64,000 bases of DNA from Promethearchaeota archaeon (GCA_004524535.1 SDNY01000001.1:46354-110353); one strand, 5' to 3'. Positions 1 to 64,000 are shown, numbered from the stretch's first letter. Notes: generated from the sequence alone by a model not told the origin. Numbers and translations are program-made.

Positions 1-356
1 CCTAAAGTTAATCCTCCACTATGAAGTGTTATCATCACTGTCAGAACAGTAGCTCTCCATCGATAATATTTCAGTGTCCATAAATCTGGTCTTGTAAGTA
101 GAAATATTGGACCAATTAAAATTAAACTTAATAATCCTATAAGAAAAGATGATATTGCAAAGAGAGAATACAATGTTGAATAGAACCCTCCTTTCTTGTA
201 AGACATCTGGTACAGTGCACTAGCTTTTGATGTATTTTGGGTGCTCTCAGGTCTTATTTGAGGAAATATAGAAGAGATTAGATTTTCTTTACCACAGTTA
301 TGGCAAAACTTCTGATTTGGATTATTTAATTCTGTACCACAATTAGCACAATACAT
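1..356 (-). CDS. Double zinc-ribbon membrane protein, runs off the left edge (paralog of 468..998)
   Basis: Hand translation from ATG at 356: MYCANCGTELNNPNQKFCHNCG...YSTLYSLFAISSFLIGLLSLILIG..., open to position 1. SD-like AGAGGTG just upstream. Not in the ORF track. Confidence 0.8.
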   Translation of the reverse strand, partial: MYCANCGTELNNPNQKFCHNCGKENLISSIFPQIRPESTQNTSKASALYQMSYKKGGFYSTLYSLFAISSFLIGLLSLILIGPIFLLTRPDLWTLKYYRWRATVLTVMITLHSGGLTL

Positions 357-467
357 ATTTGCACCTCTTTAATTGATTTTTGTAAAAAAAAAACCAATTA
401 AATCTTCAATTCCATATTAAAAAATTTCATATTTATACTAATAAATTTTGATGATATTATATATAAT

Positions 468-998
468 CTATAAAAAGAAACCTAGAACTATAAAGGCACC
501 GCCTAAAGATATACAATTTAAAACAATGCCAAAAATTAAAAAAACACTTCCGACCTTCTCTAAGGGATTGTTAGGTTCAAGTTCTATTGCTTTTTTACTA
601 AATACTTTTGATAAAATCCCTAATATTAATCCAACTCCATTAATTATCAGAATTACAATCCCTATTATAATTATTGTAGCAAAATCAATTCTATAATAAT
701 TACGAGAGATTAGAGATAATATTAAATAACTCAAAACGTTTGCACCTAAAATAAAGGTGATTACTACTAAAACAATAGAAACAATTGATAATACAAAACA
801 TTTAATTGAATAAGGCCCTGGTCTATCTTGATTAACAACTGGTTTTTCCATGCTAATTGTTTGTTTTGGTATTGCTGCTGGTATATATCTAGCTTGTACT
901 TGAGGTGCTCCAGAAGTTAATTTAATTCTATATCCACAGCTATAGCAGAAATTTTGATTAGAAGTTTTTATTTCTACGCCACAGTTAGGACAAAACAT
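468..998 (-). CDS. Double zinc-ribbon domain membrane protein
   Basis: N-terminal CPNCG...FCYSCG followed by about three hydrophobic helices. Confidence 0.8.
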   Translation of the reverse strand: MFCPNCGVEIKTSNQNFCYSCGYRIKLTSGAPQVQARYIPAAIPKQTISMEKPVVNQDRPGPYSIKCFVLSIVSIVLVVITFILGANVLSYLILSLISRNYYRIDFATIIIIGIVILIINGVGLILGILSKVFSKKAIELEPNNPLEKVGSVFLIFGIVLNCISLGGAFIVLGFFL

Positions 999-1113
999 AA
1001 TTTAATCTCTAAAATAATTTTTTATTATTCAAATTGGATTTAATTAATAATATAACTTTATATTTTTAAATTTTAATGTCAGATCAAAAATCTGGAGATA
1101 TTATTAAATAGTC

Positions 1114-2208
1114 TTAAAATTTCTTATCAACTTCTTCCTTTTCTGATTCAGTTAGTTGTCGCACTACTTTAGCGGGAGAACCAAAAGCAATTGAATATGG
1201 TGGAATATCCTCAGACACAACTGAATTAGATCCAATAATCGATCCTCGACCAATGGTAACACCAGGTAATACAAGTGAATAAGCACCAATTCTTGCATTT
1301 TCACACACTTTAATAGGTCCGAAACTGAAGCTTCCATGTTTTATATGCATTGCATTATGAGTTAATAGTTTTACACCAATCCCACATCCACTACCATCTT
1401 CAAATTCAATTAATTCAGGTAAAAGTGGATCAGGTATAGCCTTTTGAGAAATATGGCAATTTCTTCCGATTTTCATCCCTAAAAATCGAAATAATTTGTT
1501 TCTAGCACGTGGCCACCCAGCTAAATAGGTGACAAGTAAGGAGAATAAATGATTAAATGCACCCCTTACAAACCATGAAACAGAAAAACCCCTACTCTGT
1601 AGGTATTTTGCAATGATTAACATTGGGATAGGTGTGAAGAGATATTCATCAGTTTCAATATTAACATATGTTATTTTCCCCTTAACTTCAATTTCAAATT
1701 TAGGTCTTTTATGCTTCCAAATTTTTTTCGCTTTGTTCAAATCCTTCAAAAAGATATAGAAATCCACTATTACTATGATTAGGATTAAACTCAATACAAA
1801 ATTGATAGGTAAAAAGAGCAAACATAACATTAGCCTTGTATTAAGAGCTAGATTTTTATTAAATAATATACTAAAATGGGCATAATAAATTACAAAGAAG
1901 GTAACTACTACAAATCCTAGCAAACTGGAGACATATATTCGTGAACCAAACAATTGCTTTGATTTTGCGATGTTATATCCTAAAACATAAAATAGAAGAA
2001 AAACTGCATAAGCAATAATAACACCCCCATATATAAACATACTATATTCATAGAAAACAAATGATAACCCAAATACTATATAAATATAAATTTCATCCAT
2101 CCATGTAATTGAAAAGAATATTCGATGTATTACAAGCAGAATAACAAATATAACGTTGGAGAGTAACAATAGAAATGAAATAATAAATCCTTTCTTCATA
2201 TTTTCCAA
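1114..2208 (-). CDS. Membrane-anchored hexapeptide-repeat (left-handed beta-helix) O-acyltransferase
   Basis: About four N-terminal TM segments; C-terminal LbH repeats ARIGAYSLVLPGVTIGRGSIIGSNSVVSEDIPPYSIAFGSPAKVVR. Confidence 0.8.
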   Translation of the reverse strand: MENMKKGFIISFLLLLSNVIFVILLVIHRIFFSITWMDEIYIYIVFGLSFVFYEYSMFIYGGVIIAYAVFLLFYVLGYNIAKSKQLFGSRIYVSSLLGFVVVTFFVIYYAHFSILFNKNLALNTRLMLCLLFLPINFVLSLILIIVIVDFYIFLKDLNKAKKIWKHKRPKFEIEVKGKITYVNIETDEYLFTPIPMLIIAKYLQSRGFSVSWFVRGAFNHLFSLLVTYLAGWPRARNKLFRFLGMKIGRNCHISQKAIPDPLLPELIEFEDGSGCGIGVKLLTHNAMHIKHGSFSFGPIKVCENARIGAYSLVLPGVTIGRGSIIGSNSVVSEDIPPYSIAFGSPAKVVRQLTESEKEEVDKKF

Positions 2209-2286
2209 TATCTGATGATCGATTTAAATATTTTGTAGAATAATAAGAAATCATCTTCTAATAATAAATATATTTTTCATTCTCAC

Positions 2287-3036
2287 ATGATTAAACCTAA
2301 AATATCGGTAATAATTCCAACATACAACGAGGAGAATAATATAAAAGAGACCTTATTAGCCGTTAAAAAACAATTATGTGATTTTCCATATGAGATTATA
2401 GTCACCGATGGACAAAGCTCAGATAAAACAGTTTCTATAGCACAAAATTTTGCAAAAGTAATTATATCACCCCAAAAAGGTAAGGCATTTCAATTAAATT
2501 ATGCAACACCAAAAACATCAGGTGACTTACTACTTTTTTTAGATGCAGATACATTTATAGGACCCTTTTTTTTACAAAGAATTTACCGAATTTTTGAGAA
2601 ACACAAAAATCTTTTTGCTTGTAGTGCTAGATTTAAATATTACGATGGAATTGCTCTTGCTTTTAAATTAGGTTCCAAGAGGTTCACCATTACGAATTAT
2701 TTTTTTCTTAATATCAATATGCACTTATACTATTTTTTTAAAACCTTATTTGGATATCCTGAACTTTCAGGATCTAATATAATTGTGAGAAGAGATATCT
2801 TCTTTAAAGCGGGAGGATTTAAACAAACGCCAAGTTCATTGGGGATCGATAAAGTTTTTTCAGATTCTTTATTATATCTAATTAAAAAAATGAAAGCAGG
2901 AAAAGTTAGAACACTTAATTTTGTTTCAGTATTGACAAGCGGAAGACATTTAAATGTTCGTCGTAGTTTTAAACGTATTAGTCAATATCATTCAAAAAAA
3001 GATATTTATTATAAATTAGCAAAAGAAATAGGATAA
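2287..3036 (+). CDS. Glycosyltransferase family 2
   Basis: ISVIIPTYNEE, VTDGQSSDKT and LFLDAD (DxD) motifs. Confidence 0.9.
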   Translation: MIKPKISVIIPTYNEENNIKETLLAVKKQLCDFPYEIIVTDGQSSDKTVSIAQNFAKVIISPQKGKAFQLNYATPKTSGDLLLFLDADTFIGPFFLQRIYRIFEKHKNLFACSARFKYYDGIALAFKLGSKRFTITNYFFLNINMHLYYFFKTLFGYPELSGSNIIVRRDIFFKAGGFKQTPSSLGIDKVFSDSLLYLIKKMKAGKVRTLNFVSVLTSGRHLNVRRSFKRISQYHSKKDIYYKLAKEIG

Positions 3037-3079
3037 AATTATTAAAAGACCTTTTATCTTGATTATATTCTTATCATTT

Positions 3080-4270
3080 CTATAATTTAAATGCACTTGA
3101 ATTAAATAAAGAACTGCAACCTTTTCCAATTGAGGGGGTTAATCGTCCCATTATTCTAAAAATAGCACCTTCTCTACCGCATTCGGGACATTTATCCCAG
3201 TTTTCTACTTGAGCAAGATCATCTAATAATACAGCTACACCGGCATAATTATCTACTCCATAGGGTGTTATTAGTTCTAAAATTCCAGTCTCTCCTGTCT
3301 TTCTTATTGACTCTAAAGTATCTTTATCACGGATTACAATTCTACCTTTGTTTTTGTCAACATGGAGTATAAAATCGTTATATTTTTTTGACCAATGACC
3401 TCCACATGCTAATGGACTTTCAGTAGCAGCAAAATTATCACAGAATTTGTCCGGCGTAATATTGAACATATCACACATTTTTTCAATAAATTCTGGTTTT
3501 TCAACCTGATATCCAATTATAACTCGACCTTTGGTTCCATCCCAACCTCCACCTCCAGTAATAATATTAAAATGACCACTCATATCGAAGGTTCTTTTTT
3601 CTTTTTCATAATAATCACTTAAGACTCTATGCATCCATATCGGAGAATTGGCCATAATTGTTGGAATTTTATTCTTCTCTACCCGATTGAGTTCTTTTTT
3701 TAAATCTTTACCACTAATCCCAATAGCAGCTCTCATTTTACCTGTTTTAAAAAAATTCTTGAGTGTATGACCCAAAAAGAATTGTAATAAAAAGCTAACA
3801 TGCTTTCCCTCCCATATATCAACAACAGCCTTATACAAAAGATATGCGTTCTTTTCATAGAATTTGTGTCTTATTGAGTTAATCATATATAATTTTGGGG
3901 CAAACAGAATTAAATTGTTGATTTTGTCTTTGATTGAAAATGAATTAAAAACATCATTATAATTTGTTTTTAAAACTTCAAGATCGCTTTCAAGTCTACC
4001 AACAACACTAGGATCTCCTGAAGTTGAGGAAGATTCCAACCAAAAGTCCAATTTTTCGAAAGTGTTCCCTCGTAATAATTCTTTAAATTTGTCATTAGAT
4101 TTTTTGAAATACACCCACGGTATATATGGTATTTCACCAAGATTAGATTCATTTAAAATCGTATTGAAATCATATTCAACTTCATTACAACGGTCCTTAT
4201 ATATCTTACAATCCTTTGCAGTTTCCTTTACAATATTTGATAAATCTTCATAAAATCCGTTTGAACTCAT
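3080..4270 (-). CDS. LuxE-like acyl-protein synthetase (ANL superfamily)
   Basis: SSSTSGDPS P-loop-like motif, TGGGGW, LLDDLA, and C-terminal GRL...KGCS acylation-Cys motif typical of LuxE. Confidence 0.7.
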   Translation of the reverse strand: MSSNGFYEDLSNIVKETAKDCKIYKDRCNEVEYDFNTILNESNLGEIPYIPWVYFKKSNDKFKELLRGNTFEKLDFWLESSSTSGDPSVVGRLESDLEVLKTNYNDVFNSFSIKDKINNLILFAPKLYMINSIRHKFYEKNAYLLYKAVVDIWEGKHVSFLLQFFLGHTLKNFFKTGKMRAAIGISGKDLKKELNRVEKNKIPTIMANSPIWMHRVLSDYYEKEKRTFDMSGHFNIITGGGGWDGTKGRVIIGYQVEKPEFIEKMCDMFNITPDKFCDNFAATESPLACGGHWSKKYNDFILHVDKNKGRIVIRDKDTLESIRKTGETGILELITPYGVDNYAGVAVLLDDLAQVENWDKCPECGREGAIFRIMGRLTPSIGKGCSSLFNSSAFKL

Positions 4271-4373
4271 TGAAATACCTCTTTTAATACAAAAATATAC
4301 TTTATTAAGTGTATTTGTTATTTAATTTTTTGCTTGTTCTTAAATAAAATGTAGATTTTCTGAACTCACCATA

Positions 4374-5093
4374 TTAAACCTTGCTATGAATCCAGTCTAA
4401 TATTTCTTCAACTTGCTTTCCCTCGAAACTATGTCCTCCATCTTTAATGAGTAAGTATCGATCCTTACTTAAATTGTATTTTTCTATTAATTTTTTTCCA
4501 GTTTTTTCGAATGGTACGTATACGTCCTTCATTCCATGAATAATGAATACCTTTTTTATGATCTCGTCATTTAAATGATATTTAGGCATGAGAAGTGTTT
4601 TTCCCTTCGTGACAAACCCTATAAATTTTTTGAACCAATAAGGTGCACTTAATTGTTCCTTAATTTTGCCTAAAATCCCTTTCCCTATTGATACTAAAGA
4701 TTGGTTTTGTTTCTTTTTTCCTTCTTCCTCCAAAAAATCTTCAATTGAATACAATGAAGACATGGCAAAAACTAAATCAACTTTTGGATTTTGTATTCCA
4801 ATTGTTAAGGATGCTACGGCACCCATACTATGACCAATTAAGATTACCCGATCTGGCCCTTTGTCTCTCTCCTCCATTTTGCTGATTGCTACATCAATTA
4901 CATATTGAATATCACGGATTTGACTTTCAAGGTCTAATTGTGAACCTTTACTTTTACCAATCCCTCTCAGATCATAAGAAAATGTCGAATATCCGTATTT
5001 TTCCTCTAACGGCTCACAATATTTTTCCGCATCGACAGTGTTGCCCCTTGATCCTGGAGCATAAATAATTAAATCTCTACCACAACCTGCCAT
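4374..5093 (-). CDS. Alpha/beta hydrolase (lysophospholipase/thioesterase-like); true N-terminus probably further upstream
   Basis: YDLRGIGKS, GHSMG nucleophile elbow, HGMKDVYVP, GGHSF. Confidence 0.85.
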   Translation of the reverse strand: MAGCGRDLIIYAPGSRGNTVDAEKYCEPLEEKYGYSTFSYDLRGIGKSKGSQLDLESQIRDIQYVIDVAISKMEERDKGPDRVILIGHSMGAVASLTIGIQNPKVDLVFAMSSLYSIEDFLEEEGKKKQNQSLVSIGKGILGKIKEQLSAPYWFKKFIGFVTKGKTLLMPKYHLNDEIIKKVFIIHGMKDVYVPFEKTGKKLIEKYNLSKDRYLLIKDGGHSFEGKQVEEILDWIHSKV

Positions 5094-5325
5094 CCGACCA
5101 TGTAATAGGGTTCCATCTTTAGTTTTAAAAAAAATGTTATTTTCACCTAAATTCTTTCAATTCTATAAATTTTTAAAACTTTCTGATTTTTCAGCACTTT
5201 CAATTTATAGTGTTACACTTATTAATGATTTAGTCAAGATTAAAAAATTATTTAAGATTCCAAAAAAGAATGCATAATATCATTACATAAAAAATACTTT
5301 AAATACGAATAAGTTCATCAAAATA

Positions 5326-6363
5326 ATGAATGTAGCCATAGTTCGAGATTGGATTTTTCAAATATTCAGATTTATCATAAAAAGCAAATTCTTAAATGAA
5401 AATCCTATAAAATACGATATTCTTCGGAAATTATTGTCCTACAGGATTACTAAAACACCAATTTCAATAATGGTGGAACCTATATGCCAATGCAATTTGA
5501 AATGTCCATTATGTACGACGCCCCATAAATATATGACAAGAGAAAAAGGGATGATGAGAATGGAAACATTTCAAAAATTACTTGATGATACATACAGATT
5601 TGTGTTGCATTATGATTTTGATTTTGCAGGAGAGCCATTTCTTCATCCTCAACTTTTCAAAATGGTTCGACTCGCTTCGGATCGAGGGGTCTTCACAATT
5701 GTTGATTCAAATGGGACTCTAATTAATGATAGAAGAATTAATGAAATATTAGATTCGCGTCTAAATGTGCTTGCTGTAAACATTGATAATGCTAATCAAA
5801 GAACTTTCGAAGAATTTCGATTAGGAGCAGATTTCAATAAAACCATAGAACAGATTAAAAGATTATGTGAGAGAAAAAAAGAAGAGAAATTAACTTTTCC
5901 ATTCATAATTGCAGAGATTATTGTTAGCCGAGAAAATGAAAGAGAACTTCAAATTATTAATAATTTGGCCTTGAATGAGATTGGAGTTGATGCTGTGTTC
6001 TATAAAAGCATCTGCTTTCCACTACATTCAGATGGTTTTAGAAGAGATAATCCCGTTCAAGAGTTGGTAGATAAATATCTTCCGATAATAGAAAAAGTAA
6101 AAAAACGTTATAATATTGTCAATGGGGAATTAAAACTCAAAAATCCAACGTTTGAATGTAATTGGCGGAAAAAATCTCTAGTCTTATGGGATGGAAGAGT
6201 TTCAGTATGTTGTTACGATTATGATGGACAATATACTTTTGGAAACGTGAATGAAGACCACTTTCTTGATATTTGGAATTCCCCTAAATATCGATATTAC
6301 CGAGAAAAACTAATTTATAATAAAAAGCTTGCACTATGTAGAAGGTGTGCTTATAGCTTTTAA
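5326..6363 (+). CDS. Radical SAM protein with SPASM/twitch domain
   Basis: CNLKCPLC, AGEPFLHP, C-terminal C...WDGRVSVCCYD...GN...IWNS...CRRC. Confidence 0.9.
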   Translation: MNVAIVRDWIFQIFRFIIKSKFLNENPIKYDILRKLLSYRITKTPISIMVEPICQCNLKCPLCTTPHKYMTREKGMMRMETFQKLLDDTYRFVLHYDFDFAGEPFLHPQLFKMVRLASDRGVFTIVDSNGTLINDRRINEILDSRLNVLAVNIDNANQRTFEEFRLGADFNKTIEQIKRLCERKKEEKLTFPFIIAEIIVSRENERELQIINNLALNEIGVDAVFYKSICFPLHSDGFRRDNPVQELVDKYLPIIEKVKKRYNIVNGELKLKNPTFECNWRKKSLVLWDGRVSVCCYDYDGQYTFGNVNEDHFLDIWNSPKYRYYREKLIYNKKLALCRRCAYSF

Positions 6364-6375
6364 ATAGGCTCTCAA

Positions 6376-8241
6376 TTAAATTTCCCATGTTTTAAAAAAG
6401 TTTGATATTGTATCACATGATAATTTTTGTGTATTATCGAGTTTTACTAATCCAAAACCTTTTTCTATATGGTCACTCCATTCATGAATAATCAAACCAT
6501 TAACAAAAATATCTTTTTTCAACAATTTAAAAACTTCAGCGAATCCGTTCGCTTGTGCTGATTCATCATATTTAAAACTGTTAAAATCTTCATGATATTG
6601 CACTGGCATTGGCCCCACTCGAATCGTATTTGAGACCGTTTGAAATCCCAATTCGGAGATGATTACAGGTTTTTTAAAAGTCTTAAGATATTGAATGGTT
6701 TGTTTAAACGGTAAAGCTGCGCGGCTTGCGGGACTACCTTTTAATACTTTAAGTATTAGCTTTGGGACATCTTGAATAAACTCTACAAATAAATCACTGA
6801 AATAAAGGTTGCAACAAATAACATCAAAATGCTTCCAAGGAACATGGCGAACTTCCCATGAGCCAGAAGCATATGAAACCATTCCACTAAAGTGATCCCT
6901 CACTTTTTTAGATAATTTTTCTAAATATCCTTTGATTCTATGTTCTTCTTTTCCAATTTTGCTCAATTTGGCAAGACGGGAGGTGCCTATGCCCGGAATC
7001 ATTTCTAAAAATGATGGTGTAAATTGCCTAAAAAAGTCCTGATTAAATCGTTCTATATGACCTGATTTATCATCACTCAATTCTAAAGTGAGTTCATTTC
7101 CAATGCAAAAGATATCGACATCCGCCGTTTGCGCTCTCTGTGAATGATCCAAGCAAAAATCTTCGAATTCTTCAAATGTAAGTGAATGATCTAGCTTGGG
7201 TTTGTCAATTCCTTCAGGATAGACATATTTTGGATTTAATATGACATTAAGACCGAGTTCTTTTGCTACAGACGCAAACTCATATGATTGGGTTTTTGGC
7301 CCCATAGCATCAAGTCTAATAGTGTTAATGTTCATTGTTTGGATTAACTTTTGGAGTTCAGATTTAAATTCATATGGTGTTTTTGGATTCCACCCCAAAG
7401 ATTCGTGCTGAAAATGTATTCCTTTAAAGAGCCCATAAATACCCGCAAACGCATTAATCCTTTTTAATCCCTTTTTAAATAAGATATCAAAAAATCCTGG
7501 GAGCATATGAAAAGGTCTGGCACTCCAACCCATTAATTCTAAAATAGTGATCTTTTTCTGCTTCATTGCTCCTAATACTTCATCAATATCATGAACATCG
7601 TCAATATCAGGACCAATTAAATTGAAATATCGACCGATTTGATAAACGCTATGAGCATCATCTGCTCCTAAAACGAACATTTGTGGTCTCAGTTTTATAA
7701 GGGCAGAACACATATTGTTAAGGAAGGGGGGTAAGTCAGCATGAAAAACTTCGATTCCATCAAAGTTTAAATTCTTTATTTGCGCTTTTTTCAATCCCCC
7801 GAAGGTTCTGAAAATTCCTTCTCCTGGGTGGAATGGGTGGGCAATAACTGATACTCCACCTTGATCGTGAATAATCTCATTAATTTGTGTGATTGGGAGT
7901 TTTTCTCCCTCCTTGACTTTAATTTCAGATTGTAGTCCATATGCAAGTATATCACCATGTTGACTGTCAACTTCTTCACTAATTATATAGCCACACTCGG
8001 GATATTTCTCTTGAATATAAGATTTTGCATGATTCGCTACTCGAATATTGTTATGATCCGTTAATGCTATAAGATTTACACCTACTTTAACAAGGGCATC
8101 AATTACATTGCGGTAGTCATCACCATCTGAAAAATTAGTATGATTATGTGATGCAAAAACGATATATCCCTCGTTTTTAAAGTGTTCCAGCTCTTTTTTA
8201 GAAACCCTCTTAACTTCAGGTAATATATTTTCAGAATCCAA
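6376..8241 (-). CDS. PHP-domain phosphoesterase fused to a clan-A-like glycoside hydrolase TIM barrel
   Basis: HNHTNFSDG, LTDHN, IAHPFH, GADDAH (PHP); second half IGNEL (acid/base) and IISELG (nucleophile). Confidence 0.7.
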   Translation of the reverse strand: MDSENILPEVKRVSKKELEHFKNEGYIVFASHNHTNFSDGDDYRNVIDALVKVGVNLIALTDHNNIRVANHAKSYIQEKYPECGYIISEEVDSQHGDILAYGLQSEIKVKEGEKLPITQINEIIHDQGGVSVIAHPFHPGEGIFRTFGGLKKAQIKNLNFDGIEVFHADLPPFLNNMCSALIKLRPQMFVLGADDAHSVYQIGRYFNLIGPDIDDVHDIDEVLGAMKQKKITILELMGWSARPFHMLPGFFDILFKKGLKRINAFAGIYGLFKGIHFQHESLGWNPKTPYEFKSELQKLIQTMNINTIRLDAMGPKTQSYEFASVAKELGLNVILNPKYVYPEGIDKPKLDHSLTFEEFEDFCLDHSQRAQTADVDIFCIGNELTLELSDDKSGHIERFNQDFFRQFTPSFLEMIPGIGTSRLAKLSKIGKEEHRIKGYLEKLSKKVRDHFSGMVSYASGSWEVRHVPWKHFDVICCNLYFSDLFVEFIQDVPKLILKVLKGSPASRAALPFKQTIQYLKTFKKPVIISELGFQTVSNTIRVGPMPVQYHEDFNSFKYDESAQANGFAEVFKLLKKDIFVNGLIIHEWSDHIEKGFGLVKLDNTQKLSCDTISNFFKTWEI

Positions 8242-8452
8242 TTTTTATCTAACCTTATATTGATTAAAATAGATCCATCTTTAGCTTGTATTTACACTAA
8301 ACAAATTTATTTAGAGCTAATACATAGAAGCAAGATTTCTCATTAAATTATTAGATTATATAATTAAAAGTGTGTTTTAAGTGATTCTTTTAATAAAACT
8401 TAATAAAAATGAAAATAGTTTAATTTATATCTTAAATACGGCTGCTATAGTA

Positions 8453-9205
8453 ATGAAGATTGCTCTGACTTTTGATATTGAAAGAGATATTCCCAACGTT
8501 TTAGATATGTATATCGGAGCAAAAGTTGGATTGTTGAAAATACTAGAAATATTAGAAAAATTCACAATTAAAGGGACTTTTTTTTGTACTGGAAATGTAG
8601 TTGAGAAAATACCTGAGTATATAAAATTAATAGAGCGAAAAGGTCATGAAATTGCATGTCATAGCTTTAACCATGAAAGATTAAACCATTTAAATTTTAA
8701 AAAGTGTCAAGAAATAATTTATCAGAATAAAAAGATAATTGAGAGTATCTGTCAAAAATCAAAAATTGTTGGTTTTCGAGCCCCTCATTTAAAACCTCCA
8801 AAATTTCTATTCAAAGTATTAAATAATTTAGGATTCAAATATGATTCTTCAATTAAAACCCCAAAGAAATTGATTTATTTCCAAAAAGAAAAATATCAAA
8901 TTCAAGAATTTCATCCTTCAAATCTGAACATTCTTTTTAGATTACCTATGGGTTCTTCTTTTTTAAGAAAATGGACATATCGAAATGAATTAGTTGTATT
9001 ATGTTTTCATCCATGGGAAGCAATAGATGTAAAATCTTTATTTTTTAATAATAAAAACTTATTGGATATCATTAAAAATATTATTTTTAGACCAGATCGG
9101 GTAGGAAATACAGGAGATGTGTTTATTAGCAGAATTGAAAACTTTATAGAGGAATCTCTATCCAAAGAAGCCGAATTTGTTAGTTTAAACCAATTATTAA
9201 TGTAA
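8453..9205 (+). CDS. Polysaccharide deacetylase (CE4/NodB); start probably ATG 8453 rather than 8381
   Basis: ALTFDIE, GTFF, GHEIACHSFNH, GFRAP, YDSS, FHPWE. Confidence 0.85.
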   Translation: MKIALTFDIERDIPNVLDMYIGAKVGLLKILEILEKFTIKGTFFCTGNVVEKIPEYIKLIERKGHEIACHSFNHERLNHLNFKKCQEIIYQNKKIIESICQKSKIVGFRAPHLKPPKFLFKVLNNLGFKYDSSIKTPKKLIYFQKEKYQIQEFHPSNLNILFRLPMGSSFLRKWTYRNELVVLCFHPWEAIDVKSLFFNNKNLLDIIKNIIFRPDRVGNTGDVFISRIENFIEESLSKEAEFVSLNQLLM

Positions 9206-9233
9206 AGAGTTTGATTAATTAATTTTAATTTTT

Positions 9234-10694
9234 TTAATCAGTAAATCTCCCAAAACCAGACATTTTAAGATGTCTAAACTGCATAATCGCTGTCATTGCT
9301 TTTTTCGTATGTACAAGAAAATTTAGAGCAAGTTTTCGTTTGTATGGGCTTAGTAGCATGCTAGGAAGAAATCTTATATTTCTGAACGATATATGTTGCC
9401 TATATGCTTGTCTTATCAAACCTAGTATGATATTTCTCTGTGATTCCGTGTGAGTTAAATCCATAACTCTTATAGAATTTTCCCAGTATTTATTTTCATC
9501 AATAAGCCCTTGTCCAACTAAGTCATCCCACATTGGGATTCCAGGCCAAGCCTCAACAACATTCAGAAAGAAAAAATCCAATCCTGAATTCAAAGCAAAT
9601 CTAATAGTGTTTTGACACTCGGATATTTTTTCAGATGGAGCACCTACCATAAATAAACCAATAACAAAATCAATTTTTGCCTTTTTTGCTATTTGAATAG
9701 CTCTAAGTGATTGGTTAGGTGATATCTTTTTATTATAATAATCTAGAATTCTTTGGTTAGCACTCTCGATTCCAAAACTAACAGATTTACAACCAGAAAA
9801 TGCCATTTGTTCAAAAAATTCCCTTGAAACATTATCTACTCTCATTTCAGCATGCCAATTAACATCTAGATTTTCTTTTCTTAATAATCTACAAAATTTT
9901 AACACATTCTTAAGATTCAACGAGAAATTATCATCTACAAATGCTATCTCCGAATAACCTTGTGAAGCTAAATAAGAGAATTCCTCAACCAAACGCTCAG
10001 GAGACTTGGATCGGTATCTATTGTTTGAGAATTTAGCAACAGCGCAATACGCACAACCATAAGGACAGCCTCGGGTAAAAAAAGTTGTGGCAAGTTTTGA
10101 GTCCATCAATTCTATACCAGCTAAATTCTGATGATATTGTATTTTAAGAAGTGAACGATCTGGAAAAGGTAAATCATCTAAATTTTTATTTACTGGACAA
10201 TTTTGATTATGTTTAATTTTACCATTAACCCGATAACTTATCCCCAATATATCAGTAGGTTCATGCTTGGGTTCATTTTCAAGAAAATTAATTAAATTAG
10301 ATAAAATATATTCATTTTCCCCTTTTACACAGTAATCTACAATGTGAGAATACTTTTCTAAAATTTTGTCAGCACATATTGTTGGATGATAATGTCCTAA
10401 AATAATTTTAATATTTGGATTCCATCTTTTAACCATCTCAGATATTTTAATTGAAGATAAAAATCCAACAGTAAAGGCAGTAATTCCAATAACTTCGGGA
10501 TCAAATCTTTTTATCCAATTTAAAAGGGCTTCAAAACTGAACCCATTAGATGCCTGATCCAATAATCTAACTATATGGCCTTGTTCTTTTAAAATTGTCC
10601 CTATTAATGTAATCCCTAATGGTGGCCATTTTTGTCCATAAAATTGTTCTTTTTCCTCTAAAATTGGACTAGGATTGATTAGAGCTACTCTCAA
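9234..10694 (-). CDS. Cobalamin-binding radical SAM protein
   Basis: N-terminal PPLG B12-binding domain; RGCPYGCAYC; VDDNF; GIES. Confidence 0.9.
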   Translation of the reverse strand: MRVALINPSPILEEKEQFYGQKWPPLGITLIGTILKEQGHIVRLLDQASNGFSFEALLNWIKRFDPEVIGITAFTVGFLSSIKISEMVKRWNPNIKIILGHYHPTICADKILEKYSHIVDYCVKGENEYILSNLINFLENEPKHEPTDILGISYRVNGKIKHNQNCPVNKNLDDLPFPDRSLLKIQYHQNLAGIELMDSKLATTFFTRGCPYGCAYCAVAKFSNNRYRSKSPERLVEEFSYLASQGYSEIAFVDDNFSLNLKNVLKFCRLLRKENLDVNWHAEMRVDNVSREFFEQMAFSGCKSVSFGIESANQRILDYYNKKISPNQSLRAIQIAKKAKIDFVIGLFMVGAPSEKISECQNTIRFALNSGLDFFFLNVVEAWPGIPMWDDLVGQGLIDENKYWENSIRVMDLTHTESQRNIILGLIRQAYRQHISFRNIRFLPSMLLSPYKRKLALNFLVHTKKAMTAIMQFRHLKMSGFGRFTD

Positions 10695-10933
10695 GTTATT
10701 TAGTCTCTAGAATTAATTCTTTGTTAACATTGTATTTTAATATGATGTAAAGATATTAATAACTTTTTTTCCTTGATTTTAAATCATAATTAGAAATAAG
10801 TGATCAGATAATGAAAAAACTTTTAATATAAGTTCAATCAACAATATATATTGAATTATTTTAATAAATAATACAAAAATCCAATTATTAAGAAATCAAA
10901 AGGAGGAAGATTGAGTTAAGTGAATTATCATCA

Positions 10934-11830
10934 ATGATTAATAACGAAAAAGATAATATAAAATCTTTAATGATGCAAAAAAAGAAGGGGAAAGTTGTTA
11001 AACTTCTATTTAAACTTGCAGCAAATGTTAATGAAAACAATAAAATGGAATTCTACGATTTTTTCGGGGAATTGCTACATTATAATTGCGATTATTTTAC
11101 GGATTATGCATATTATCCTGTGATCCCGAAACTTAAAAAATACTTCATGGATAATCAATTATTAGAAATGGAGAAGTACCTAATAACTAAGTATGCCTTG
11201 AGTTCTAAAGAAAATATCTTAGCTGCCTCTAATGCTGTTGCACTTATACATGAGGACAAAGTCGTTGGACGTGTGTATTTAACTAATATGAGAATGATTG
11301 CTGTTGGTCCATTGATAGAGAAAAAGAAAAGTGCAATGTCAATGACTCATGGGATAATTTTTGCGGCTATTGCATCAGGTAGAGATGCAAGAAGGAAGCG
11401 TATTCGAGAAGCTTTACGGCAAAATATAGATGAGGAGGATATATTATATTTTGGTCATCAAATACCCATTAATGAAACAACTAGAATCAAAAATACTGGT
11501 GGTAAAATTGTATATGTAGCAAATCTTGAAATTGAGAAAAAGGGTAAGACGAGAATTAGAAGCTTCAAAATACAGGTTGTTCCAAAGCCAATGAAAAAAG
11601 AGCCCGGCAAAGTTTTTAAAAGTAGAAGATTGCAATTCTTAAACACAGTTGAAGAGACACTACATTATTTAGAAAAAGGTTTCCCTGCTCAAACTGGCGC
11701 ACCTGTGAGTTCTTCTTCAACTATTACGCCTGATGCAAATAAAGGTTCATTTTGTCCATTTTGCGGTAAGGAAGTCAATAAAGATTTAAAAGTTTGTGAA
11801 AATTGTGGAAGTTCTATAGTAAAAGATTAA
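10934..11830 (+). CDS. Hypothetical protein with possible PH/GRAM-like domain and C-terminal double zinc ribbon
   Basis: GRVYLTNMRMI resembles the GxLYLTxxRxxF strand of PH/GRAM folds; C-terminal FCPFCG...CENCG. Confidence 0.55.
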   Translation: MINNEKDNIKSLMMQKKKGKVVKLLFKLAANVNENNKMEFYDFFGELLHYNCDYFTDYAYYPVIPKLKKYFMDNQLLEMEKYLITKYALSSKENILAASNAVALIHEDKVVGRVYLTNMRMIAVGPLIEKKKSAMSMTHGIIFAAIASGRDARRKRIREALRQNIDEEDILYFGHQIPINETTRIKNTGGKIVYVANLEIEKKGKTRIRSFKIQVVPKPMKKEPGKVFKSRRLQFLNTVEETLHYLEKGFPAQTGAPVSSSSTITPDANKGSFCPFCGKEVNKDLKVCENCGSSIVKD

Positions 11831-11894
11831 CCAATTTTCACAAAATAGAAAAAACCTTATATACTTTTTATAAAATCTTTTTTTTTTTTCATTT

Positions 11895-13343
11895 TCATTT
11901 TGAAATGATTTCACGTAAAAATGGATCGTATCCTATAGTATCTTTTCTGCTGATTGCTTTGTCAATTACTTTTCTAAAAATTTTAAAGAAAATATTTTCA
12001 AATCCCGCGCTAAAAACTTCCTTTTTCCATCTAAAATATGCAGGATGTCTAATCAATTTAAATATTGGCACGTTATTGGATTCAAAAACTTTCCTTCCAA
12101 CGATTGCACTAGTAATTGAAATCATTTCAAGATAATTTTTATGTTTAATATAGTCTGGAGCGCATTCTCTCCTAATTTTTGCCCAACTAAGAAGATTAGA
12201 TGGGGGGGTAAATCCCATTTTTATAGCATGGTCGTAAACTGCTGTTTTAGGATAAGGAAAAAGAATCTTTATTGAAAATTCGCAATTAGGGCTAATTTCT
12301 TTAATTTTCTTGATGATAGCTATTGTTTTTCTTATATCATTTTTAGTTTCACCTGGTATACCAATCATCCAGCTATAATCGGCAATTATATCTAAATCCT
12401 GAGTAATTTTGGCGCTATTAATTATATCTTTTATAGAAATGTTTTTATTCAAGATATTTAATACACGTTGAGAGCCTGATTCTGGTCCAAAATACATTTG
12501 ACTACATCCATGTTCTCTTGCTTCTTTAGCTAATTTATAATTTACTTGATCAACACGCAAATCCGCTTTCCATTTAATATCATGCTCTTTAAAGTAATTA
12601 AAAAGTTCTTTTATTCGGTTTAAATTTGCAAAGAAATTATCGTCATAAAAAGTAAATTTCTCAGCACCAAAATCCAATATTTTATCAAATTCTTTAAAAC
12701 ACTTCTCAGAAGACCATCCTCTCCAAACATTATTAAAAAGAGCATTATAGCAAAATGCACAGTTAAAAGGACAACCACGACTGGTAATTAGGTTGAAATT
12801 ACCATTTTTTAAATATCGTATAGGATTTATTAAATGCCAAGGTACACTCAATTCATTTACTTCAGAATTCTTTAAAATTGTATTGTCAGGATTATGAATA
12901 ATTCTATTACCATTTTTTAGTGAAAGACCTTTTATTTGGGTTTTTTTTTTACCACTTACCAACTCATGATAAGATCTTTCACCTTCTCCTCGAATAACAA
13001 AATCTATTAAATTATTTCGCAGTGTTTGACCTGGAAGAATAGTCGAATGAATGCCTCCCCATACTATTTTAATTTTAGGAAAGTCTTTCTTTATAGATTT
13101 ACAAAATTTCAAAGCTTGAAAAATTTGTGGCCCTGTCATTACTGAAACGCCAATGTATTCAGGTTCATTAATGGAAATAGTATCCTTTACTTGATTAAGT
13201 GAGTCAAATCGTAAATCGAAGATTTTTACATCTATATTTCGTTTAATCAGATAATCAGTGATAAATAAAATAGAATAAGGAGGAGTAGGGATTTGAGTCT
13301 TAGCAAATTCAAGCTGTGGATAAATTAAAATTGTATGCTTCAT
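11895..13343 (-). CDS. Cobalamin-binding radical SAM protein
   Basis: WGGIH, GEGE, SRGCPFNCAFC, DDNFF, GPESGS. Confidence 0.9.
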   Translation of the reverse strand: MKHTILIYPQLEFAKTQIPTPPYSILFITDYLIKRNIDVKIFDLRFDSLNQVKDTISINEPEYIGVSVMTGPQIFQALKFCKSIKKDFPKIKIVWGGIHSTILPGQTLRNNLIDFVIRGEGERSYHELVSGKKKTQIKGLSLKNGNRIIHNPDNTILKNSEVNELSVPWHLINPIRYLKNGNFNLITSRGCPFNCAFCYNALFNNVWRGWSSEKCFKEFDKILDFGAEKFTFYDDNFFANLNRIKELFNYFKEHDIKWKADLRVDQVNYKLAKEAREHGCSQMYFGPESGSQRVLNILNKNISIKDIINSAKITQDLDIIADYSWMIGIPGETKNDIRKTIAIIKKIKEISPNCEFSIKILFPYPKTAVYDHAIKMGFTPPSNLLSWAKIRRECAPDYIKHKNYLEMISITSAIVGRKVFESNNVPIFKLIRHPAYFRWKKEVFSAGFENIFFKIFRKVIDKAISRKDTIGYDPFLREIISK

Positions 13344-13414
13344 ACTAACTTTTTTAATTCAATTAAATTTCTTGACTATAAAAAAAAGATAAAAATAAAA
13401 GCAAAAAAAAGGAT

Positions 13415-13933
13415 TTATTCTATTTCAGCCCCACATGCACCGCAAAATGTTTCTATCCCATCCAGTTTCACACCACAATTTGGGCAAAACTTTTTCTCCC
13501 CGTTTGTAGTTGGGGGTTTTTCCAATGGAGCGGATTCTACTGGTTCTACTTCTATTTTTTGTGGTGGTGCAAATTGAGGTTCTGCACCATGCTTGATAGT
13601 AATCTCACTATAAATTATACTCCAAATTTTTAGTTCGGAGACCTTAATTCCGTGAGTTGGACAATTCAGGCGAATTAATGTCCACGGTCCTGACACTCTT
13701 AAATTATGCACTGGTGCTTGTTGTCCACATTTTATACAACGGAAAACACCATCATGAAGAAGATGAGAAACAACATCTTTTCGCATTATAGGAATTTTAA
13801 TTACTCTCCCTCCATGGGTTGGACATTTTTGTTTTATGATCATTTGAGTTCCTGCAAGTTTTACTAAATAAATAGAACCAAAACTACTACACTTTGGACA
13901 CTTAAACAACATAGAATAATCTGGTTCAGCCAT
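13415..13933 (-). CDS. Multi-zinc-finger protein (two CxxC...CPTHG repeats plus double zinc ribbon)
   Basis: FKCPKC...KCPTHG, FRCIKC...NCPTHG, FCPNCG...FCGACG. Confidence 0.75.
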   Translation of the reverse strand: MAEPDYSMLFKCPKCSSFGSIYLVKLAGTQMIIKQKCPTHGGRVIKIPIMRKDVVSHLLHDGVFRCIKCGQQAPVHNLRVSGPWTLIRLNCPTHGIKVSELKIWSIIYSEITIKHGAEPQFAPPQKIEVEPVESAPLEKPPTTNGEKKFCPNCGVKLDGIETFCGACGAEIE

Positions 13934-14052
13934 TAAAAATTCTCTCCATATTTAATTTATTATAATAAAAAGTAATAGATAATATTCCTTTAAATTTTTT
14001 ATCACATAATAAAAATAAAATGATATAATAATTGGTCAAAAGAAAATTTGAA

Positions 14053-14181
14053 TTAATTAATTTCTTCCCCACAGACGCCACAGAATTTCTCGGACCCAAC
14101 TAGACCTGTTCTACAACTTGGGCAAAATTTATATATATTGTTTTTATTAGATTTGTTTAATTCTATTACCTTCCGATACAT
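14053..14181 (-). CDS. Small (42 aa) double zinc-ribbon ORF, or truncated paralog of 13415..13933
   Basis: Hand translation MYRKVIELNKSNKNNIYKFCPSCRTGLVGSEKFCGVCGEEIN*, matching the neighbour's C-terminus KFCPNCGVKLDGIETFCGACGAEIE. Confidence 0.55.
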   Translation of the reverse strand: MYRKVIELNKSNKNNIYKFCPSCRTGLVGSEKFCGVCGEEIN

Positions 14182-14255
14182 ATACGACCATAAGGAATAT
14201 GGAAAGATTAAATCCGGGAATCCAAAAAGACGAAATAAATTTGGTCTTAGAGGTT

Positions 14256-14273
14256 ATTGATAAATTTATCAAT
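14256..14273. promoter_or_regulatory. Perfect 18-bp palindrome, candidate transcription-factor operator
   Basis: ATTGATAAA|TTTATCAAT in the intergenic region between divergent genes. Confidence 0.35.
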
Positions 14274-14385
14274 TGGGATTTGTTATGTAGTTAATTTTTT
14301 TCATATCTCTTTTTTAATTTCGTAATACAAGAACAAAATATTATAAATAAGGAATAATTTATTAGATCCTTTTTTTATTACTTAA

Positions 14386-14685
14386 TTGAGGTTATATAAT
14401 AATATGATGAAAACGGATGCTATAAACGATTCAACGGAAAAAGCAGTGAAAAGCTTCGATAATATAAAAAAAGCTCTAAAAGGTTTGATGGAAATTGCAA
14501 GAATAAGTGCTCCAACCGAAAACGACCTTTATTTTAAATTAACCTTAGATAATATTGTCGTTCTGTATGGTAATATTATAGATTTAATTACAAACGATAG
14601 CGGGATAAAACAACTAAAGAAAAAGTTGCATGATTTAGAAATAAGCAAAAAAACTCCCCTTAAGTTTTTAGAAAGCAACGATTGA
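14386..14685 (+). CDS. Hypothetical small helical protein
   Basis: 99-aa ORF with plausible composition; no recognised motif; start uncertain. Confidence 0.55.
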   Translation: MRLYNNMMKTDAINDSTEKAVKSFDNIKKALKGLMEIARISAPTENDLYFKLTLDNIVVLYGNIIDLITNDSGIKQLKKKLHDLEISKKTPLKFLESND

Positions 14686-14707
14686 AACGCATTTTAAAAA
14701 TACTTAT

Positions 14708-15334
14708 TTATTTCAAAACTTTTTTAGTTTCCATATACCAAAGGTACAAATCAAGTTCAGCCAAGTTAAACCCTAATCTTTCGGCTATATCTTTTAATAA
14801 TTCCTCAATTTCCAAATATTTCTTTTTTGTCATTGTTTTTGGTTTTTCAATTAAACCATGTTTGACTAAGAGATCTATGATGTGAAAATCAACAATCGCA
14901 TAGTTATCAAATCCAATATTTCTTAAAAAATGGCTTGCTTCCTTATATCCTATTCCTTTTATATTACTAACAATCCATTCCCTCAGCATATTTCCGTTTT
15001 TATTAGACTTTATTCTTTTATTCAATTCTTCCTTATTACATCTCGCTTCAACGATGTATTTGGACCGTATATTAGGAAAACGATACCCAAGCTCTTTAAA
15101 TTTATTCGTTAATTGATATTGTGAAAGATTTAAGAAATCATCTCCTATATTTTCATGAATTTCGATACATTTTTCTGCACTGCAGTTTGCTGTCATGATA
15201 CAAAAACAGAGTTCTGTGAATATTTTATCTGAAGCTTTGTCTTTGATTTCTGAGAATTCGGCTATTCTTGTATTGACTAAATTATTTATTCCGCTTTTTT
15301 TCAGTTTTTCTAAAGAAGTCAATAACTCTTTCAT
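14708..15334 (-). CDS. ogg: 8-oxoguanine DNA glycosylase/AP lyase (Ogg2 type)
   Basis: ELCFCIMTAN, GYRFPNIR, HhH KGIGYKEASHFLRNIG, AIVDFHI, C-terminal KKVLK. Confidence 0.9.
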   Translation of the reverse strand: MKELLTSLEKLKKSGINNLVNTRIAEFSEIKDKASDKIFTELCFCIMTANCSAEKCIEIHENIGDDFLNLSQYQLTNKFKELGYRFPNIRSKYIVEARCNKEELNKRIKSNKNGNMLREWIVSNIKGIGYKEASHFLRNIGFDNYAIVDFHIIDLLVKHGLIEKPKTMTKKKYLEIEELLKDIAERLGFNLAELDLYLWYMETKKVLK

Positions 15335-15467
15335 TTTTTCTGGTAATTAATCATAATTTAAAATAAAAACTGTTTAATCATATAAGTCAAGAAATATATT
15401 TTCACGAAATAAATTTAATTGATTATATTTTATTTTATAATATATTTATTAAAAGGGATGAATTATA

Positions 15468-16475
15468 ATGAGTTCCCGAAAAAGTAAAGTAATTGTCCTT
15501 GGTTCATTAGCTTTTGATTATATCATGAGTTTTGAAGAAAACATTTGCAATGCTGTATCTATGGATCATGAGAAAGGTGAATTTCAATCCACGATAACAG
15601 CATGTGCCCGTATTAAACATTTTGGAGGCACAGCAGGAAATATAGCTTATAATCTGGGTCTTCTGAATATTGCTAGCGTAAGTTTAGTTGGTGCTGTAGG
15701 ACCTGATTTTGACCAATTAGGGTATAAGGAACATATACAAAAATTTGAAAATATTAGTCTTGGAATTGAGGTTCATGAGGATTTATTTACTGCTGCGTGC
15801 TATATTGTGAATGATGTGAAAGCAAATCAGATGATAATTTTTCATGGTGGTGCTCTTGATAAATGCAAAGATATCGATTTAAATGAAAAAATTGGAGATC
15901 CTCAAGAATATGCTTATGCAATAAATTCAACTCAGAGTGTGGAAGCTATGGAGTGTTTTTCAGATCAATTATTCTCATTAAGAATTCCCATGATATTCGA
16001 TCCTGGACAAGTAACTCCTTTATTTCCTAAGGACTTACTTATAGAGATAATAAAAAAATCGTATATTCTAATTGGAAATAAATATGAAATTAATCAGATT
16101 ACTAAAAAAACGGGAATGACAGAGGATGATCTAATCTCTCATGTCAAAGCGATTATTAGGACCAAAGGTGATGAAGGTTCAGAATTGATTTATAAGGATG
16201 AATCGGACGCAATATTTAAAAATGAAATACCTATTTGTAAACCTGAAAAAGCTATTCAAGAAACAACAGGTGCGGGAGATGGATATAGGGCAGGTCTCTT
16301 ATCTGGACTGATTTTGAACATGACTCTACTTGACTCTTGTCGATTAGGAGCGGTAATTGGATCATTTGTGATTGAAACTCAAGGAGCCCAAACACAAAAA
16401 TACACGATAAATAACGTACGGAAACGTTTCTTTAATGCGTATGGGTATATGCCTCAAGAATTAGAGGGTTTGTAA
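15468..16475 (+). CDS. PfkB-family nucleoside/carbohydrate kinase
   Basis: GSLAFD, GGTAGNIAYNL, FDPGQ, ETTGAGDGYRAG. Confidence 0.9.
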   Translation: MSSRKSKVIVLGSLAFDYIMSFEENICNAVSMDHEKGEFQSTITACARIKHFGGTAGNIAYNLGLLNIASVSLVGAVGPDFDQLGYKEHIQKFENISLGIEVHEDLFTAACYIVNDVKANQMIIFHGGALDKCKDIDLNEKIGDPQEYAYAINSTQSVEAMECFSDQLFSLRIPMIFDPGQVTPLFPKDLLIEIIKKSYILIGNKYEINQITKKTGMTEDDLISHVKAIIRTKGDEGSELIYKDESDAIFKNEIPICKPEKAIQETTGAGDGYRAGLLSGLILNMTLLDSCRLGAVIGSFVIETQGAQTQKYTINNVRKRFFNAYGYMPQELEGL

Positions 16476-16510
16476 TGTTCTAATTTCCTGAGAGAAAAAA
16501 TAGAAAAATC

Positions 16511-16550
16511 ATAGTTAATTCTTTTAATCCATCAACTTTTAAAAAAGAAT
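16511..16550 (+). repeat. 40-bp direct repeat, copy 1 (36/40 identical to 17797..17836)
   Basis: atagttaattcttttaatccatcaacttttaaaaaagaat versus atagtaaattcttttaatccttcaacttttaaaaaggatt. Confidence 0.75.
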
Positions 16551-16564
16551 AGATTTCAGGACAA

Positions 16565-17386
16565 TTATATGTCCCAAACTTCTGATTTTAATAAGTGTTC
16601 GATGCGAGTTTTCCTTGGTCTGACAAATTTCGTTCGACCTTCTCTGCGTTCCAGTAATAGTGATTTTTCTAAAGTTATTGAATTTACCAACTGGACTTCT
16701 AAATCACCCTCATTAAGGATAATATGATTAAAGCTTGGACTTTCGTCTGCTCGAACTTTATCAGATGTAGACGTTCCACAATAAAGAAAAGTTGTTGGAC
16801 CAATTACATAGGCATGTGGAATATGTTTATGTCCCATTATAACTAAATCAATTTTAAATAATAGGGCCAATTCGATTAATTCACCTGCATCCACGAGTGT
16901 AGTTTGTTTACGACCGCTGTATGGTACGGCAATCGCATGGTGATGCATTGCAATAACTCTATTCTCATAATCTACATTCAGCATACGCCCTAAATAATCC
17001 AATTGTTCATCTCCAAGCTCTCCTACACTTAGATCATCCTTAGCGCTGCAGACTCCAACAATAATGGTTTTTTTCTTTTCAAGAACCAATTTCGACCTTC
17101 TAGGACCAATAAATTTCTCAAAAAAGATCATTCCATTATTTTTGGCATCATGATTCCCGGGAACCGCCAAAAAATTCTGCGTATGTTCTTTAATTCTTTG
17201 TATATAAGGAACGATCTTTTGATATTGGGTAAAACGCCCTTTATGAACGATATCTCCCGTTAAGACCACGGCGTCTGGCTTATTATCTTTAACATATTGA
17301 GCAACATTATCAAAATATGAATCCCTAAATTCAGATCCATAGTGTAAATCTGAGATTTGCAAGATCGACACCATATTATTTTTCAC
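16565..17386 (-). CDS. Calcineurin-like metallophosphoesterase (CpdA/Icc-like)
   Basis: SDLHYG, TGDIV, PGNHD, MHHH, GHKH. Confidence 0.9.
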   Translation of the reverse strand: MKNNMVSILQISDLHYGSEFRDSYFDNVAQYVKDNKPDAVVLTGDIVHKGRFTQYQKIVPYIQRIKEHTQNFLAVPGNHDAKNNGMIFFEKFIGPRRSKLVLEKKKTIIVGVCSAKDDLSVGELGDEQLDYLGRMLNVDYENRVIAMHHHAIAVPYSGRKQTTLVDAGELIELALLFKIDLVIMGHKHIPHAYVIGPTTFLYCGTSTSDKVRADESPSFNHIILNEGDLEVQLVNSITLEKSLLLERREGRTKFVRPRKTRIEHLLKSEVWDI

Positions 17387-17581
17387 CTAATCTGTAATTA
17401 ATATTACTTAATATATCATTAAAATATAAAGTTATAAAACTTCTGCAATAATTATTGATTTTTCTTCTTTTTTTTTAAATTTCTTATTTCTCTAGAGAGG
17501 ATTTATATATTATATTGCATTTTTTCATAAGGGATAATGTAAGAATTTTAGAATTTTAATAATAAATTCTTAGAAAAGGTT

Positions 17582-17746
17582 ATGGGAAACAAATTAAAAA
17601 ATAATTTTAATTTAGATATTGAACTTAAAAAATTGAAGATTCCGCCAGACACTTATAATTCGAGCGGGACTCATGTTAATGAGCTTTCGCCAGAAGAAAA
17701 GAAAAAATGTCTTTCCATATTAAAAAATGAATTTATCCCAAACTAA
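17582..17746 (+). CDS. Small hypothetical protein (54 aa)
   Basis: Hand translation MGNKLKNNFNLDIELKKLKIPPDTYNSSGTHVNELSPEEKKKCLSILKNEFIPN*, preceded by AAAAGGT; below the ORF-track cutoff. Confidence 0.45.
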   Translation: MGNKLKNNFNLDIELKKLKIPPDTYNSSGTHVNELSPEEKKKCLSILKNEFIPN

Positions 17747-17796
17747 ATCTATAATTTTACCTCTTTATATAATAAAAAGGAAAAATTTCTTTCCTT

Positions 17797-17840
17797 ATAG
17801 TAAATTCTTTTAATCCTTCAACTTTTAAAAAGGATTAAAA
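17797..17840 (+). promoter_or_regulatory. Direct repeat copy 2, containing a TATA-like box flanked by an 11-bp inverted repeat
   Basis: TTTTAATCCTT(17808-18)-caacttttaaa-AAGGATTAAAA(17830-40), ending 24 nt before ATG 17864. Confidence 0.5.
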
Positions 17841-17863
17841 TAAATAATAATAATAAATAACTT

Positions 17864-18490
17864 ATGAGAAGTACTAAAGAATTCAGATTTAAATGTACTA
17901 GATGTGGTAATTGTTGTACAGATAAAAGTACAATTGTAAACCTTACCTACTCAGATATATTAAGCATTAAGAAAGGATTAAATTTAATGCTCAATGAAAC
18001 TTTAGAAATCCTTGGATTTTACACATATGATAAAGAACCTGCCGCTGAAGATCTTGAAAAGATGGTAATACCTCCAATAAGAACAGAAAAAGGATTAGCA
18101 TTTGTAGGACTCCTAAAGAGAGATTCAGGAGCTTGTTATTTTTACGATGAAAAGAATGTAAAATGTAAAATTTACAATTTAAGACCAAATTTCTGTCGAA
18201 CATTCCCATTTACATTTGAAATTTTTTTTAATAAGGCTGATAGAACTAAAGCCAAAATAAAAATGAGCTATACAGAAAAGGGAGAAGAATATTGTCCTGG
18301 AATTTCTGCGGATATGCCTCTTATTAATGAAGAACAATGGATTCAATTGGGTAAAAAAACTATTGAAGATTTGAACGACAATAACATTTTCATAAATAAG
18401 TGGAATGATGCAGTAAGAGGTGGTCAAATTACTCCTACTGTAAAAAATCTCCTATCAACAATTTTTAATTTAGAAAAAAAATTAAAATAA
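17864..18490 (+). CDS. YkgJ-family cysteine-cluster (CxxCxxCC) protein
   Basis: FKCTRCGNCC, CYFY...CKIYNLRPNFCRTFPF, YCPG. Confidence 0.85.
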   Translation: MRSTKEFRFKCTRCGNCCTDKSTIVNLTYSDILSIKKGLNLMLNETLEILGFYTYDKEPAAEDLEKMVIPPIRTEKGLAFVGLLKRDSGACYFYDEKNVKCKIYNLRPNFCRTFPFTFEIFFNKADRTKAKIKMSYTEKGEEYCPGISADMPLINEEQWIQLGKKTIEDLNDNNIFINKWNDAVRGGQITPTVKNLLSTIFNLEKKLK

Positions 18491-20125
18491 AGACGCATTA
18501 GAAATTGTTTTGTAGCTTGCGCAGGCCAGCAAAGTCCAGAATAGCATACGCAGTTCTATAGTATATGCTAATTTATCGGTCTTCCAATTAAATTCTTTTT
18601 TAAGATCTTCTGAATTAAAATACCTTACATTTTTTATAATATGAGTGAGTAAAATTTGACAAATTGTGTACTCGGCTTTTTTCAAATCCAGTAAATCTAT
18701 AATTAATAGAGCTCTAGCTGAATCTGTTATTGTATCATTAATCATTCCATTCTGAGTTATCAATTTCTTTAATTTACTCATATATAACGATTTGAAATGA
18801 CTTAGATTAGCTTTTTTATCAAGCAATTTTATACTGGCTAAATGTTCTAATATATCTAATACTGGATTATACTCTTTAATGTTTTCTGAATTAGATAAAA
18901 TATCTAAACTTAAAATAGAATTTATAAGATTAGTTTTAAGTGCAATTATACCTCCACTTTTTTCTAATATTTTTAAGCATAAAATAGTAAAAAAATTAAG
19001 GTGAAGCTTCTCTGGTATAAAATCTTTTAATTCAGATTCAAGAAACCTTTGTATATCCGTTAGATCTACAAATTCAATATTATCATTATATAAGAGATTT
19101 AATTCTGAAAGTATTGCGAGACCGAAAAAATTATTAATTGGATCAGGAGTGGACTCTTTAGAAGCACGAAAAATCTTTCCATTTACGTATTTTCTAGCTA
19201 TTTCAATAATTTGTTTTGCATTTAAGGATAATTCAATATTTAACATCCTCAAAATACTAATAAAATAGAAAAGATTTTCTAAATTGAGAAATTCAAGGTT
19301 AGAATCTTTCGAATTTTTTAAATTAGCTATGTCGATGTTAAATTCATTAATTATATCCGAATTAATTGGTGAGAAACTTCCAATAGAATCAAGAAAAAGT
19401 TTTTGTTTTTGTGGTAGCTGAAAGTTTAATTTTTCAGGAATTACCTCTTGAATTGAGACTTTTGGTTTAGAAGGACCAACTTTAGACACTATTCTTTTTT
19501 CCTCAAATTCCTTTAATTCCTCTGGAGTTGCTGATTTTATTACCATATCCCCCTTAATGATTTTCTCCTCTTTCTTGGTTAAATAATCTGATGGCACGAC
19601 TGAATTTTTTATTTCCTCCATACATTCTTTAATTGCCTCTCGAATATCTGAGGATGGTATTTTATTATGCTTGAATTTATTTAAACGATTGATAAAACCA
19701 CGAGGCAAAAGGTCAAAAAGATCTAAATTTTCCATTTTTTTCGTGTCTAAATCAATCAAATAATCAAATAAAATCTCAAAAAGAATTTGATCAATATAAT
19801 CTTTTAAATCTCTTTCAAAATAGGAATTATAATCAGGATAATCATCTGGGTTTTTTTTTGTGAGCGTATTAAATTGTTTCATACTTTCTTCTAGTTTATT
19901 TTTTGGGACTCCAATTGTCATAAACGCTAATTTAATAGCGTTTAACATCGTTTCTATATTTGTTTTTCGAGTTTCTTCACTATCTTGCGATGGTTTTTTT
20001 TCTAAGTTAATTTCTTTTTCTGCCAAAATATCCTTAATATAATTAAAACTTCGAAAATAGAAATTAAAAATCTCATCCTTAAACAACTGAATAAACTTTT
20101 CTAAGATTGGTGCTACTTCTTCCAT
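18482..20125 (-). CDS. Hypothetical protein, all-alpha, two regions joined by a charged linker
   Basis: 547-aa ORF; no motif confidently recognised. Confidence 0.7.
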   Translation of the reverse strand: MEEVAPILEKFIQLFKDEIFNFYFRSFNYIKDILAEKEINLEKKPSQDSEETRKTNIETMLNAIKLAFMTIGVPKNKLEESMKQFNTLTKKNPDDYPDYNSYFERDLKDYIDQILFEILFDYLIDLDTKKMENLDLFDLLPRGFINRLNKFKHNKIPSSDIREAIKECMEEIKNSVVPSDYLTKKEEKIIKGDMVIKSATPEELKEFEEKRIVSKVGPSKPKVSIQEVIPEKLNFQLPQKQKLFLDSIGSFSPINSDIINEFNIDIANLKNSKDSNLEFLNLENLFYFISILRMLNIELSLNAKQIIEIARKYVNGKIFRASKESTPDPINNFFGLAILSELNLLYNDNIEFVDLTDIQRFLESELKDFIPEKLHLNFFTILCLKILEKSGGIIALKTNLINSILSLDILSNSENIKEYNPVLDILEHLASIKLLDKKANLSHFKSLYMSKLKKLITQNGMINDTITDSARALLIIDLLDLKKAEYTICQILLTHIIKNVRYFNSEDLKKEFNWKTDKLAYTIELRMLFWTLLACASYKTISNASLF

Positions 20126-20203
20126 TTTTCAATTTATATCCTTATATTAATCTTATATCAATACTTACATTTATATTTATATCGAACAAAATGGCAGTAA
20201 TTT

Positions 20204-20941
20204 ATGAAAAGTTACTATTATAATAAAATTGCTAAGGATTATGATATAAAAAGAAAAAAGCCGTGGAAAGCGCTTGAAAACTTTTTATCATATTTGGCAG
20301 AAAAAAATTATGCTTTTAAAGGATATTGTATCGATTTAGGATGTGCGAATGGAAGAAATTTTAAATTATTTAAAAACTCAAGTAATAAATTAATTGGTAT
20401 AGATAAATCTCTCGAATTTTTAAAAATTGCGCACGAAGAATTAAACAGGTCCACACATTATTCTAAAATCGATTCAAATAATATTCAACTAATTCTTGGA
20501 GGGTTGAAACATATTCCAATCAGGAATAATTCCGTCCAAAATATCTTCTCAATTGCTACAATTCATCATATAAAAGGCAAAACCGAAAGGGAAAAAATTA
20601 TAACCCATATATCTGATTTATTAAGCAAGGATGGTTATTTTTTACTAACAGTGTGGCGTAAATGGCAAAAAAAGTATAAGAAATACTTCATTTCTAATTT
20701 AATTAAAAGAATTTTCAATCCAAAATATAGAAAGCACCAAAATGAATTAAAATTATATGAATTTGGTGATAAATATGTACCTTGGACTATTTCTAAAGAA
20801 AAAAAGACTTACAATCGTTTCTATCATTTCTTTTCTAAGCGAGAAGTAAAAAGATTACTCAGAATTTTTAAAATTAAAGAGTTTTCAATAAGAGGGGGAT
20901 CAACAAATAAAGATAATTTTTTTATATTAGCTAAAAAATAG
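20204..20941 (+). CDS. Class I SAM methyltransferase, Trm9/ALKBH8-like
   Basis: IDLGCANGR, SIATIHHI, LTVW, DKYVPW, RFYHFF resemble the Trm9 signatures IAVIHH/VPW/RYYH. Confidence 0.7.
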   Translation: MKSYYYNKIAKDYDIKRKKPWKALENFLSYLAEKNYAFKGYCIDLGCANGRNFKLFKNSSNKLIGIDKSLEFLKIAHEELNRSTHYSKIDSNNIQLILGGLKHIPIRNNSVQNIFSIATIHHIKGKTEREKIITHISDLLSKDGYFLLTVWRKWQKKYKKYFISNLIKRIFNPKYRKHQNELKLYEFGDKYVPWTISKEKKTYNRFYHFFSKREVKRLLRIFKIKEFSIRGGSTNKDNFFILAKK

Positions 20942-20982
20942 TGTTCTGAAAAAGAGTTCAATTACATTATAAAAATCTATTA

Positions 20983-21474
20983 CTAATGGCAAATAATTGA
21001 CATAAAAGACTCTAAAATGTAAGGTTTAAATCCTTCATAATGTTCTCTTATAATAACAGAATGCATATTGAATTGTCGCTCTGTTAGTTCGCAATATAAA
21101 ACACCATGTAAATTGTTTTCCGGATAATATCTTTTCCTTATCATTTTTGATCGCCCACCAGACCAATATGTAAATTCATGGGTATGGAGCCAAACTTGTT
21201 CCTTTTTTGTAACAACTACATTAATTGCGTTATACATATCTATTGATTCTTGAACCTCTCGACTATGAAGGAATTTAGTTCTGTCCTTTTTTAACCAATC
21301 AAATTCCATTGTAGCATTTGGCCCCCATATCTCATCATAGTTATTATGACTGTGAAATTTTATGGTTCCTTTATTTTCATCTCCTGTTACTTCGACTTCT
21401 TTAAACCAAATTGGTACTTTATTTATTGTGACATTAAATTCTGATTTTTCATAAATAAAATAATTCTTCTGCAT
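20983..21474 (-). CDS. Hypothetical protein
   Basis: 163-aa ORF with SD-like GAGGT upstream. Confidence 0.65.
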   Translation of the reverse strand: MQKNYFIYEKSEFNVTINKVPIWFKEVEVTGDENKGTIKFHSHNNYDEIWGPNATMEFDWLKKDRTKFLHSREVQESIDMYNAINVVVTKKEQVWLHTHEFTYWSGGRSKMIRKRYYPENNLHGVLYCELTERQFNMHSVIIREHYEGFKPYILESFMSIICH

Positions 21475-21576
21475 CCTTATACCTCTATATTACATAACAA
21501 AATGATATATAATAAAATTATGTTATAAATTTTTTGAATTCCTAAGATTTTATTGCTGTAATTAAAAAGAGAAGAA

Positions 21577-22254
21577 TTACTTATTTAACAGTTCTTTTCC
21601 TTCCTCTACCCATTTCTTTATTCTATCTGCTGAAACACCTGATATCAGCATAGCTAATTCTTCAGGATCTTCTTTTATTAATCCTTCAACACTATTAACC
21701 CCAAGATCCTGGAATTTCTTAGCAGTAGCAGAACCTAATCCAGATAACTTTGATAAAGAGATCTCTATTTCTTCTGGTTTGGGGGCAGGTTTCGGTTTGG
21801 CTTTAGTGGCTGGAGTCAGCTTAGTTTTTGGGGGTGTTTTTACTTTAGGTTCAATTACAGTCTTTTTAGGAATAGCTTGCATCTTTTCTTCTTTTTCGAT
21901 TTCTTGTACGACTTCTATTTTTTCTTTTGGTATTTTTTTCTTCTTAACTTTCCGTTTAGGACTTGCTTTTACTCTTTCTTCTTTGGGTAAATAAGGTTTC
22001 TTTTTCTTCTCCTTTTTTTTCAGAGGTTTTAAAGCTTTTAATTGTTCAATATTCCATTCATGTGTGGATTTTCTAAAATAGTCAATTTTTATGTTTAATT
22101 CTTTTAAGAACGCAATTGTTTTTCCAGCTGCCTTTATTTCTGTCAAAGAAAAACCGTTTCCTTCTCTTATATGCCCTTCTCTAGAGGGAGACTTTACCGT
22201 CGCAATGGTCTTTTTGACTGTAGTTGTTTTTTCTGTTTTATCCGTTTTTTCCAT
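21577..22254 (-). CDS. rpl13e: Ribosomal protein eL13 with Lys/Pro-rich linker and C-terminal helix-hairpin-helix domain
   Basis: REGNGFSLTEIKAAG...IDYFRKSTHEWNIEQL (eL13); LSGLGSATAKKFQDLGVNSVEGL (HhH). Confidence 0.8.
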   Translation of the reverse strand: MEKTDKTEKTTTVKKTIATVKSPSREGHIREGNGFSLTEIKAAGKTIAFLKELNIKIDYFRKSTHEWNIEQLKALKPLKKKEKKKKPYLPKEERVKASPKRKVKKKKIPKEKIEVVQEIEKEEKMQAIPKKTVIEPKVKTPPKTKLTPATKAKPKPAPKPEEIEISLSKLSGLGSATAKKFQDLGVNSVEGLIKEDPEELAMLISGVSADRIKKWVEEGKELLNK

Positions 22255-22350
22255 AATTTAACACGAGTTTGAAATCCTATTAAAGTAATTATGATATATC
22301 TTGAAAATTTTTATTCTTTTCTATATAAACCAAAGATTGAATAAAATTAT

Positions 22351-22989
22351 TTAAAAAAAGATTAAATCAATTTTTTTCAATTTTTTTAATATTTCATTAA
22401 TTTCAGTTCGATTTTTCTCAGGATACATTCTTGAAATTTTAAGTGGAGAATTTTTACCGTTGCATTGTAAAGCTACACTGTGTTCAAATTCAGTTATAAT
22501 TCCATTGGCTAATATTCTTTCTAAAACACTCTCAACAACTAATAATTTGGGAAATACCTCAGAAATTCTTCCTCCAAACGTTATGTTTTCTATATCCGCA
22601 TTAAAGGATTGAAACTTTTTTTCTGTAGTTTCTCTGAATAATTTTAGATCCGATCTATGTTTTTTCCAGAATCTATGACCGATTTTATATAGTGCCTTCT
22701 TAGTTTGACCAATCTCGTCATCAGCATCTGAGACTGAACAAATCAATACCCTTGAGGGATGGTGATAATAAATTAAGAATGTGGTATCTTCGGACTCCAA
22801 AACTCTGTTCATTTCATTTGTACTTTCACTTTTAGCCATTGCTTCTTTAATATTATCTATAGTTCGATTAATTGTTTCAAAAAAACCGGGAAATATATTA
22901 TTTTTAAATTTCTTTTGGAATTCCTTAAAAGAAATTTCCATTAGCGATATACCGTTATCAACATCAATTAAAAAAACTTTATATATCAA
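22351..22989 (-). CDS. Longin-like protein with possible C-terminal winged helix
   Basis: MIYKVFLIDVDNGISLMEISF longin-type start; C-terminal CNGKNSPLKISRM...INEILKKLKKIDLI is wHTH-like. Confidence 0.5.
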   Translation of the reverse strand: MIYKVFLIDVDNGISLMEISFKEFQKKFKNNIFPGFFETINRTIDNIKEAMAKSESTNEMNRVLESEDTTFLIYYHHPSRVLICSVSDADDEIGQTKKALYKIGHRFWKKHRSDLKLFRETTEKKFQSFNADIENITFGGRISEVFPKLLVVESVLERILANGIITEFEHSVALQCNGKNSPLKISRMYPEKNRTEINEILKKLKKIDLIFF

Positions 22990-23088
22990 AATTAGAACGG
23001 GTTTTATTCACTTTTATTCTTATTATAAATAATAAAAATTCTGCTATATATTGCTGTGGATTAAAAATAGAGATTTTCTTAAATTACC

Positions 23089-24504
23089 CTAAATATAACT
23101 ACTAATTAAATCTATAAGAGTTTTAGAAAATTCTGGCAGACAATTATCAATTTTTTCCATTCCAACAAATTTTTCAATAAATAATAGCAAAAAAAGATTA
23201 AATTTTCCTACTTTTATTTTCTTAAAGATAATATTTTTACTTTCAGATGTTATATCTGAGGATACTATAAAATCTTCCTTTAGCAATTTAAATTCTTTAA
23301 AAGTTTTATATAAAGTTTGAAAGTGGGGGGCTGAAATCTCAAATACTCTTCGAGAAACTTCGTCTTTAGAATAATTGGCTAATATAATTCCATTTTCGTT
23401 TAAAAGTAATAACGCATCAGCATTCGTTTTATCTGCAAAAAATTTTAATTGTTTTTTAAAAAATTCACGATTCGGGGAAAGTTGCGAGAGCCCGAATGAA
23501 TATGCAGAGATTAAGCTCCAATAATCGAAAATACTCGTCCGAAAGATTTTTATAAAAAATTTATCTGAATTTTTGTTAATTCCATTAGTGGCATATTGTA
23601 CTTTTTTTATTATTTCTTCTGAGAGCTTTAAATCTGGATCATATTTATTTAAACAAACAATAACTGGTGGGAATTCATCCAATTCTCTTAAAGATTTAAT
23701 TATTCTAATAAAAAGGTCTATAGATTCATCTAATCTCTCTTTTGAATCTTGGATATCAATTATATAAAATAATAAGTCAACATTATATAGATAATATTTG
23801 CTTTGTTCAAGATACTTTTCCCTGTATCTTTTTTGTCCACCTAAGTCCCACAGGGTCATTTGAGAGTTTTGATCTTCAAAAATTGTCTCCTCAGACCTTT
23901 CTACTCCTTTTGTGGGGAGCGTCTTTATAATTTCAGAATATTTCTTTTTGATTGCAAGAAGAAAACTTGTCTTTCCAGCCCTATCCAAGCCAACAAATAT
24001 TATCTTTATTTTTCTTTTTACAGAAAAAGGATCTTTTAAATCTGAACTAAAAGCAATCAAGTGTTCCCTTATTTCATTAATAATTTTTTTATATTCATTT
24101 AACTCTTTTGTATTTTGTATCTGTGTAGCGCCTTTTTCGAGAATAGCTCTCAGATATTTCATATTCTCGTGAAAAAAATTTTTATTCTCATCATCAATTA
24201 ACACCGTAATTGTGGCGGCCATAGCATTGCCTCTTGCCTTCTCATCCGCTATCAGAAAAAAATATGTAAGTCCACTTAGTTTTAAGTCAGGAAATGGAAG
24301 AATACCGAAATAATTAATATTTAAATCATCGCCATCTTGATATATTTCATCTCCCATAAGTAAACTAATCGTTTTCATAGCTATTATAAGACGAGCGCTC
24401 TCATCCATATCATCTGGCCAATACACCTTAGGAGTAGGACCTTCTTCGTCAAACACTGACAAGACGATAGATTTGATTATATGCTTTTTTTCCTGTTCCG
24501 TCAT
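23089..24504 (-). CDS. Three-domain GTPase: longin/uDENN-like N-domain, small GTPase, roadblock-like C-domain (Rag-like)
   Basis: G1 GLDRAGKT, G2 PTKG, G3 WDLGGQ, G4 NKYD, G5 TSI; C-terminal ALLLLNENGIILA; N-terminal SIVLSVFDEEGPTP. Confidence 0.8.
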   Translation of the reverse strand: MTEQEKKHIIKSIVLSVFDEEGPTPKVYWPDDMDESARLIIAMKTISLLMGDEIYQDGDDLNINYFGILPFPDLKLSGLTYFFLIADEKARGNAMAATITVLIDDENKNFFHENMKYLRAILEKGATQIQNTKELNEYKKIINEIREHLIAFSSDLKDPFSVKRKIKIIFVGLDRAGKTSFLLAIKKKYSEIIKTLPTKGVERSEETIFEDQNSQMTLWDLGGQKRYREKYLEQSKYYLYNVDLLFYIIDIQDSKERLDESIDLFIRIIKSLRELDEFPPVIVCLNKYDPDLKLSEEIIKKVQYATNGINKNSDKFFIKIFRTSIFDYWSLISAYSFGLSQLSPNREFFKKQLKFFADKTNADALLLLNENGIILANYSKDEVSRRVFEISAPHFQTLYKTFKEFKLLKEDFIVSSDITSESKNIIFKKIKVGKFNLFLLLFIEKFVGMEKIDNCLPEFSKTLIDLISSYI

Positions 24505-24721
24505 AGCATTGCCGTAATTAATTATTAGATGATCCTTTTTTTTCCATCCAAAATGTAGAATTTTATTATTTAAGTATCTTGCTTTAAAATATATAAAATG
24601 ATTACATTATTTATTTTTATTTTATACAAGGGTTGAATTATTTAAAAAAATCAAGAATCAAATTTTAAACATCGAATTCCTGAATTATTAGACCTCAAAG
24701 ATATATTTAATATAGATTAAA

Positions 24722-25210
24722 TCAGTCTAATTTAAATGTAAAATCCCTACTGATCTGTACTACATCAATAAATTCTCTTAAATCCCAGCTAGAAATACGA
24801 TATAAGAATTCTTTTCTAATCTTCCTTCTTCTCCGAAGAATTAGTCGTTTGGATAAATTCATTTTAGATAACTCCATTATTTTTTTTATATATCCTTCAC
24901 ATAGTTCCTTTAAATCTGCCATTGGTCTTCCTATTCTGGTATATTTTTTTCTCTCTTCTTCATATCCCATCTCTGATAACACAGAGCATACAATTTCTCG
25001 AATATGTGGTCCTGAAAGGAACCCGATTTCGGAACTTATAATCCTCCTTAAAACAGTTTTAGTAATTTGTTCAGCAGATTCATCATTTAAGGATGTTTCT
25101 TTTAATAGACTACTATATATCTTATTTTCATCAAAAGGCTTGATACCACTTTTGGTAGCTACATCTGAGGGAAGATATTTTCTAATAATTTCATCATTAT
25201 TTCTGCTCAA
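24722..25210 (-). CDS. Stand-alone ATP-cone protein (resembles the archaeal NrdD N-terminus)
   Basis: KPFDENKIYSSLLKET...LSGPHIREIVCSVL...RKKYTRIG. Confidence 0.7.
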   Translation of the reverse strand: MSRNNDEIIRKYLPSDVATKSGIKPFDENKIYSSLLKETSLNDESAEQITKTVLRRIISSEIGFLSGPHIREIVCSVLSEMGYEEERKKYTRIGRPMADLKELCEGYIKKIMELSKMNLSKRLILRRRRKIRKEFLYRISSWDLREFIDVVQISRDFTFKLD

Positions 25211-25558
25211 CCTGAATCCCCTTTAATAAAATTTAAAAATCCAATCTCTATTCAGTTTCATCTATATAAACTCCATCATTATTACTTTACTTGTATCTAC
25301 AAGATCATTACTTTCTTTTAGATACAGGCTTTAAAACCACGATTAATCTTTTAACTTAATAAATAGTTTTCCAAGTATAAAATTAAAGGGAATTTAAAAA
25401 AAGGTTATTATTAACACATTAAAGTTGAGAGATCTATCTTTTAAAATGAATGTGAACAAAGAAAGGAGAATATTCTTTATAAGGGACTTCTAAATCATAA
25501 AATTTAGAATTTTATTAACCTCTTTTCATTTTTTTAAATAGTAATTCTAATTATTTTT

Positions 25559-26356
25559 ATGTCAAATTTATATTCTCCATCCTCCATAAAATGCTTTTTT
25601 TCTGAGCTTTATAAAATTATAGGAGATACAGACAAAGCTGTGTCTGAAATCTGGTTTGAAATTTCAGAGATTAAGATTCTAGAACAATTAGATAAATACG
25701 AATTGAGTGAATTTTTAGATAATTTTGAATTTATTGAAAAAAAGCGTGGAAATTATATGGATTATATCTCAATCGATAAAATCAAATTTGTAGCAGAAGC
25801 TATTAAATATCTTGAGATTGATATTAAGAATCTATCAGAATTATTAGATTTCAATGGATTTGAAGCCTTGGTTCAGGAAATATTATTAAGGAATGATTAT
25901 AGAGCCATAAAAAATTTTAGATTTACAGATAAATCAGATTTTAAATCAAAAACAGGGCAAAAGAAATACGAAATTGATGTTATTGGAGTCTACCGAAATT
26001 TCTTTCTAATTATTGATGCTAAACAATGGAGGCGCAAAGATTCATTCAGTCAAATCAATAAAGCTGCTAATTTGCAACTTCAGCGTGTTATAGCATTAAA
26101 GAAAAATCCAGAAATATTTACACAACTAATTCATAAACTTCTTGGACTAAATCCTCGCATTAGATCTTATTTGCCGTTAAAGCTTATCCCAATCATTGTA
26201 TCTATAGAAGATAATGGAATCAAAATAAACGATAAACAAGTACCACTCGTTTCAATTACAAATTTTAATGCTTTTTTGAATGAATTTCAAAATTATTTAC
26301 ATTATTATAAGGTTGTAGAAATTAAGAAAGTAAATATACAGAAACAATTGGTTTAA
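25559..26356 (+). CDS. PD-(D/E)xK restriction-endonuclease-like protein (Mrr/NERD-like)
   Basis: FEALVQEIL...YEIDVIG...IIDAKQW. Confidence 0.75.
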   Translation: MSNLYSPSSIKCFFSELYKIIGDTDKAVSEIWFEISEIKILEQLDKYELSEFLDNFEFIEKKRGNYMDYISIDKIKFVAEAIKYLEIDIKNLSELLDFNGFEALVQEILLRNDYRAIKNFRFTDKSDFKSKTGQKKYEIDVIGVYRNFFLIIDAKQWRRKDSFSQINKAANLQLQRVIALKKNPEIFTQLIHKLLGLNPRIRSYLPLKLIPIIVSIEDNGIKINDKQVPLVSITNFNAFLNEFQNYLHYYKVVEIKKVNIQKQLV

Positions 26357-26368
26357 ATATTTTAGATA

Positions 26369-27640
26369 TTATAGTTGATAATTAACCCCTGGGATTATAC
26401 CTGCGATTCGAAATAATTCTTTGCCAGCAATTAAATTCTCTAACGTTTCTTGTTTAATTTGGTTAAAAAATATAGGAAACAAAAAATCTTGATTTTCTGA
26501 GTAAGAGCTTATCAATTGTTTTTTTAAATTTGTATCTTCTTCTATTAACTTTGCTAGCGCCGTATTTTTATATATACGATAATAAAAACTAATTCCAACT
26601 GTTTTAGGAGGATTATTTTCAAAAAATTTAAGACATTTTTTGGTTGACTCAAGTGATTCATTAGGATAGCCTGTTAATAAATCAATTGCTAAATCTATTT
26701 TATATTTATCACAATATTCGATTATTATATCTAAATCTTTATAAGAATAATTATTTAGAGCTTGAATTCGCTCATCGCTATCTACAGTAAGCGTAATAAG
26801 GTAAGCGTTTGATTCATGTAATACTCGAAATAATTCTTCATTATATGGGCTTGGTTTCATATATAAAGCCCATTTCATCTCTAACTTTTGTTCAATTAAG
26901 CTTTTACAAAACTCTATTGAGTAATCTATATTAGTATTAAACTCACTGTCGCATAAGTGAAAATGGGTGTAACCTGAATCAACTAAATATCTTAACTCTT
27001 CTATGATATTTGAAATTTTTTTCAAGTATACAGGAGTATTTGCTTCAATACAGTAAGGACACTTGTTAGTGCATCCCACATGCGTTTCAAAACCAATAAT
27101 TCCCTCTTTTGAAATGTACGAAGGATAATCTATCTTCTTTCCTCGATAATGAATTAAATCTGTATCAAGTCCATATTGCCAACCGTCAAATAATTTTTTA
27201 TCTAATTGATTAGATTGCCATTGCTTTAAAAAACGAGGGAATATAACTTCTCCTGGACCTATTATACCATAATCTGCTTCAAGATATTTTAATATTTCAT
27301 TTGGCATACTTGAGAATCCAGACCCCCCCAAAATTACAGGAATTCTATAAATTTTAGCACATTGGATTAATTTTTTGACATCAAATAGAAAAAATTCATT
27401 ATTAAAATAAATTGCTGAATCAATATTCCTTAAAGAGAAAGCAATTAAATCGTAAGAACTTTCCTTAAGTTTTTGATTTAATTTATCTATTGGCGAATTT
27501 TCAAAACATAAATCCAAAATATCGGCATTATAACCATGCTTCTCTAACACTGTCATTAAGTATTCTAAACCTACTGGAATTACAGGTGGATTTTTAAAAG
27601 TGTTTGGATTTACTAATAAGATGTTCATGCTATTTGCCAT
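26369..27640 (-). CDS. Cobalamin-binding radical SAM protein
   Basis: PPVIPVGLEYL, SLRNID, GGSGFS, GCTNKCPYC, CDSEFN. Confidence 0.85.
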   Translation of the reverse strand: MANSMNILLVNPNTFKNPPVIPVGLEYLMTVLEKHGYNADILDLCFENSPIDKLNQKLKESSYDLIAFSLRNIDSAIYFNNEFFLFDVKKLIQCAKIYRIPVILGGSGFSSMPNEILKYLEADYGIIGPGEVIFPRFLKQWQSNQLDKKLFDGWQYGLDTDLIHYRGKKIDYPSYISKEGIIGFETHVGCTNKCPYCIEANTPVYLKKISNIIEELRYLVDSGYTHFHLCDSEFNTNIDYSIEFCKSLIEQKLEMKWALYMKPSPYNEELFRVLHESNAYLITLTVDSDERIQALNNYSYKDLDIIIEYCDKYKIDLAIDLLTGYPNESLESTKKCLKFFENNPPKTVGISFYYRIYKNTALAKLIEEDTNLKKQLISSYSENQDFLFPIFFNQIKQETLENLIAGKELFRIAGIIPGVNYQL

Positions 27641-27747
27641 CCTTAAATCTTCGCTAATTTTAAGAGAAACTTGTTTAAATATTAATTACTATAATAAAAT
27701 AGATAAAATAATATATAGTAATGATGTAAGAAAGAAAATTATTGTAT

Positions 27748-28818
27748 TTATTTTTCAATTTTTAAATAATCTTTCAACTGTTTTTTAACAATATCTACGG
27801 CGAATCCAATAATACCACTCTTAACCTTTGGATGTGAGAATATTATCAATACCATATCTTTCAATGATGGCATCTCAACATCAATTGGTGCGATGTCTAG
27901 AATGCCTTCAGTGCCTCGCAAGGAGATAGACTTTAATTTACCAGCGTTTAATCCTTCAATGATATCTGATCCAATCATTGTAAGATTTTGCCCTATTGCA
28001 GGAAGTAAAGTCTCCGAAATTCTGCTTGAAATTGCTGAAGCTATGATTTTATCTCCTTTTAAAATAGATGAAGCTTCAATGTGTAAATCTAAACTTAAAA
28101 GATTTTTTAGAATATCGGTCATATTTGCCGGAGGTATTTTTTCTTTTGACTTTTTGTCTTTTAAGGACTCTGATTTTGGTTTCTCCTCTTTTGGTACCTT
28201 TAATTTTTTTGAAAGAACACTTAACACTTCAGTCATATCCTTTTCTAATCGTTTTTGTTTAATAAGTGAATCATCCCGAGGAGCCCCCGGACCGGCAACC
28301 GCTGCAGACGTTGGATTTTGTTCCACGCATTGTATTTCTGGTTTATGCTTAAATGTTCCATATATTCTGTCAGGAGCAATAACCGAACCAGAATAAGGTT
28401 TAGGTTCAATTTCTTTAAGCATTTTATTTTCTTTTTTAGTAGTTGTTTTAGCTATAAAGGAAGGTGTATTAGATATTTCTATTCTATCTAGTTCATTATT
28501 CTTTCTATTTGGAGATTTTAAAGATTCCATCGGTTGATTCGGTAGAGGCTCTATTTTAGGGATTTCATGTAAATCTAAATTGTTTGATGTTTGTATTTTA
28601 TTAAGGTTAGGATTAAAAAATCTTGTTTCACTGGGGATTTTTTCTGCTTCTCTTCTTATTTTTTTTTTTTCCTTTTTTTTTTTAATTTCTTTAGGTTTTT
28701 GAGTTGCTATTTTAATTCTAGGAGACTTTGAAGGAACTGGAAGCAATGCCCCGCACTTTCTACAAAAACGACCATTTTCCTCGTTGTTAGTAACGCCACA
28801 GTTGCTGCAAATTATCAT
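27748..28818 (-). CDS. Zinc-ribbon protein with long disordered linker and C-terminal roadblock/LC7 domain
   Basis: CSNCG...FCRKCG; C-terminal IEASSILKGDKIIASAI...GKLKSISLRGTEGIL. Confidence 0.7.
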   Translation of the reverse strand: MIICSNCGVTNNEENGRFCRKCGALLPVPSKSPRIKIATQKPKEIKKKKEKKKIRREAEKIPSETRFFNPNLNKIQTSNNLDLHEIPKIEPLPNQPMESLKSPNRKNNELDRIEISNTPSFIAKTTTKKENKMLKEIEPKPYSGSVIAPDRIYGTFKHKPEIQCVEQNPTSAAVAGPGAPRDDSLIKQKRLEKDMTEVLSVLSKKLKVPKEEKPKSESLKDKKSKEKIPPANMTDILKNLLSLDLHIEASSILKGDKIIASAISSRISETLLPAIGQNLTMIGSDIIEGLNAGKLKSISLRGTEGILDIAPIDVEMPSLKDMVLIIFSHPKVKSGIIGFAVDIVKKQLKDYLKIEK

Positions 28819-28986
28819 GGGAATTAAATTTTAGTTTTAAATGTTATTTTAATTATAAAAATTCGATTTTATTAATGTTTATATTATAATTTAAAATTCA
28901 AAAAAACTAACCAGAGTTTTAAAATATCAGGATATATTATATTAGATAAAATAATTCACCTTCTTTATATAGGATTTCTTTTAGTC

Positions 28987-29925
28987 TCATTTATATAAGA
29001 TTTCTTTTAATAAATTAACAAGTGTGAGGTATTCATCTTTATTAATATCTGGATCTTCTCTGATTGCTAATAAATAATAGGGCGGGCCATTTTCTTTTAT
29101 TGTAAATGGTTTGAATAAAAAAAATCTTCCAAATCTTTGGATTATCATTTTTTCTTCGGATTTTTCATAGATAAATTCCGAATATAGAAAACTGTCATTT
29201 AAACTTAAGAAATAAGGAGTGGTTTGGTTCAAAATATCCTTTACTGCCGCATTATTATAGTATGAACCAACAATGAGAGAATTATCGTCTATAATTTGAA
29301 CACCTTCTGCTTTAAATTTAGTAGCGAAAGTTTCAATAGTTTTTTGAATTAAATTCGCTTTTGGATATAACGTTAAAAATATTTCCGATATTGCAGTGAT
29401 AATCGACGATAAGTAGTAGATTGAAGTTCTGTAAAAATAGAATTTTTTGTATTCCATTGAATTTTTAATTTTATCCTGTAAGCTTAGTAAAAATTTATCC
29501 AAATCATCTTGGTCCTCTTTAGCCAAGTTTGGGTCACATTTATGAAAAAAAACATAAATAGGGGGTTCAATTTCAAGGGTCTTAAATTGTTTAATAACAT
29601 CACTTAAATAAGACAAGGATTCTTGAATTCTTTCTTTATCTCGCACGTCGATTACATAAATGGCAATTTCGGTTTTATCGAAGTATTTATTTGGACTTTT
29701 GAGGTATGAAATCCGATAGGCTATTTGCCCTCCTAAATCCCATTCTGAAATGTTTCTCCCTAAATATTGGAAAACCAGTCGTTGTGCACCTCGAGTAGGT
29801 TCAATATTAGCTATTTTTGAGAATTCTCTCTTAAGTGCAAATATAATTGAAGTCTTACCTGCGGAATCAAGACCTGTAAATAGAATTTTTTGAAGTTTAG
29901 CACTTTCATCTTTTAAATATTCCAA
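28987..29925 (-). CDS. Rag-like small GTPase with C-terminal roadblock domain
   Basis: GLDSAGKTS, PTRG, WDLGGQ, HKCD, TSIY; C-terminal GVQIIDDNSLIVGSY. Confidence 0.85.
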   Translation of the reverse strand: MEYLKDESAKLQKILFTGLDSAGKTSIIFALKREFSKIANIEPTRGAQRLVFQYLGRNISEWDLGGQIAYRISYLKSPNKYFDKTEIAIYVIDVRDKERIQESLSYLSDVIKQFKTLEIEPPIYVFFHKCDPNLAKEDQDDLDKFLLSLQDKIKNSMEYKKFYFYRTSIYYLSSIITAISEIFLTLYPKANLIQKTIETFATKFKAEGVQIIDDNSLIVGSYYNNAAVKDILNQTTPYFLSLNDSFLYSEFIYEKSEEKMIIQRFGRFFLFKPFTIKENGPPYYLLAIREDPDINKDEYLTLVNLLKEILYK

Positions 29926-29990
29926 ATATTCGCACCAAAATTCTTTCTATCTTCCTAATATCTTCTATAAATATAATTGTTATATTAAAT

Positions 29991-31367
29991 TTATTTATTG
30001 AAAATTTCAACTAAATAATTCTTAAAATCACTATAATCGTTGATTACCACTGGATTTGGAAATTCAGACTTATTTTGAATAATTTCCAGGGATTTAGGAA
30101 TCTTAGGAGTTATATTTATTAAAGAAATTATTTCTTCTGGGAATTTAGCGGGATCAGCAGTTTCAAAATTAATGAGCTTATAACTGTTATCTTCGGGAAA
30201 ATCGATACGATATTTTTCTAAACAAGCCCAACCTACAGCTCCATGTGGTTCAATTATTTTTTTATTATATTTCTTATAGAAATTTACAATTGTTTCTTTA
30301 GTTAGCTCATTAGTTATGGAATAAGACACTATATCTTTGCGTATTCTTTCCAAATCGGGTATCTTATGCATAACACCTGTTTCATCAATTTGACCCCCAT
30401 ATAGATCAATTAATCTAGCGAAATTCGAAGGATGTCCTACATTCATGGCATTACTAATACATTTCTTTGAGGGTTCAACCTTTTCATATTTCCCAGTTTC
30501 TAAGAATTTTGGAAATTCATCATTCTCGTTTACGGCAGAAATGAACCTTTTAACTGGGAGCCCCATATTAGATGCAATTAATCCTCCCATTAAGTTTCCG
30601 AAATTTCCAGAAGGTACTGAAAAAATAACTTCTTCCCCTTTCTTTTCAATCACACTTGAATAACTGTAAAAATAATAGAGGGTTTGAGGCATCAATCTTC
30701 CAAAGTTTATAGAATTTGCTGAAGAAAGGCCTATATGCTGTAAATCGGGATCTGCGAAGGCAATTTTGACCAAACGTTGACAATCATCAAATTTTCCTGT
30801 GATTCCGATAGCCGTAACATTTTTTCCAAGTGTAGTCATCTGTTTCCTCTGTAAATCACTTATCTCATCCTTTGGAAAAAGCACTACTACTTTTATACGA
30901 TTCATTTCATAAAATGCTTGAGCAACTGCTCCTCCTGTATCTCCAGAGGTTGCTGTTAAAATTACAGCATTTTTATTATCTTCTTCAAGGAAATATTCCA
31001 TAATTCTCGCAAGCGTGCGAGCCCCGAAATCTTTAAAACTAGCGGTAGGTCCTTGATCAAGATAGCACTGGTAATCATTGTTTCCGATATGTTCAACGGG
31101 AACTGAGAAATTTAGAGCACCTTTCAAAATCTTTTTAAGCTCAGGCTTAGGTATTATATTACCAATAATATTGGATATTACTATGAATCCTATTTCATCA
31201 AGGGACAAGTCCTTAAATGAATAGATTTGCTCTTCGGTTAGTTTAGGTATTTCATTTAGCATATAGAGTCCTTTATCTAAAGCTTGACCTCTTATTATCG
31301 CTGTCTTAAAATCCACATCGGGAGTATTTTTGTTAGTAGAATGAAACATTATACCATTAGTTGTCAT
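29991..31367 (-). CDS. thrC: Threonine synthase
   Basis: GPTASFKDFG (PLP lysine), ATSGDTG, SANSINFGRL, PSGNFGN. Confidence 0.95.
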   Translation of the reverse strand: MTTNGIMFHSTNKNTPDVDFKTAIIRGQALDKGLYMLNEIPKLTEEQIYSFKDLSLDEIGFIVISNIIGNIIPKPELKKILKGALNFSVPVEHIGNNDYQCYLDQGPTASFKDFGARTLARIMEYFLEEDNKNAVILTATSGDTGGAVAQAFYEMNRIKVVVLFPKDEISDLQRKQMTTLGKNVTAIGITGKFDDCQRLVKIAFADPDLQHIGLSSANSINFGRLMPQTLYYFYSYSSVIEKKGEEVIFSVPSGNFGNLMGGLIASNMGLPVKRFISAVNENDEFPKFLETGKYEKVEPSKKCISNAMNVGHPSNFARLIDLYGGQIDETGVMHKIPDLERIRKDIVSYSITNELTKETIVNFYKKYNKKIIEPHGAVGWACLEKYRIDFPEDNSYKLINFETADPAKFPEEIISLINITPKIPKSLEIIQNKSEFPNPVVINDYSDFKNYLVEIFNK

Positions 31368-31472
31368 GATTCTATTCTTTTTATTTTAAGCTATTAAATT
31401 TAAAAAGTGTTTTAAAATTCAAAATATTTTCCCTTAGTTAAAAAAATAAATCTTATATCAAATTCATTAATT

Positions 31473-32780
31473 CTATATTTGTTCAATATTCCTTTGACCA
31501 GGAATAATTGAATTAGGTCCACTAGTGATATAAGCAATAATTGTTGCTACCCCTGCGGGAATAAATAATAATGGAACCCATGTCATTTCTATTATAATAA
31601 ATATAGACGCAATAGGATTATTGGTTGCTGCGCCTAATGCTGCTGAGATTCCCAGTAATACAAATAATTCAGGATTTTCTGGATAAAAAAACACCCCAAA
31701 AACGCCTCCAAGAATTGCCCCTAAGAACATCAGTGGCATTATTATACCTGCGCTATTCATAGTTCCAATAGATAAAATTATAGCAATTGTTATTATTAGT
31801 AATAATATTAAGAGAAAAGTCAATAGATTCAACCCTAAATTCTCAGTTAATATCGAAATAAAATTAAAATCAGGATGAGAGAGTTCTGAACGGTACCCAA
31901 CTTTAATAATTGGTATTGTAAGAAGAAGAAAAAGACCATAAGCACATCCTCCAATCAATGGTAAAATCCAGAGTCCTGGTTTTTTTTTTAATTTATTCCT
32001 TAATATGCTCGTTAATCCTCTTAAAAAATAAGTTAAGAATAAAATAAATATCCCAACAAAAACACCAAACGCGATTAAAAAGGGTAATAAAGAAATATAA
32101 TTCACTTTATCCGGGCTAATGGATGAAAGGTTTGTTTTTATTAGAGGACTAAATCCAAAGAATAAACAAAAAATGATATAACCTATTATAGCAGCAATAA
32201 TTGAGGGTATTAACGATTTATATCTTATATGATTATTATAAGGTAGTTCTGCACAAAATAATGCCCCACTTATCGGGGCTTTTAATATGGCTGCGGTGCA
32301 CGCGCTAGCACCTATAAAAGATGCATCCTCTTTATCTTGACCGAGCTTTTCTGAAAGTAGTGCTCCTAGATTAGCTCCAATTAATAAGCCAGGACCTTCC
32401 CTTCCACATATCATTCCAGACCCATAAGTCCATGATGTTGCAAAAGTTTTACCAAAGACTATCGATATTCTTTTGGAAGCATTTTCTTCTTCACTGGAAG
32501 TTACCTCTCTTATGAATTCTGGTGATCCCGTACCTAAAATCTCTTCTAAATTACCAAATTTAACCAATAAACTCGTTAATATTCCTGCCAAAATCGGAGC
32601 TAAAAAATATGGCAATAATGAAAATGTTATTTGAAAGAAAATTAAGAGATAGTTAAATAAAACCATAATAAATCCGCAAATCACACCCAAGATAATTGCT
32701 AATAGAAGAATCTGGATTAAATCCTTAGTCCAAGAAACAGTTCGTTCGATTTCTATTGAAATTGAAGTTTTTTTTGACAT
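31473..32780 (-). CDS. ClC-family chloride channel/transporter, no CBS domain
   Basis: GTGSPE, GREGP, APISGALFCAE, SAGIIMP, IIIEMT. Confidence 0.9.
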   Translation of the reverse strand: MSKKTSISIEIERTVSWTKDLIQILLLAIILGVICGFIMVLFNYLLIFFQITFSLLPYFLAPILAGILTSLLVKFGNLEEILGTGSPEFIREVTSSEEENASKRISIVFGKTFATSWTYGSGMICGREGPGLLIGANLGALLSEKLGQDKEDASFIGASACTAAILKAPISGALFCAELPYNNHIRYKSLIPSIIAAIIGYIIFCLFFGFSPLIKTNLSSISPDKVNYISLLPFLIAFGVFVGIFILFLTYFLRGLTSILRNKLKKKPGLWILPLIGGCAYGLFLLLTIPIIKVGYRSELSHPDFNFISILTENLGLNLLTFLLILLLIITIAIILSIGTMNSAGIIMPLMFLGAILGGVFGVFFYPENPELFVLLGISAALGAATNNPIASIFIIIEMTWVPLLFIPAGVATIIAYITSGPNSIIPGQRNIEQI

Positions 32781-32810
32781 AGGATATTTTTAAGAAGAAT
32801 TTTATATATT

Positions 32811-33368
32811 TTAAAATGTGTCTGTGAATCTTAAATTCTCAGAGTTATTGAATTTTAATAATTCATTAATTTTCTTCACAGCTTCCTCTGCTGTTTTTAC
32901 ACCATAAACCATATCTGATCTTCTGTCATCTACTTTTTTATTTGCCATCTCGGAAGACCAGCCTCCTACATCAGTCAAAGCAACAATAGGTTTCTGATAT
33001 ATCCAAGCAAGAGCGATTTCTGTCAATGTACCCGCTTTTCCCGCAATAGCTATGCAAGCGTCTCCACTAAGAACGACTACTAAATTTCTCGCTTGAGAAA
33101 AGGGTACGGGAATAGCAATATCAACATATTTGTTTGCAGCACTTTTTTCCTTAGAAGGTACAATTCCAATAGTTAATCCGCCTTCTTGTTTGGCACCTTT
33201 ACACACTGCTTCCATTACTCCTGAAAGACCTCCACAAGAAATAGCATATCCGTTTTTCGCTAATAGTCTCCCTATTTCAATTGTTTTTTTTTCTGTATCA
33301 CTATCAATATCGCTAGCCCCAATAACTGAGATAACACCTCGACAATCTTTTTTAAAGTCGAATTTCAT
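32811..33368 (-). CDS. LOG-like Rossmann-fold protein (TIGR00725 type)
   Basis: CGGLSGVMEAVCKGA, ARN, AGTLTEIA. Confidence 0.85.
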   Translation of the reverse strand: MKFDFKKDCRGVISVIGASDIDSDTEKKTIEIGRLLAKNGYAISCGGLSGVMEAVCKGAKQEGGLTIGIVPSKEKSAANKYVDIAIPVPFSQARNLVVVLSGDACIAIAGKAGTLTEIALAWIYQKPIVALTDVGGWSSEMANKKVDDRRSDMVYGVKTAEEAVKKINELLKFNNSENLRFTDTF

Positions 33369-33375
33369 AGAAGAA

Positions 33376-34389
33376 TTATCCCCTTTTTTTAACTATATTA
33401 ATCAAATCATTCAATATAGCTGATGCCGCTTCAGGTCCACCCGCCCCTCTTCCCATCAGAACGATTGGTCCTGCATATTTTGTCTGTAATTCCATTACAT
33501 TAAGTGTTCCCGAGATATTTAAAGGTGAATCTCTTTCAATTAACCTTGGCTCTACGATCAATTCATCTTCATCAACTATAGCTAAATGTTTAATTATAAG
33601 ACCATCACTTTTGGCCAACTCTATGGTTTGTGGTGTTATTTTAGAGATCCCTTTAATTTTTACATCTTTAATGGTTTTTCTCCAACCAAGTAACTTATTA
33701 GCTAATATCACCAATTTTCCAGCAGCATCGAAACCTTCAATATCCAGAGTTGGATCTGTCTCAGCGATTCCTAATTCTTGAGCTTCCTTTAAAGCTTTGG
33801 AAAATGTGATTCCCTCAGCAGCCATTCGACTAAGAATGTAGTTACATGTCCCATTTAATATTGCCTTGATCCGAGTAATTTGATTTCCTATAAGACAATC
33901 AGCGATTGATAAAGCGGGCACAACACTAGCAACTGACGCTTCATATTTAACAATTAAATTATTATTTTTTGCTAAATCCTCAATTTGTTGATATTTTAAA
34001 TAAAATGGCCCTTTATTTGAAGAAACAACGTTTATTCCATTATTTAAAGCCTCCATAATATGTGATAATGCTGGTTCTCCAGTATTAGGATTGGTTGGTG
34101 TGGCTTCAACACAGATATTTATATCCAATTTTTTATATAAATCCGTAGGTTTGGAATCAACTTTCCAATAAGGAAGTTCCCTAAATCTTTCTCCTTTACT
34201 TAGAACTTCTTCTAAATTAATTCCATCTTCATTTATTAATGCTCCATCATATTCCACGATTGCAACCATTTTAATATTTAAATTAAATTTTTCGTTCAGA
34301 ATTTCACTCTTTTCTTTTAATAATTCAATTAAACTCGTTCCAACGTTGCCCTTTCCAATCAAACAAATTTTAATATCCATTTTATTCAC
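33376..34389 (-). CDS. hom: Homoserine dehydrogenase
   Basis: GKGNVG, SNKGP, YEASV, LNGTCNYIL, DPTLDIEGFDAAGK, GRGAG. Confidence 0.95.
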   Translation of the reverse strand: MNKMDIKICLIGKGNVGTSLIELLKEKSEILNEKFNLNIKMVAIVEYDGALINEDGINLEEVLSKGERFRELPYWKVDSKPTDLYKKLDINICVEATPTNPNTGEPALSHIMEALNNGINVVSSNKGPFYLKYQQIEDLAKNNNLIVKYEASVASVVPALSIADCLIGNQITRIKAILNGTCNYILSRMAAEGITFSKALKEAQELGIAETDPTLDIEGFDAAGKLVILANKLLGWRKTIKDVKIKGISKITPQTIELAKSDGLIIKHLAIVDEDELIVEPRLIERDSPLNISGTLNVMELQTKYAGPIVLMGRGAGGPEAASAILNDLINIVKKRG

Positions 34390-34641
34390 AGATTACTAAA
34401 AAAATTATCAAATATATTTTCTATTTGAATATTACATAAAAATTTATGCTACTATTAAACTTTAATAGAAAATTGAAATTTTATTATCATTCAATAATTA
34501 ATAATTTGGTTATGAAATATTATTAAGATTTATTTTATATTCTATTGGTAGCCATAAGATATCATATATCTGTTCTAAGATAATAGATAGAAATGAAAAA
34601 AATGAAAAATTTATAATTCATTGATTTTAAGGATTTAACTC

Positions 34642-36297
34642 TTATTGAATGAAATAATAAAGGAAGATTTCTCTTACAAAATTAAAAATTGGTTTAAAAA
34701 ATTTAAAAAATAGATTAATAATGATTAAGTATATTACCATAAAAATCGCAAAAATATATATAACATAATTAAATAATGAGTCATCTTCAATGTTAACGAC
34801 CATTCTATTACTATCGAATATTAAAATCCCTATTAAAAAGCAAGATATCGGAGCTATATGTAAAAGCATTCTATCATATGATGTACTTACGTGAAACTTG
34901 ACTGGTAACGGTGTTATTATATATACATAGATATAAACTAAGAAGTGAATGAAAACTAAAAGAAAAAGGAAAAAATTATCCTCTTTAAATAGCACATTGT
35001 AGTTAAGGATTATTAAAAAGACTATAACAATCCAAAAAAAAATACCCCAATTATACGGTTGAATAATTAATATAAATCCCCATATTGAAATATTTGAAAT
35101 TCTTCTTAGAGTTCCTCGAAAATACAAAATAATCAAAACACGACCGAGATACATAGATGGATATCTATTTAAAATAACAAACAATAACCATGGTAAAAAA
35201 ATTATGAAACCTAAAATAAAAGAACTCAAAAAATTCTTAAGAACATCATTTGGGATAATCATGTTCTTTCGATATTGAAACAAAAAATATAAGGTTAGTA
35301 TCAGGATATTAACGAAAAAGAGATAATATCCTTCTTGTTTTGTCCATGCCATTAATCCCATAAATATGGATGAATAGATTAGATAATATTGCTTCTTAGT
35401 TTTAAAATAGAAAAATATGAAAATTGTACTAATAGTATAAAAAAAAGTAAACGGAATATCGGCATATACGCATTTTGCCATTTTAAAGGTTTCTCCAACG
35501 ATGGCGAATAATGTAGTAATTAGTATAGAGTATGTTCGACTTAACTTGAAAGATCTCAAGGAATAGTATAGGAATATAAGTAAGGAAATGAAATAAAAAA
35601 GAGTTAGAATTTTAGCAAAATGATATTCAGTAAGATAAAGAGAATAAAAGAAACATAAATTTAAAGGAACTAATAATGGATAATTTTGTCTATCCAATTT
35701 ATTTAAAAATTTAAAATCCCCTCCATTAAAAAGTTTTTTGGCTCTTAGATTCCATATAAACACTTCATCCCAACCCCTAAAGGGATATATAAACCAATGG
35801 GAACTAAGATAAATTAACTCAATTATTAATAGGAAAATGCAAAAATATTCTATTTTATTAAATCTTTGACGTTTTATTGTTTTCACAATCTCATTTATAT
35901 CCCCTTTCAAATTAATATAGATTTTAAAGAATATCAATAAAAATATCGATAGAATCAATATAGGTAAAAATGATAATCTTGAATGAAGCCCCATTAAAAT
36001 ACTGAGAAACATTGATAAACAAAGGAATCCAGTTCCTAAGCCATAACTAAGAGCACATTTCACTAATGGAGGAAATTCATTATTACTAGGAAGAAAATAT
36101 AGTACAGTGTATCCAATAAAAAAAATTATTATTAGGCCTAAAATAGTAGTAGATATGAACCATAGATATTCCAAAAATGTTAAAGGATCTAAATTATAAA
36201 AGCGTGGCTTAAAAATGTAAAATGTAAAGATCGCACATAATGTTGTTGTCCCTAATAAAAAAAAAAATATTAGACGGGGGATAGAATATTCTTTCAT
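34642..36297 (-). CDS. GT-C-fold membrane glycosyltransferase (ArnT/PMT-like)
   Basis: Many TM segments; first-loop GWDEVFIW, NYPLLVP, YADIP, WTKQEG. Confidence 0.75.
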   Translation of the reverse strand: MKEYSIPRLIFFFLLGTTTLCAIFTFYIFKPRFYNLDPLTFLEYLWFISTTILGLIIIFFIGYTVLYFLPSNNEFPPLVKCALSYGLGTGFLCLSMFLSILMGLHSRLSFLPILILSIFLLIFFKIYINLKGDINEIVKTIKRQRFNKIEYFCIFLLIIELIYLSSHWFIYPFRGWDEVFIWNLRAKKLFNGGDFKFLNKLDRQNYPLLVPLNLCFFYSLYLTEYHFAKILTLFYFISLLIFLYYSLRSFKLSRTYSILITTLFAIVGETFKMAKCVYADIPFTFFYTISTIFIFFYFKTKKQYYLIYSSIFMGLMAWTKQEGYYLFFVNILILTLYFLFQYRKNMIIPNDVLKNFLSSFILGFIIFLPWLLFVILNRYPSMYLGRVLIILYFRGTLRRISNISIWGFILIIQPYNWGIFFWIVIVFLIILNYNVLFKEDNFFLFLLVFIHFLVYIYVYIITPLPVKFHVSTSYDRMLLHIAPISCFLIGILIFDSNRMVVNIEDDSLFNYVIYIFAIFMVIYLIIINLFFKFFKPIFNFVREIFLYYFIQ

Positions 36298-36411
36298 TTC
36301 AATAGAAATCCATTAATATAACGTAAAAATATAATTTCATTGGTTATTATTTCAAATAATAAATATGTTATTATCATTTAAAAATTAATATTTTTAAAAG
36401 ATTCCTATACT

Positions 36412-36546
36412 TTAATTTTGTGTCCAGCGTAAGTGTTTTGGGATTCTCTTGCCACATTCGGGGCAAAACTGCAATTCTTTCTCAATAAGCTCTTTACATT
36501 GAGGGCATTTGATTTTTCCTTCAGGGTTTTTGCTCTTTTTAGGCAT
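36412..36546 (-). CDS. Small double zinc-ribbon protein (44 aa)
   Basis: Hand translation MPKKSKNPEGKIKCPQCKELIEKELQFCPECGKRIPKHLRWTQN*. Confidence 0.7.
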   Translation of the reverse strand: MPKKSKNPEGKIKCPQCKELIEKELQFCPECGKRIPKHLRWTQN

Positions 36547-36581
36547 TTTTGATAGGATATTATTATAATATTTTTAATAAA

Positions 36582-37085
36582 TTATGCTCTAATTAAAGAT
36601 AGATTCTTTTCTTCACATATCTTTTTAAGTTCTTCTATGAATTCTTTTTCTTCAATTGTTTCTGGGACTTCAAATTTAAACTTAACATTGCTAACTTCTT
36701 CAAGTTCCGTAAATTTAGCTTGTAATTCTTTGGTTTTAATCCCTTTAGCCGCCAATCTTTTAATCGTATCAAGAACATCTGTATCAAATACATGTCCAGT
36801 TATTATTATAACAAAATGCCTCTTTTTCGCACCGAAAGTTATTTTGTCAATTGGAATGTTCTTTTCGAAGAGTTCTTTTTGAATTTTCTCCAAGCTGATA
36901 TCTTTTAATTCTTCGTTCAAATCAAAAGTTATTTCGACAGGAATCATATTATTTATTTTCTTGTCATGATAGTGAAGTATAGAATAGATATTCCCGCCGT
37001 TATCTGAAATTGGGGAAATCAACTCAACCAGAGTACCAGGCGTATCAGGCAATTTTACTACTATATTTACTTCTAAATTTGTCAT
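36582..37085 (-). CDS. ACT-domain protein (archaeal homoserine-dehydrogenase-associated regulatory subunit type)
   Basis: LPDTPGTLVELISPISDNGGNIYSILH, IITGHVFDTD. Confidence 0.75.
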   Translation of the reverse strand: MTNLEVNIVVKLPDTPGTLVELISPISDNGGNIYSILHYHDKKINNMIPVEITFDLNEELKDISLEKIQKELFEKNIPIDKITFGAKKRHFVIIITGHVFDTDVLDTIKRLAAKGIKTKELQAKFTELEEVSNVKFKFEVPETIEEKEFIEELKKICEEKNLSLIRA

Positions 37086-37106
37086 TTTTAATAAACCAAT
37101 TAAAAT

Positions 37107-38063
37107 CTAAAATTTAATTACATCTACTTTATCTTTACCATCATTTATTTTTAGAATCTTTTGTTTAATAATTTTTCCAATAACATTAGCCTCTAAACCG
37201 TATTTTTTAAAAACTTTAATTATCGATTCAGTATTATTATCTGAAGCTGTTAATATAAAAGAGGTTGTTAAATACATTTTAATATACATTTCTAATGTAT
37301 AATTAAGCCCTTTTAATTGAGGAGGTATTATAATTTTATTTACATTCACATCTGCACCAACATTAGAATAATTTGATAGTTGGAGAATAGTTCCAAAAAT
37401 TCCCCCATTTGAAATATCTTTAGATGCATTTGCGAGGTGTTTTTCAGCTATTATATTCATAGATTTTCTTTTCATTAATATATCTTCAGAATTTTTGAAA
37501 GTCACTGTATCAAAATAGAGTTTGCTTGCTTTTCCTATTCTTCCGTCAAAATCAACAGCTAATATTATATTATCGTTAATCTGAGCATTTATTGCCGATA
37601 TATAATTATTTTTATCAATCTCTCCAATCATAGTGGAACTAAGCTCATAACAAATTCCATTTGGATTAGTGTGCCCCCTGATTATTGGAACATGAAATTT
37701 TTTAGAAGCTTCACATATACCTTCTAAAATAATTTTGCATGTATCAATGTTCTTAACTGAGATGATTAAACTTGCGGCAATAGGAATCCCTCCACAGGCG
37801 TAAATATCATCTACACTAACTAATATTGAACTAAATCCGGCCCCAAAAGGAAACTTCTCAATAAAGCCAGTTTTTATTCTATCTGTTGTAACTAATATAT
37901 ATCTATCATTATCTTTTATAGCAGCTGAATCTTGACCTATATCTGAAAAAATTCGAGAACTTTTAAATGAATTATAATCGATATATTGAACTATAGGGCT
38001 AATCGCTATTTTTTCTATTATATTTTCGTTTTTTCTTATGCTTTCAGCTATTTTTTTTAACAT
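37107..38063 (-). CDS. AIR-synthase-related (PurM-like) ATP-binding protein, sll0787/methanogenesis marker 2 type
   Basis: GQDSAAI, VSVDDIYACGG, RGHTN, KDISNGG. Confidence 0.75.
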   Translation of the reverse strand: MLKKIAESIRKNENIIEKIAISPIVQYIDYNSFKSSRIFSDIGQDSAAIKDNDRYILVTTDRIKTGFIEKFPFGAGFSSILVSVDDIYACGGIPIAASLIISVKNIDTCKIILEGICEASKKFHVPIIRGHTNPNGICYELSSTMIGEIDKNNYISAINAQINDNIILAVDFDGRIGKASKLYFDTVTFKNSEDILMKRKSMNIIAEKHLANASKDISNGGIFGTILQLSNYSNVGADVNVNKIIIPPQLKGLNYTLEMYIKMYLTTSFILTASDNNTESIIKVFKKYGLEANVIGKIIKQKILKINDGKDKVDVIKF

Positions 38064-38437
38064 CTAAGTTTCTTATATAAAGCTATTAATAATTATTTTA
38101 CCTAAAATTATGATAAGAGATTGGAAATTGATCTTTAAAAAAATAATTAGATGAAATTTTATAGAAATCAATCCTTTATTTTCTTTTTTTACGAAAAAAC
38201 CACGTTGTAAAAGTTTTTTAAAATGGTATTATGTTTTAACTCTTTTCTTTCCTAACCTTTTTATTATTTCTTGATAATTTTTAATAAGATTATCTCTAAT
38301 ATCGCCCTTTTAATTTAGAAATCATATATAATAATAGATATTAAAAATGTATTAATTTCTATTATATATAACTAAAGATTTTTTTATTTAATAAATATAA
38401 AAAAAAAAAATATAAAAGTTAAAATTTTGAAAAATTA

Positions 38438-38638
38438 GTGAAAATTATGGAGACTAAAACTTTAATTATGATGTTATTCAATGTTGCTTTAATTTTGGCT
38501 GTTGCTGGAATCATTACAACCATAGCTCGAATTTTTATAATCTATAAACCAATAATTTTTCTTTATGTTCCAATAATCCTTATCGCACTTGGTTTACTTT
38601 TACAGATATATTTGAAAGAGAAAGAATTAACAGATTAA
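38438..38638 (+). CDS. Small two-TM membrane protein
   Basis: 66-aa ORF with two hydrophobic helices. Confidence 0.55.
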   Translation: MKIMETKTLIMMLFNVALILAVAGIITTIARIFIIYKPIIFLYVPIILIALGLLLQIYLKEKELTD

Positions 38639-38780
38639 ATACTTTTCAATTTTTTTTTTTACTTATTTCCAGAAACTTAAATCTTTATTTAAGAGCTCTA
38701 AAAAAGATTGAATTGATCTTAATCTAAAATTTTTTAGATTCTTTCAACATTTACTATTAACCTTAGCATTAATTATTTTC

Positions 38781-39683
38781 TTAAAAGATTAACTTCATTG
38801 GTGTTTTTTCCGATATTTTTTCTCTTAATATTCTCTTACGGTAATAAGAATTTATTCCTGAGATTAATGCGATTGAAGGAACAACACATTTTGCGTATTT
38901 CACACCACCAAATAATATAAAATCACTACCTGCATCTGCACAATATGTCATAAGAGAAGCAATTGCTCCACATCGAGAACTAATTCCAAACTTTTTGACA
39001 AACTCCCACCCATATATTGCATTAGAAGGAGCAAATCCTGTAGGTAGACCTAATTCACTTTTAACTAGTCGTGTGGTTTCCACATTTATACAAATTGAAG
39101 GCAAGTCCAACACTGCCGCATCCACAATAATATTTTCAATTTGTGCTTTTTGAGACATAGGAATTAATTTTTCATTAAGTAGTTTTAATTTTTGTTCAGG
39201 AAAGATATATCTATTGCCGAAGGCTAAAAGAACAGCGTTTCTCACTCCAATATTTTTTAATTTATCTAAATTTTCATCGCTCGTGTTATCATCAATACTA
39301 TTTAATATAGCCCTGGCTAATAATCCGATTTCTTTTAATCCTTCCATTGCTGGGATCCGAATACTATCATTTAATCCATCAACTAAAAATGGACAATCTA
39401 CTATATCAGCAATGTATTCACATTGTTTTATAAGTGCTTCAGGATGCGCTCCTACAACATCAATAATCGCCTGCATCCCTGTTTCTTCTATAATTGTTAA
39501 AAACTCGTTTAATTCTTGTTCTACTATATTTTTATCGATTCTCCCTGCCTTTTCATCTAATAGAGCTTTATGATTTTTATAAAAGACAGATCCAATCAAA
39601 ACTATTGGATTTTCACCGGGTTGTCCTCCGATTTTAACATTTCCAATTTCTACTACTTTTTGGTTTTTTTCAAATTTTAGCAT
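38781..39683 (-). CDS. mtrH: MtrH-family methyltransferase (tetrahydromethanopterin S-methyltransferase subunit H-like)
   Basis: KIGGQPGENPIVLIGSVFY, PFLVD, ILNSI, GLPTGFAPSNA, DFILFG. Confidence 0.85.
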   Translation of the reverse strand: MLKFEKNQKVVEIGNVKIGGQPGENPIVLIGSVFYKNHKALLDEKAGRIDKNIVEQELNEFLTIIEETGMQAIIDVVGAHPEALIKQCEYIADIVDCPFLVDGLNDSIRIPAMEGLKEIGLLARAILNSIDDNTSDENLDKLKNIGVRNAVLLAFGNRYIFPEQKLKLLNEKLIPMSQKAQIENIIVDAAVLDLPSICINVETTRLVKSELGLPTGFAPSNAIYGWEFVKKFGISSRCGAIASLMTYCADAGSDFILFGGVKYAKCVVPSIALISGINSYYRKRILREKISEKTPMKLIF

Positions 39684-39789
39684 AAACTAGTAAAGAATAT
39701 CAAAAATAAAAGATATACTCTAAATTTGAGTTTGAAATAATTCTCAGGAAAACTTCCCAGTAAAGTGGAAAAATCTGGTAATAAGAAAA

Positions 39790-41115
39790 TTAACTTTTTG
39801 TTTCAACAATATAATAATCTTTATCAAAATGTAGTTTTAACAAACAAATTCCAAGTAATACAGTAAAAATTAGATAACCAATACCCCCACCAAACAAATT
39901 AGGATAATTTGGATTCAATAATTCTATTCTGGTATCAAATGTTAAATAAATGCCTAAAATGGAAATTAATCCAATGAGTACGTATTTATTTTTTTTAATA
40001 AAATCTCTTCCTATTATATCTTGATAAAAGAAAGGTATAAAAAATAAAACAGTTAGGGGTAATAGAATTATTATAGTTTTATAAGCCAAGTGATTTAAGA
40101 ATATGAAAGCAATCGCAAAATAACTGAATTTTTCGTGTATCTTCAATTTTTTAGTTATTATTAAGAATCCTATGATTTCGTACATAAAAATCATGAGTAT
40201 AAGGTTTACTAAATATTTAGCTAAGCGCGGAATAATAAAAATCTCATCTATGAAAATTAAATAATAACACACTGAGTTTAATTGTACCCATTGAAAAAAT
40301 CTAAAAACTTTGTAATAATCAAAAATAAGTTCTGGATAAATAAAAAACAGAAAATTTTGAGCTAGAAGAATTATTGCTACTAATCCATAGGTCTCAAGAT
40401 TTTCTTTCTTTAATAATTCGCCAAGAGTGATATCGTGAAATATAAAGATTAATAACAAAAAAATAAAATAAGGGATCATCGAAACAATCAGACCAAAAAG
40501 AAAATAAGTAATAAATTTATATTTGATATCTTTCTCTTTTTCTTCTTTTTTGTATTGAATTTCTCTTCTAAGGATAAATAATAATATTGTCCCTGCCAAG
40601 AATTTTGATTGATTTGTCAAAAACTGAAAATATATGAGAAATCCATTTGAAATTACCATGAGAAACAAAAATCTATGAATTTTTTCTTTAACACCTAATA
40701 ATTTTAAGATTTTATTGAATTCTAATACGAATAAAACTGCAAAAATATAATTTAAACTATACCAGATAAAGTAAGAGATACTATAAGGCAATAATGATAA
40801 GGATATTGCCCAAAGCATAAGGAAAAATGGTAAATATGTATTTAGAAGCCAAAATTCATTTTTTTCTTCGTAAACTCTATTTGGGTCAATTAAAAGCTGT
40901 CTTCCAGATCGATAATAAGTCCAGGAATCAGAATAATATAAATATGGGAAATGGTTCACTACAATTAAAAAATGTATTGCCCATGTGCCAATACATATCA
41001 ACGGAATAATAATATAAAGGATTTCGTTATTTTTCTTTTTTCTAAGGTATAAAAACAAGCATATAAGGAAAAATATTAATGAAAACCATATAATTGATAA
41101 AAAAAGAAATAGCAA
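39790..41115 (-). CDS. GT87/DUF2029-like GT-C glycosyltransferase, copy 1 (ends VETKS)
   Basis: SDSWTYYRSG...Y...YLPFF...LLPY...IW, NQSK; polytopic; TTG start. Confidence 0.7.
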   Translation of the reverse strand: MLFLFLSIIWFSLIFFLICLFLYLRKKKNNEILYIIIPLICIGTWAIHFLIVVNHFPYLYYSDSWTYYRSGRQLLIDPNRVYEEKNEFWLLNTYLPFFLMLWAISLSLLPYSISYFIWYSLNYIFAVLFVLEFNKILKLLGVKEKIHRFLFLMVISNGFLIYFQFLTNQSKFLAGTILLFILRREIQYKKEEKEKDIKYKFITYFLFGLIVSMIPYFIFLLLIFIFHDITLGELLKKENLETYGLVAIILLAQNFLFFIYPELIFDYYKVFRFFQWVQLNSVCYYLIFIDEIFIIPRLAKYLVNLILMIFMYEIIGFLIITKKLKIHEKFSYFAIAFIFLNHLAYKTIIILLPLTVLFFIPFFYQDIIGRDFIKKNKYVLIGLISILGIYLTFDTRIELLNPNYPNLFGGGIGYLIFTVLLGICLLKLHFDKDYYIVETKS

Positions 41116-41247
41116 GGCTCATTCTCACTTTCTTTATTTCACTATTTAATGATAAAATTAATCTTTCTTTAAAAATATTGATATGAACGTCTATAATTAA
41201 TGAAATTGAAGCTTAATATATTTCTAGTTTAATTCTCTTCAGAATCA

Positions 41248-42588
41248 CTATCCATCTTCCGTTTTTCTTTCAACAATATAAAAATCTTTGTCTAAATGTA
41301 GTTTTAACAAACAAATTCCCAGTAATACGGTAAAAATTAGATAACCAGCACTCCCACCAAATATATTAGGATATAATGGATTTTCTACAGGATTAAATGG
41401 ATTTACTACATTTACAGATAGATAAATACCTAAAACGGATAATAATCCAATCAGTATGTATTTATTTTTTTTAAAAAAATCTCTTCCTCTTACATCTTGA
41501 TGGAAGTAAGGAATAAAAAGTAAAAGAGTTAGGGGTAATAAAATTATTAAAGTTTTATCAGCTAAGCTATATAAAAATATGAAAGAAATTGCAAAATAGC
41601 TGAATTTTTCGTGTATCTTCAATTTTTTAGTTATTATTAAGAATCCTATGATTTCGCCCAAAATAATGAGAAGTATAAGGGAGACTATAAATTGAGTCAT
41701 GTTTGGAATAATAAAAATCTCATTTATAATAATTAAATAATAATGCACTAATCTAAATTGTAAAATTTGATAAAATTTTAAAACTTCGAAATAATCTAAA
41801 ATAAGTCCTGGATAAATAAAAAACAAAAAATTTTGAGATAAAAAAATTACTGCGACTAATCCATAGGTTTTAAGATTTTCTTTCTTAAATAATTCGCCAA
41901 AAGGAATATCGTGAAACATAAAGATTAATAACAAAAAAATAAAATAGGGGGCCATCGTTACAATCATACAAAAAAGAAAATAAGTAATAAACTTATATTT
42001 GAAATCTTTCTCTTTTTCTTCTTTGTTGTATTGAATTTCTCTTCTAAGGATAAATAATAATATTGCCCCTACCAAGAATTTTGATTGATTTAAAGCAAAC
42101 TGGTGAAATATAAGAAATCCATTTGAAATTACCATTAGAAACAAAAATCTATGCATTTTTTCTCTAATCCCTAATAATTTTAAGATTTTATTGAATTCTA
42201 ATACGAGTAAAATCGCAAAAATATAATTTAGACCATACCAAATTAAGTAAGATATATTATAAGGTAATAATGATAGAGATATTGCCCAAAGCATAAGAAA
42301 AAATGGTAAATATATCACCCCCCAATAACCATAATCTTTTTTATAAAAGCTATTTGGGTTAATTAAAAGCTGTCTCCCAGAGTAATAGTAAATCCCAAAA
42401 TCCCAAAAAGGAATTTCTTGGTTAATGGTTACTAAAGTTAAGCAATATAGAGCCCATATGCCAATACATATCAACGGAATAATAATATAAAGGATTTCAT
42501 AATTTTTCTTTTTTCTAAGGTATAAAAACAAGCATATGAGGAAAAATATTAACGATAGCCATATAATTGATAAAAACCAAATTAGCAA
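41248..42588 (-). CDS. GT87-like glycosyltransferase, copy 2
   Basis: WDFGIYYYSG, YLPFF, FALNQSK. Confidence 0.7.
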   Translation of the reverse strand: MLIWFLSIIWLSLIFFLICLFLYLRKKKNYEILYIIIPLICIGIWALYCLTLVTINQEIPFWDFGIYYYSGRQLLINPNSFYKKDYGYWGVIYLPFFLMLWAISLSLLPYNISYLIWYGLNYIFAILLVLEFNKILKLLGIREKMHRFLFLMVISNGFLIFHQFALNQSKFLVGAILLFILRREIQYNKEEKEKDFKYKFITYFLFCMIVTMAPYFIFLLLIFMFHDIPFGELFKKENLKTYGLVAVIFLSQNFLFFIYPGLILDYFEVLKFYQILQFRLVHYYLIIINEIFIIPNMTQFIVSLILLIILGEIIGFLIITKKLKIHEKFSYFAISFIFLYSLADKTLIILLPLTLLLFIPYFHQDVRGRDFFKKNKYILIGLLSVLGIYLSVNVVNPFNPVENPLYPNIFGGSAGYLIFTVLLGICLLKLHLDKDFYIVERKTEDG

Positions 42589-42720
42589 GACTCTATCTCA
42601 CTTTCTTTATTTCACTATTTAATGATAAAATTAATCTTTCTTTAAAAATATTGATATGAACGTCTATAATTAATGAAATTGAAGCTTAATATATTTCTAG
42701 TTTAATTCTCTTCAGAATCA

Positions 42721-44064
42721 CTAGCCATCTTCCGTTTTTCTTTCAACAATATAAAAATCTTTGTCTAAATGTAGTTTTAACAAACAAATTCCCAGTAATA
42801 CAGTAAAAATTAGGTAACCAGCACTCCCACCAAACAAATTAGGATAAAGTGGATTTTCTATAGGATAAAATAGATTTTCTACATTCACTGATAAATAAAT
42901 ACCCAAAACGGAAATTAATCCAATCAATATGTATTTATTTTTTTTAAAAAAATCTCTTCCTATTTCATCTTGATGGAAGAAAGGAATAAAAAGTAAAAGA
43001 GTTAGGGGAAATAAAATTATAAGAACTCTATGAGCTAAGTGATTTAATAATATAAAAGAAAATGCAAAATAGCTGAATTTTTCTTGTATCTTCAATTTTT
43101 TAGTGATTAATAAGAATCCTATGATTTCGTACATAATAATGAGGAATATAAGGGTAAGTATAAATTTAGCTCCGTTTGGAATTATAAAAATATCATATAT
43201 AAACATAAAATAATAAAGCGCTAATCTAAATTGCAAATTTTGAAAATATCTAATAATTTTAAAATAATCAAAAATAAGTCCTGGATAAATAATAAATAAA
43301 AAATTTTGAGCTAAAAAAATTACTGCGACTAATCCATAGGTTTTAAGATTTTCTTTCTCAAATAATTCGCTAAAAGGGATATCGTGGAATATAAAGATTA
43401 ATAACAAAAAAAGAAAAAAAGGGATCATCCCCACAATCATAACAAAAAGGAAATACGTAATAAATTTATATTTGAAATCTTTCTCTTTTTCTTCTTTGTT
43501 GTATTGAATTTCTCTTCTAAGAATAAATAATAATAGTGCACCTACGAAGAATTTTGATTGATTTAAACCAAATTGTAGAAATATAAGATAACCATTTGAA
43601 ATTACCATGAGGAACAAAAATCTATGAATTTTTTCCTTAATCTCTAATAATTTTAAGATTTTATTGAATTCTAATACGAATAAAACCGCAAAAATATAAT
43701 GTAAAATATACCAGATAAAGTAAGCTACAACATAAGGCAATAATGAAATGGATATTGCCCAAAGCATAAGAAAAAATGGTAAACTTGTCATTCCCATCCA
43801 ATAACCATGATCCTCTTTATAAAATCTATTTGGGTCAATTAAAAGCTGTCTCCCAGAGTAATAGTAAATCCCAAAATCAAAATAAAGAAATTTTGGGTTA
43901 AAAGATAGTATAATTAACCAATGTATCGCCCATAACCCAATAGAAATCAAGGGAATAATAATATAAAGGATTTCGTTATTTTTCTTTTTTCTAAGGTATA
44001 AAAACAAGCATATGAGGAAAAATATTAGCGATAGCCATAAAATTGATAAATAAATAAATAGCAC
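42721..44064 (-). CDS. GT87-like glycosyltransferase, copy 3 (GTG start)
   Basis: FDFGIYYYSG, SLPFF, FGLNQSK. Confidence 0.7.
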   Translation of the reverse strand: MLFIYLSILWLSLIFFLICLFLYLRKKKNNEILYIIIPLISIGLWAIHWLIILSFNPKFLYFDFGIYYYSGRQLLIDPNRFYKEDHGYWMGMTSLPFFLMLWAISISLLPYVVAYFIWYILHYIFAVLFVLEFNKILKLLEIKEKIHRFLFLMVISNGYLIFLQFGLNQSKFFVGALLLFILRREIQYNKEEKEKDFKYKFITYFLFVMIVGMIPFFLFLLLIFIFHDIPFSELFEKENLKTYGLVAVIFLAQNFLFIIYPGLIFDYFKIIRYFQNLQFRLALYYFMFIYDIFIIPNGAKFILTLIFLIIMYEIIGFLLITKKLKIQEKFSYFAFSFILLNHLAHRVLIILFPLTLLLFIPFFHQDEIGRDFFKKNKYILIGLISVLGIYLSVNVENLFYPIENPLYPNLFGGSAGYLIFTVLLGICLLKLHLDKDFYIVERKTEDG

Positions 44065-44238
44065 GGCTTACTATCACTTTCTTGTTTCAGTATTTAATGA
44101 TAAAATTAATTATTCTTTAAAAATATTGATATGAAAGGTTATACTTAATTCAATTGAAGCATAATATATTTCTAGTTTAATTCTTTTCAGAATCACTAGC
44201 AATCCCCCGCTTTTCTCTTAATTTCTTTATAGGTCTAC

Positions 44239-45567
44239 TTAGAGTTCCTGTTTTCTTTCAACAATATAAAAATCTTTGTCTAAATACAGTTTTAACAAAC
44301 AAATTCCAAGTAATATAGTAAAAATTAACCAACCAGCACTCCCACCAAACAAATTAGGATAATGTGGATTAAATCCTAATACTCCTTCCCATGTAAAATA
44401 AATGCCTGAAACGGAAATTAATCCCATCAGTACGTATTTATTTTTTTTTATAAAATCTTTTCCTCTTACCTCTTGATAAAAGAAAGGAATAAAAAGTAAA
44501 AGAGTTAGGGGTAATAAAATTATTAGGATTCTATAAGCTAGGTAACTTAAAAATATGAAAGAAATGGCATAATAACTGAATTTTTCTTGTATATTCAATT
44601 TTTTAGTTATTAATAAGAAACCTATGATTACGTACATAAAAATGAGGAATATAAAGGATACTATAATTTTAGCTAGTATTGGAATAATAAAAATCCTATT
44701 TAAGATAATTAAATAATAATTCTCTAAAAAAAGACTAAAAATATGCCATTTTTGAGAAATTAGAAAAAAATCAAAAATAAGTCTTGGATAAATAATAAAC
44801 AAAAAATTTTGAGCTAGAAAAATTGATCCTACTAATCCATAGGTTTTAAGATTTTCTTTCTCAAATAATTCGCCAAAAGGGATATCGTGAAAGATAAAAA
44901 TTAATAACAAAAAAAGAAAAAAAGGGATCATCCCAACAATCATACAAAAAAGAAAATAAGTAATAAATTTATATTTGAAATCTTTCACTCTTTCTTCTTT
45001 TTTGTATTGAATTTCTCTTCTAAGGATAAAAAATAATAGTGTCCCTACGATGAATTTTGATTGATTGCTAAAAAATTGAAGATATATGAGATAACCATTT
45101 GAAGTTACCATGAGAAACAAAAATCTATGAATTTTTTCTTTAATCCCTAATAATTTTAAGATTTTATTGAATTCTAATACGAGTAAAACCGCAAAAATAT
45201 AATTTAAACCATACCAGATAAAGTAAGATATCCTATAAGGCAATAATGAGAGCGATGTTGCCCAAAACATAGGAAAAAATGGTAAATATATCATTCCTGT
45301 CGAGTCACCATTTTTTTCTATGTACAATCTATTAGGGTCAATTAAAAGCTGTCTACCTGAGTAATAATAAATAGAAAAATCTATATAAGCATTTAATGGG
45401 AAAAAATATGCTACAATTAAACTATGTATCGCCCATATGCCAATACAAATCAAGGGGATAATAATATAAAGGATTTCGTTATTTTTCTTTTTTCTAAGAT
45501 ATAAAAACAAGCATATAAGGAAAAGTATTAACGATAGCCATATAATTGATAAAAACCGAAATAGCAA
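44239..45567 (-). CDS. GT87-like glycosyltransferase, copy 4
   Basis: IDFSIYYYSG, YLPFF, FSNQSK. Confidence 0.7.
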   Translation of the reverse strand: MLFRFLSIIWLSLILFLICLFLYLRKKKNNEILYIIIPLICIGIWAIHSLIVAYFFPLNAYIDFSIYYYSGRQLLIDPNRLYIEKNGDSTGMIYLPFFPMFWATSLSLLPYRISYFIWYGLNYIFAVLLVLEFNKILKLLGIKEKIHRFLFLMVTSNGYLIYLQFFSNQSKFIVGTLLFFILRREIQYKKEERVKDFKYKFITYFLFCMIVGMIPFFLFLLLIFIFHDIPFGELFEKENLKTYGLVGSIFLAQNFLFIIYPRLIFDFFLISQKWHIFSLFLENYYLIILNRIFIIPILAKIIVSFIFLIFMYVIIGFLLITKKLNIQEKFSYYAISFIFLSYLAYRILIILLPLTLLLFIPFFYQEVRGKDFIKKNKYVLMGLISVSGIYFTWEGVLGFNPHYPNLFGGSAGWLIFTILLGICLLKLYLDKDFYIVERKQEL

Positions 45568-45699
45568 GGCTCTATCTCACTTTCTTTATTTCACTATTTA
45601 ATGATAAAATTAACCTTTCTTTAAAAATATTGATATAAAAGGCTATAATTAATTCATTTGAATCTTAATATATTTCTAGATTAATTTTCTTCAGAATTA

Positions 45700-47061
45700 C
45701 TAGCAATCTTCCGTTTTTCTTTCAACAATATGAAAATCTTTATCTAAATGTAGTTTTAATAAACAAATTCCAAGTAATATAGTAAAAATTAACCAACCAG
45801 CACTCCCACCAAACAAATTAGGATAATATGAATATGGATTTAATATATTTAATCTTGTCTCACTGGTTAAATTAATGTCATATGTTAAATAAATGCCTAA
45901 AACAGAAATTAATCCAATCAGTACGTATTTATTTTTTTTAATAAAATTTCTCCCTATTTCATCTTGATGGAAGAAAGGAATAAAAAGTAAAAGAGTTAAG
46001 GGGATTAGAACTATCAAAGTTTTAAAAGCTATGCTATTTAAAAATATGAAAGAAATTGCAAAATAGCTGAATTTTTCGTGTATCTTCAATTTTTTAGTTA
46101 TTAATAAGAATCCTATGATTTCGTACAGAATAATGAGAAATATAACGGAGACTATAACTTTAACTGCGATTGGAATAATAAAAATCTCATGTATAAAAGT
46201 TAAATAATAAAACGCTAAGCTAATTTGGTAAATTTGATAATATCTAAAAATTATGAAATAATAATCAAAAATAAGTCTTGGATAAATAATAAATAAAAAA
46301 TTTTGAGATAGAAAAATTACTGCGACTAATCCATAGGTTTTAAGATTTTCTTTCTCAAATAATTCGCTAAAAGGGATATCGTGAAAGATAGAGATTAATA
46401 AAAAAAAAATAAAATAAGGGACCATCCCAATAATCATACCAAAAAGAAAATAAGTAATAAATTTATATTTGAAATCTTTCTCTTTTTCTTCTTTGTTGTA
46501 TTGAATTTCTCTTCTAAGGATAAATAATAATAGTGCACATACGAAGAATTTTGATTGATTTAAAGCAAATTGCATAATTATGAGAAATCCATTTGAAATT
46601 ACTATGAGAAACAAAAATCTATTAATTTTTTCTTTCACACCTAATAATTTTAAGATTTTATTGAATTCTAATACGAGTAAAGCTGCAAAAATATAATTTA
46701 CCCCATACCAGATAAAATAAGCTATGTGATAAGGGAATAATGAAATGGATATTGCCCAAAGCATACCAAAAAATGGTAAACATGGGATTGAGTCCCAGTA
46801 ATAAGGATGTTCTCTGTAAAATTTATTAGGGTCAATTAAAAGCTGTCTACTAGGGTAATAGTAAATCCCAAAATCAGAATAAAAAAATCTTGGGTTAAAG
46901 TATAGTATAATTAACCAATGTATCGCCCAGAGACCAATACAAATCAACGGAATAATTATATAAAGTATTTCATTATTTTTCTTTTTTCTAAGGTATAAAA
47001 ACAAGCATATAAGGAAAAATATTAATGAAAACCATATAATTGATAAAAAAAGAAATAGCAA
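45700..47061 (-). CDS. GT87-like glycosyltransferase, copy 5
   Basis: SDFGIYYYPS, CLPFF, FALNQSK. Confidence 0.7.
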   Translation of the reverse strand: MLFLFLSIIWFSLIFFLICLFLYLRKKKNNEILYIIIPLICIGLWAIHWLIILYFNPRFFYSDFGIYYYPSRQLLIDPNKFYREHPYYWDSIPCLPFFGMLWAISISLFPYHIAYFIWYGVNYIFAALLVLEFNKILKLLGVKEKINRFLFLIVISNGFLIIMQFALNQSKFFVCALLLFILRREIQYNKEEKEKDFKYKFITYFLFGMIIGMVPYFIFFLLISIFHDIPFSELFEKENLKTYGLVAVIFLSQNFLFIIYPRLIFDYYFIIFRYYQIYQISLAFYYLTFIHEIFIIPIAVKVIVSVIFLIILYEIIGFLLITKKLKIHEKFSYFAISFIFLNSIAFKTLIVLIPLTLLLFIPFFHQDEIGRNFIKKNKYVLIGLISVLGIYLTYDINLTSETRLNILNPYSYYPNLFGGSAGWLIFTILLGICLLKLHLDKDFHIVERKTEDC

Positions 47062-47196
47062 GGCTCAATCTCACTTTCTTTATTTCACTATTTAATGATA
47101 AAATTAATCTTTCTTTAAAAATATTGATATGAAAGGCTATACTTAATTCAATTGAAGCTTAATATATTTCTAGTTTAATTCTCTTCAGAATCATTA

Positions 47197-48525
47197 TCAA
47201 TCTTCCGTTTTTCTTTCAACAATATAAAAATCTTTGTCTAAATGTAGTTTTAATAAGCAAATTCCAAGTAAAACAGTAAAAATTAACCAACCAGCATTCC
47301 CACCAAACAAATTAGGATAATGTAGATTTATTGGTACTATTCCATCCCATGTTAAATAAATACCTAAAACGGAAATTAATCCAATCAATATATATTTATT
47401 TTTTTTAATAAAATCTATTTCTATTTCATCTTGATGGAAGAAAGGAATAAAAAGTAAAAGGATTAGGGGTAATAAAATTATTAAAATTTTAAAAGCTAAA
47501 TAATTTAAAAAGATGAAAGAAAGTGCAAAATAACTGAATTTTTCGTGTATCTTCAATTTTTTAGTTATTAATAAGAATCCTATGATTACGTACATTAAAA
47601 TGAGGAATATAAGGGAGACTATAATTCTAGCTATAATTGGAATAAAAAAAATCTTATTTATAAAAATTAAATAATAATGTGGTAAAAAAAACTGTAAATT
47701 ATGAAAATATTGAGAAATTAGAAAAAAATCAAAAATAAGTCCTGGATATATAAAAAATAAAAAATTTTGAGCTAGAAAAATTAATAACACTAATCCATAG
47801 GTTTTAAGATTTTCTTTCTCAAATAATTTGCCAAAAGGGATATCGTGAAAGATAAAGATTAATAATAAAAAAAGAAAATAAGGAATCATTCCCACAATCA
47901 TAACAAAAAGAAAATAAGTAATAAATTTATATTTGAAATCTTTCTCTTTTTCTTCTTTTTTGTATTGAATTTCTCTTCTAAGGATAAAAAATAATATTGC
48001 CCCTACGAAGAATTTTGATTGACTAAAAAAAAATTGAAAAAATATGAGAAATCCATTTGAAATTACTATGAGAAATAAAAATCTATGAATTTTTTCTTTT
48101 ACACCTAATAATTTTAAGATTTTATTGAATTCTAATATGAATAAAACCGCAAAAATATAATTTAAGATATACCAGATAAAGTAAGAGATATAATAAGGCA
48201 ATAATGAGAGCGATATTGCCCAAAGCATAAGGAAAAATGGTAAATATGCTATTGTAACAAATAAGCTACTTCTTTTTTTGTATAATCTATTGGGGTCAAT
48301 TAATAGCTGTCTACCAGAGTAATAATATATATCAAAATCATAATAAGAAATTTGTGGATTATGGTATACAATAATTAAGCTATGTATTGCCCAAATGCCA
48401 ATACAAATCAATGGAATAATAATATAAAGGATTTCAATATTCTTCTTTTTTCTAAAGTATAAAAACAAGTATATAAGGAATAATATTAACGATAGCCATA
48501 TAATTGATAAATTACGAGGTATCAA
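47197..48525 (-). CDS. GT87-like glycosyltransferase, copy 6
   Basis: YDFDIYYYSG, YLPFF, FFSQSK. Confidence 0.7.
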   Translation of the reverse strand: MIPRNLSIIWLSLILFLIYLFLYFRKKKNIEILYIIIPLICIGIWAIHSLIIVYHNPQISYYDFDIYYYSGRQLLIDPNRLYKKRSSLFVTIAYLPFFLMLWAISLSLLPYYISYFIWYILNYIFAVLFILEFNKILKLLGVKEKIHRFLFLIVISNGFLIFFQFFFSQSKFFVGAILFFILRREIQYKKEEKEKDFKYKFITYFLFVMIVGMIPYFLFLLLIFIFHDIPFGKLFEKENLKTYGLVLLIFLAQNFLFFIYPGLIFDFFLISQYFHNLQFFLPHYYLIFINKIFFIPIIARIIVSLIFLILMYVIIGFLLITKKLKIHEKFSYFALSFIFLNYLAFKILIILLPLILLLFIPFFHQDEIEIDFIKKNKYILIGLISVLGIYLTWDGIVPINLHYPNLFGGNAGWLIFTVLLGICLLKLHLDKDFYIVERKTED

Positions 48526-48659
48526 ATTTCACTTTCACTTTTTCTGTTTCACTATTTAATTATAAAATTAATCTTTCTTTAAAAATATTAATATGAAAGG
48601 CTATAATTAATTCAATTGAAGCTTAATATATTTATAATTTAATTCTCTTCAGAATCACA

Positions 48660-49982
48660 TTAATCTTCCGTTTTTCTTTCAACAATATAAAAATCTTTGT
48701 CTAAATGTAGTTTTAATAAACAAAATCCAAGTAATAAAGTGAAAAATAGATAACCAGCAGTCCCAAAAAACAAATTAGGATAAAAGGTGTTTTGTTTTTC
48801 TATTGTTAAATAAATTCCCAAAACGGAAAGTAATCCAATCAGTACGTATTTGTTATTATTAATAAAATCTCTTCCAATTGCATCTTGATGGAAGTAAGGA
48901 ATAAAAAGTAAAAGAATTAAGGGGAATAGAATTATTATAGTTTTATAAGCTAAGGTATTCGTTAATAAGAAAGAAAGTGCAAAATAGCTGAATTTTTCGT
49001 GGATCTTCAATTTTTTAGTAATTAATAAGAATGCTATAATTACGTACATAAGAATTATGAGTATAAAGGAGATTATAAATTTAGTTTCGAGTGGAATATA
49101 AAAAATCTTTTTAATGAAAACTAAATAATAACACAATGATTTTAATTGTATAGATTGAAAATATCTAAAAACTATGAAATAATAATCAAAAATAAGTCTT
49201 GGATAAATAATAAGTAAAAAATTTTGAGATAGAAAAATAACTGCGACTAATCCATAGGTTTTTAGATTTTCTTTCTCAAATAATTTGCCAAAAGGGATAT
49301 CGTGAAAGATAAAGATTAATAATAAAAAAAGAAAATAAGGAATCATTCCCACAATCATAGCAAAAAGAAAATAAGTAATAAATTTATATTTGAAATCTTT
49401 CTCTTTTTCTTCTTTTTTGTATTGAATTTCTCTTCTAAGGATAAAAAATAATATGACTCCTACGAAGAATTTTGATTGATTTAATGCAAATTGATGAATT
49501 ATAAGCCATCCATTTGAAATTACCATGAGAAACAAAAATCTATGAATTTTTTCTTTAAGTCCTAATAATTTTAAGATTTTATTGAATTCTAATATGAATA
49601 AAATCGCAAAAATATAATGTAAACCATACCAAACAAAATAGGATATATTATAAGGTAATAATGAAATGGATATTGCCCAAAGCATACAAAAAAATGGTAA
49701 AGATGTTATTCCAATCCAAGAACCATAATTTTCTCTGTAAAATCTATTTGGGTCAATTAAAAGCTGTCTCCCTGAGTAATAATAAACACCAAAATCCCAA
49801 AAAGGAAGTTTCTGGCGAATGTATATTACAATTAACCAATGTATCGCCCAGATGGCAATACATATTATTGGGATAATAATATAAAGGATTTCATTATTTT
49901 TCTTTTTTCTAAGGTATAAAAACAAGCAAATAAGGAAAAATATTAACGATAGCCATATAAATAATAAAAATCGTAATATCAA
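48660..49982 (-). CDS. GT87-like glycosyltransferase, copy 7
   Basis: WDFGVYYYSG, SLPFF, FALNQSK. Confidence 0.7.
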   Translation of the reverse strand: MILRFLLFIWLSLIFFLICLFLYLRKKKNNEILYIIIPIICIAIWAIHWLIVIYIRQKLPFWDFGVYYYSGRQLLIDPNRFYRENYGSWIGITSLPFFCMLWAISISLLPYNISYFVWYGLHYIFAILFILEFNKILKLLGLKEKIHRFLFLMVISNGWLIIHQFALNQSKFFVGVILFFILRREIQYKKEEKEKDFKYKFITYFLFAMIVGMIPYFLFLLLIFIFHDIPFGKLFEKENLKTYGLVAVIFLSQNFLLIIYPRLIFDYYFIVFRYFQSIQLKSLCYYLVFIKKIFYIPLETKFIISFILIILMYVIIAFLLITKKLKIHEKFSYFALSFLLTNTLAYKTIIILFPLILLLFIPYFHQDAIGRDFINNNKYVLIGLLSVLGIYLTIEKQNTFYPNLFFGTAGYLFFTLLLGFCLLKLHLDKDFYIVERKTED

Positions 49983-50071
49983 GGCTCGCTCTTACTATTT
50001 TTATTTCAATATTTAATGATAAAATTAATTATTCTTTAAAAATATTGATATGAAAGGCTATAATTAATTCT

Positions 50072-50275
50072 CTACATAAGTATGGATATGATGTATCAGA
50101 CGATGAGATAGAGGCTGTATAAAGGATCATTAAAAATGATGTTTTAATGGGTTACAAGACAATCTCCTTTTGGGCGATTGATCCAAGCGAATATAATGAT
50201 TTAATTGAAAATTTGAAATAATTCTCAGAATAATTATCCGGTACAGATAAGGAATCTAGAAATTCTACCTTATAA
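50072..50275 (+). pseudogene. Decayed 3' fragment of a convergent gene inside the array
   Basis: One frame reads LHKYGYDVSDDEIEAV*RIIKNDVLMGYKTISFWAIDPSEYNDLIENLK*FSE*LSG; protein-like with in-frame stops. Confidence 0.5.
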
Positions 50276-50281
50276 AAAAAA

Positions 50282-51595
50282 TTAACTTTTTGTTTCAACA
50301 ATATAAAAATCTTTGTCTAAATGTAGTTTTAACAAGCAAATTCCAAGTAATAAAGTGAAAATTAGGTAACCAGCAGTCCCAAAAAACAAATTAGGATAAA
50401 ATGGATTTTCTACTCCCTCTGTTAAATAAATACATAAAACGGAAAGTAATCCAATCAGTACGTATTTATTATTTTTAATAAAATCTTTTCCGATTTCATC
50501 TTGGTGCAAGAAAGGAATAAAAATTAAAAGAATTAAGGGGAATAGAATTATTAAAGTTTTTTCAGCTAAGGTATTCGTTAATAAGAAAGAAAGCGCAAAA
50601 TAGCTGAATTTTTCGTGTATCTTAAATTTTTTAGTTATTAATAAGAATGCTATGATTACGTACATGAAAATGAGGCGTATAAAGGAGAGTATAAATTTAG
50701 CTCTGGGCGGAATAAAAAAAATCTTTTTAATGAAAACTAAATAATAACCCAATGAGTATAATTGTACCCCTTGAAAATATCTAAAAACATGGTAATAATC
50801 AAAAATAAGTCCAGGATAAATAAAAAACAAAAAATTTTGAGCTAGAAAAATTATTATCACTAATCCATAGGTTTTAAGATTTTCTTTCTCAAATAATTCT
50901 CCAAGAGGGATATCGTGAAATATAAAGATTAATAACAAAAAAAGAAAAAAAGGGATCATCCCCACAATCATAACAAAAAGAAAATAAGTAATAAATTTAT
51001 ATTTGAAATCTTTCTCTTTTTCTTCTTTTTTGTATTGAATTTCTCTTCTAAGGATAAATAATAATAGTGCTCCTACGAAGAATTTTGATTGATTTAAAGC
51101 AAATTGTAGAAATATAAGATAACCATTTGATATTACCATGAGGAACAAAAATCTATGAATTTTTTCTTTAACACCTAATAATTTTAAGATTTTATTAAAT
51201 TCCAATATGAATAAGACTGCACAAATATAATGAAAACCATACCAAACAAAGTAAGCTATATTATAAGGTAATAATGAAATCGATATTGCCCATAGCATAC
51301 AAAAAAATGGTAAAGATGTTATTCCAACCCAAAAACCATAATCTTCTTTGTAAAATCTATTTGGGTCAATTAAAAGCTGTCTACCTGAGTAATAATAAAC
51401 ACCAAAATCCCAAAAAGGAATATTCTGACGAATATATATTATAATTAAACTATGTAGTGCCCAGATGCCAATACATATCATTGGGATAATAATATAAAGA
51501 ATCTCATTATTCTTCTTTTTTCTAAGGTATAAAAACAAGCATATAAGAAAGAATATTAACGATAGCCATATAATTGGTAAAATATAATGAAGCAA
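50282..51595 (-). CDS. GT87-like glycosyltransferase, copy 8 (ends VETKS)
   Basis: WDFGVYYYSG, SLPFF, FALNQSK. Confidence 0.7.
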   Translation of the reverse strand: MLHYILPIIWLSLIFFLICLFLYLRKKKNNEILYIIIPMICIGIWALHSLIIIYIRQNIPFWDFGVYYYSGRQLLIDPNRFYKEDYGFWVGITSLPFFCMLWAISISLLPYNIAYFVWYGFHYICAVLFILEFNKILKLLGVKEKIHRFLFLMVISNGYLIFLQFALNQSKFFVGALLLFILRREIQYKKEEKEKDFKYKFITYFLFVMIVGMIPFFLFLLLIFIFHDIPLGELFEKENLKTYGLVIIIFLAQNFLFFIYPGLIFDYYHVFRYFQGVQLYSLGYYLVFIKKIFFIPPRAKFILSFIRLIFMYVIIAFLLITKKFKIHEKFSYFALSFLLTNTLAEKTLIILFPLILLIFIPFLHQDEIGKDFIKNNKYVLIGLLSVLCIYLTEGVENPFYPNLFFGTAGYLIFTLLLGICLLKLHLDKDFYIVETKS

Positions 51596-51763
51596 GGCTC
51601 ACTCTTACTTTTTTGTTTCACTATTTAATGATAAAATTAATGATTCTTTAAAAATATTAATATGAAAGGCTATAATTAATTAAATTGAAGCTTAATATAT
51701 TTCTAGTTTAATTCTCTTCAAAATCACTAGCAATCCCCTGTTTTTCTTTTAATTTCTTGCTAA

Positions 51764-53131
51764 TTAAACTTCCTGTTTTCTTTCAACAATATAAAAATCT
51801 TTGTTTAAATACAGTTTTAACAAACAAATTCCAAGTAATACTGTAAAAATTAGGAGACCAGTACCCCCACCAAACAAGTCAGGATAATGTAGATTTAATC
51901 CTTCCATAGTGACATTTGATAAATAAATACCCAAAACGGAAATTAATCCAATCAGTACGAATTTATTTTTTTTAATAAAATCTCTTCCAATTTCATCTTG
52001 GTGCAAGAAAGGAATAAAAAGTAAAAGAATTAAGGGGAATAGAATTATAAAAGTTCTTTCAACTAAGCAATTTAAAAATATGAAAGAAATTGCGAAATAG
52101 CTGAATTTTTCGTGGATCTTCAATTTTTTAGTTATTAATAAGAATCCTATGATTTCGTACAGAATAATAAGGAGTATAAGGGAGATTATAAATTTAGCAG
52201 CATTTGGAATAATAAAATTCGTATTAATAAAAGCTAAATAATATAACGCTAAGCTAAATTGTAATCCTTGATAATCCCTAAAAATTTTGAAATAATCAAA
52301 AATAAGTCCTGGATAAATAATAAATAAAAAATTTTGACCTAGAAAAATTAATGTTACTATTCCATAGGTTTTAAGATTTTCTTTCTTAAATAATTTACCA
52401 AAAGGGATATCGTGAAAGATAAAGATTAACAACAAAAAAATAAAATAAGGGTCCATCCCAACAATCATAACAAAAAGAAAATAAGTACTAAACTTATATT
52501 TGAAATCTTTCTGTTTTTCTTCTTTGTTGTATTGAATTTCTCTTCTAAGGATAAATAATAATATTGTGCCTAACAAGAATTTTGATTGATTTAAAGCAAA
52601 TTGGAAAAGTATGAGATTTCCATTTGAAATTACCATAAGAAACAAAAATCTATGAATTTTTTCTTTAATCCCTAATAATTTTAAGATTTTATTAAATTCT
52701 AATACGAATAAAACCGCAGAAATATAATGTAAAATATACCAGATAAAGTAAGATATAATATAGGGCAATAATGAGAGAGATATTGCCCAAAGCATAAGAA
52801 AAAATGGTAAACTTGTTATTGCCCAAGTGCCATGCTTTTTTTGGTAAAATCTATTTGGGTCAATTAAAAGCTGTCTCCCAGCGAAATAGTAAAACCCAAA
52901 ATCAGTATAAGGAACCCCCTGATAAGCCCAAATCCCATAATCATAATAATCTACTTTAAACCAACCAAAATATAATAAAATTAACCAATGTATCGCCCAC
53001 ATGCCAATACATATCAACGGGATAATAATATAAAGGATTTCATTATTTTTCTTTTTTCTAAGGTATAAAAACAAGCATATGAGGAATATTATTAACGATA
53101 GCCATATAATTGATAAAAACCAAAATAGCAA
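51764..53131 (-). CDS. GT87-like glycosyltransferase, copy 9 (sortase-proximal, 13-aa insertion)
   Basis: YDYGIW...TDFGFYYFAG, SLPFF, FALNQSK. Confidence 0.7.
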   Translation of the reverse strand: MLFWFLSIIWLSLIIFLICLFLYLRKKKNNEILYIIIPLICIGMWAIHWLILLYFGWFKVDYYDYGIWAYQGVPYTDFGFYYFAGRQLLIDPNRFYQKKHGTWAITSLPFFLMLWAISLSLLPYIISYFIWYILHYISAVLFVLEFNKILKLLGIKEKIHRFLFLMVISNGNLILFQFALNQSKFLLGTILLFILRREIQYNKEEKQKDFKYKFSTYFLFVMIVGMDPYFIFLLLIFIFHDIPFGKLFKKENLKTYGIVTLIFLGQNFLFIIYPGLIFDYFKIFRDYQGLQFSLALYYLAFINTNFIIPNAAKFIISLILLIILYEIIGFLLITKKLKIHEKFSYFAISFIFLNCLVERTFIILFPLILLLFIPFLHQDEIGRDFIKKNKFVLIGLISVLGIYLSNVTMEGLNLHYPDLFGGGTGLLIFTVLLGICLLKLYLNKDFYIVERKQEV

Positions 53132-53244
53132 AGCTCTCTCTCACTTTCTTTATTTCACTATTTAATGATAAAATTAATCTTTCTTTAAAAATATTGATAT
53201 GAAAGGCTATAATTAATTAAATTGAAGCTTAATATATTTCTAGT
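53132..53244 (-). promoter_or_regulatory. Putative promoter/leader repeated upstream of all nine GT copies
   Basis: Minus-strand ATATTTTTAAAGAA TATA-like box ~55 nt upstream of each start codon, plus a purine-rich AAAGTGAGA-type SD-like motif. Confidence 0.55.
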
Positions 53245-54351
53245 TTAATTCTCTTCAGAATCACTAGCAATCTTCCGCTTTTCTTTTAATTTCTTGCTAA
53301 TTAAAGTTCCTGTATAAATTATAGAGAGAATAAATTCTGGGATCCATTTATGCATTAATAATACGATTATTGCAGCTATAAAAGAGCTCGCAGCGCTTAT
53401 AGAATAATGAATATCATTCCAGGCATATCCCAAATAAAATAAATATAGTTGTATGATCATTCGGATTATATTTACGACATAAAATATTATTGACGAAATA
53501 ATCAGAGATTTTGTTTTCCTCCAGATAATATCTTCATTTGTTTTACGATCTCGAGAATGAGGTGTAAAAATAATAATCCCTGCGAAAACGCAAATTGCTT
53601 GAACCCCCGTACAAAAGGTTTCGAAATCTATTGGTCCCCTATCAGGTATAATAAATCTCCAATGATATGTTGATTCAGGTGAATAAACAGCTTTAGCGTC
53701 CATATCAAATAATAAATTCAAAAAAAAAACGGTCTGCTTCACTACAATTTCATGTAGCCAATAATTCATCTCTGTATCAAAGAATAAATATACTAAATAT
53801 GCTAACACGGGTGCACCAATCGCTAGTATTGCAATTGAACGAATAGTGAAATAATATTTTTTTCCTTCAAATTCTATGACAGGACTGTCTATCTCTCCTT
53901 TTTTGTTCTCATTTTTGAGAGAAGTTTCGTTTAATTCTTTATCCCTAGCATGTCTTAAATAGTAATGAAACCTATCAATGATAATATAGTTGAGAATTAT
54001 TAATAAAGGAATCATTATTAAGCCCATATTATATCTTGTCGTTAATTTTGATTCCATTAAAGGAATTGTTGCCCCAATAATAAAAGCAAATAATAAATTA
54101 ATTGTCAACATTAACCATATTGATACTTTCTTTTTAAGTATTTGAACCATAGCATCTATCTTTAGAAAATTTAATACTAAATAAGTAAAAATTATAGATA
54201 TTATCATAATAATAAATCCAAATATGAAACTATTTACAGTCATTATTGTGAATAAATATAACCCAATAAAAAAAGCAACTAATAAATTAATTGACTGTAG
54301 TCCCCATATTATGATTTTCCTATTAATTATCTTTTCCATGGTATCTCTCAT
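53245..54351 (-). CDS. Archaeosortase/exosortase-family transpeptidase with extra N-terminal TM domain (possibly Loki-type ArtH)
   Basis: Cys-Arg-His triad: TFCTG, NIIRM, DIHY; polytopic. Confidence 0.85.
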   Translation of the reverse strand: MRDTMEKIINRKIIIWGLQSINLLVAFFIGLYLFTIMTVNSFIFGFIIMIISIIFTYLVLNFLKIDAMVQILKKKVSIWLMLTINLLFAFIIGATIPLMESKLTTRYNMGLIMIPLLIILNYIIIDRFHYYLRHARDKELNETSLKNENKKGEIDSPVIEFEGKKYYFTIRSIAILAIGAPVLAYLVYLFFDTEMNYWLHEIVVKQTVFFLNLLFDMDAKAVYSPESTYHWRFIIPDRGPIDFETFCTGVQAICVFAGIIIFTPHSRDRKTNEDIIWRKTKSLIISSIIFYVVNIIRMIIQLYLFYLGYAWNDIHYSISAASSFIAAIIVLLMHKWIPEFILSIIYTGTLISKKLKEKRKIASDSEEN

Positions 54352-54471
54352 TTAAAATTTTTTAGGAATAAAATTTATTATTTTAAAAGTTGTAATTAGT
54401 AGAAGTAAATATAGAATTTCTTTTAATTTTATTTTTTAAGATAAATAAGAGCTTATCATCTTTTGAAAGTG

Positions 54472-55086
54472 TCACTGATATTTATGAACTAACATAAATA
54501 ACGAGTTTACAAATATCCATATAACTATTGATATTGTCCATATCCACTCTGTTAGTGGTATTTGCGTTAAGAAAAAAGTTATAATTATGCCTCCTACTGC
54601 AAAAGAATAATAAGCTTGAAATCTATTATAATTAAAATCTTGAATCATTAAAATTCCAAAAATTATAATCGATATGAATGCATGTATCCAATGAATTACA
54701 GCTAGAGTTCCATGAGTAGCATTTATTAATCTATTCTCTTCAGTCAGAGGAAAAAAGCCTATTAATGAAAATGTAATTGAAGAAATAAGCGCTGCTATAA
54801 CGGCAACTTTTTTCATATTTGGATTAATATTTTCTGTAGAAAATGATTTTCCTAAGCAGATATAAAATGGAATAAAAAGAATTCCCGTAATTATAACCCC
54901 TATATTAAAAAATATTCCTCCTCGACCAACTCCGAGTTCGGATACCATATTATCAACCATATTATATCCTGGAAAATATAAATAGGATAAAAAATCGCAT
55001 AAGATACCAATTGATAAAGATAATATACCAAAAATTCCCCCATGTATAGGCGATAGTTTATCTTTAAGGTGTTTTAATGTTTCCAT
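54472..55086 (-). CDS. DUF998-like membrane protein
   Basis: NMVSELG, FFNIG, LIGFFP, HGTLA; 5-6 TM segments. Confidence 0.7.
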   Translation of the reverse strand: METLKHLKDKLSPIHGGIFGILSLSIGILCDFLSYLYFPGYNMVDNMVSELGVGRGGIFFNIGVIITGILFIPFYICLGKSFSTENINPNMKKVAVIAALISSITFSLIGFFPLTEENRLINATHGTLAVIHWIHAFISIIIFGILMIQDFNYNRFQAYYSFAVGGIIITFFLTQIPLTEWIWTISIVIWIFVNSLFMLVHKYQ

Positions 55087-55119
55087 TTATATCAGTTATA
55101 ACGAAATTTGGCTGAAAAA

Positions 55120-56205
55120 TTATAATTTTATCGTTGATTTCAAATCTTTAAGTAAAAACGCTTTAATTAAATTTTTAGTATGGATTATGTCCTCATATTC
55201 AATTGTCGCTATATTTGTATGCATATATCTTAATGGTATTGAAACCAATGCACATGGTATTCCTGATTTTGTCATTTGAATCGCTCTTGCATTTGTTGGA
55301 GTCGGACGAGGCTCAGCTTCTAAAATATAAGGTATATTTTCCTGCTTAGCTGTTTCAATTAGGATCTTTGTTAATTTAGGATATAAATTAGGTCCGGTTG
55401 ATATTGATGCACCAGATCCTAGTTTGCATTCATAAAATTTCTCTTTATTTATGCCAGGAAAATCAATTGCGTGAGTTACTTCAATTGTTACTGAAAGATC
55501 TGGAGTTATTTTATGTGCACCAACAGTAGCCCCTCTCACGCCAATTTCTTCTTGAGAAGCAAATAAAAATATCAAATCTTTATCTAAATTATTTTTTATC
55601 TGAGAAAGTTCCATTATAAGTTTAATTAAAATAAAACAACCAGCTCTATCGTCGAAACTTTTTGAAAAAATTCGTTTATTTCCAATAAAAGGGGTACATT
55701 CTTGTTTGAAAATAATATAATCTCCAATGGATATGTATTTCTTAGCTTCTTCAGCACTCGAAAATCCAGCATCAATAAATAAATCTTCCAATTTACTAGT
55801 CTTCTTTCTCTCTTCTTGCTCAAGAAGATGAATTGGCTTTTCTCCAATTACACCAACGATTTCTTCCCCAGAACTAGAATGAATTGTTATATTGGCGCCG
55901 GGAAGAATTCTTGGGTTCTGTCCTCCAACTTGCGAAAATCTTATAAAACCATTTTTATCAATAAATCTAACCATTAAGCCAATTTCATCCATGTGAGCAT
56001 CAACCATTATTCTTAATTTACTATCTTCCACTTCTGCCTTTCCGTTTATAAAGCAGAAAAGATTTCCTAAAATATCAGTTTCAATTTTATCACAGTAAGA
56101 TTCCACAGTTCCTTTTATATACTGCCTAATTTTTTGTTCATTTCCACTACAACTTTGGATCTCAGTAAGATTTTTAATTATTTTAAAATCATTTTCAAAA
56201 GTCAT
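55120..56205 (-). CDS. M42-family metallo-aminopeptidase (TET-like)
   Basis: DAHMDEIG, KSFDDRAG, QEEIGVRGA, PLRYMH. Confidence 0.9.
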   Translation of the reverse strand: MTFENDFKIIKNLTEIQSCSGNEQKIRQYIKGTVESYCDKIETDILGNLFCFINGKAEVEDSKLRIMVDAHMDEIGLMVRFIDKNGFIRFSQVGGQNPRILPGANITIHSSSGEEIVGVIGEKPIHLLEQEERKKTSKLEDLFIDAGFSSAEEAKKYISIGDYIIFKQECTPFIGNKRIFSKSFDDRAGCFILIKLIMELSQIKNNLDKDLIFLFASQEEIGVRGATVGAHKITPDLSVTIEVTHAIDFPGINKEKFYECKLGSGASISTGPNLYPKLTKILIETAKQENIPYILEAEPRPTPTNARAIQMTKSGIPCALVSIPLRYMHTNIATIEYEDIIHTKNLIKAFLLKDLKSTIKL

Positions 56206-56341
56206 GATTACAGATCATCATAAATTTTATAATTTATTATTTATCATAATTAACAATTTATCAAATATTATCATTAAAATTTATATAATTTTTTTATCAA
56301 ATATAATTAAAAATTATTTTAGCATCTATCGGTTTCTATTG

Positions 56342-57607
56342 ATGAAAAAAAACGCACATGAAATATTATTTCCAAATTTTAAATTATATAAGCCTAAGGA
56401 TTATCATCCTGATTGGAAAAAATTATCCATAGAAGCATCACGTTTAGCCTTAAATATTGCGAAGATTATTAAATTACAAACGAATTATTTTCAAGGTACT
56501 CTTTTTCAAAAACGGAAAATATTAGCAATACTAGGAACACTTAAAAATTTATTCCTTAATATGCGAAAAATGTCAAAGGGTAATCACAATTTTATTCCGA
56601 TTTTTTATATTTGGACAATGACTAATAACTGCAATTTCATTTGTACTTATTGTAGTAATCATAGGGGTGGTAAGTATCCTGAGCTTTATAATGAAGGTTT
56701 TAATAAAGATTTAACAACAGAGCAAGGAAGGAAGTTAATAAAAACAATGAAAAAATCTTCGGCAATTTACTACTGTGGTGGTGAGCCTACAATCAGAAAA
56801 GACCTTCCTGAATTGTTAGAATATTCTACAAAGTTAAATATGTTTAATATGATTAATACTAATGGCTCCTTAATCGGCGATCTTTTACTTAGACCACGTT
56901 ATAAGAATTTCCTTATGCAAATGGACGTAGTCATTATAAGCTTAGATTCTTTAAATCTCGATTCTTTAAATTCTATGTATAAAGTTAGTGATGAAGTGTC
57001 CTATAAGGTGTTGAGGAATATTCTAACATTAAATATACTCCGAAACTATGTTCCCTTTAAACTCGTAGCCAATACAGTTATAACCCACGATAATATAGAA
57101 GAATCCTTTCATATCTTAGATTTTTGCAATGATTTAAACATTACTTTTTCACCAGTGTCAGCAAATATCAACCATTCCGCAGATCTAGACCTATTAAACA
57201 ATGAACGATACATAGAATTAAGAAAAAAAATAGTAGAAAGAGCAAAACAAGGTTACCCCATGATTGCTTCACCACGGATGCTGGAACGATTATTAGATTT
57301 TAAAGGCTTTAATTGTTATCCAGTAGTTTTTGATCACATCGATTATAATGGTGAAGTATTTTGGCCTTGTAAAGCATATGATAAGGCTGTAATGGTCGAT
57401 GTTTTAAGATACAAAAATGTAAAAAAACTCCACGAAGCAGCAGAAAAATTAATTGATCCTACTAATTTTCATGGTAGTGGACCAAAGCAATGTCAAGGAA
57501 ACTGTGCTTGGATGCAAAATTGTGTAACTGATACATATGCTCAAGCTTTAATTAATGGTCTATTCGGTAGCGGATTAGTAAAAGAAATCGGTGGGCTTTT
57601 AAAATAA
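56342..57607 (+). CDS. Radical SAM protein; likely start ATG 56342
   Basis: CNFICTYC, GGEP, NTNG, C-terminal Cys cluster; the ORF-track upstream extension is low-complexity AT-rich. Confidence 0.85.
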   Translation: MKKNAHEILFPNFKLYKPKDYHPDWKKLSIEASRLALNIAKIIKLQTNYFQGTLFQKRKILAILGTLKNLFLNMRKMSKGNHNFIPIFYIWTMTNNCNFICTYCSNHRGGKYPELYNEGFNKDLTTEQGRKLIKTMKKSSAIYYCGGEPTIRKDLPELLEYSTKLNMFNMINTNGSLIGDLLLRPRYKNFLMQMDVVIISLDSLNLDSLNSMYKVSDEVSYKVLRNILTLNILRNYVPFKLVANTVITHDNIEESFHILDFCNDLNITFSPVSANINHSADLDLLNNERYIELRKKIVERAKQGYPMIASPRMLERLLDFKGFNCYPVVFDHIDYNGEVFWPCKAYDKAVMVDVLRYKNVKKLHEAAEKLIDPTNFHGSGPKQCQGNCAWMQNCVTDTYAQALINGLFGSGLVKEIGGLLK

Positions 57608-57633
57608 AAAAATTAAATTAGAGAGTTAATATT

Positions 57634-58410
57634 ATGTCAGATAAATTAATTAAATTCCCTCCAGAAACCCCTGAACAACGTTTAGTAAGTGAGGTATGTT
57701 TTTTCATTATATCTATCGTGATATTTGGAGTATTTGGACAATATTCTTCAATAGAAATGACTTTTACAATCATTATTACGATTTGTATCTTGATAAATCT
57801 AATAATACGGTTTTTTTTGGTAAATGAGAAGGGAGATTGGGTGTTCTTTCTTTTTGGAATAATAGCAGGTGGTGGTAATGATTTTATGTCAATGATTAAT
57901 GGAGTCTATAGATATACGGCAATTCCAATTATCCCAAATTTAGCGCTTCCAATTTTTATGTGGTTCTTTTGGGGGCAAGCTTTCTTATTATTCAGGAAAT
58001 TATTTAACATTCCTTGGTGCAAAGGAGAGGAATTTCAAAAAGATGGTGAATTTTTAAATGGATGGGTTGATAAAGAACTAATTTTCGATATTTGTTTAGT
58101 TATCGTTCTTAGAATCGTCATCTATAACACTTTTATGATGGATATATGGATACCAGCATTATTTTATGGTATCGGTATTGGGATACGGTTTTTAATTTTT
58201 CCTCCTAAGAAAAATGAGGTACATATAATAGCACTATTACCATTGGCTTATTTATTTGAAGGCCTAATGGTAGTTTTTGGGCTCTATGTGTATTATAATC
58301 CTATCTTTCCGGGTATTCCATTATGGTTAATGTTATGGTGGATTCTTTTAGTTCCTATTATATTAAAAGAATTTTTTGATAGGTTCGAATATCAGTTAAA
58401 AAATCACTAA
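57634..58410 (+). CDS. Polytopic membrane protein with two internal repeats
   Basis: GVYRY...LPIFMWFFWG and GLYVY...IPLWLMLWW; 27 bp after the radical SAM gene. Confidence 0.7.
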   Translation: MSDKLIKFPPETPEQRLVSEVCFFIISIVIFGVFGQYSSIEMTFTIIITICILINLIIRFFLVNEKGDWVFFLFGIIAGGGNDFMSMINGVYRYTAIPIIPNLALPIFMWFFWGQAFLLFRKLFNIPWCKGEEFQKDGEFLNGWVDKELIFDICLVIVLRIVIYNTFMMDIWIPALFYGIGIGIRFLIFPPKKNEVHIIALLPLAYLFEGLMVVFGLYVYYNPIFPGIPLWLMLWWILLVPIILKEFFDRFEYQLKNH

Positions 58411-58519
58411 ACTATTTTTATAATTAGAGGATAAAATTTTTTTTATAGATTAAATTATACTTTTTCAATAAATAATCACAAAAGTTATTTAAAGTGGAAT
58501 CTAAAAAGGTAAGTTTAAT

Positions 58520-59245
58520 ATGACTGATAAGAATGAAGAAGAACAAAAAGCAGAGGGTAGTGAAGAAGTAAAAGAAAAAGAAGAGGGTAAAGAACCAACT
58601 GAAGAAAAAGAAAAAGCTAAATTTACATTTAAATGCACTAGATGCGATAAATGTTGTCTAGCTCGGGGGCCAATACCTATTACTATGTGGGACTTAGAAT
58701 TATGGGCTAAAAATGGCGTGATTGCTAATTTTTTACCTTACTTAGATGTTTATACCAAACCTGATGGTTTAACAGATTTAATTTTAAAGCCTTTAGCTCA
58801 ACCGAAAGGGGATTCTGAAAAACCTTCAACTGATCCGTTTGCTGAAACTCCTATAGAAGAATTATTGGAAGAGAAATGTCCTTTATATAATAAAGAACAA
58901 AAGAAGTGTTTAGTATATGAAAATCGCCCTTTGAGCTGTCGCACATATCCTCTTGAATATGATGGAAAAAATTTTAGTGTTGTTGATGTCGATTGCCCGG
59001 GAATTGGTGAAGAAGGCATGACTAAGGAAGAGCTAAAAGAAATGAGGGAAACGGCAAAGATGATGAATTATGAACTTTCCCGTATGAGAATAGCTTTACC
59101 GGTCTTAAGTCAAATAATTTCAAGCAATTTTATGAAACAGCTAATGAAACAGCAAATGGAAGCTATGAGTAAAATGAGCGACGAGGATAAAGCGAAACTT
59201 GACGAAATATTTAAAAAAGATCAAGAGAACGAACAACAAAAGTAA
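58520..59245 (+). CDS. YkgJ-family cysteine-cluster protein
   Basis: FKCTRCDKCC, CPLY...CLVYENRPLSCRTYP, DCPG. Confidence 0.85.
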   Translation: MTDKNEEEQKAEGSEEVKEKEEGKEPTEEKEKAKFTFKCTRCDKCCLARGPIPITMWDLELWAKNGVIANFLPYLDVYTKPDGLTDLILKPLAQPKGDSEKPSTDPFAETPIEELLEEKCPLYNKEQKKCLVYENRPLSCRTYPLEYDGKNFSVVDVDCPGIGEEGMTKEELKEMRETAKMMNYELSRMRIALPVLSQIISSNFMKQLMKQQMEAMSKMSDEDKAKLDEIFKKDQENEQQK

Positions 59246-59336
59246 ATTTACATTTCCTTAATTTTTATCAATAAATAGTAATAAGATGATATAAATTAAT
59301 TCAACTAATTAAATTTAGAATATTAGGGTCTTTATT

Positions 59337-59855
59337 TTGAAAGAATTGAAAGTAAAAAATTCCAAAATTAGATTGGTCCAAGGAGATATCACAGAATTAG
59401 CCACAGATGTTATAGTTAATGCGGCTAACGCACAATTAATTATGGGCGGAGGTGTCGCTGGGGCAATCCGGAGGAAAGGCGGCCCTTCTATTCAAGAAGA
59501 ATGTAATAAAATTGGTGGAACTTTTGTAGGAGGGGCTGAGATAACTACAGGAGGAAATTTAAAAGCTAAGCACGTGATTCACGCAGTTGGTCCGAGAATG
59601 GGTGAGGGAAATGAAGATGAGAAATTAAAAAATGCTACATTAAACAGCCTTAAATTAATGGACAAGCATGAATTAAAGACGATCGCTTTTCCTGCAATAT
59701 CAACGGGAATTTTTGGCTATCCAATTGAAAGGTGTGCCAAAATTATGATTTCAACTGCTAAAAATTATTTAAGCGGAGATACTCAAATCAGAGAGGTAAT
59801 TTTTTGTCTATATAGCTCATCCGACTTTGATGTTTTTAAAAGTGAGTTAAAATAG
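59337..59855 (+). CDS. Macro-domain protein (ADP-ribose processing, YmdB-like)
   Basis: GDIT, IVNAAN, GGGVAGAI, HAVGP, PAISTGIFGYP. Confidence 0.95.
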   Translation: MKELKVKNSKIRLVQGDITELATDVIVNAANAQLIMGGGVAGAIRRKGGPSIQEECNKIGGTFVGGAEITTGGNLKAKHVIHAVGPRMGEGNEDEKLKNATLNSLKLMDKHELKTIAFPAISTGIFGYPIERCAKIMISTAKNYLSGDTQIREVIFCLYSSSDFDVFKSELK

Positions 59856-59984
59856 TTTTAAATTATAATTTTTTAATGATTTCTACCTTAAACGGTTTAT
59901 GAATTTGGAATTCTTTTTTTATTAAATTTTCTTATAATTTGAATTTATAAAAAAAAAGACTAGATTTAATTTTAATAATAGATA

Positions 59985-60185
59985 TTAATCTGCAATTGCC
60001 CCAATAATACCTATTATGATTAGAACTACGCCACCTATAATTCCAATAATGTCTATCCACCATATAATTTCGTTATTAGAAAAGAAAGTAGGATAAACAA
60101 CGAACATAAATATTAATCCTCCAATAACTGAAGCTATTCCAAGGATTATGCTCCAACCATACCATTCTTCGTACCAATCTCCCAT
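59985..60185 (-). CDS. Small two-TM membrane protein
   Basis: 66 aa with two Gly-rich hydrophobic helices. Confidence 0.55.
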   Translation of the reverse strand: MGDWYEEWYGWSIILGIASVIGGLIFMFVVYPTFFSNNEIIWWIDIIGIIGGVVLIIIGIIGAIAD

Positions 60186-60442
60186 TTATTCCATCTCTTT
60201 AATAATAAAGTTGAGTTTATTGATAAAATGATAGAATCTTTAAAATATTTAAATATATCTATAAATAGATTTAAAGGCTAAAAAAATTCATTGAATTATT
60301 TAATTAATATGAATAAATTTAGATAATAATAACAGAATCTAAAAAATTGTTTAAAGTAATACTTATTTTTGTTAATAACTTTTAATGAATAACTTTCAGA
60401 ATAAAAAATTTTATATAAAAAAAAAGCTCAATCATAATTGTA

Positions 60443-63361
60443 ATGACTAATACCTATCAATATATCAAATTTTTTGAAGAAGTAAGACGCTCAGATGTCG
60501 GACTAGTAGGAGGTAAGAATTCTTCCCTTGGAGAGCTGTTAAGTTTTGATATTCCTGTGCCCTTAGGATTTGCTGTGACATCAGCTGGTTATGATCTTAT
60601 ATTAGATTCTAATAAATTTACAATTAAGGGAAAGGAAGTTACGCTTAGAGAATTAATTTCTAGGGATATTGGTAAAATTTCTGCTGAATTAAAGAGTGAA
60701 GATATTAAATCAATTGAAAAACTTGATAAAATTTGCGCTAACATCCGTTATATTATAGAAAAAGCTAAAATCCCTGATAATTTAGCGGAAGAAATTTTAG
60801 ATGCTTATCATAAATTAACTGAGAAAATTGGAGAAGAATCAACATTTGCGATCAGAAGTTCAGCAACAGCAGAAGATTTGCCCGATGCTTCTTTTGCAGG
60901 GCAACAAGACACTCATTTAAATATAACAGGAGATAAAGAAATATTGGAATATGTTCTAAAGGATATGGCATCAATCTTTACTACTCGTGCCACGATGTAT
61001 CGAGAAAGAGCAGGATTCGATCACTTTGCTGTTAAGTTAAGTGTTGGAGTACAGGAGATGGCTGGGGGATTAGGGGGTGTAAAAGCTTCAGGAGTAATGT
61101 TTACTGAAGATCCAGATAGTGGTAACAATTGTGTAGTAGTAATTCGAGGAACGTGGGGGCTTGGAGAATTAATTGTACAGGGTGTAGAAAAAGGAGATGA
61201 GGTTATTGTTTTTAAACATGCTCCTAAATTAAGAATTATCCGCAAAGAATTAGTGAAAAAGGAAAAGATGATGATTTTTAATCCTGAAGAAAAGGTGGGT
61301 ACTATAACAGTTCCCGTATCACAAGAAAAACAAAATAAATTTTGTTTAACTGATGAACAAGCCTTAATCCTTGCTAAAAACGCTATTAAAATACGAGAAC
61401 ATTATGGTGTACCAATGGATATTGAATGGGCGTTAGGAAATAATGATAAAGTTTATATTGTTCAAGCACGTCCAGAGACAGTTCATTCTCAAAAAGGTGA
61501 TACCGAAGAAATTTTTTATTTACTCGAAAATACTGATAAATTGAGTGAGGAAGGATTACTAGTAGAAAATTCAGGTATCGCAATCGGCAGACGTATTGGT
61601 TATGGAAAAGTTAAAGTAATTGAGAATATTGCTGATGCTCACTTATTAAGAGAAGGAGATATTTTAATTACAGAAGAGACAAATCCCGATTGGACATCTT
61701 ATATGCAAAATTTAGGTGGAGTTATAACTGAAAAAGGAGGTCCTACATGTCATGCTGCGATTGTATCAAGAGAATTAAGTATTTCTTCAATTGTAGGTGC
61801 TGATAATATTGTCCAAATTATGAAAGAGAAACAACGTGACGGTATAGAATATGTAACTGTTGATTGTAGTGAAGGTGAGCCTAGAATATGGTTAAAGGAT
61901 GTTGAATATGACTTTGATACAATAGAATTTGCCAATCTGCCACGAACCAAAACTAAAGTATTAGTTAATTTGGGTATTCCAAAAGGAGCTTTATCTTCAG
62001 GCAAACATCCTGATGGAACTGGCTTAGCTCGATTAGAATTTATAATTAATGATGAGGCCCAAGTTCATCCTAACGCGCTTATTGATTATGAAGCTCTATT
62101 AATGAGATATGATATTTTATTAGAACAAAGAAAAAAGATTGAAAATATAAAAAAGAGCGATTTGTACTATAAAGATCCATTTAACGAAGAAATTAAAAAA
62201 TTAAGAAAGACTTTGGATAAAATAGAAGAATTAACTGTTGGATATGATGATAAAGAGGAATATTATATTGAAAAATTAGCCGAAGGAATTGCTACTATAG
62301 CTGCAGCCGTGTGGAAAGAATTGCCTGATGGGAATATAGCGGAATGTGTTGTGAGACTCTCTGATTTTAAAACTAATGAGTATTATGATCTACTAGGAGG
62401 TTGGATTTATGAAGGTGCAGAAAACAACCCACTTCTTGGCTGGAGAGGTTGCTCTCGTTATACTTCAGACGATTTTCAAAATGCTTTTCTTTTAGAATTA
62501 AGAGCAATTAAGAGAGTGAGGGAATGGGGGCTTACAAATGTGATTCCAATGTTGCCTTTCTGCCGAAGTCCAGAAGAGTGTCAAAAAATAATAGATCTTA
62601 TGGAATCTGAAGGTCTTGTGCGAGCTGAAAATGGAGGGATAGACGGATTAAAAGTATATGTTATGGCAGAGATTCCATCAAATATTATCTGTGCAGATTT
62701 ATTTAGTAAAATCGTTGATGGATTCTCAATTGGAAGCAATGATCTTACAATGTTAACTTATGGAGTTGATAGAGATGAAGCTAAACTGATTTCAATTATG
62801 AAGGACTATTCATATACCACTAATAGTGAAGCAATGCGTAGATCTTTAAGTCATCTTATTAAAACTGCTCATGAGTATGGTAGAAAGGTTGGAATTTGCG
62901 GACAGGCCCCTAGTGATGACCCAGATTTTCTCAGATTCTTAGTTCAAAAAGGTATTGATTCTATTTCTTTAAACTTTGATACATTTGCTAAAGGCAGGAT
63001 AAATACTTGGAGAACTGAGATAATTGAATCAATTAAGGATGAAAATAAAGTTCAAGCATATAAACTTATTAGTGAATGTGATGAATTGATTGAGAAAATG
63101 AGAGTTCCAAGAGGTAAACTTCATAATTTAGCAAGAAAGCAACTTAAAGAAGTAGATCCTGAACTTCAGGAATATAGCGAAAAATTCGATAATATTTTTA
63201 AGGAGATTCAAGAATTATCTAATAATTTCGTCAAAGAGATTGATCAAGGAAATATTAAAGATTTTAATGAGTTTTACGATAATTATAATGGTAAAATAAA
63301 AGAATTTGGAGAACAAGTTCCCGCAATACGAAAAAATATTCGTAAATTTGGAATTTATTAA
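60443..63361 (+). CDS. ppsA: Phosphoenolpyruvate synthase
   Basis: VGGKNSSLGEL, RSSATAEDLPDASFAGQQ, TCHAAIVSRE, SIGSNDL, GICGQAPS. Confidence 0.95.
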   Translation: MTNTYQYIKFFEEVRRSDVGLVGGKNSSLGELLSFDIPVPLGFAVTSAGYDLILDSNKFTIKGKEVTLRELISRDIGKISAELKSEDIKSIEKLDKICANIRYIIEKAKIPDNLAEEILDAYHKLTEKIGEESTFAIRSSATAEDLPDASFAGQQDTHLNITGDKEILEYVLKDMASIFTTRATMYRERAGFDHFAVKLSVGVQEMAGGLGGVKASGVMFTEDPDSGNNCVVVIRGTWGLGELIVQGVEKGDEVIVFKHAPKLRIIRKELVKKEKMMIFNPEEKVGTITVPVSQEKQNKFCLTDEQALILAKNAIKIREHYGVPMDIEWALGNNDKVYIVQARPETVHSQKGDTEEIFYLLENTDKLSEEGLLVENSGIAIGRRIGYGKVKVIENIADAHLLREGDILITEETNPDWTSYMQNLGGVITEKGGPTCHAAIVSRELSISSIVGADNIVQIMKEKQRDGIEYVTVDCSEGEPRIWLKDVEYDFDTIEFANLPRTKTKVLVNLGIPKGALSSGKHPDGTGLARLEFIINDEAQVHPNALIDYEALLMRYDILLEQRKKIENIKKSDLYYKDPFNEEIKKLRKTLDKIEELTVGYDDKEEYYIEKLAEGIATIAAAVWKELPDGNIAECVVRLSDFKTNEYYDLLGGWIYEGAENNPLLGWRGCSRYTSDDFQNAFLLELRAIKRVREWGLTNVIPMLPFCRSPEECQKIIDLMESEGLVRAENGGIDGLKVYVMAEIPSNIICADLFSKIVDGFSIGSNDLTMLTYGVDRDEAKLISIMKDYSYTTNSEAMRRSLSHLIKTAHEYGRKVGICGQAPSDDPDFLRFLVQKGIDSISLNFDTFAKGRINTWRTEIIESIKDENKVQAYKLISECDELIEKMRVPRGKLHNLARKQLKEVDPELQEYSEKFDNIFKEIQELSNNFVKEIDQGNIKDFNEFYDNYNGKIKEFGEQVPAIRKNIRKFGIY

Positions 63362-63536
63362 ATTATCCAATCAAAACTTTATAAAAAACAATTTTTAACT
63401 TTACTCATTTTTTAGCTTTTTTAGTAAAATCAAAAAAATTAAATTCTAATAAATATTTCACAAATAAACTCTAATAAACTCTTTCAATTATTAATTTTTA
63501 TCCTTTTACTAAAACCTCTAAAGAAAGTGATCTTAA

Positions 63537-63815
63537 ATGCCACGAAAAAAATTTAGTGAAGCAATAGAAAAAAGCCTTAAAAATGTAGAGGGTCTACTTA
63601 ATGGTATGCTTCAAGATCGCTCTGTTCCTCGAAATATTAAAAGAGTCGCTCAAAAAGGTATAAATATGTTATATGACAGCGATGACACCGCTGGAATTCT
63701 CGCCTCAAATGTTATGTATTTAGTAGATGATCTTTCACAAGATCCTAATATCCCGTTTGCGGCACGAACAACATTATATAGAATTATCTCAATTCTAGAA
63801 ACAATAAAGGATTAA
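63537..63815 (+). CDS. UPF0147-family protein
   Basis: DRSVPRNIKR...DPNIPFAARTTLYRIISILE. Confidence 0.85.
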   Translation: MPRKKFSEAIEKSLKNVEGLLNGMLQDRSVPRNIKRVAQKGINMLYDSDDTAGILASNVMYLVDDLSQDPNIPFAARTTLYRIISILETIKD

Positions 63816-63925
63816 TTTTTAGATTTTTAGATGAGAAATTATTTTATTTCTTTATAATTGAGGAAATTTTAACTATTCCAAATCTTACTTTTTTTTAATT
63901 TTCTCATCTTAAATAACTTTTTTAT

Positions 63926-64000
63926 CTAGTTTCTATACATTTTTGATTTATGTCGGAGTAACTCTAAGACAGGTGTAAAGATTAAATATCCTGATTCTTC
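63926..64000 (-). CDS. 3' end of a gene entering from the right edge
   Basis: Minus frame EESGYLIFTPVLELLRHKSKMYRN*; only 25 codons visible. Confidence 0.3.
   Translation of the reverse strand, partial: EESGYLIFTPVLELLRHKSKMYRN

Follow-up and report, generated by a model that had tools for sequence, protein, structure and literature searches.

According to structure models and profile comparisons, a tandem array of nine genes in a Promethearchaeota genome encodes GT-C glycosyltransferases that are distant relatives of the GT87 family and structurally nearest to ALG3. These enzymes probably decorate the archaeal cell surface with sugars. The account that we favor, with moderate confidence, is a lineage-specific tandem amplification of one accessory GT-C gene, with the copies diversified in acceptor or linkage preference.

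The array lies in a 64,000-nucleotide stretch (hereinafter, the window; GCA_004524535.1, SDNY01000001.1:46354-110353). The nine reading frames (39790–53131, minus strand) share one orientation, contain no internal stops, encode proteins of 437–455 amino acids and follow one another head-to-tail with a period of 1457–1613 nt. They are preceded, on the same strand, by artH (53245–54351, 368 aa), the gene for archaeosortase H, which scores 334.4 bits against NCBIfam NF041736 (cut-off 200), 32.9 bits against the exosortase/archaeosortase signature TIGR04178 (cut-off 23) and 113.3 bits against ArtH_Nterm, and is thus assigned to the archaeosortase H family, with the Cys, Arg and His positions read by eye. 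The far flank of the insertion is an mtrH-like methyltransferase gene (38781–39683, minus strand; Pfam MtrH, 203 bits). The copy closest to artH, c1 (51764–53131, 455 aa), carries a 14-aa insertion ahead of the DF motif and ends in KQEV, a C-terminus that is encoded by a relic of the artH tail. It is followed, all on the minus strand, by c2 (50282–51595, 437 aa), which has the original C-terminus IVETKS, as in c9; c3 (48660–49982, 440 aa); c4 (47197–48525, 442 aa); c5 (45700–47061, 453 aa), the copy used for the structure model; c6 (44239–45567, 442 aa), with the C-terminus KQEL from a long artH relic; c7 (42721–44064, 447 aa), with a GTG start; c8 (41248–42588, 446 aa); and c9 (39790–41115, 441 aa), the final copy, which retains the original 3' end.

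Pairwise identity among the nine copies is 71–84% for proteins and 82–89% for DNA, with pairwise dS of 0.21–0.33. The Asp of the D-[FS]-x-x-Y-Y motif and the Q-S-K motif are invariant in all nine (D77, Y81, Y82, Q182, S183 and K184 in c1 numbering); the conserved residues of c5 are D63 (the invariant Asp), Q169-S-K171, R184-E185 and N254. The first-pass annotation had described nine intact, co-oriented paralogues of 437–455 aa downstream of an archaeosortase, all keeping the first-loop Asp and the QSK motif, and both parts of this description hold: no frame is broken, and both motifs are invariant in the alignment. In the alignment, eight copies start with TTG and one with GTG. Publicly called genes begin 38–60 codons downstream of these starts; the long form is backed by low pN/pS (0.11 over codons 16–45) and by an ATG at the matching position in a second array.

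The genome is a metagenome-assembled draft in 198 contigs, and the order and number of the copies come from one short-read assembly. Related assemblies break within their arrays, and public contigs split this array into pieces of 150–390 nt, with none spanning the stretch, all of which would fit an artefact in which the assembler concatenated strain variants of one gene. Such an artefact nevertheless appears extremely improbable. The copies are 11–18% apart in DNA, far above strain variation, and the longest exact tract common to their coding regions is 98 nt. In one sequencing run (X1), copy-specific pieces identical to the window have a word depth of 41–57, near the 53.7 of the single-copy artH flank, and the one-ninth depth expected for strain variants is absent; X1 may be the source sample, so that this depth evidence is not independent. 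Runs of three other studies contain pieces 95–99% identical to many different copies. The junctions between copies fall into three distinct types with artH relics, and an ortholog of c1 with the same 14-aa insertion adjoins artH in the closest relative, G008. Divergence, word depth in X1, junction types and the G008 ortholog agree that strain variants do not account for the array. No RNA run is listed as containing the stretch.

The AF2 model of c5, built with 79 homologues, has a mean pLDDT of 89.2 and a pTM of 0.90. In the Foldseek search of the PDB, every chain at ranks 1–32 has the GT-C fold (glycosyltransferases and the transamidase subunit PIG-U). VIA-align gives the best match to ALG3 (Z 24.8, rmsd 3.6, 361 of 385 residues aligned), followed by PimE (Z 19.9, rmsd 4.9, 355 residues aligned), GPI mannosyltransferase I (PIG-M/Gpi14; Z 19.0), PIG-U (Z 18.6) and ALG6 (Z 17.9); overall, 43 entries with the GT-C fold score Z 8.3–24.8, compared with at most 6.1 for unrelated chains. 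At the sequence level, hhalign matches the family profile to a bona fide GT87 protein of a congener with 92.5% probability (E 4.7e-7, 172 columns), and the alignment includes the DF..Y.AG motif. Of 30 feature matches in the ESM Atlas, 28 fall in the GT87 family set (score 0.98); by structure, a GT87 protein matches best (TM 0.70). Pfam scans of 79 family members detect GT87 as the sole family, in four members at E up to 0.01 (best E 1.3e-5), and yield no sequence-level match to ALG3. Among the array copies, c9 reaches 13.7 bits (E 0.054) against Pfam GT87 (PF09594), under the gathering cut-off of 25 bits, and the other eight give nothing. Remote homology to GT87 is therefore supported but, with the cut-off unreached, the paralogues represent a sister family rather than members of GT87 by Pfam's rule. 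The GT-C fold and the GT87 kinship proposed at first pass are thus borne out by both HMM and structure searches, the fold by a strong match and the kinship as remote homology.

The first-loop Asp (D63 in c5) is invariant in all 79 aligned family members. In the model, it opens helix 63–76, the predicted first outward juxtamembrane helix, directly after the transmembrane helix 30–55. The catalytic base of PimE, D58, is described at the tip of JM1 (PMC12041525), and the location of D63 in the helix order would correspond to that site; the DF motif aligns with that of a GT87 protein.

A second array of at least six copies is found on another contig. All 14 full-length copies of the two arrays are open in a genome of 25% GC and retain every family-invariant residue, and G008 retains orthologs of the copies at the borders of both arrays. 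The GT-C family is restricted to one Asgard family, being present in 13 of the 40 genomes of the order and in 19 of the 301 genomes of the phylum sample. The number of family matches per genome is 15 here, compared with 0–7 in relatives, so that copy number varies among relatives as anticipated at first pass.

The coupling of the array to the archaeosortase, which the first-pass annotation also proposed, fares differently. Under this proposal, ArtH would attach proteins or lipid anchors to the membrane, and the GT-C paralogues would cooperate by glycosylating them. In this genome and in G008, artH and the GT-C genes are neighbors on one strand, the founder copy used the spacer downstream of artH, and the c5 model resembles PIG-M/Gpi14 and PIG-U, GT-C proteins of the GPI pathway that act in eukaryotic C-terminal lipid anchoring. 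Such cooperation nonetheless seems improbable. ArtH is encoded by a nearly universal single-copy gene in the order (above the cut-off in 37 of the 40 genomes), in contrast to the patchy GT-C family, and in three genomes of the same genus (G001, G004 and G005), artH is found within one or two genes of mtrH, and no GT-C paralogue intervenes. ArtH is found in none of the 23 loci of relatives that hold a family member, and the adjacency of artH and a GT-C gene is limited to this genome and G008. The ArtH gene is single-copy in this genome, and the second array has none within its 8.4 kb or the rest of the 20 kb examined, with its upstream side cut by the contig end and hence left open. Thus, artH looks like a housekeeping neighbor, and the adjacency like a historical accident of insertion rather than functional coupling.

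The history of the insertion can be gleaned from the junctions. The 3' tail of artH is recognizable in seven of the eight inter-copy junctions, where it is read in another frame as the last codons of the paralogues. The c1–c2 junction (51596–51763, minus strand) consists of a long artH 3' relic (~65 nt) and the spacer, the c6–c7 junction (44065–44238, minus strand) likewise carries a long relic, and the c2–c3 junction (49983–50281, minus strand; 299 nt) is of a distinct type that keeps a piece resembling the DNA 3' of the last copy. The original spacer between artH and c1 (53132–53244, minus strand) is an A/T-rich promoter-like block that is repeated before every copy: ~110 nt upstream of each start codon are almost invariant across all nine spacers and may function as a promoter. 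In a quick tree, the copies of the first array form one clade and those of the second array another (SH-aLRT 100 each). On the evidence of the artH 3' relic in the junctions, the array arose in place by tandem duplication. The founder GT-C copy was located directly downstream of artH; duplication breakpoints in the last ~20–65 nt of artH and at the end of the founder gene created a repeat unit that multiplied to nine, the former spacer between artH and the founder becoming the promoter-like region of each copy, and segments were later exchanged among the copies by gene conversion.

The ends of the paralogues have a bearing on another link to the sortase. All nine copies share the C-terminal motif Y-P-[ND]-[LI]-F-x-G, followed by a hydrophobic helix and a charged tail, an arrangement that could be taken for a cleaved sorting signal and would make the paralogues substrates of ArtH. 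It is, however, most unlikely that they are. The helix 420–439 is modelled at high confidence and lies within the segment that aligns with ALG3 and PimE (ending at residue 440–442), and so belongs to the enzyme fold; in most copies, the last codons come from the artH-tail relic in another frame, which makes the C-terminal ends a by-product of the junctions; and the motif is absent from the second array and the wider family. The probable cognate signal of ArtH is Loki-CTERM (NF033507), which gives no match at E up to 1 to the one paralogue per array that was queried. A genome-wide search with this model, which is short and noisy (matches in 13 of 14 control genomes), likewise finds no match in the array, while two other proteins (on contigs C37 and C108) reach the cut-off.

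The gene context of family members in relatives offers clues to the reaction. Of the 23 relatives' loci, eight contain a small GT2 (directly adjacent in six) and four contain GtrA; in the 18 loci that were not used for probe building, the counts are five and two, respectively. A Gtr-like layout of GT2, GtrA and GT-C genes is present in three loci, namely a co-directional triplet (L025), a 557-aa GtrA–GT-C fusion beside GT2 (L021), both Pfam-confirmed, and a locus with GT2 and GtrA alongside the family member (L006), but is absent in the window. In this genome, neither array has a GT2 or GtrA gene beside it, contig C94 carries the sole GtrA-domain gene, and the partner-type GT2 is matched best by a fragment at a contig end. 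The recurrent GT2 and GtrA neighbors in relatives point to polyprenyl-phosphate sugars as the donors. PimE, ALG3, Haloferax AglS and bacterial GtrC all catalyze outer-face transfer from lipid-phosphate sugar carriers. By analogy, the small GT2 would charge a polyprenyl (dolichyl) phosphate carrier on the cytoplasmic face, the GtrA-type protein would help the carrier cross the membrane, and each GT-C enzyme would take a single sugar from it, with the invariant Asp that opens the first outward loop serving the transfer to an outer-face acceptor, possibly a protein-bound glycan or a glycolipid.

The differences between the copies are far from evenly spread. Mean variability reaches 0.282 in the predicted outside loops, compared with 0.094 for inside loops and 0.141 for helices (Mann–Whitney p 8.6e-8), with the sides assigned from helix positions and charge rather than coordinates; Lys and Arg account for 25 of the 86 inside residues vs 7 of the 131 outside, as the positive-inside rule expects. 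The second, independent array is variable in the same bins (Spearman 0.76). Since the differences between copies are mainly in the predicted outward loops, the likeliest consequence is that the enzymes vary in acceptor or linkage preference, which would result in broader or more heterogeneous surface glycan decorations. An alternative explanation is redundant amplification, in which the enzymes are equivalent and are kept for dosage or drifting, and the loop divergence is neutral and creates no new specificities. The overall omega is 0.59 for the first array and 0.79 for the second, and no bin set has a significant non-synonymous excess: the cross-validated hot bins yield an omega of 1.20 in one direction (binomial p 0.21; Fisher test vs the rest, p 0.07) and of 0.60 vs 0.58 in the other, so that the loop divergence may reflect relaxed constraint rather than functional diversification. 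Furthermore, the promoter-like spacers are almost identical, and the copies may therefore be co-regulated, and gene conversion homogenizes parts of the genes (pS of just 0.08–0.10 over codons 181–225). Still, redundancy appears unlikely, if worth serious attention, since the copies are not recent, judging by dS, and yet all 14 full-length ones remain open with the invariant residues intact, the variability is strongly skewed to the predicted outer face and falls in matching bins in the two independent arrays, and the border copies are kept as orthologs in G008.

The copies are also mosaic (PHI test, 0 of 1000 permutations as low as observed). The two arrays might even be a recombining repertoire, in which gene conversion shuffles outward-loop segments and generates new acceptor or linkage specificities, a rather doubtful prospect. 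If true, surface glycans would be varied in an Asgard archaeon as a defense against viruses or for recognition of syntrophic partners, in an archaeal counterpart of cassette-based surface variation. A bolder extension would have the founder recruited beside artH to glycosylate the anchor or the cargo of Loki-CTERM proteins; if true, this would echo the eukaryotic GT-C proteins (PIG-M, PIG-U) that are paired with C-terminal lipid anchoring.

Diversification of an amplified accessory GT-C gene, the reading preferred here, can be set against several known systems. GT87 (formerly DUF2029) consists of polyprenyl-phosphate-mannose-dependent mannosyltransferases, and PimE acts on phosphatidylinositol mannosides. 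The array proteins are like PimE and CAZy GT87 in fold, profile homology, nearest ESM Atlas clusters, the apparent position of the invariant Asp and size (about 400–450 aa); unlike them, they stay under the Pfam cut-off and are archaeal, from one Asgard family, and the array subfamily has an extra N-terminal transmembrane helix. ALG3, the eukaryotic ER Dol-P-Man:Man5GlcNAc2-PP-Dol mannosyltransferase, shows 9% identity in the structural alignment, a comparison made through a predicted model. The nearest prokaryotic relatives of the lumenal ALG enzymes are described as carrying PMT or DUF2029 domains (Lombard 2016, PMC4973528), so that a general kinship to ALG3 is already expected. The association of relatives' family members with a small GT2 and GtrA resembles the GtrA/GtrB/GtrC and Haloferax AglD/AglR/AglS systems; unlike these, the arrays hold the GT-C gene alone, with GT2 and GtrA elsewhere in the genome, and, unlike Gtr systems, the array has no phage context. 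In the Gtr-type layout, a lipid-phosphate carrier brings a single sugar, which the GT-C enzyme attaches on the outer face. AglS is described as a Dol-P-Man mannosyltransferase acting on a protein-bound N-glycan (PMC4973528). Emb proteins are among the structural matches of the c5 model as well (Z 8–11). The mycobacterial embC-embA-embB genes are head-to-tail duplicated GT-C paralogues that act on cell-envelope glycans, and encode three large enzymes (~1,050 aa), each with its own defined role. In contrast, the genome analyzed here has nine plus at least six small enzymes; the array also combines promoter-like repeat units with mosaic gene conversion, and its copy number differs strongly from one close relative to another.

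How Asgard archaea decorate their cell surface with glycans has hardly been explored: the one glycoproteomic study found reports that glycoforms could not be derived from gene content (PMC11284389). The locus described here defines a GT87-related GT-C family with no above-cut-off match in Pfam or NCBIfam, and corrects the attractive but unsupported idea of a sortase partnership, placing the sortase outside the system. For biochemistry and structural biology, the array also offers small archaeal proteins that are related to the PimE/ALG3 group and can be modelled well. With at least 15 copies in two arrays, compared with 0–7 in relatives, these enzymes are a candidate for lineage-specific variation of the cell surface.

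Positions 39790-53131 of the window (minus strand) hold nine open frames of 437-455 amino acids that run head to tail, one every 1457-1613 nt, from copy c1, nearest artH, to copy c9, nearest mtrH. None of these frames (0/9) contains an internal stop, and no copy departs from the Asp of the D-[FS]-x-x-Y-Y motif or from QSK. The artH gene (53245-54351), co-oriented with the array and upstream of it, encodes a 368-aa protein that passes the NCBIfam archaeosortase H cut-off (334.4 bits against 200) and includes, besides the exosortase/archaeosortase signature, two N-terminal ArtH repeats; an mtrH-like gene (38781-39683) lies downstream. The frames, the ArtH score and the motif alignment confirm the first-pass annotation in its description of nine intact, co-oriented paralogues with an invariant Asp and QSK behind an archaeosortase gene. 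The remainder of the window contains housekeeping genes and Asgard-typical genes, for example, those for Rag/Arf-like GTPases, and the sole further glycosylation gene is a GT2, 37 kb distant. A 467-aa radical SAM protein (56204-57607), divergent from the M42 peptidase, is most similar among NCBIfam models to the prokaryotic viperin family, below threshold (66 bits against a cut-off of 180). ArtH itself differs in length among congeners, with 364-368 aa (as in the window, 53245-54351) versus 446 aa (L004:5836-7176 and L010:4994-6334, two loci fetched from relatives), and the ArtH_Nterm domain occupies two stretches in the window's protein, so that the number of N-terminal repeats probably differs between species.

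The aligned start codon of the nine copies is TTG in eight and GTG in one. In public gene calls, as in the ESM Atlas record, the start lies 38-60 codons further in, which would eliminate an extra N-terminal helix and cut into the first core transmembrane helix. The long N-terminal form is supported, at the level of sequence, because codons 16-45 are conserved in a coding manner (pN/pS 0.11).

The junctions between the copies carry a record of how the array arose. About 110 nt before every start codon are nearly invariant, including an A/T-rich promoter-like block, and the DNA immediately preceding this block duplicates the artH 3' end. This tail sequence, which in artH encodes ...KEKRKIASDSEEN-stop, recurs at seven of eight junctions between copies, c2>c3 being the exception. 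In five of the seven, the relic is read in another frame as the last codons of the paralogue (...VERKTED), and the junctions after c1 and c6 contain a longer artH relic of ~65 nt, encoding ...KQEV or ...KQEL. Judging from these alignments, the IVETKS end of c2 and c9 must be the original C-terminus. The 299-nt junction behind c2 includes a segment similar to the sequence that follows c9, so that array 1 contains three junction types altogether. Together with the artH relics, these junction types mean that the founder gene was located directly behind artH, that one breakpoint of the first duplication fell within the artH tail, and that subsequent growth took several steps. In a separate observation, the congener G004 carries a decayed second copy of the artH 3' region between its intact artH and mtrH (L010:6524-6655, contig C253), without a GT-C gene; this duplicate covers ~45 codons, includes an in-frame stop and is 75% identical over 124 nt to window positions 53291-53414. 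It may be what an insertion or array left behind when it was lost, or else the artH 3' end may be prone to recombination.

A tandem array in a metagenomic assembly could also be a product of merged strain variants, the outcome that the first-pass annotation had named as a refutation. The array-1 copies share 71-84% protein identity and 82-89% DNA identity, with pairwise dS of 0.21-0.33, and are thus old paralogues rather than strain variants; moreover, the pattern of junctions with artH relics is not something that an assembler would create. In the public sequencing run X1, which is possibly the source sample, copy-specific contig pieces are identical to the window and have a word depth of 41-57, compared with 53.7 at the single-copy artH flank. 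In G008, the closest relative, the ortholog of c1 adjoins artH and shares the private 14-aa insertion of c1; the G008 contig stops there. Runs from three other studies yielded pieces 95-99% identical to many different copies; among the runs listed as containing the stretch, none was an RNA run. This comparison with public reads involved Logan contigs only, among which no piece spans a whole repeat unit, and apparent 'joints' in these pieces, with sides of 18-23 nt and one of 58 nt, look like repeat cross-matches. The strain-variant explanation is therefore not borne out: divergence, X1 depth, junction types and the G008 ortholog all argue that array 1 is a real in-place tandem expansion, its copy order and number being those of one short-read assembly.

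The first-pass annotation went further and read the locus as an archaeosortase-anchored system. ArtH, however, is a core gene, scoring over the cut-off in 37 of the 40 genomes of the order, usually in a single copy. In three genomes of the same genus (G001, G004 and G005), the gene order is M42 peptidase, (TBP), ArtH, (nitroreductase), MtrH, Rag-like GTPase and AIR-synthase-like, with no GT-C gene between ArtH and MtrH; the flanks in the window match this order, with the array inserted between them. Conversely, none of the 23 loci of relatives that contain a family member (collected from genome-search matches and probed with our own HMMs) includes ArtH (0/23), and adjacency of ArtH and a paralogue was found only in the window's genome, G000, and in G008. 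On these grounds, the anchoring claim does not hold, and we conclude that the adjacency is a record of the founder's landing place and not functional coupling, which keeps a small residual probability.

The possibility that the paralogues are themselves sortase substrates was rejected. Their last transmembrane helix is a confidently modelled part of the fold, inside the part of the model that aligns with ALG3 and PimE; the C-terminal motif is absent from array 2 and from the wider family; the charged tail is partly a by-product of the junctions. One paralogue of each array was scanned with the NCBIfam Loki-CTERM sorting domain and neither matched at E up to 1, nor did the genome-wide search place a match in the array; the cut-off of this model is reached by two other G000 proteins. 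Proteins that end with an I-P-G-Y-E-like motif, a transmembrane helix and a KKK tail are encoded at C37:15323-17059 and C108:2450-3181 (loci L012 and L013), and are candidates for true ArtH substrates. With the Loki-CTERM model, which is short and noisy in control genomes, they score 25.8 and 21.8 bits, respectively, in a six-frame genome search (cut-off 19.9 bits) and 20.7 and 17.7 bits in a protein scan, and a third similar protein (contig C33) falls slightly under the cut-off. The literature search returned no paper on Loki-CTERM, and in the available portion of PMC10133366 the archaeosortase under discussion is ArtE.

Direct family searches reveal little about the paralogues. With Pfam GT87, the nine copies gave one match (E 0.054, 13.7 bits, cut-off 25), and the NCBIfam search assigned them to no family. 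The family is small: of 1.84 billion cluster representatives, a profile built from 14 copies retrieved 183 (E up to 0.001), and a word-indexed search retrieved 30 proteins, the few named ones being hypothetical proteins from Hodarchaeota or Promethearchaeota MAGs. Against the sequences of solved structures, the family profile produced a chance match only (E 0.98) and a GT87 protein of a congener produced none, so that the residues of PimE could not be mapped by sequence. The predicted structure clearly belongs to the GT-C class. The AlphaFold2 model of copy c5 (45700-47061), with 79 homologues as the alignment, has a pLDDT of 89.2 and a pTM of 0.90, and when it was used as a Foldseek query against the PDB, ranks 1-32 were all GT-C-fold chains. 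In VIA-align, the model matches ALG3 with a Z of 24.8 (rmsd 3.6 over 361 residues), followed by PimE (19.9), GPI mannosyltransferase I (19.0), PIG-U (18.6) and ALG6 (17.9), a second tier at Z 10-14 (PMT, AglB/STT3, AftB and ArnT) and unrelated chains at 6.1 or less. The congener's protein is a bona fide GT87 member (63 bits to the Pfam model), and the family profile aligns with it over 172 columns (probability 92.5%, E 4.7e-7) with DF..Y.AG in register. Pfam GT87 touches 4 of the 79 family members, and the GT87 family set accounts for 28 of the 30 ESM Atlas feature matches, several of which come from Promethearchaeota. The paralogues thus adopt the GT-C fold and are related to GT87, as the first-pass annotation had proposed, yet form a separate family that fails the Pfam membership threshold. 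Across the 79 aligned sequences, D63, Y82, P96 and N254 (c5 numbering) are invariant, and K171, R184, E185, L152, P215, P261 and K330 nearly so. In the model, D63 starts the first helix of the loop after transmembrane helix 30-55, a position that we infer to be equivalent to that of the catalytic base D58 of PimE, located at the tip of JM1 between TM1 and TM2; PimE and ALG6 are assigned to GT-C_A (both according to excerpts of PMC12041525).

A second array opens contig C123 of the same genome (locus L001, 1-8432). Five of its copies are full (442-450 aa, starting with ATG) and one is truncated; they share 74-80% identity among themselves and ~35-39% with array 1. A proA-like gene comes next; the upstream side of the array is missing because the contig starts there. 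In G008, a contig opens with the ortholog of the last copy of array 2, followed by the same neighbours. A quick maximum-likelihood tree, for which the careful search is unfinished, places each array in one clade (SH-aLRT 100), the array-1 clade taking in one protein of another MAG and the array-2 clade being sister to a single-copy gene of G005. Arrays 1 and 2 are two independent expansions.

Beyond these arrays, the family is present in 13 of the 40 relatives, namely in 12 of the 23 genomes of the same taxonomic family and in none of the 16 from three other families of the order. The number of matches per genome ranges from 0 to 7, mostly dispersed, against nine plus at least six in G000, and the copy-number variation predicted at first pass is real and large. 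Among 301 genomes sampled across the phylum, with five candidates scored per genome, the family was detected in 19: 17 of the 68 from the same family, G000 and one weak match among 232 others. A related-locus search with the 14-sequence alignment found three loci, all in one MAG, the same genome as G008. The amplified gene is an accessory one, specific to one Asgard family.

The divergence among the copies is far from uniform. With loop sides assigned from the model helices and the positive-inside rule, Lys and Arg account for 25 of 86 residues in the proposed inside loops versus 7 of 131 in the proposed outside loops, and the mean variability on these inferred sides is 0.282 outside, 0.094 inside and 0.141 in helices (p 8.6e-8). 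Variation is concentrated immediately ahead of the DF motif and in the second half of loop 1, at residues ~262-300, and in the last outside loop (393-419). The pN/pS of these hot segments reaches 1.0-1.24 in pairwise windows of array 1; in array 2, where the same bins are variable (Spearman 0.76 over 24 bins), pN/pS rises to ~10 in small bins. The nearest neighbours among the copies switch from segment to segment, and in the PHI test none of 1000 permutations gave a value as low as that observed. When hot bins were defined on the other array, a tree-based count found no significant non-synonymous excess, with omega of 1.20 in one direction (p 0.21; against the rest p 0.07) and 0.60 versus 0.58 in the other. 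Overall omega is 0.59 for array 1 and 0.79 for array 2, and all 14 full copies of the two arrays are open, with the invariant residues, in a genome of 25% GC; the array genes remain under purifying selection. The predicted outward loops have diverged and been shuffled; adaptive diversification is not demonstrated.

The genomic partners in relatives suggest a donor pathway. In the classic three-part layout, a GT2 enzyme loads a sugar on polyprenyl phosphate, a GtrA-type protein helps it cross, and transfer on the outer side is the task of a GT-C enzyme. Of the 23 family-member loci of relatives, 8 contain a small GT2 (236-266 aa), directly adjacent in 6, and 4 contain a GtrA-domain gene; among the 18 loci that did not supply probe sequences, these counts are 5 and 2, all being lower bounds given that many loci are contigs of 2-10 kb. 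Locus L025 contains a co-directional triplet of GT2, GT-C and GtrA (Pfam), and in L021 (contig C28 of genome G021) a 557-aa frame (7542-9212), directly downstream of a GT2 gene, combines an N-terminal GtrA domain (Pfam 111.5 bits) with a GT-C domain, a natural joining of two parts of the presumed three-part system. Other neighbours in relatives include GT4 enzymes, a Wzx-like flippase, an acyltransferase_3 protein, a TylF methyltransferase, sugar-nucleotide enzymes and sulfate-activation genes. The relatives' loci with all three components share the layout of Gtr systems. In G000, neither array is linked to the only GtrA-domain gene (contig C94) or to the GT2 candidates.

In the literature searched on archaeosortase H, Asgard GT-C glycosyltransferases and DUF2029 in archaea, no description of the array or the family was found; the family, the scale of the array, the promoter-bearing repeat unit derived from the tail of a sortase gene and the mosaicism have not been described there. 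The class of enzyme and its mechanism are familiar: lipid-phosphate sugar donors are used by PimE, ALG3 and Haloferax AglS, according to excerpts of PMC12041525 and PMC4973528. The locus is a nine-copy tandem expansion, accompanied by at least six copies elsewhere in the genome, of an enzyme that most probably draws on lipid-phosphate sugars in decorating surface glycans.
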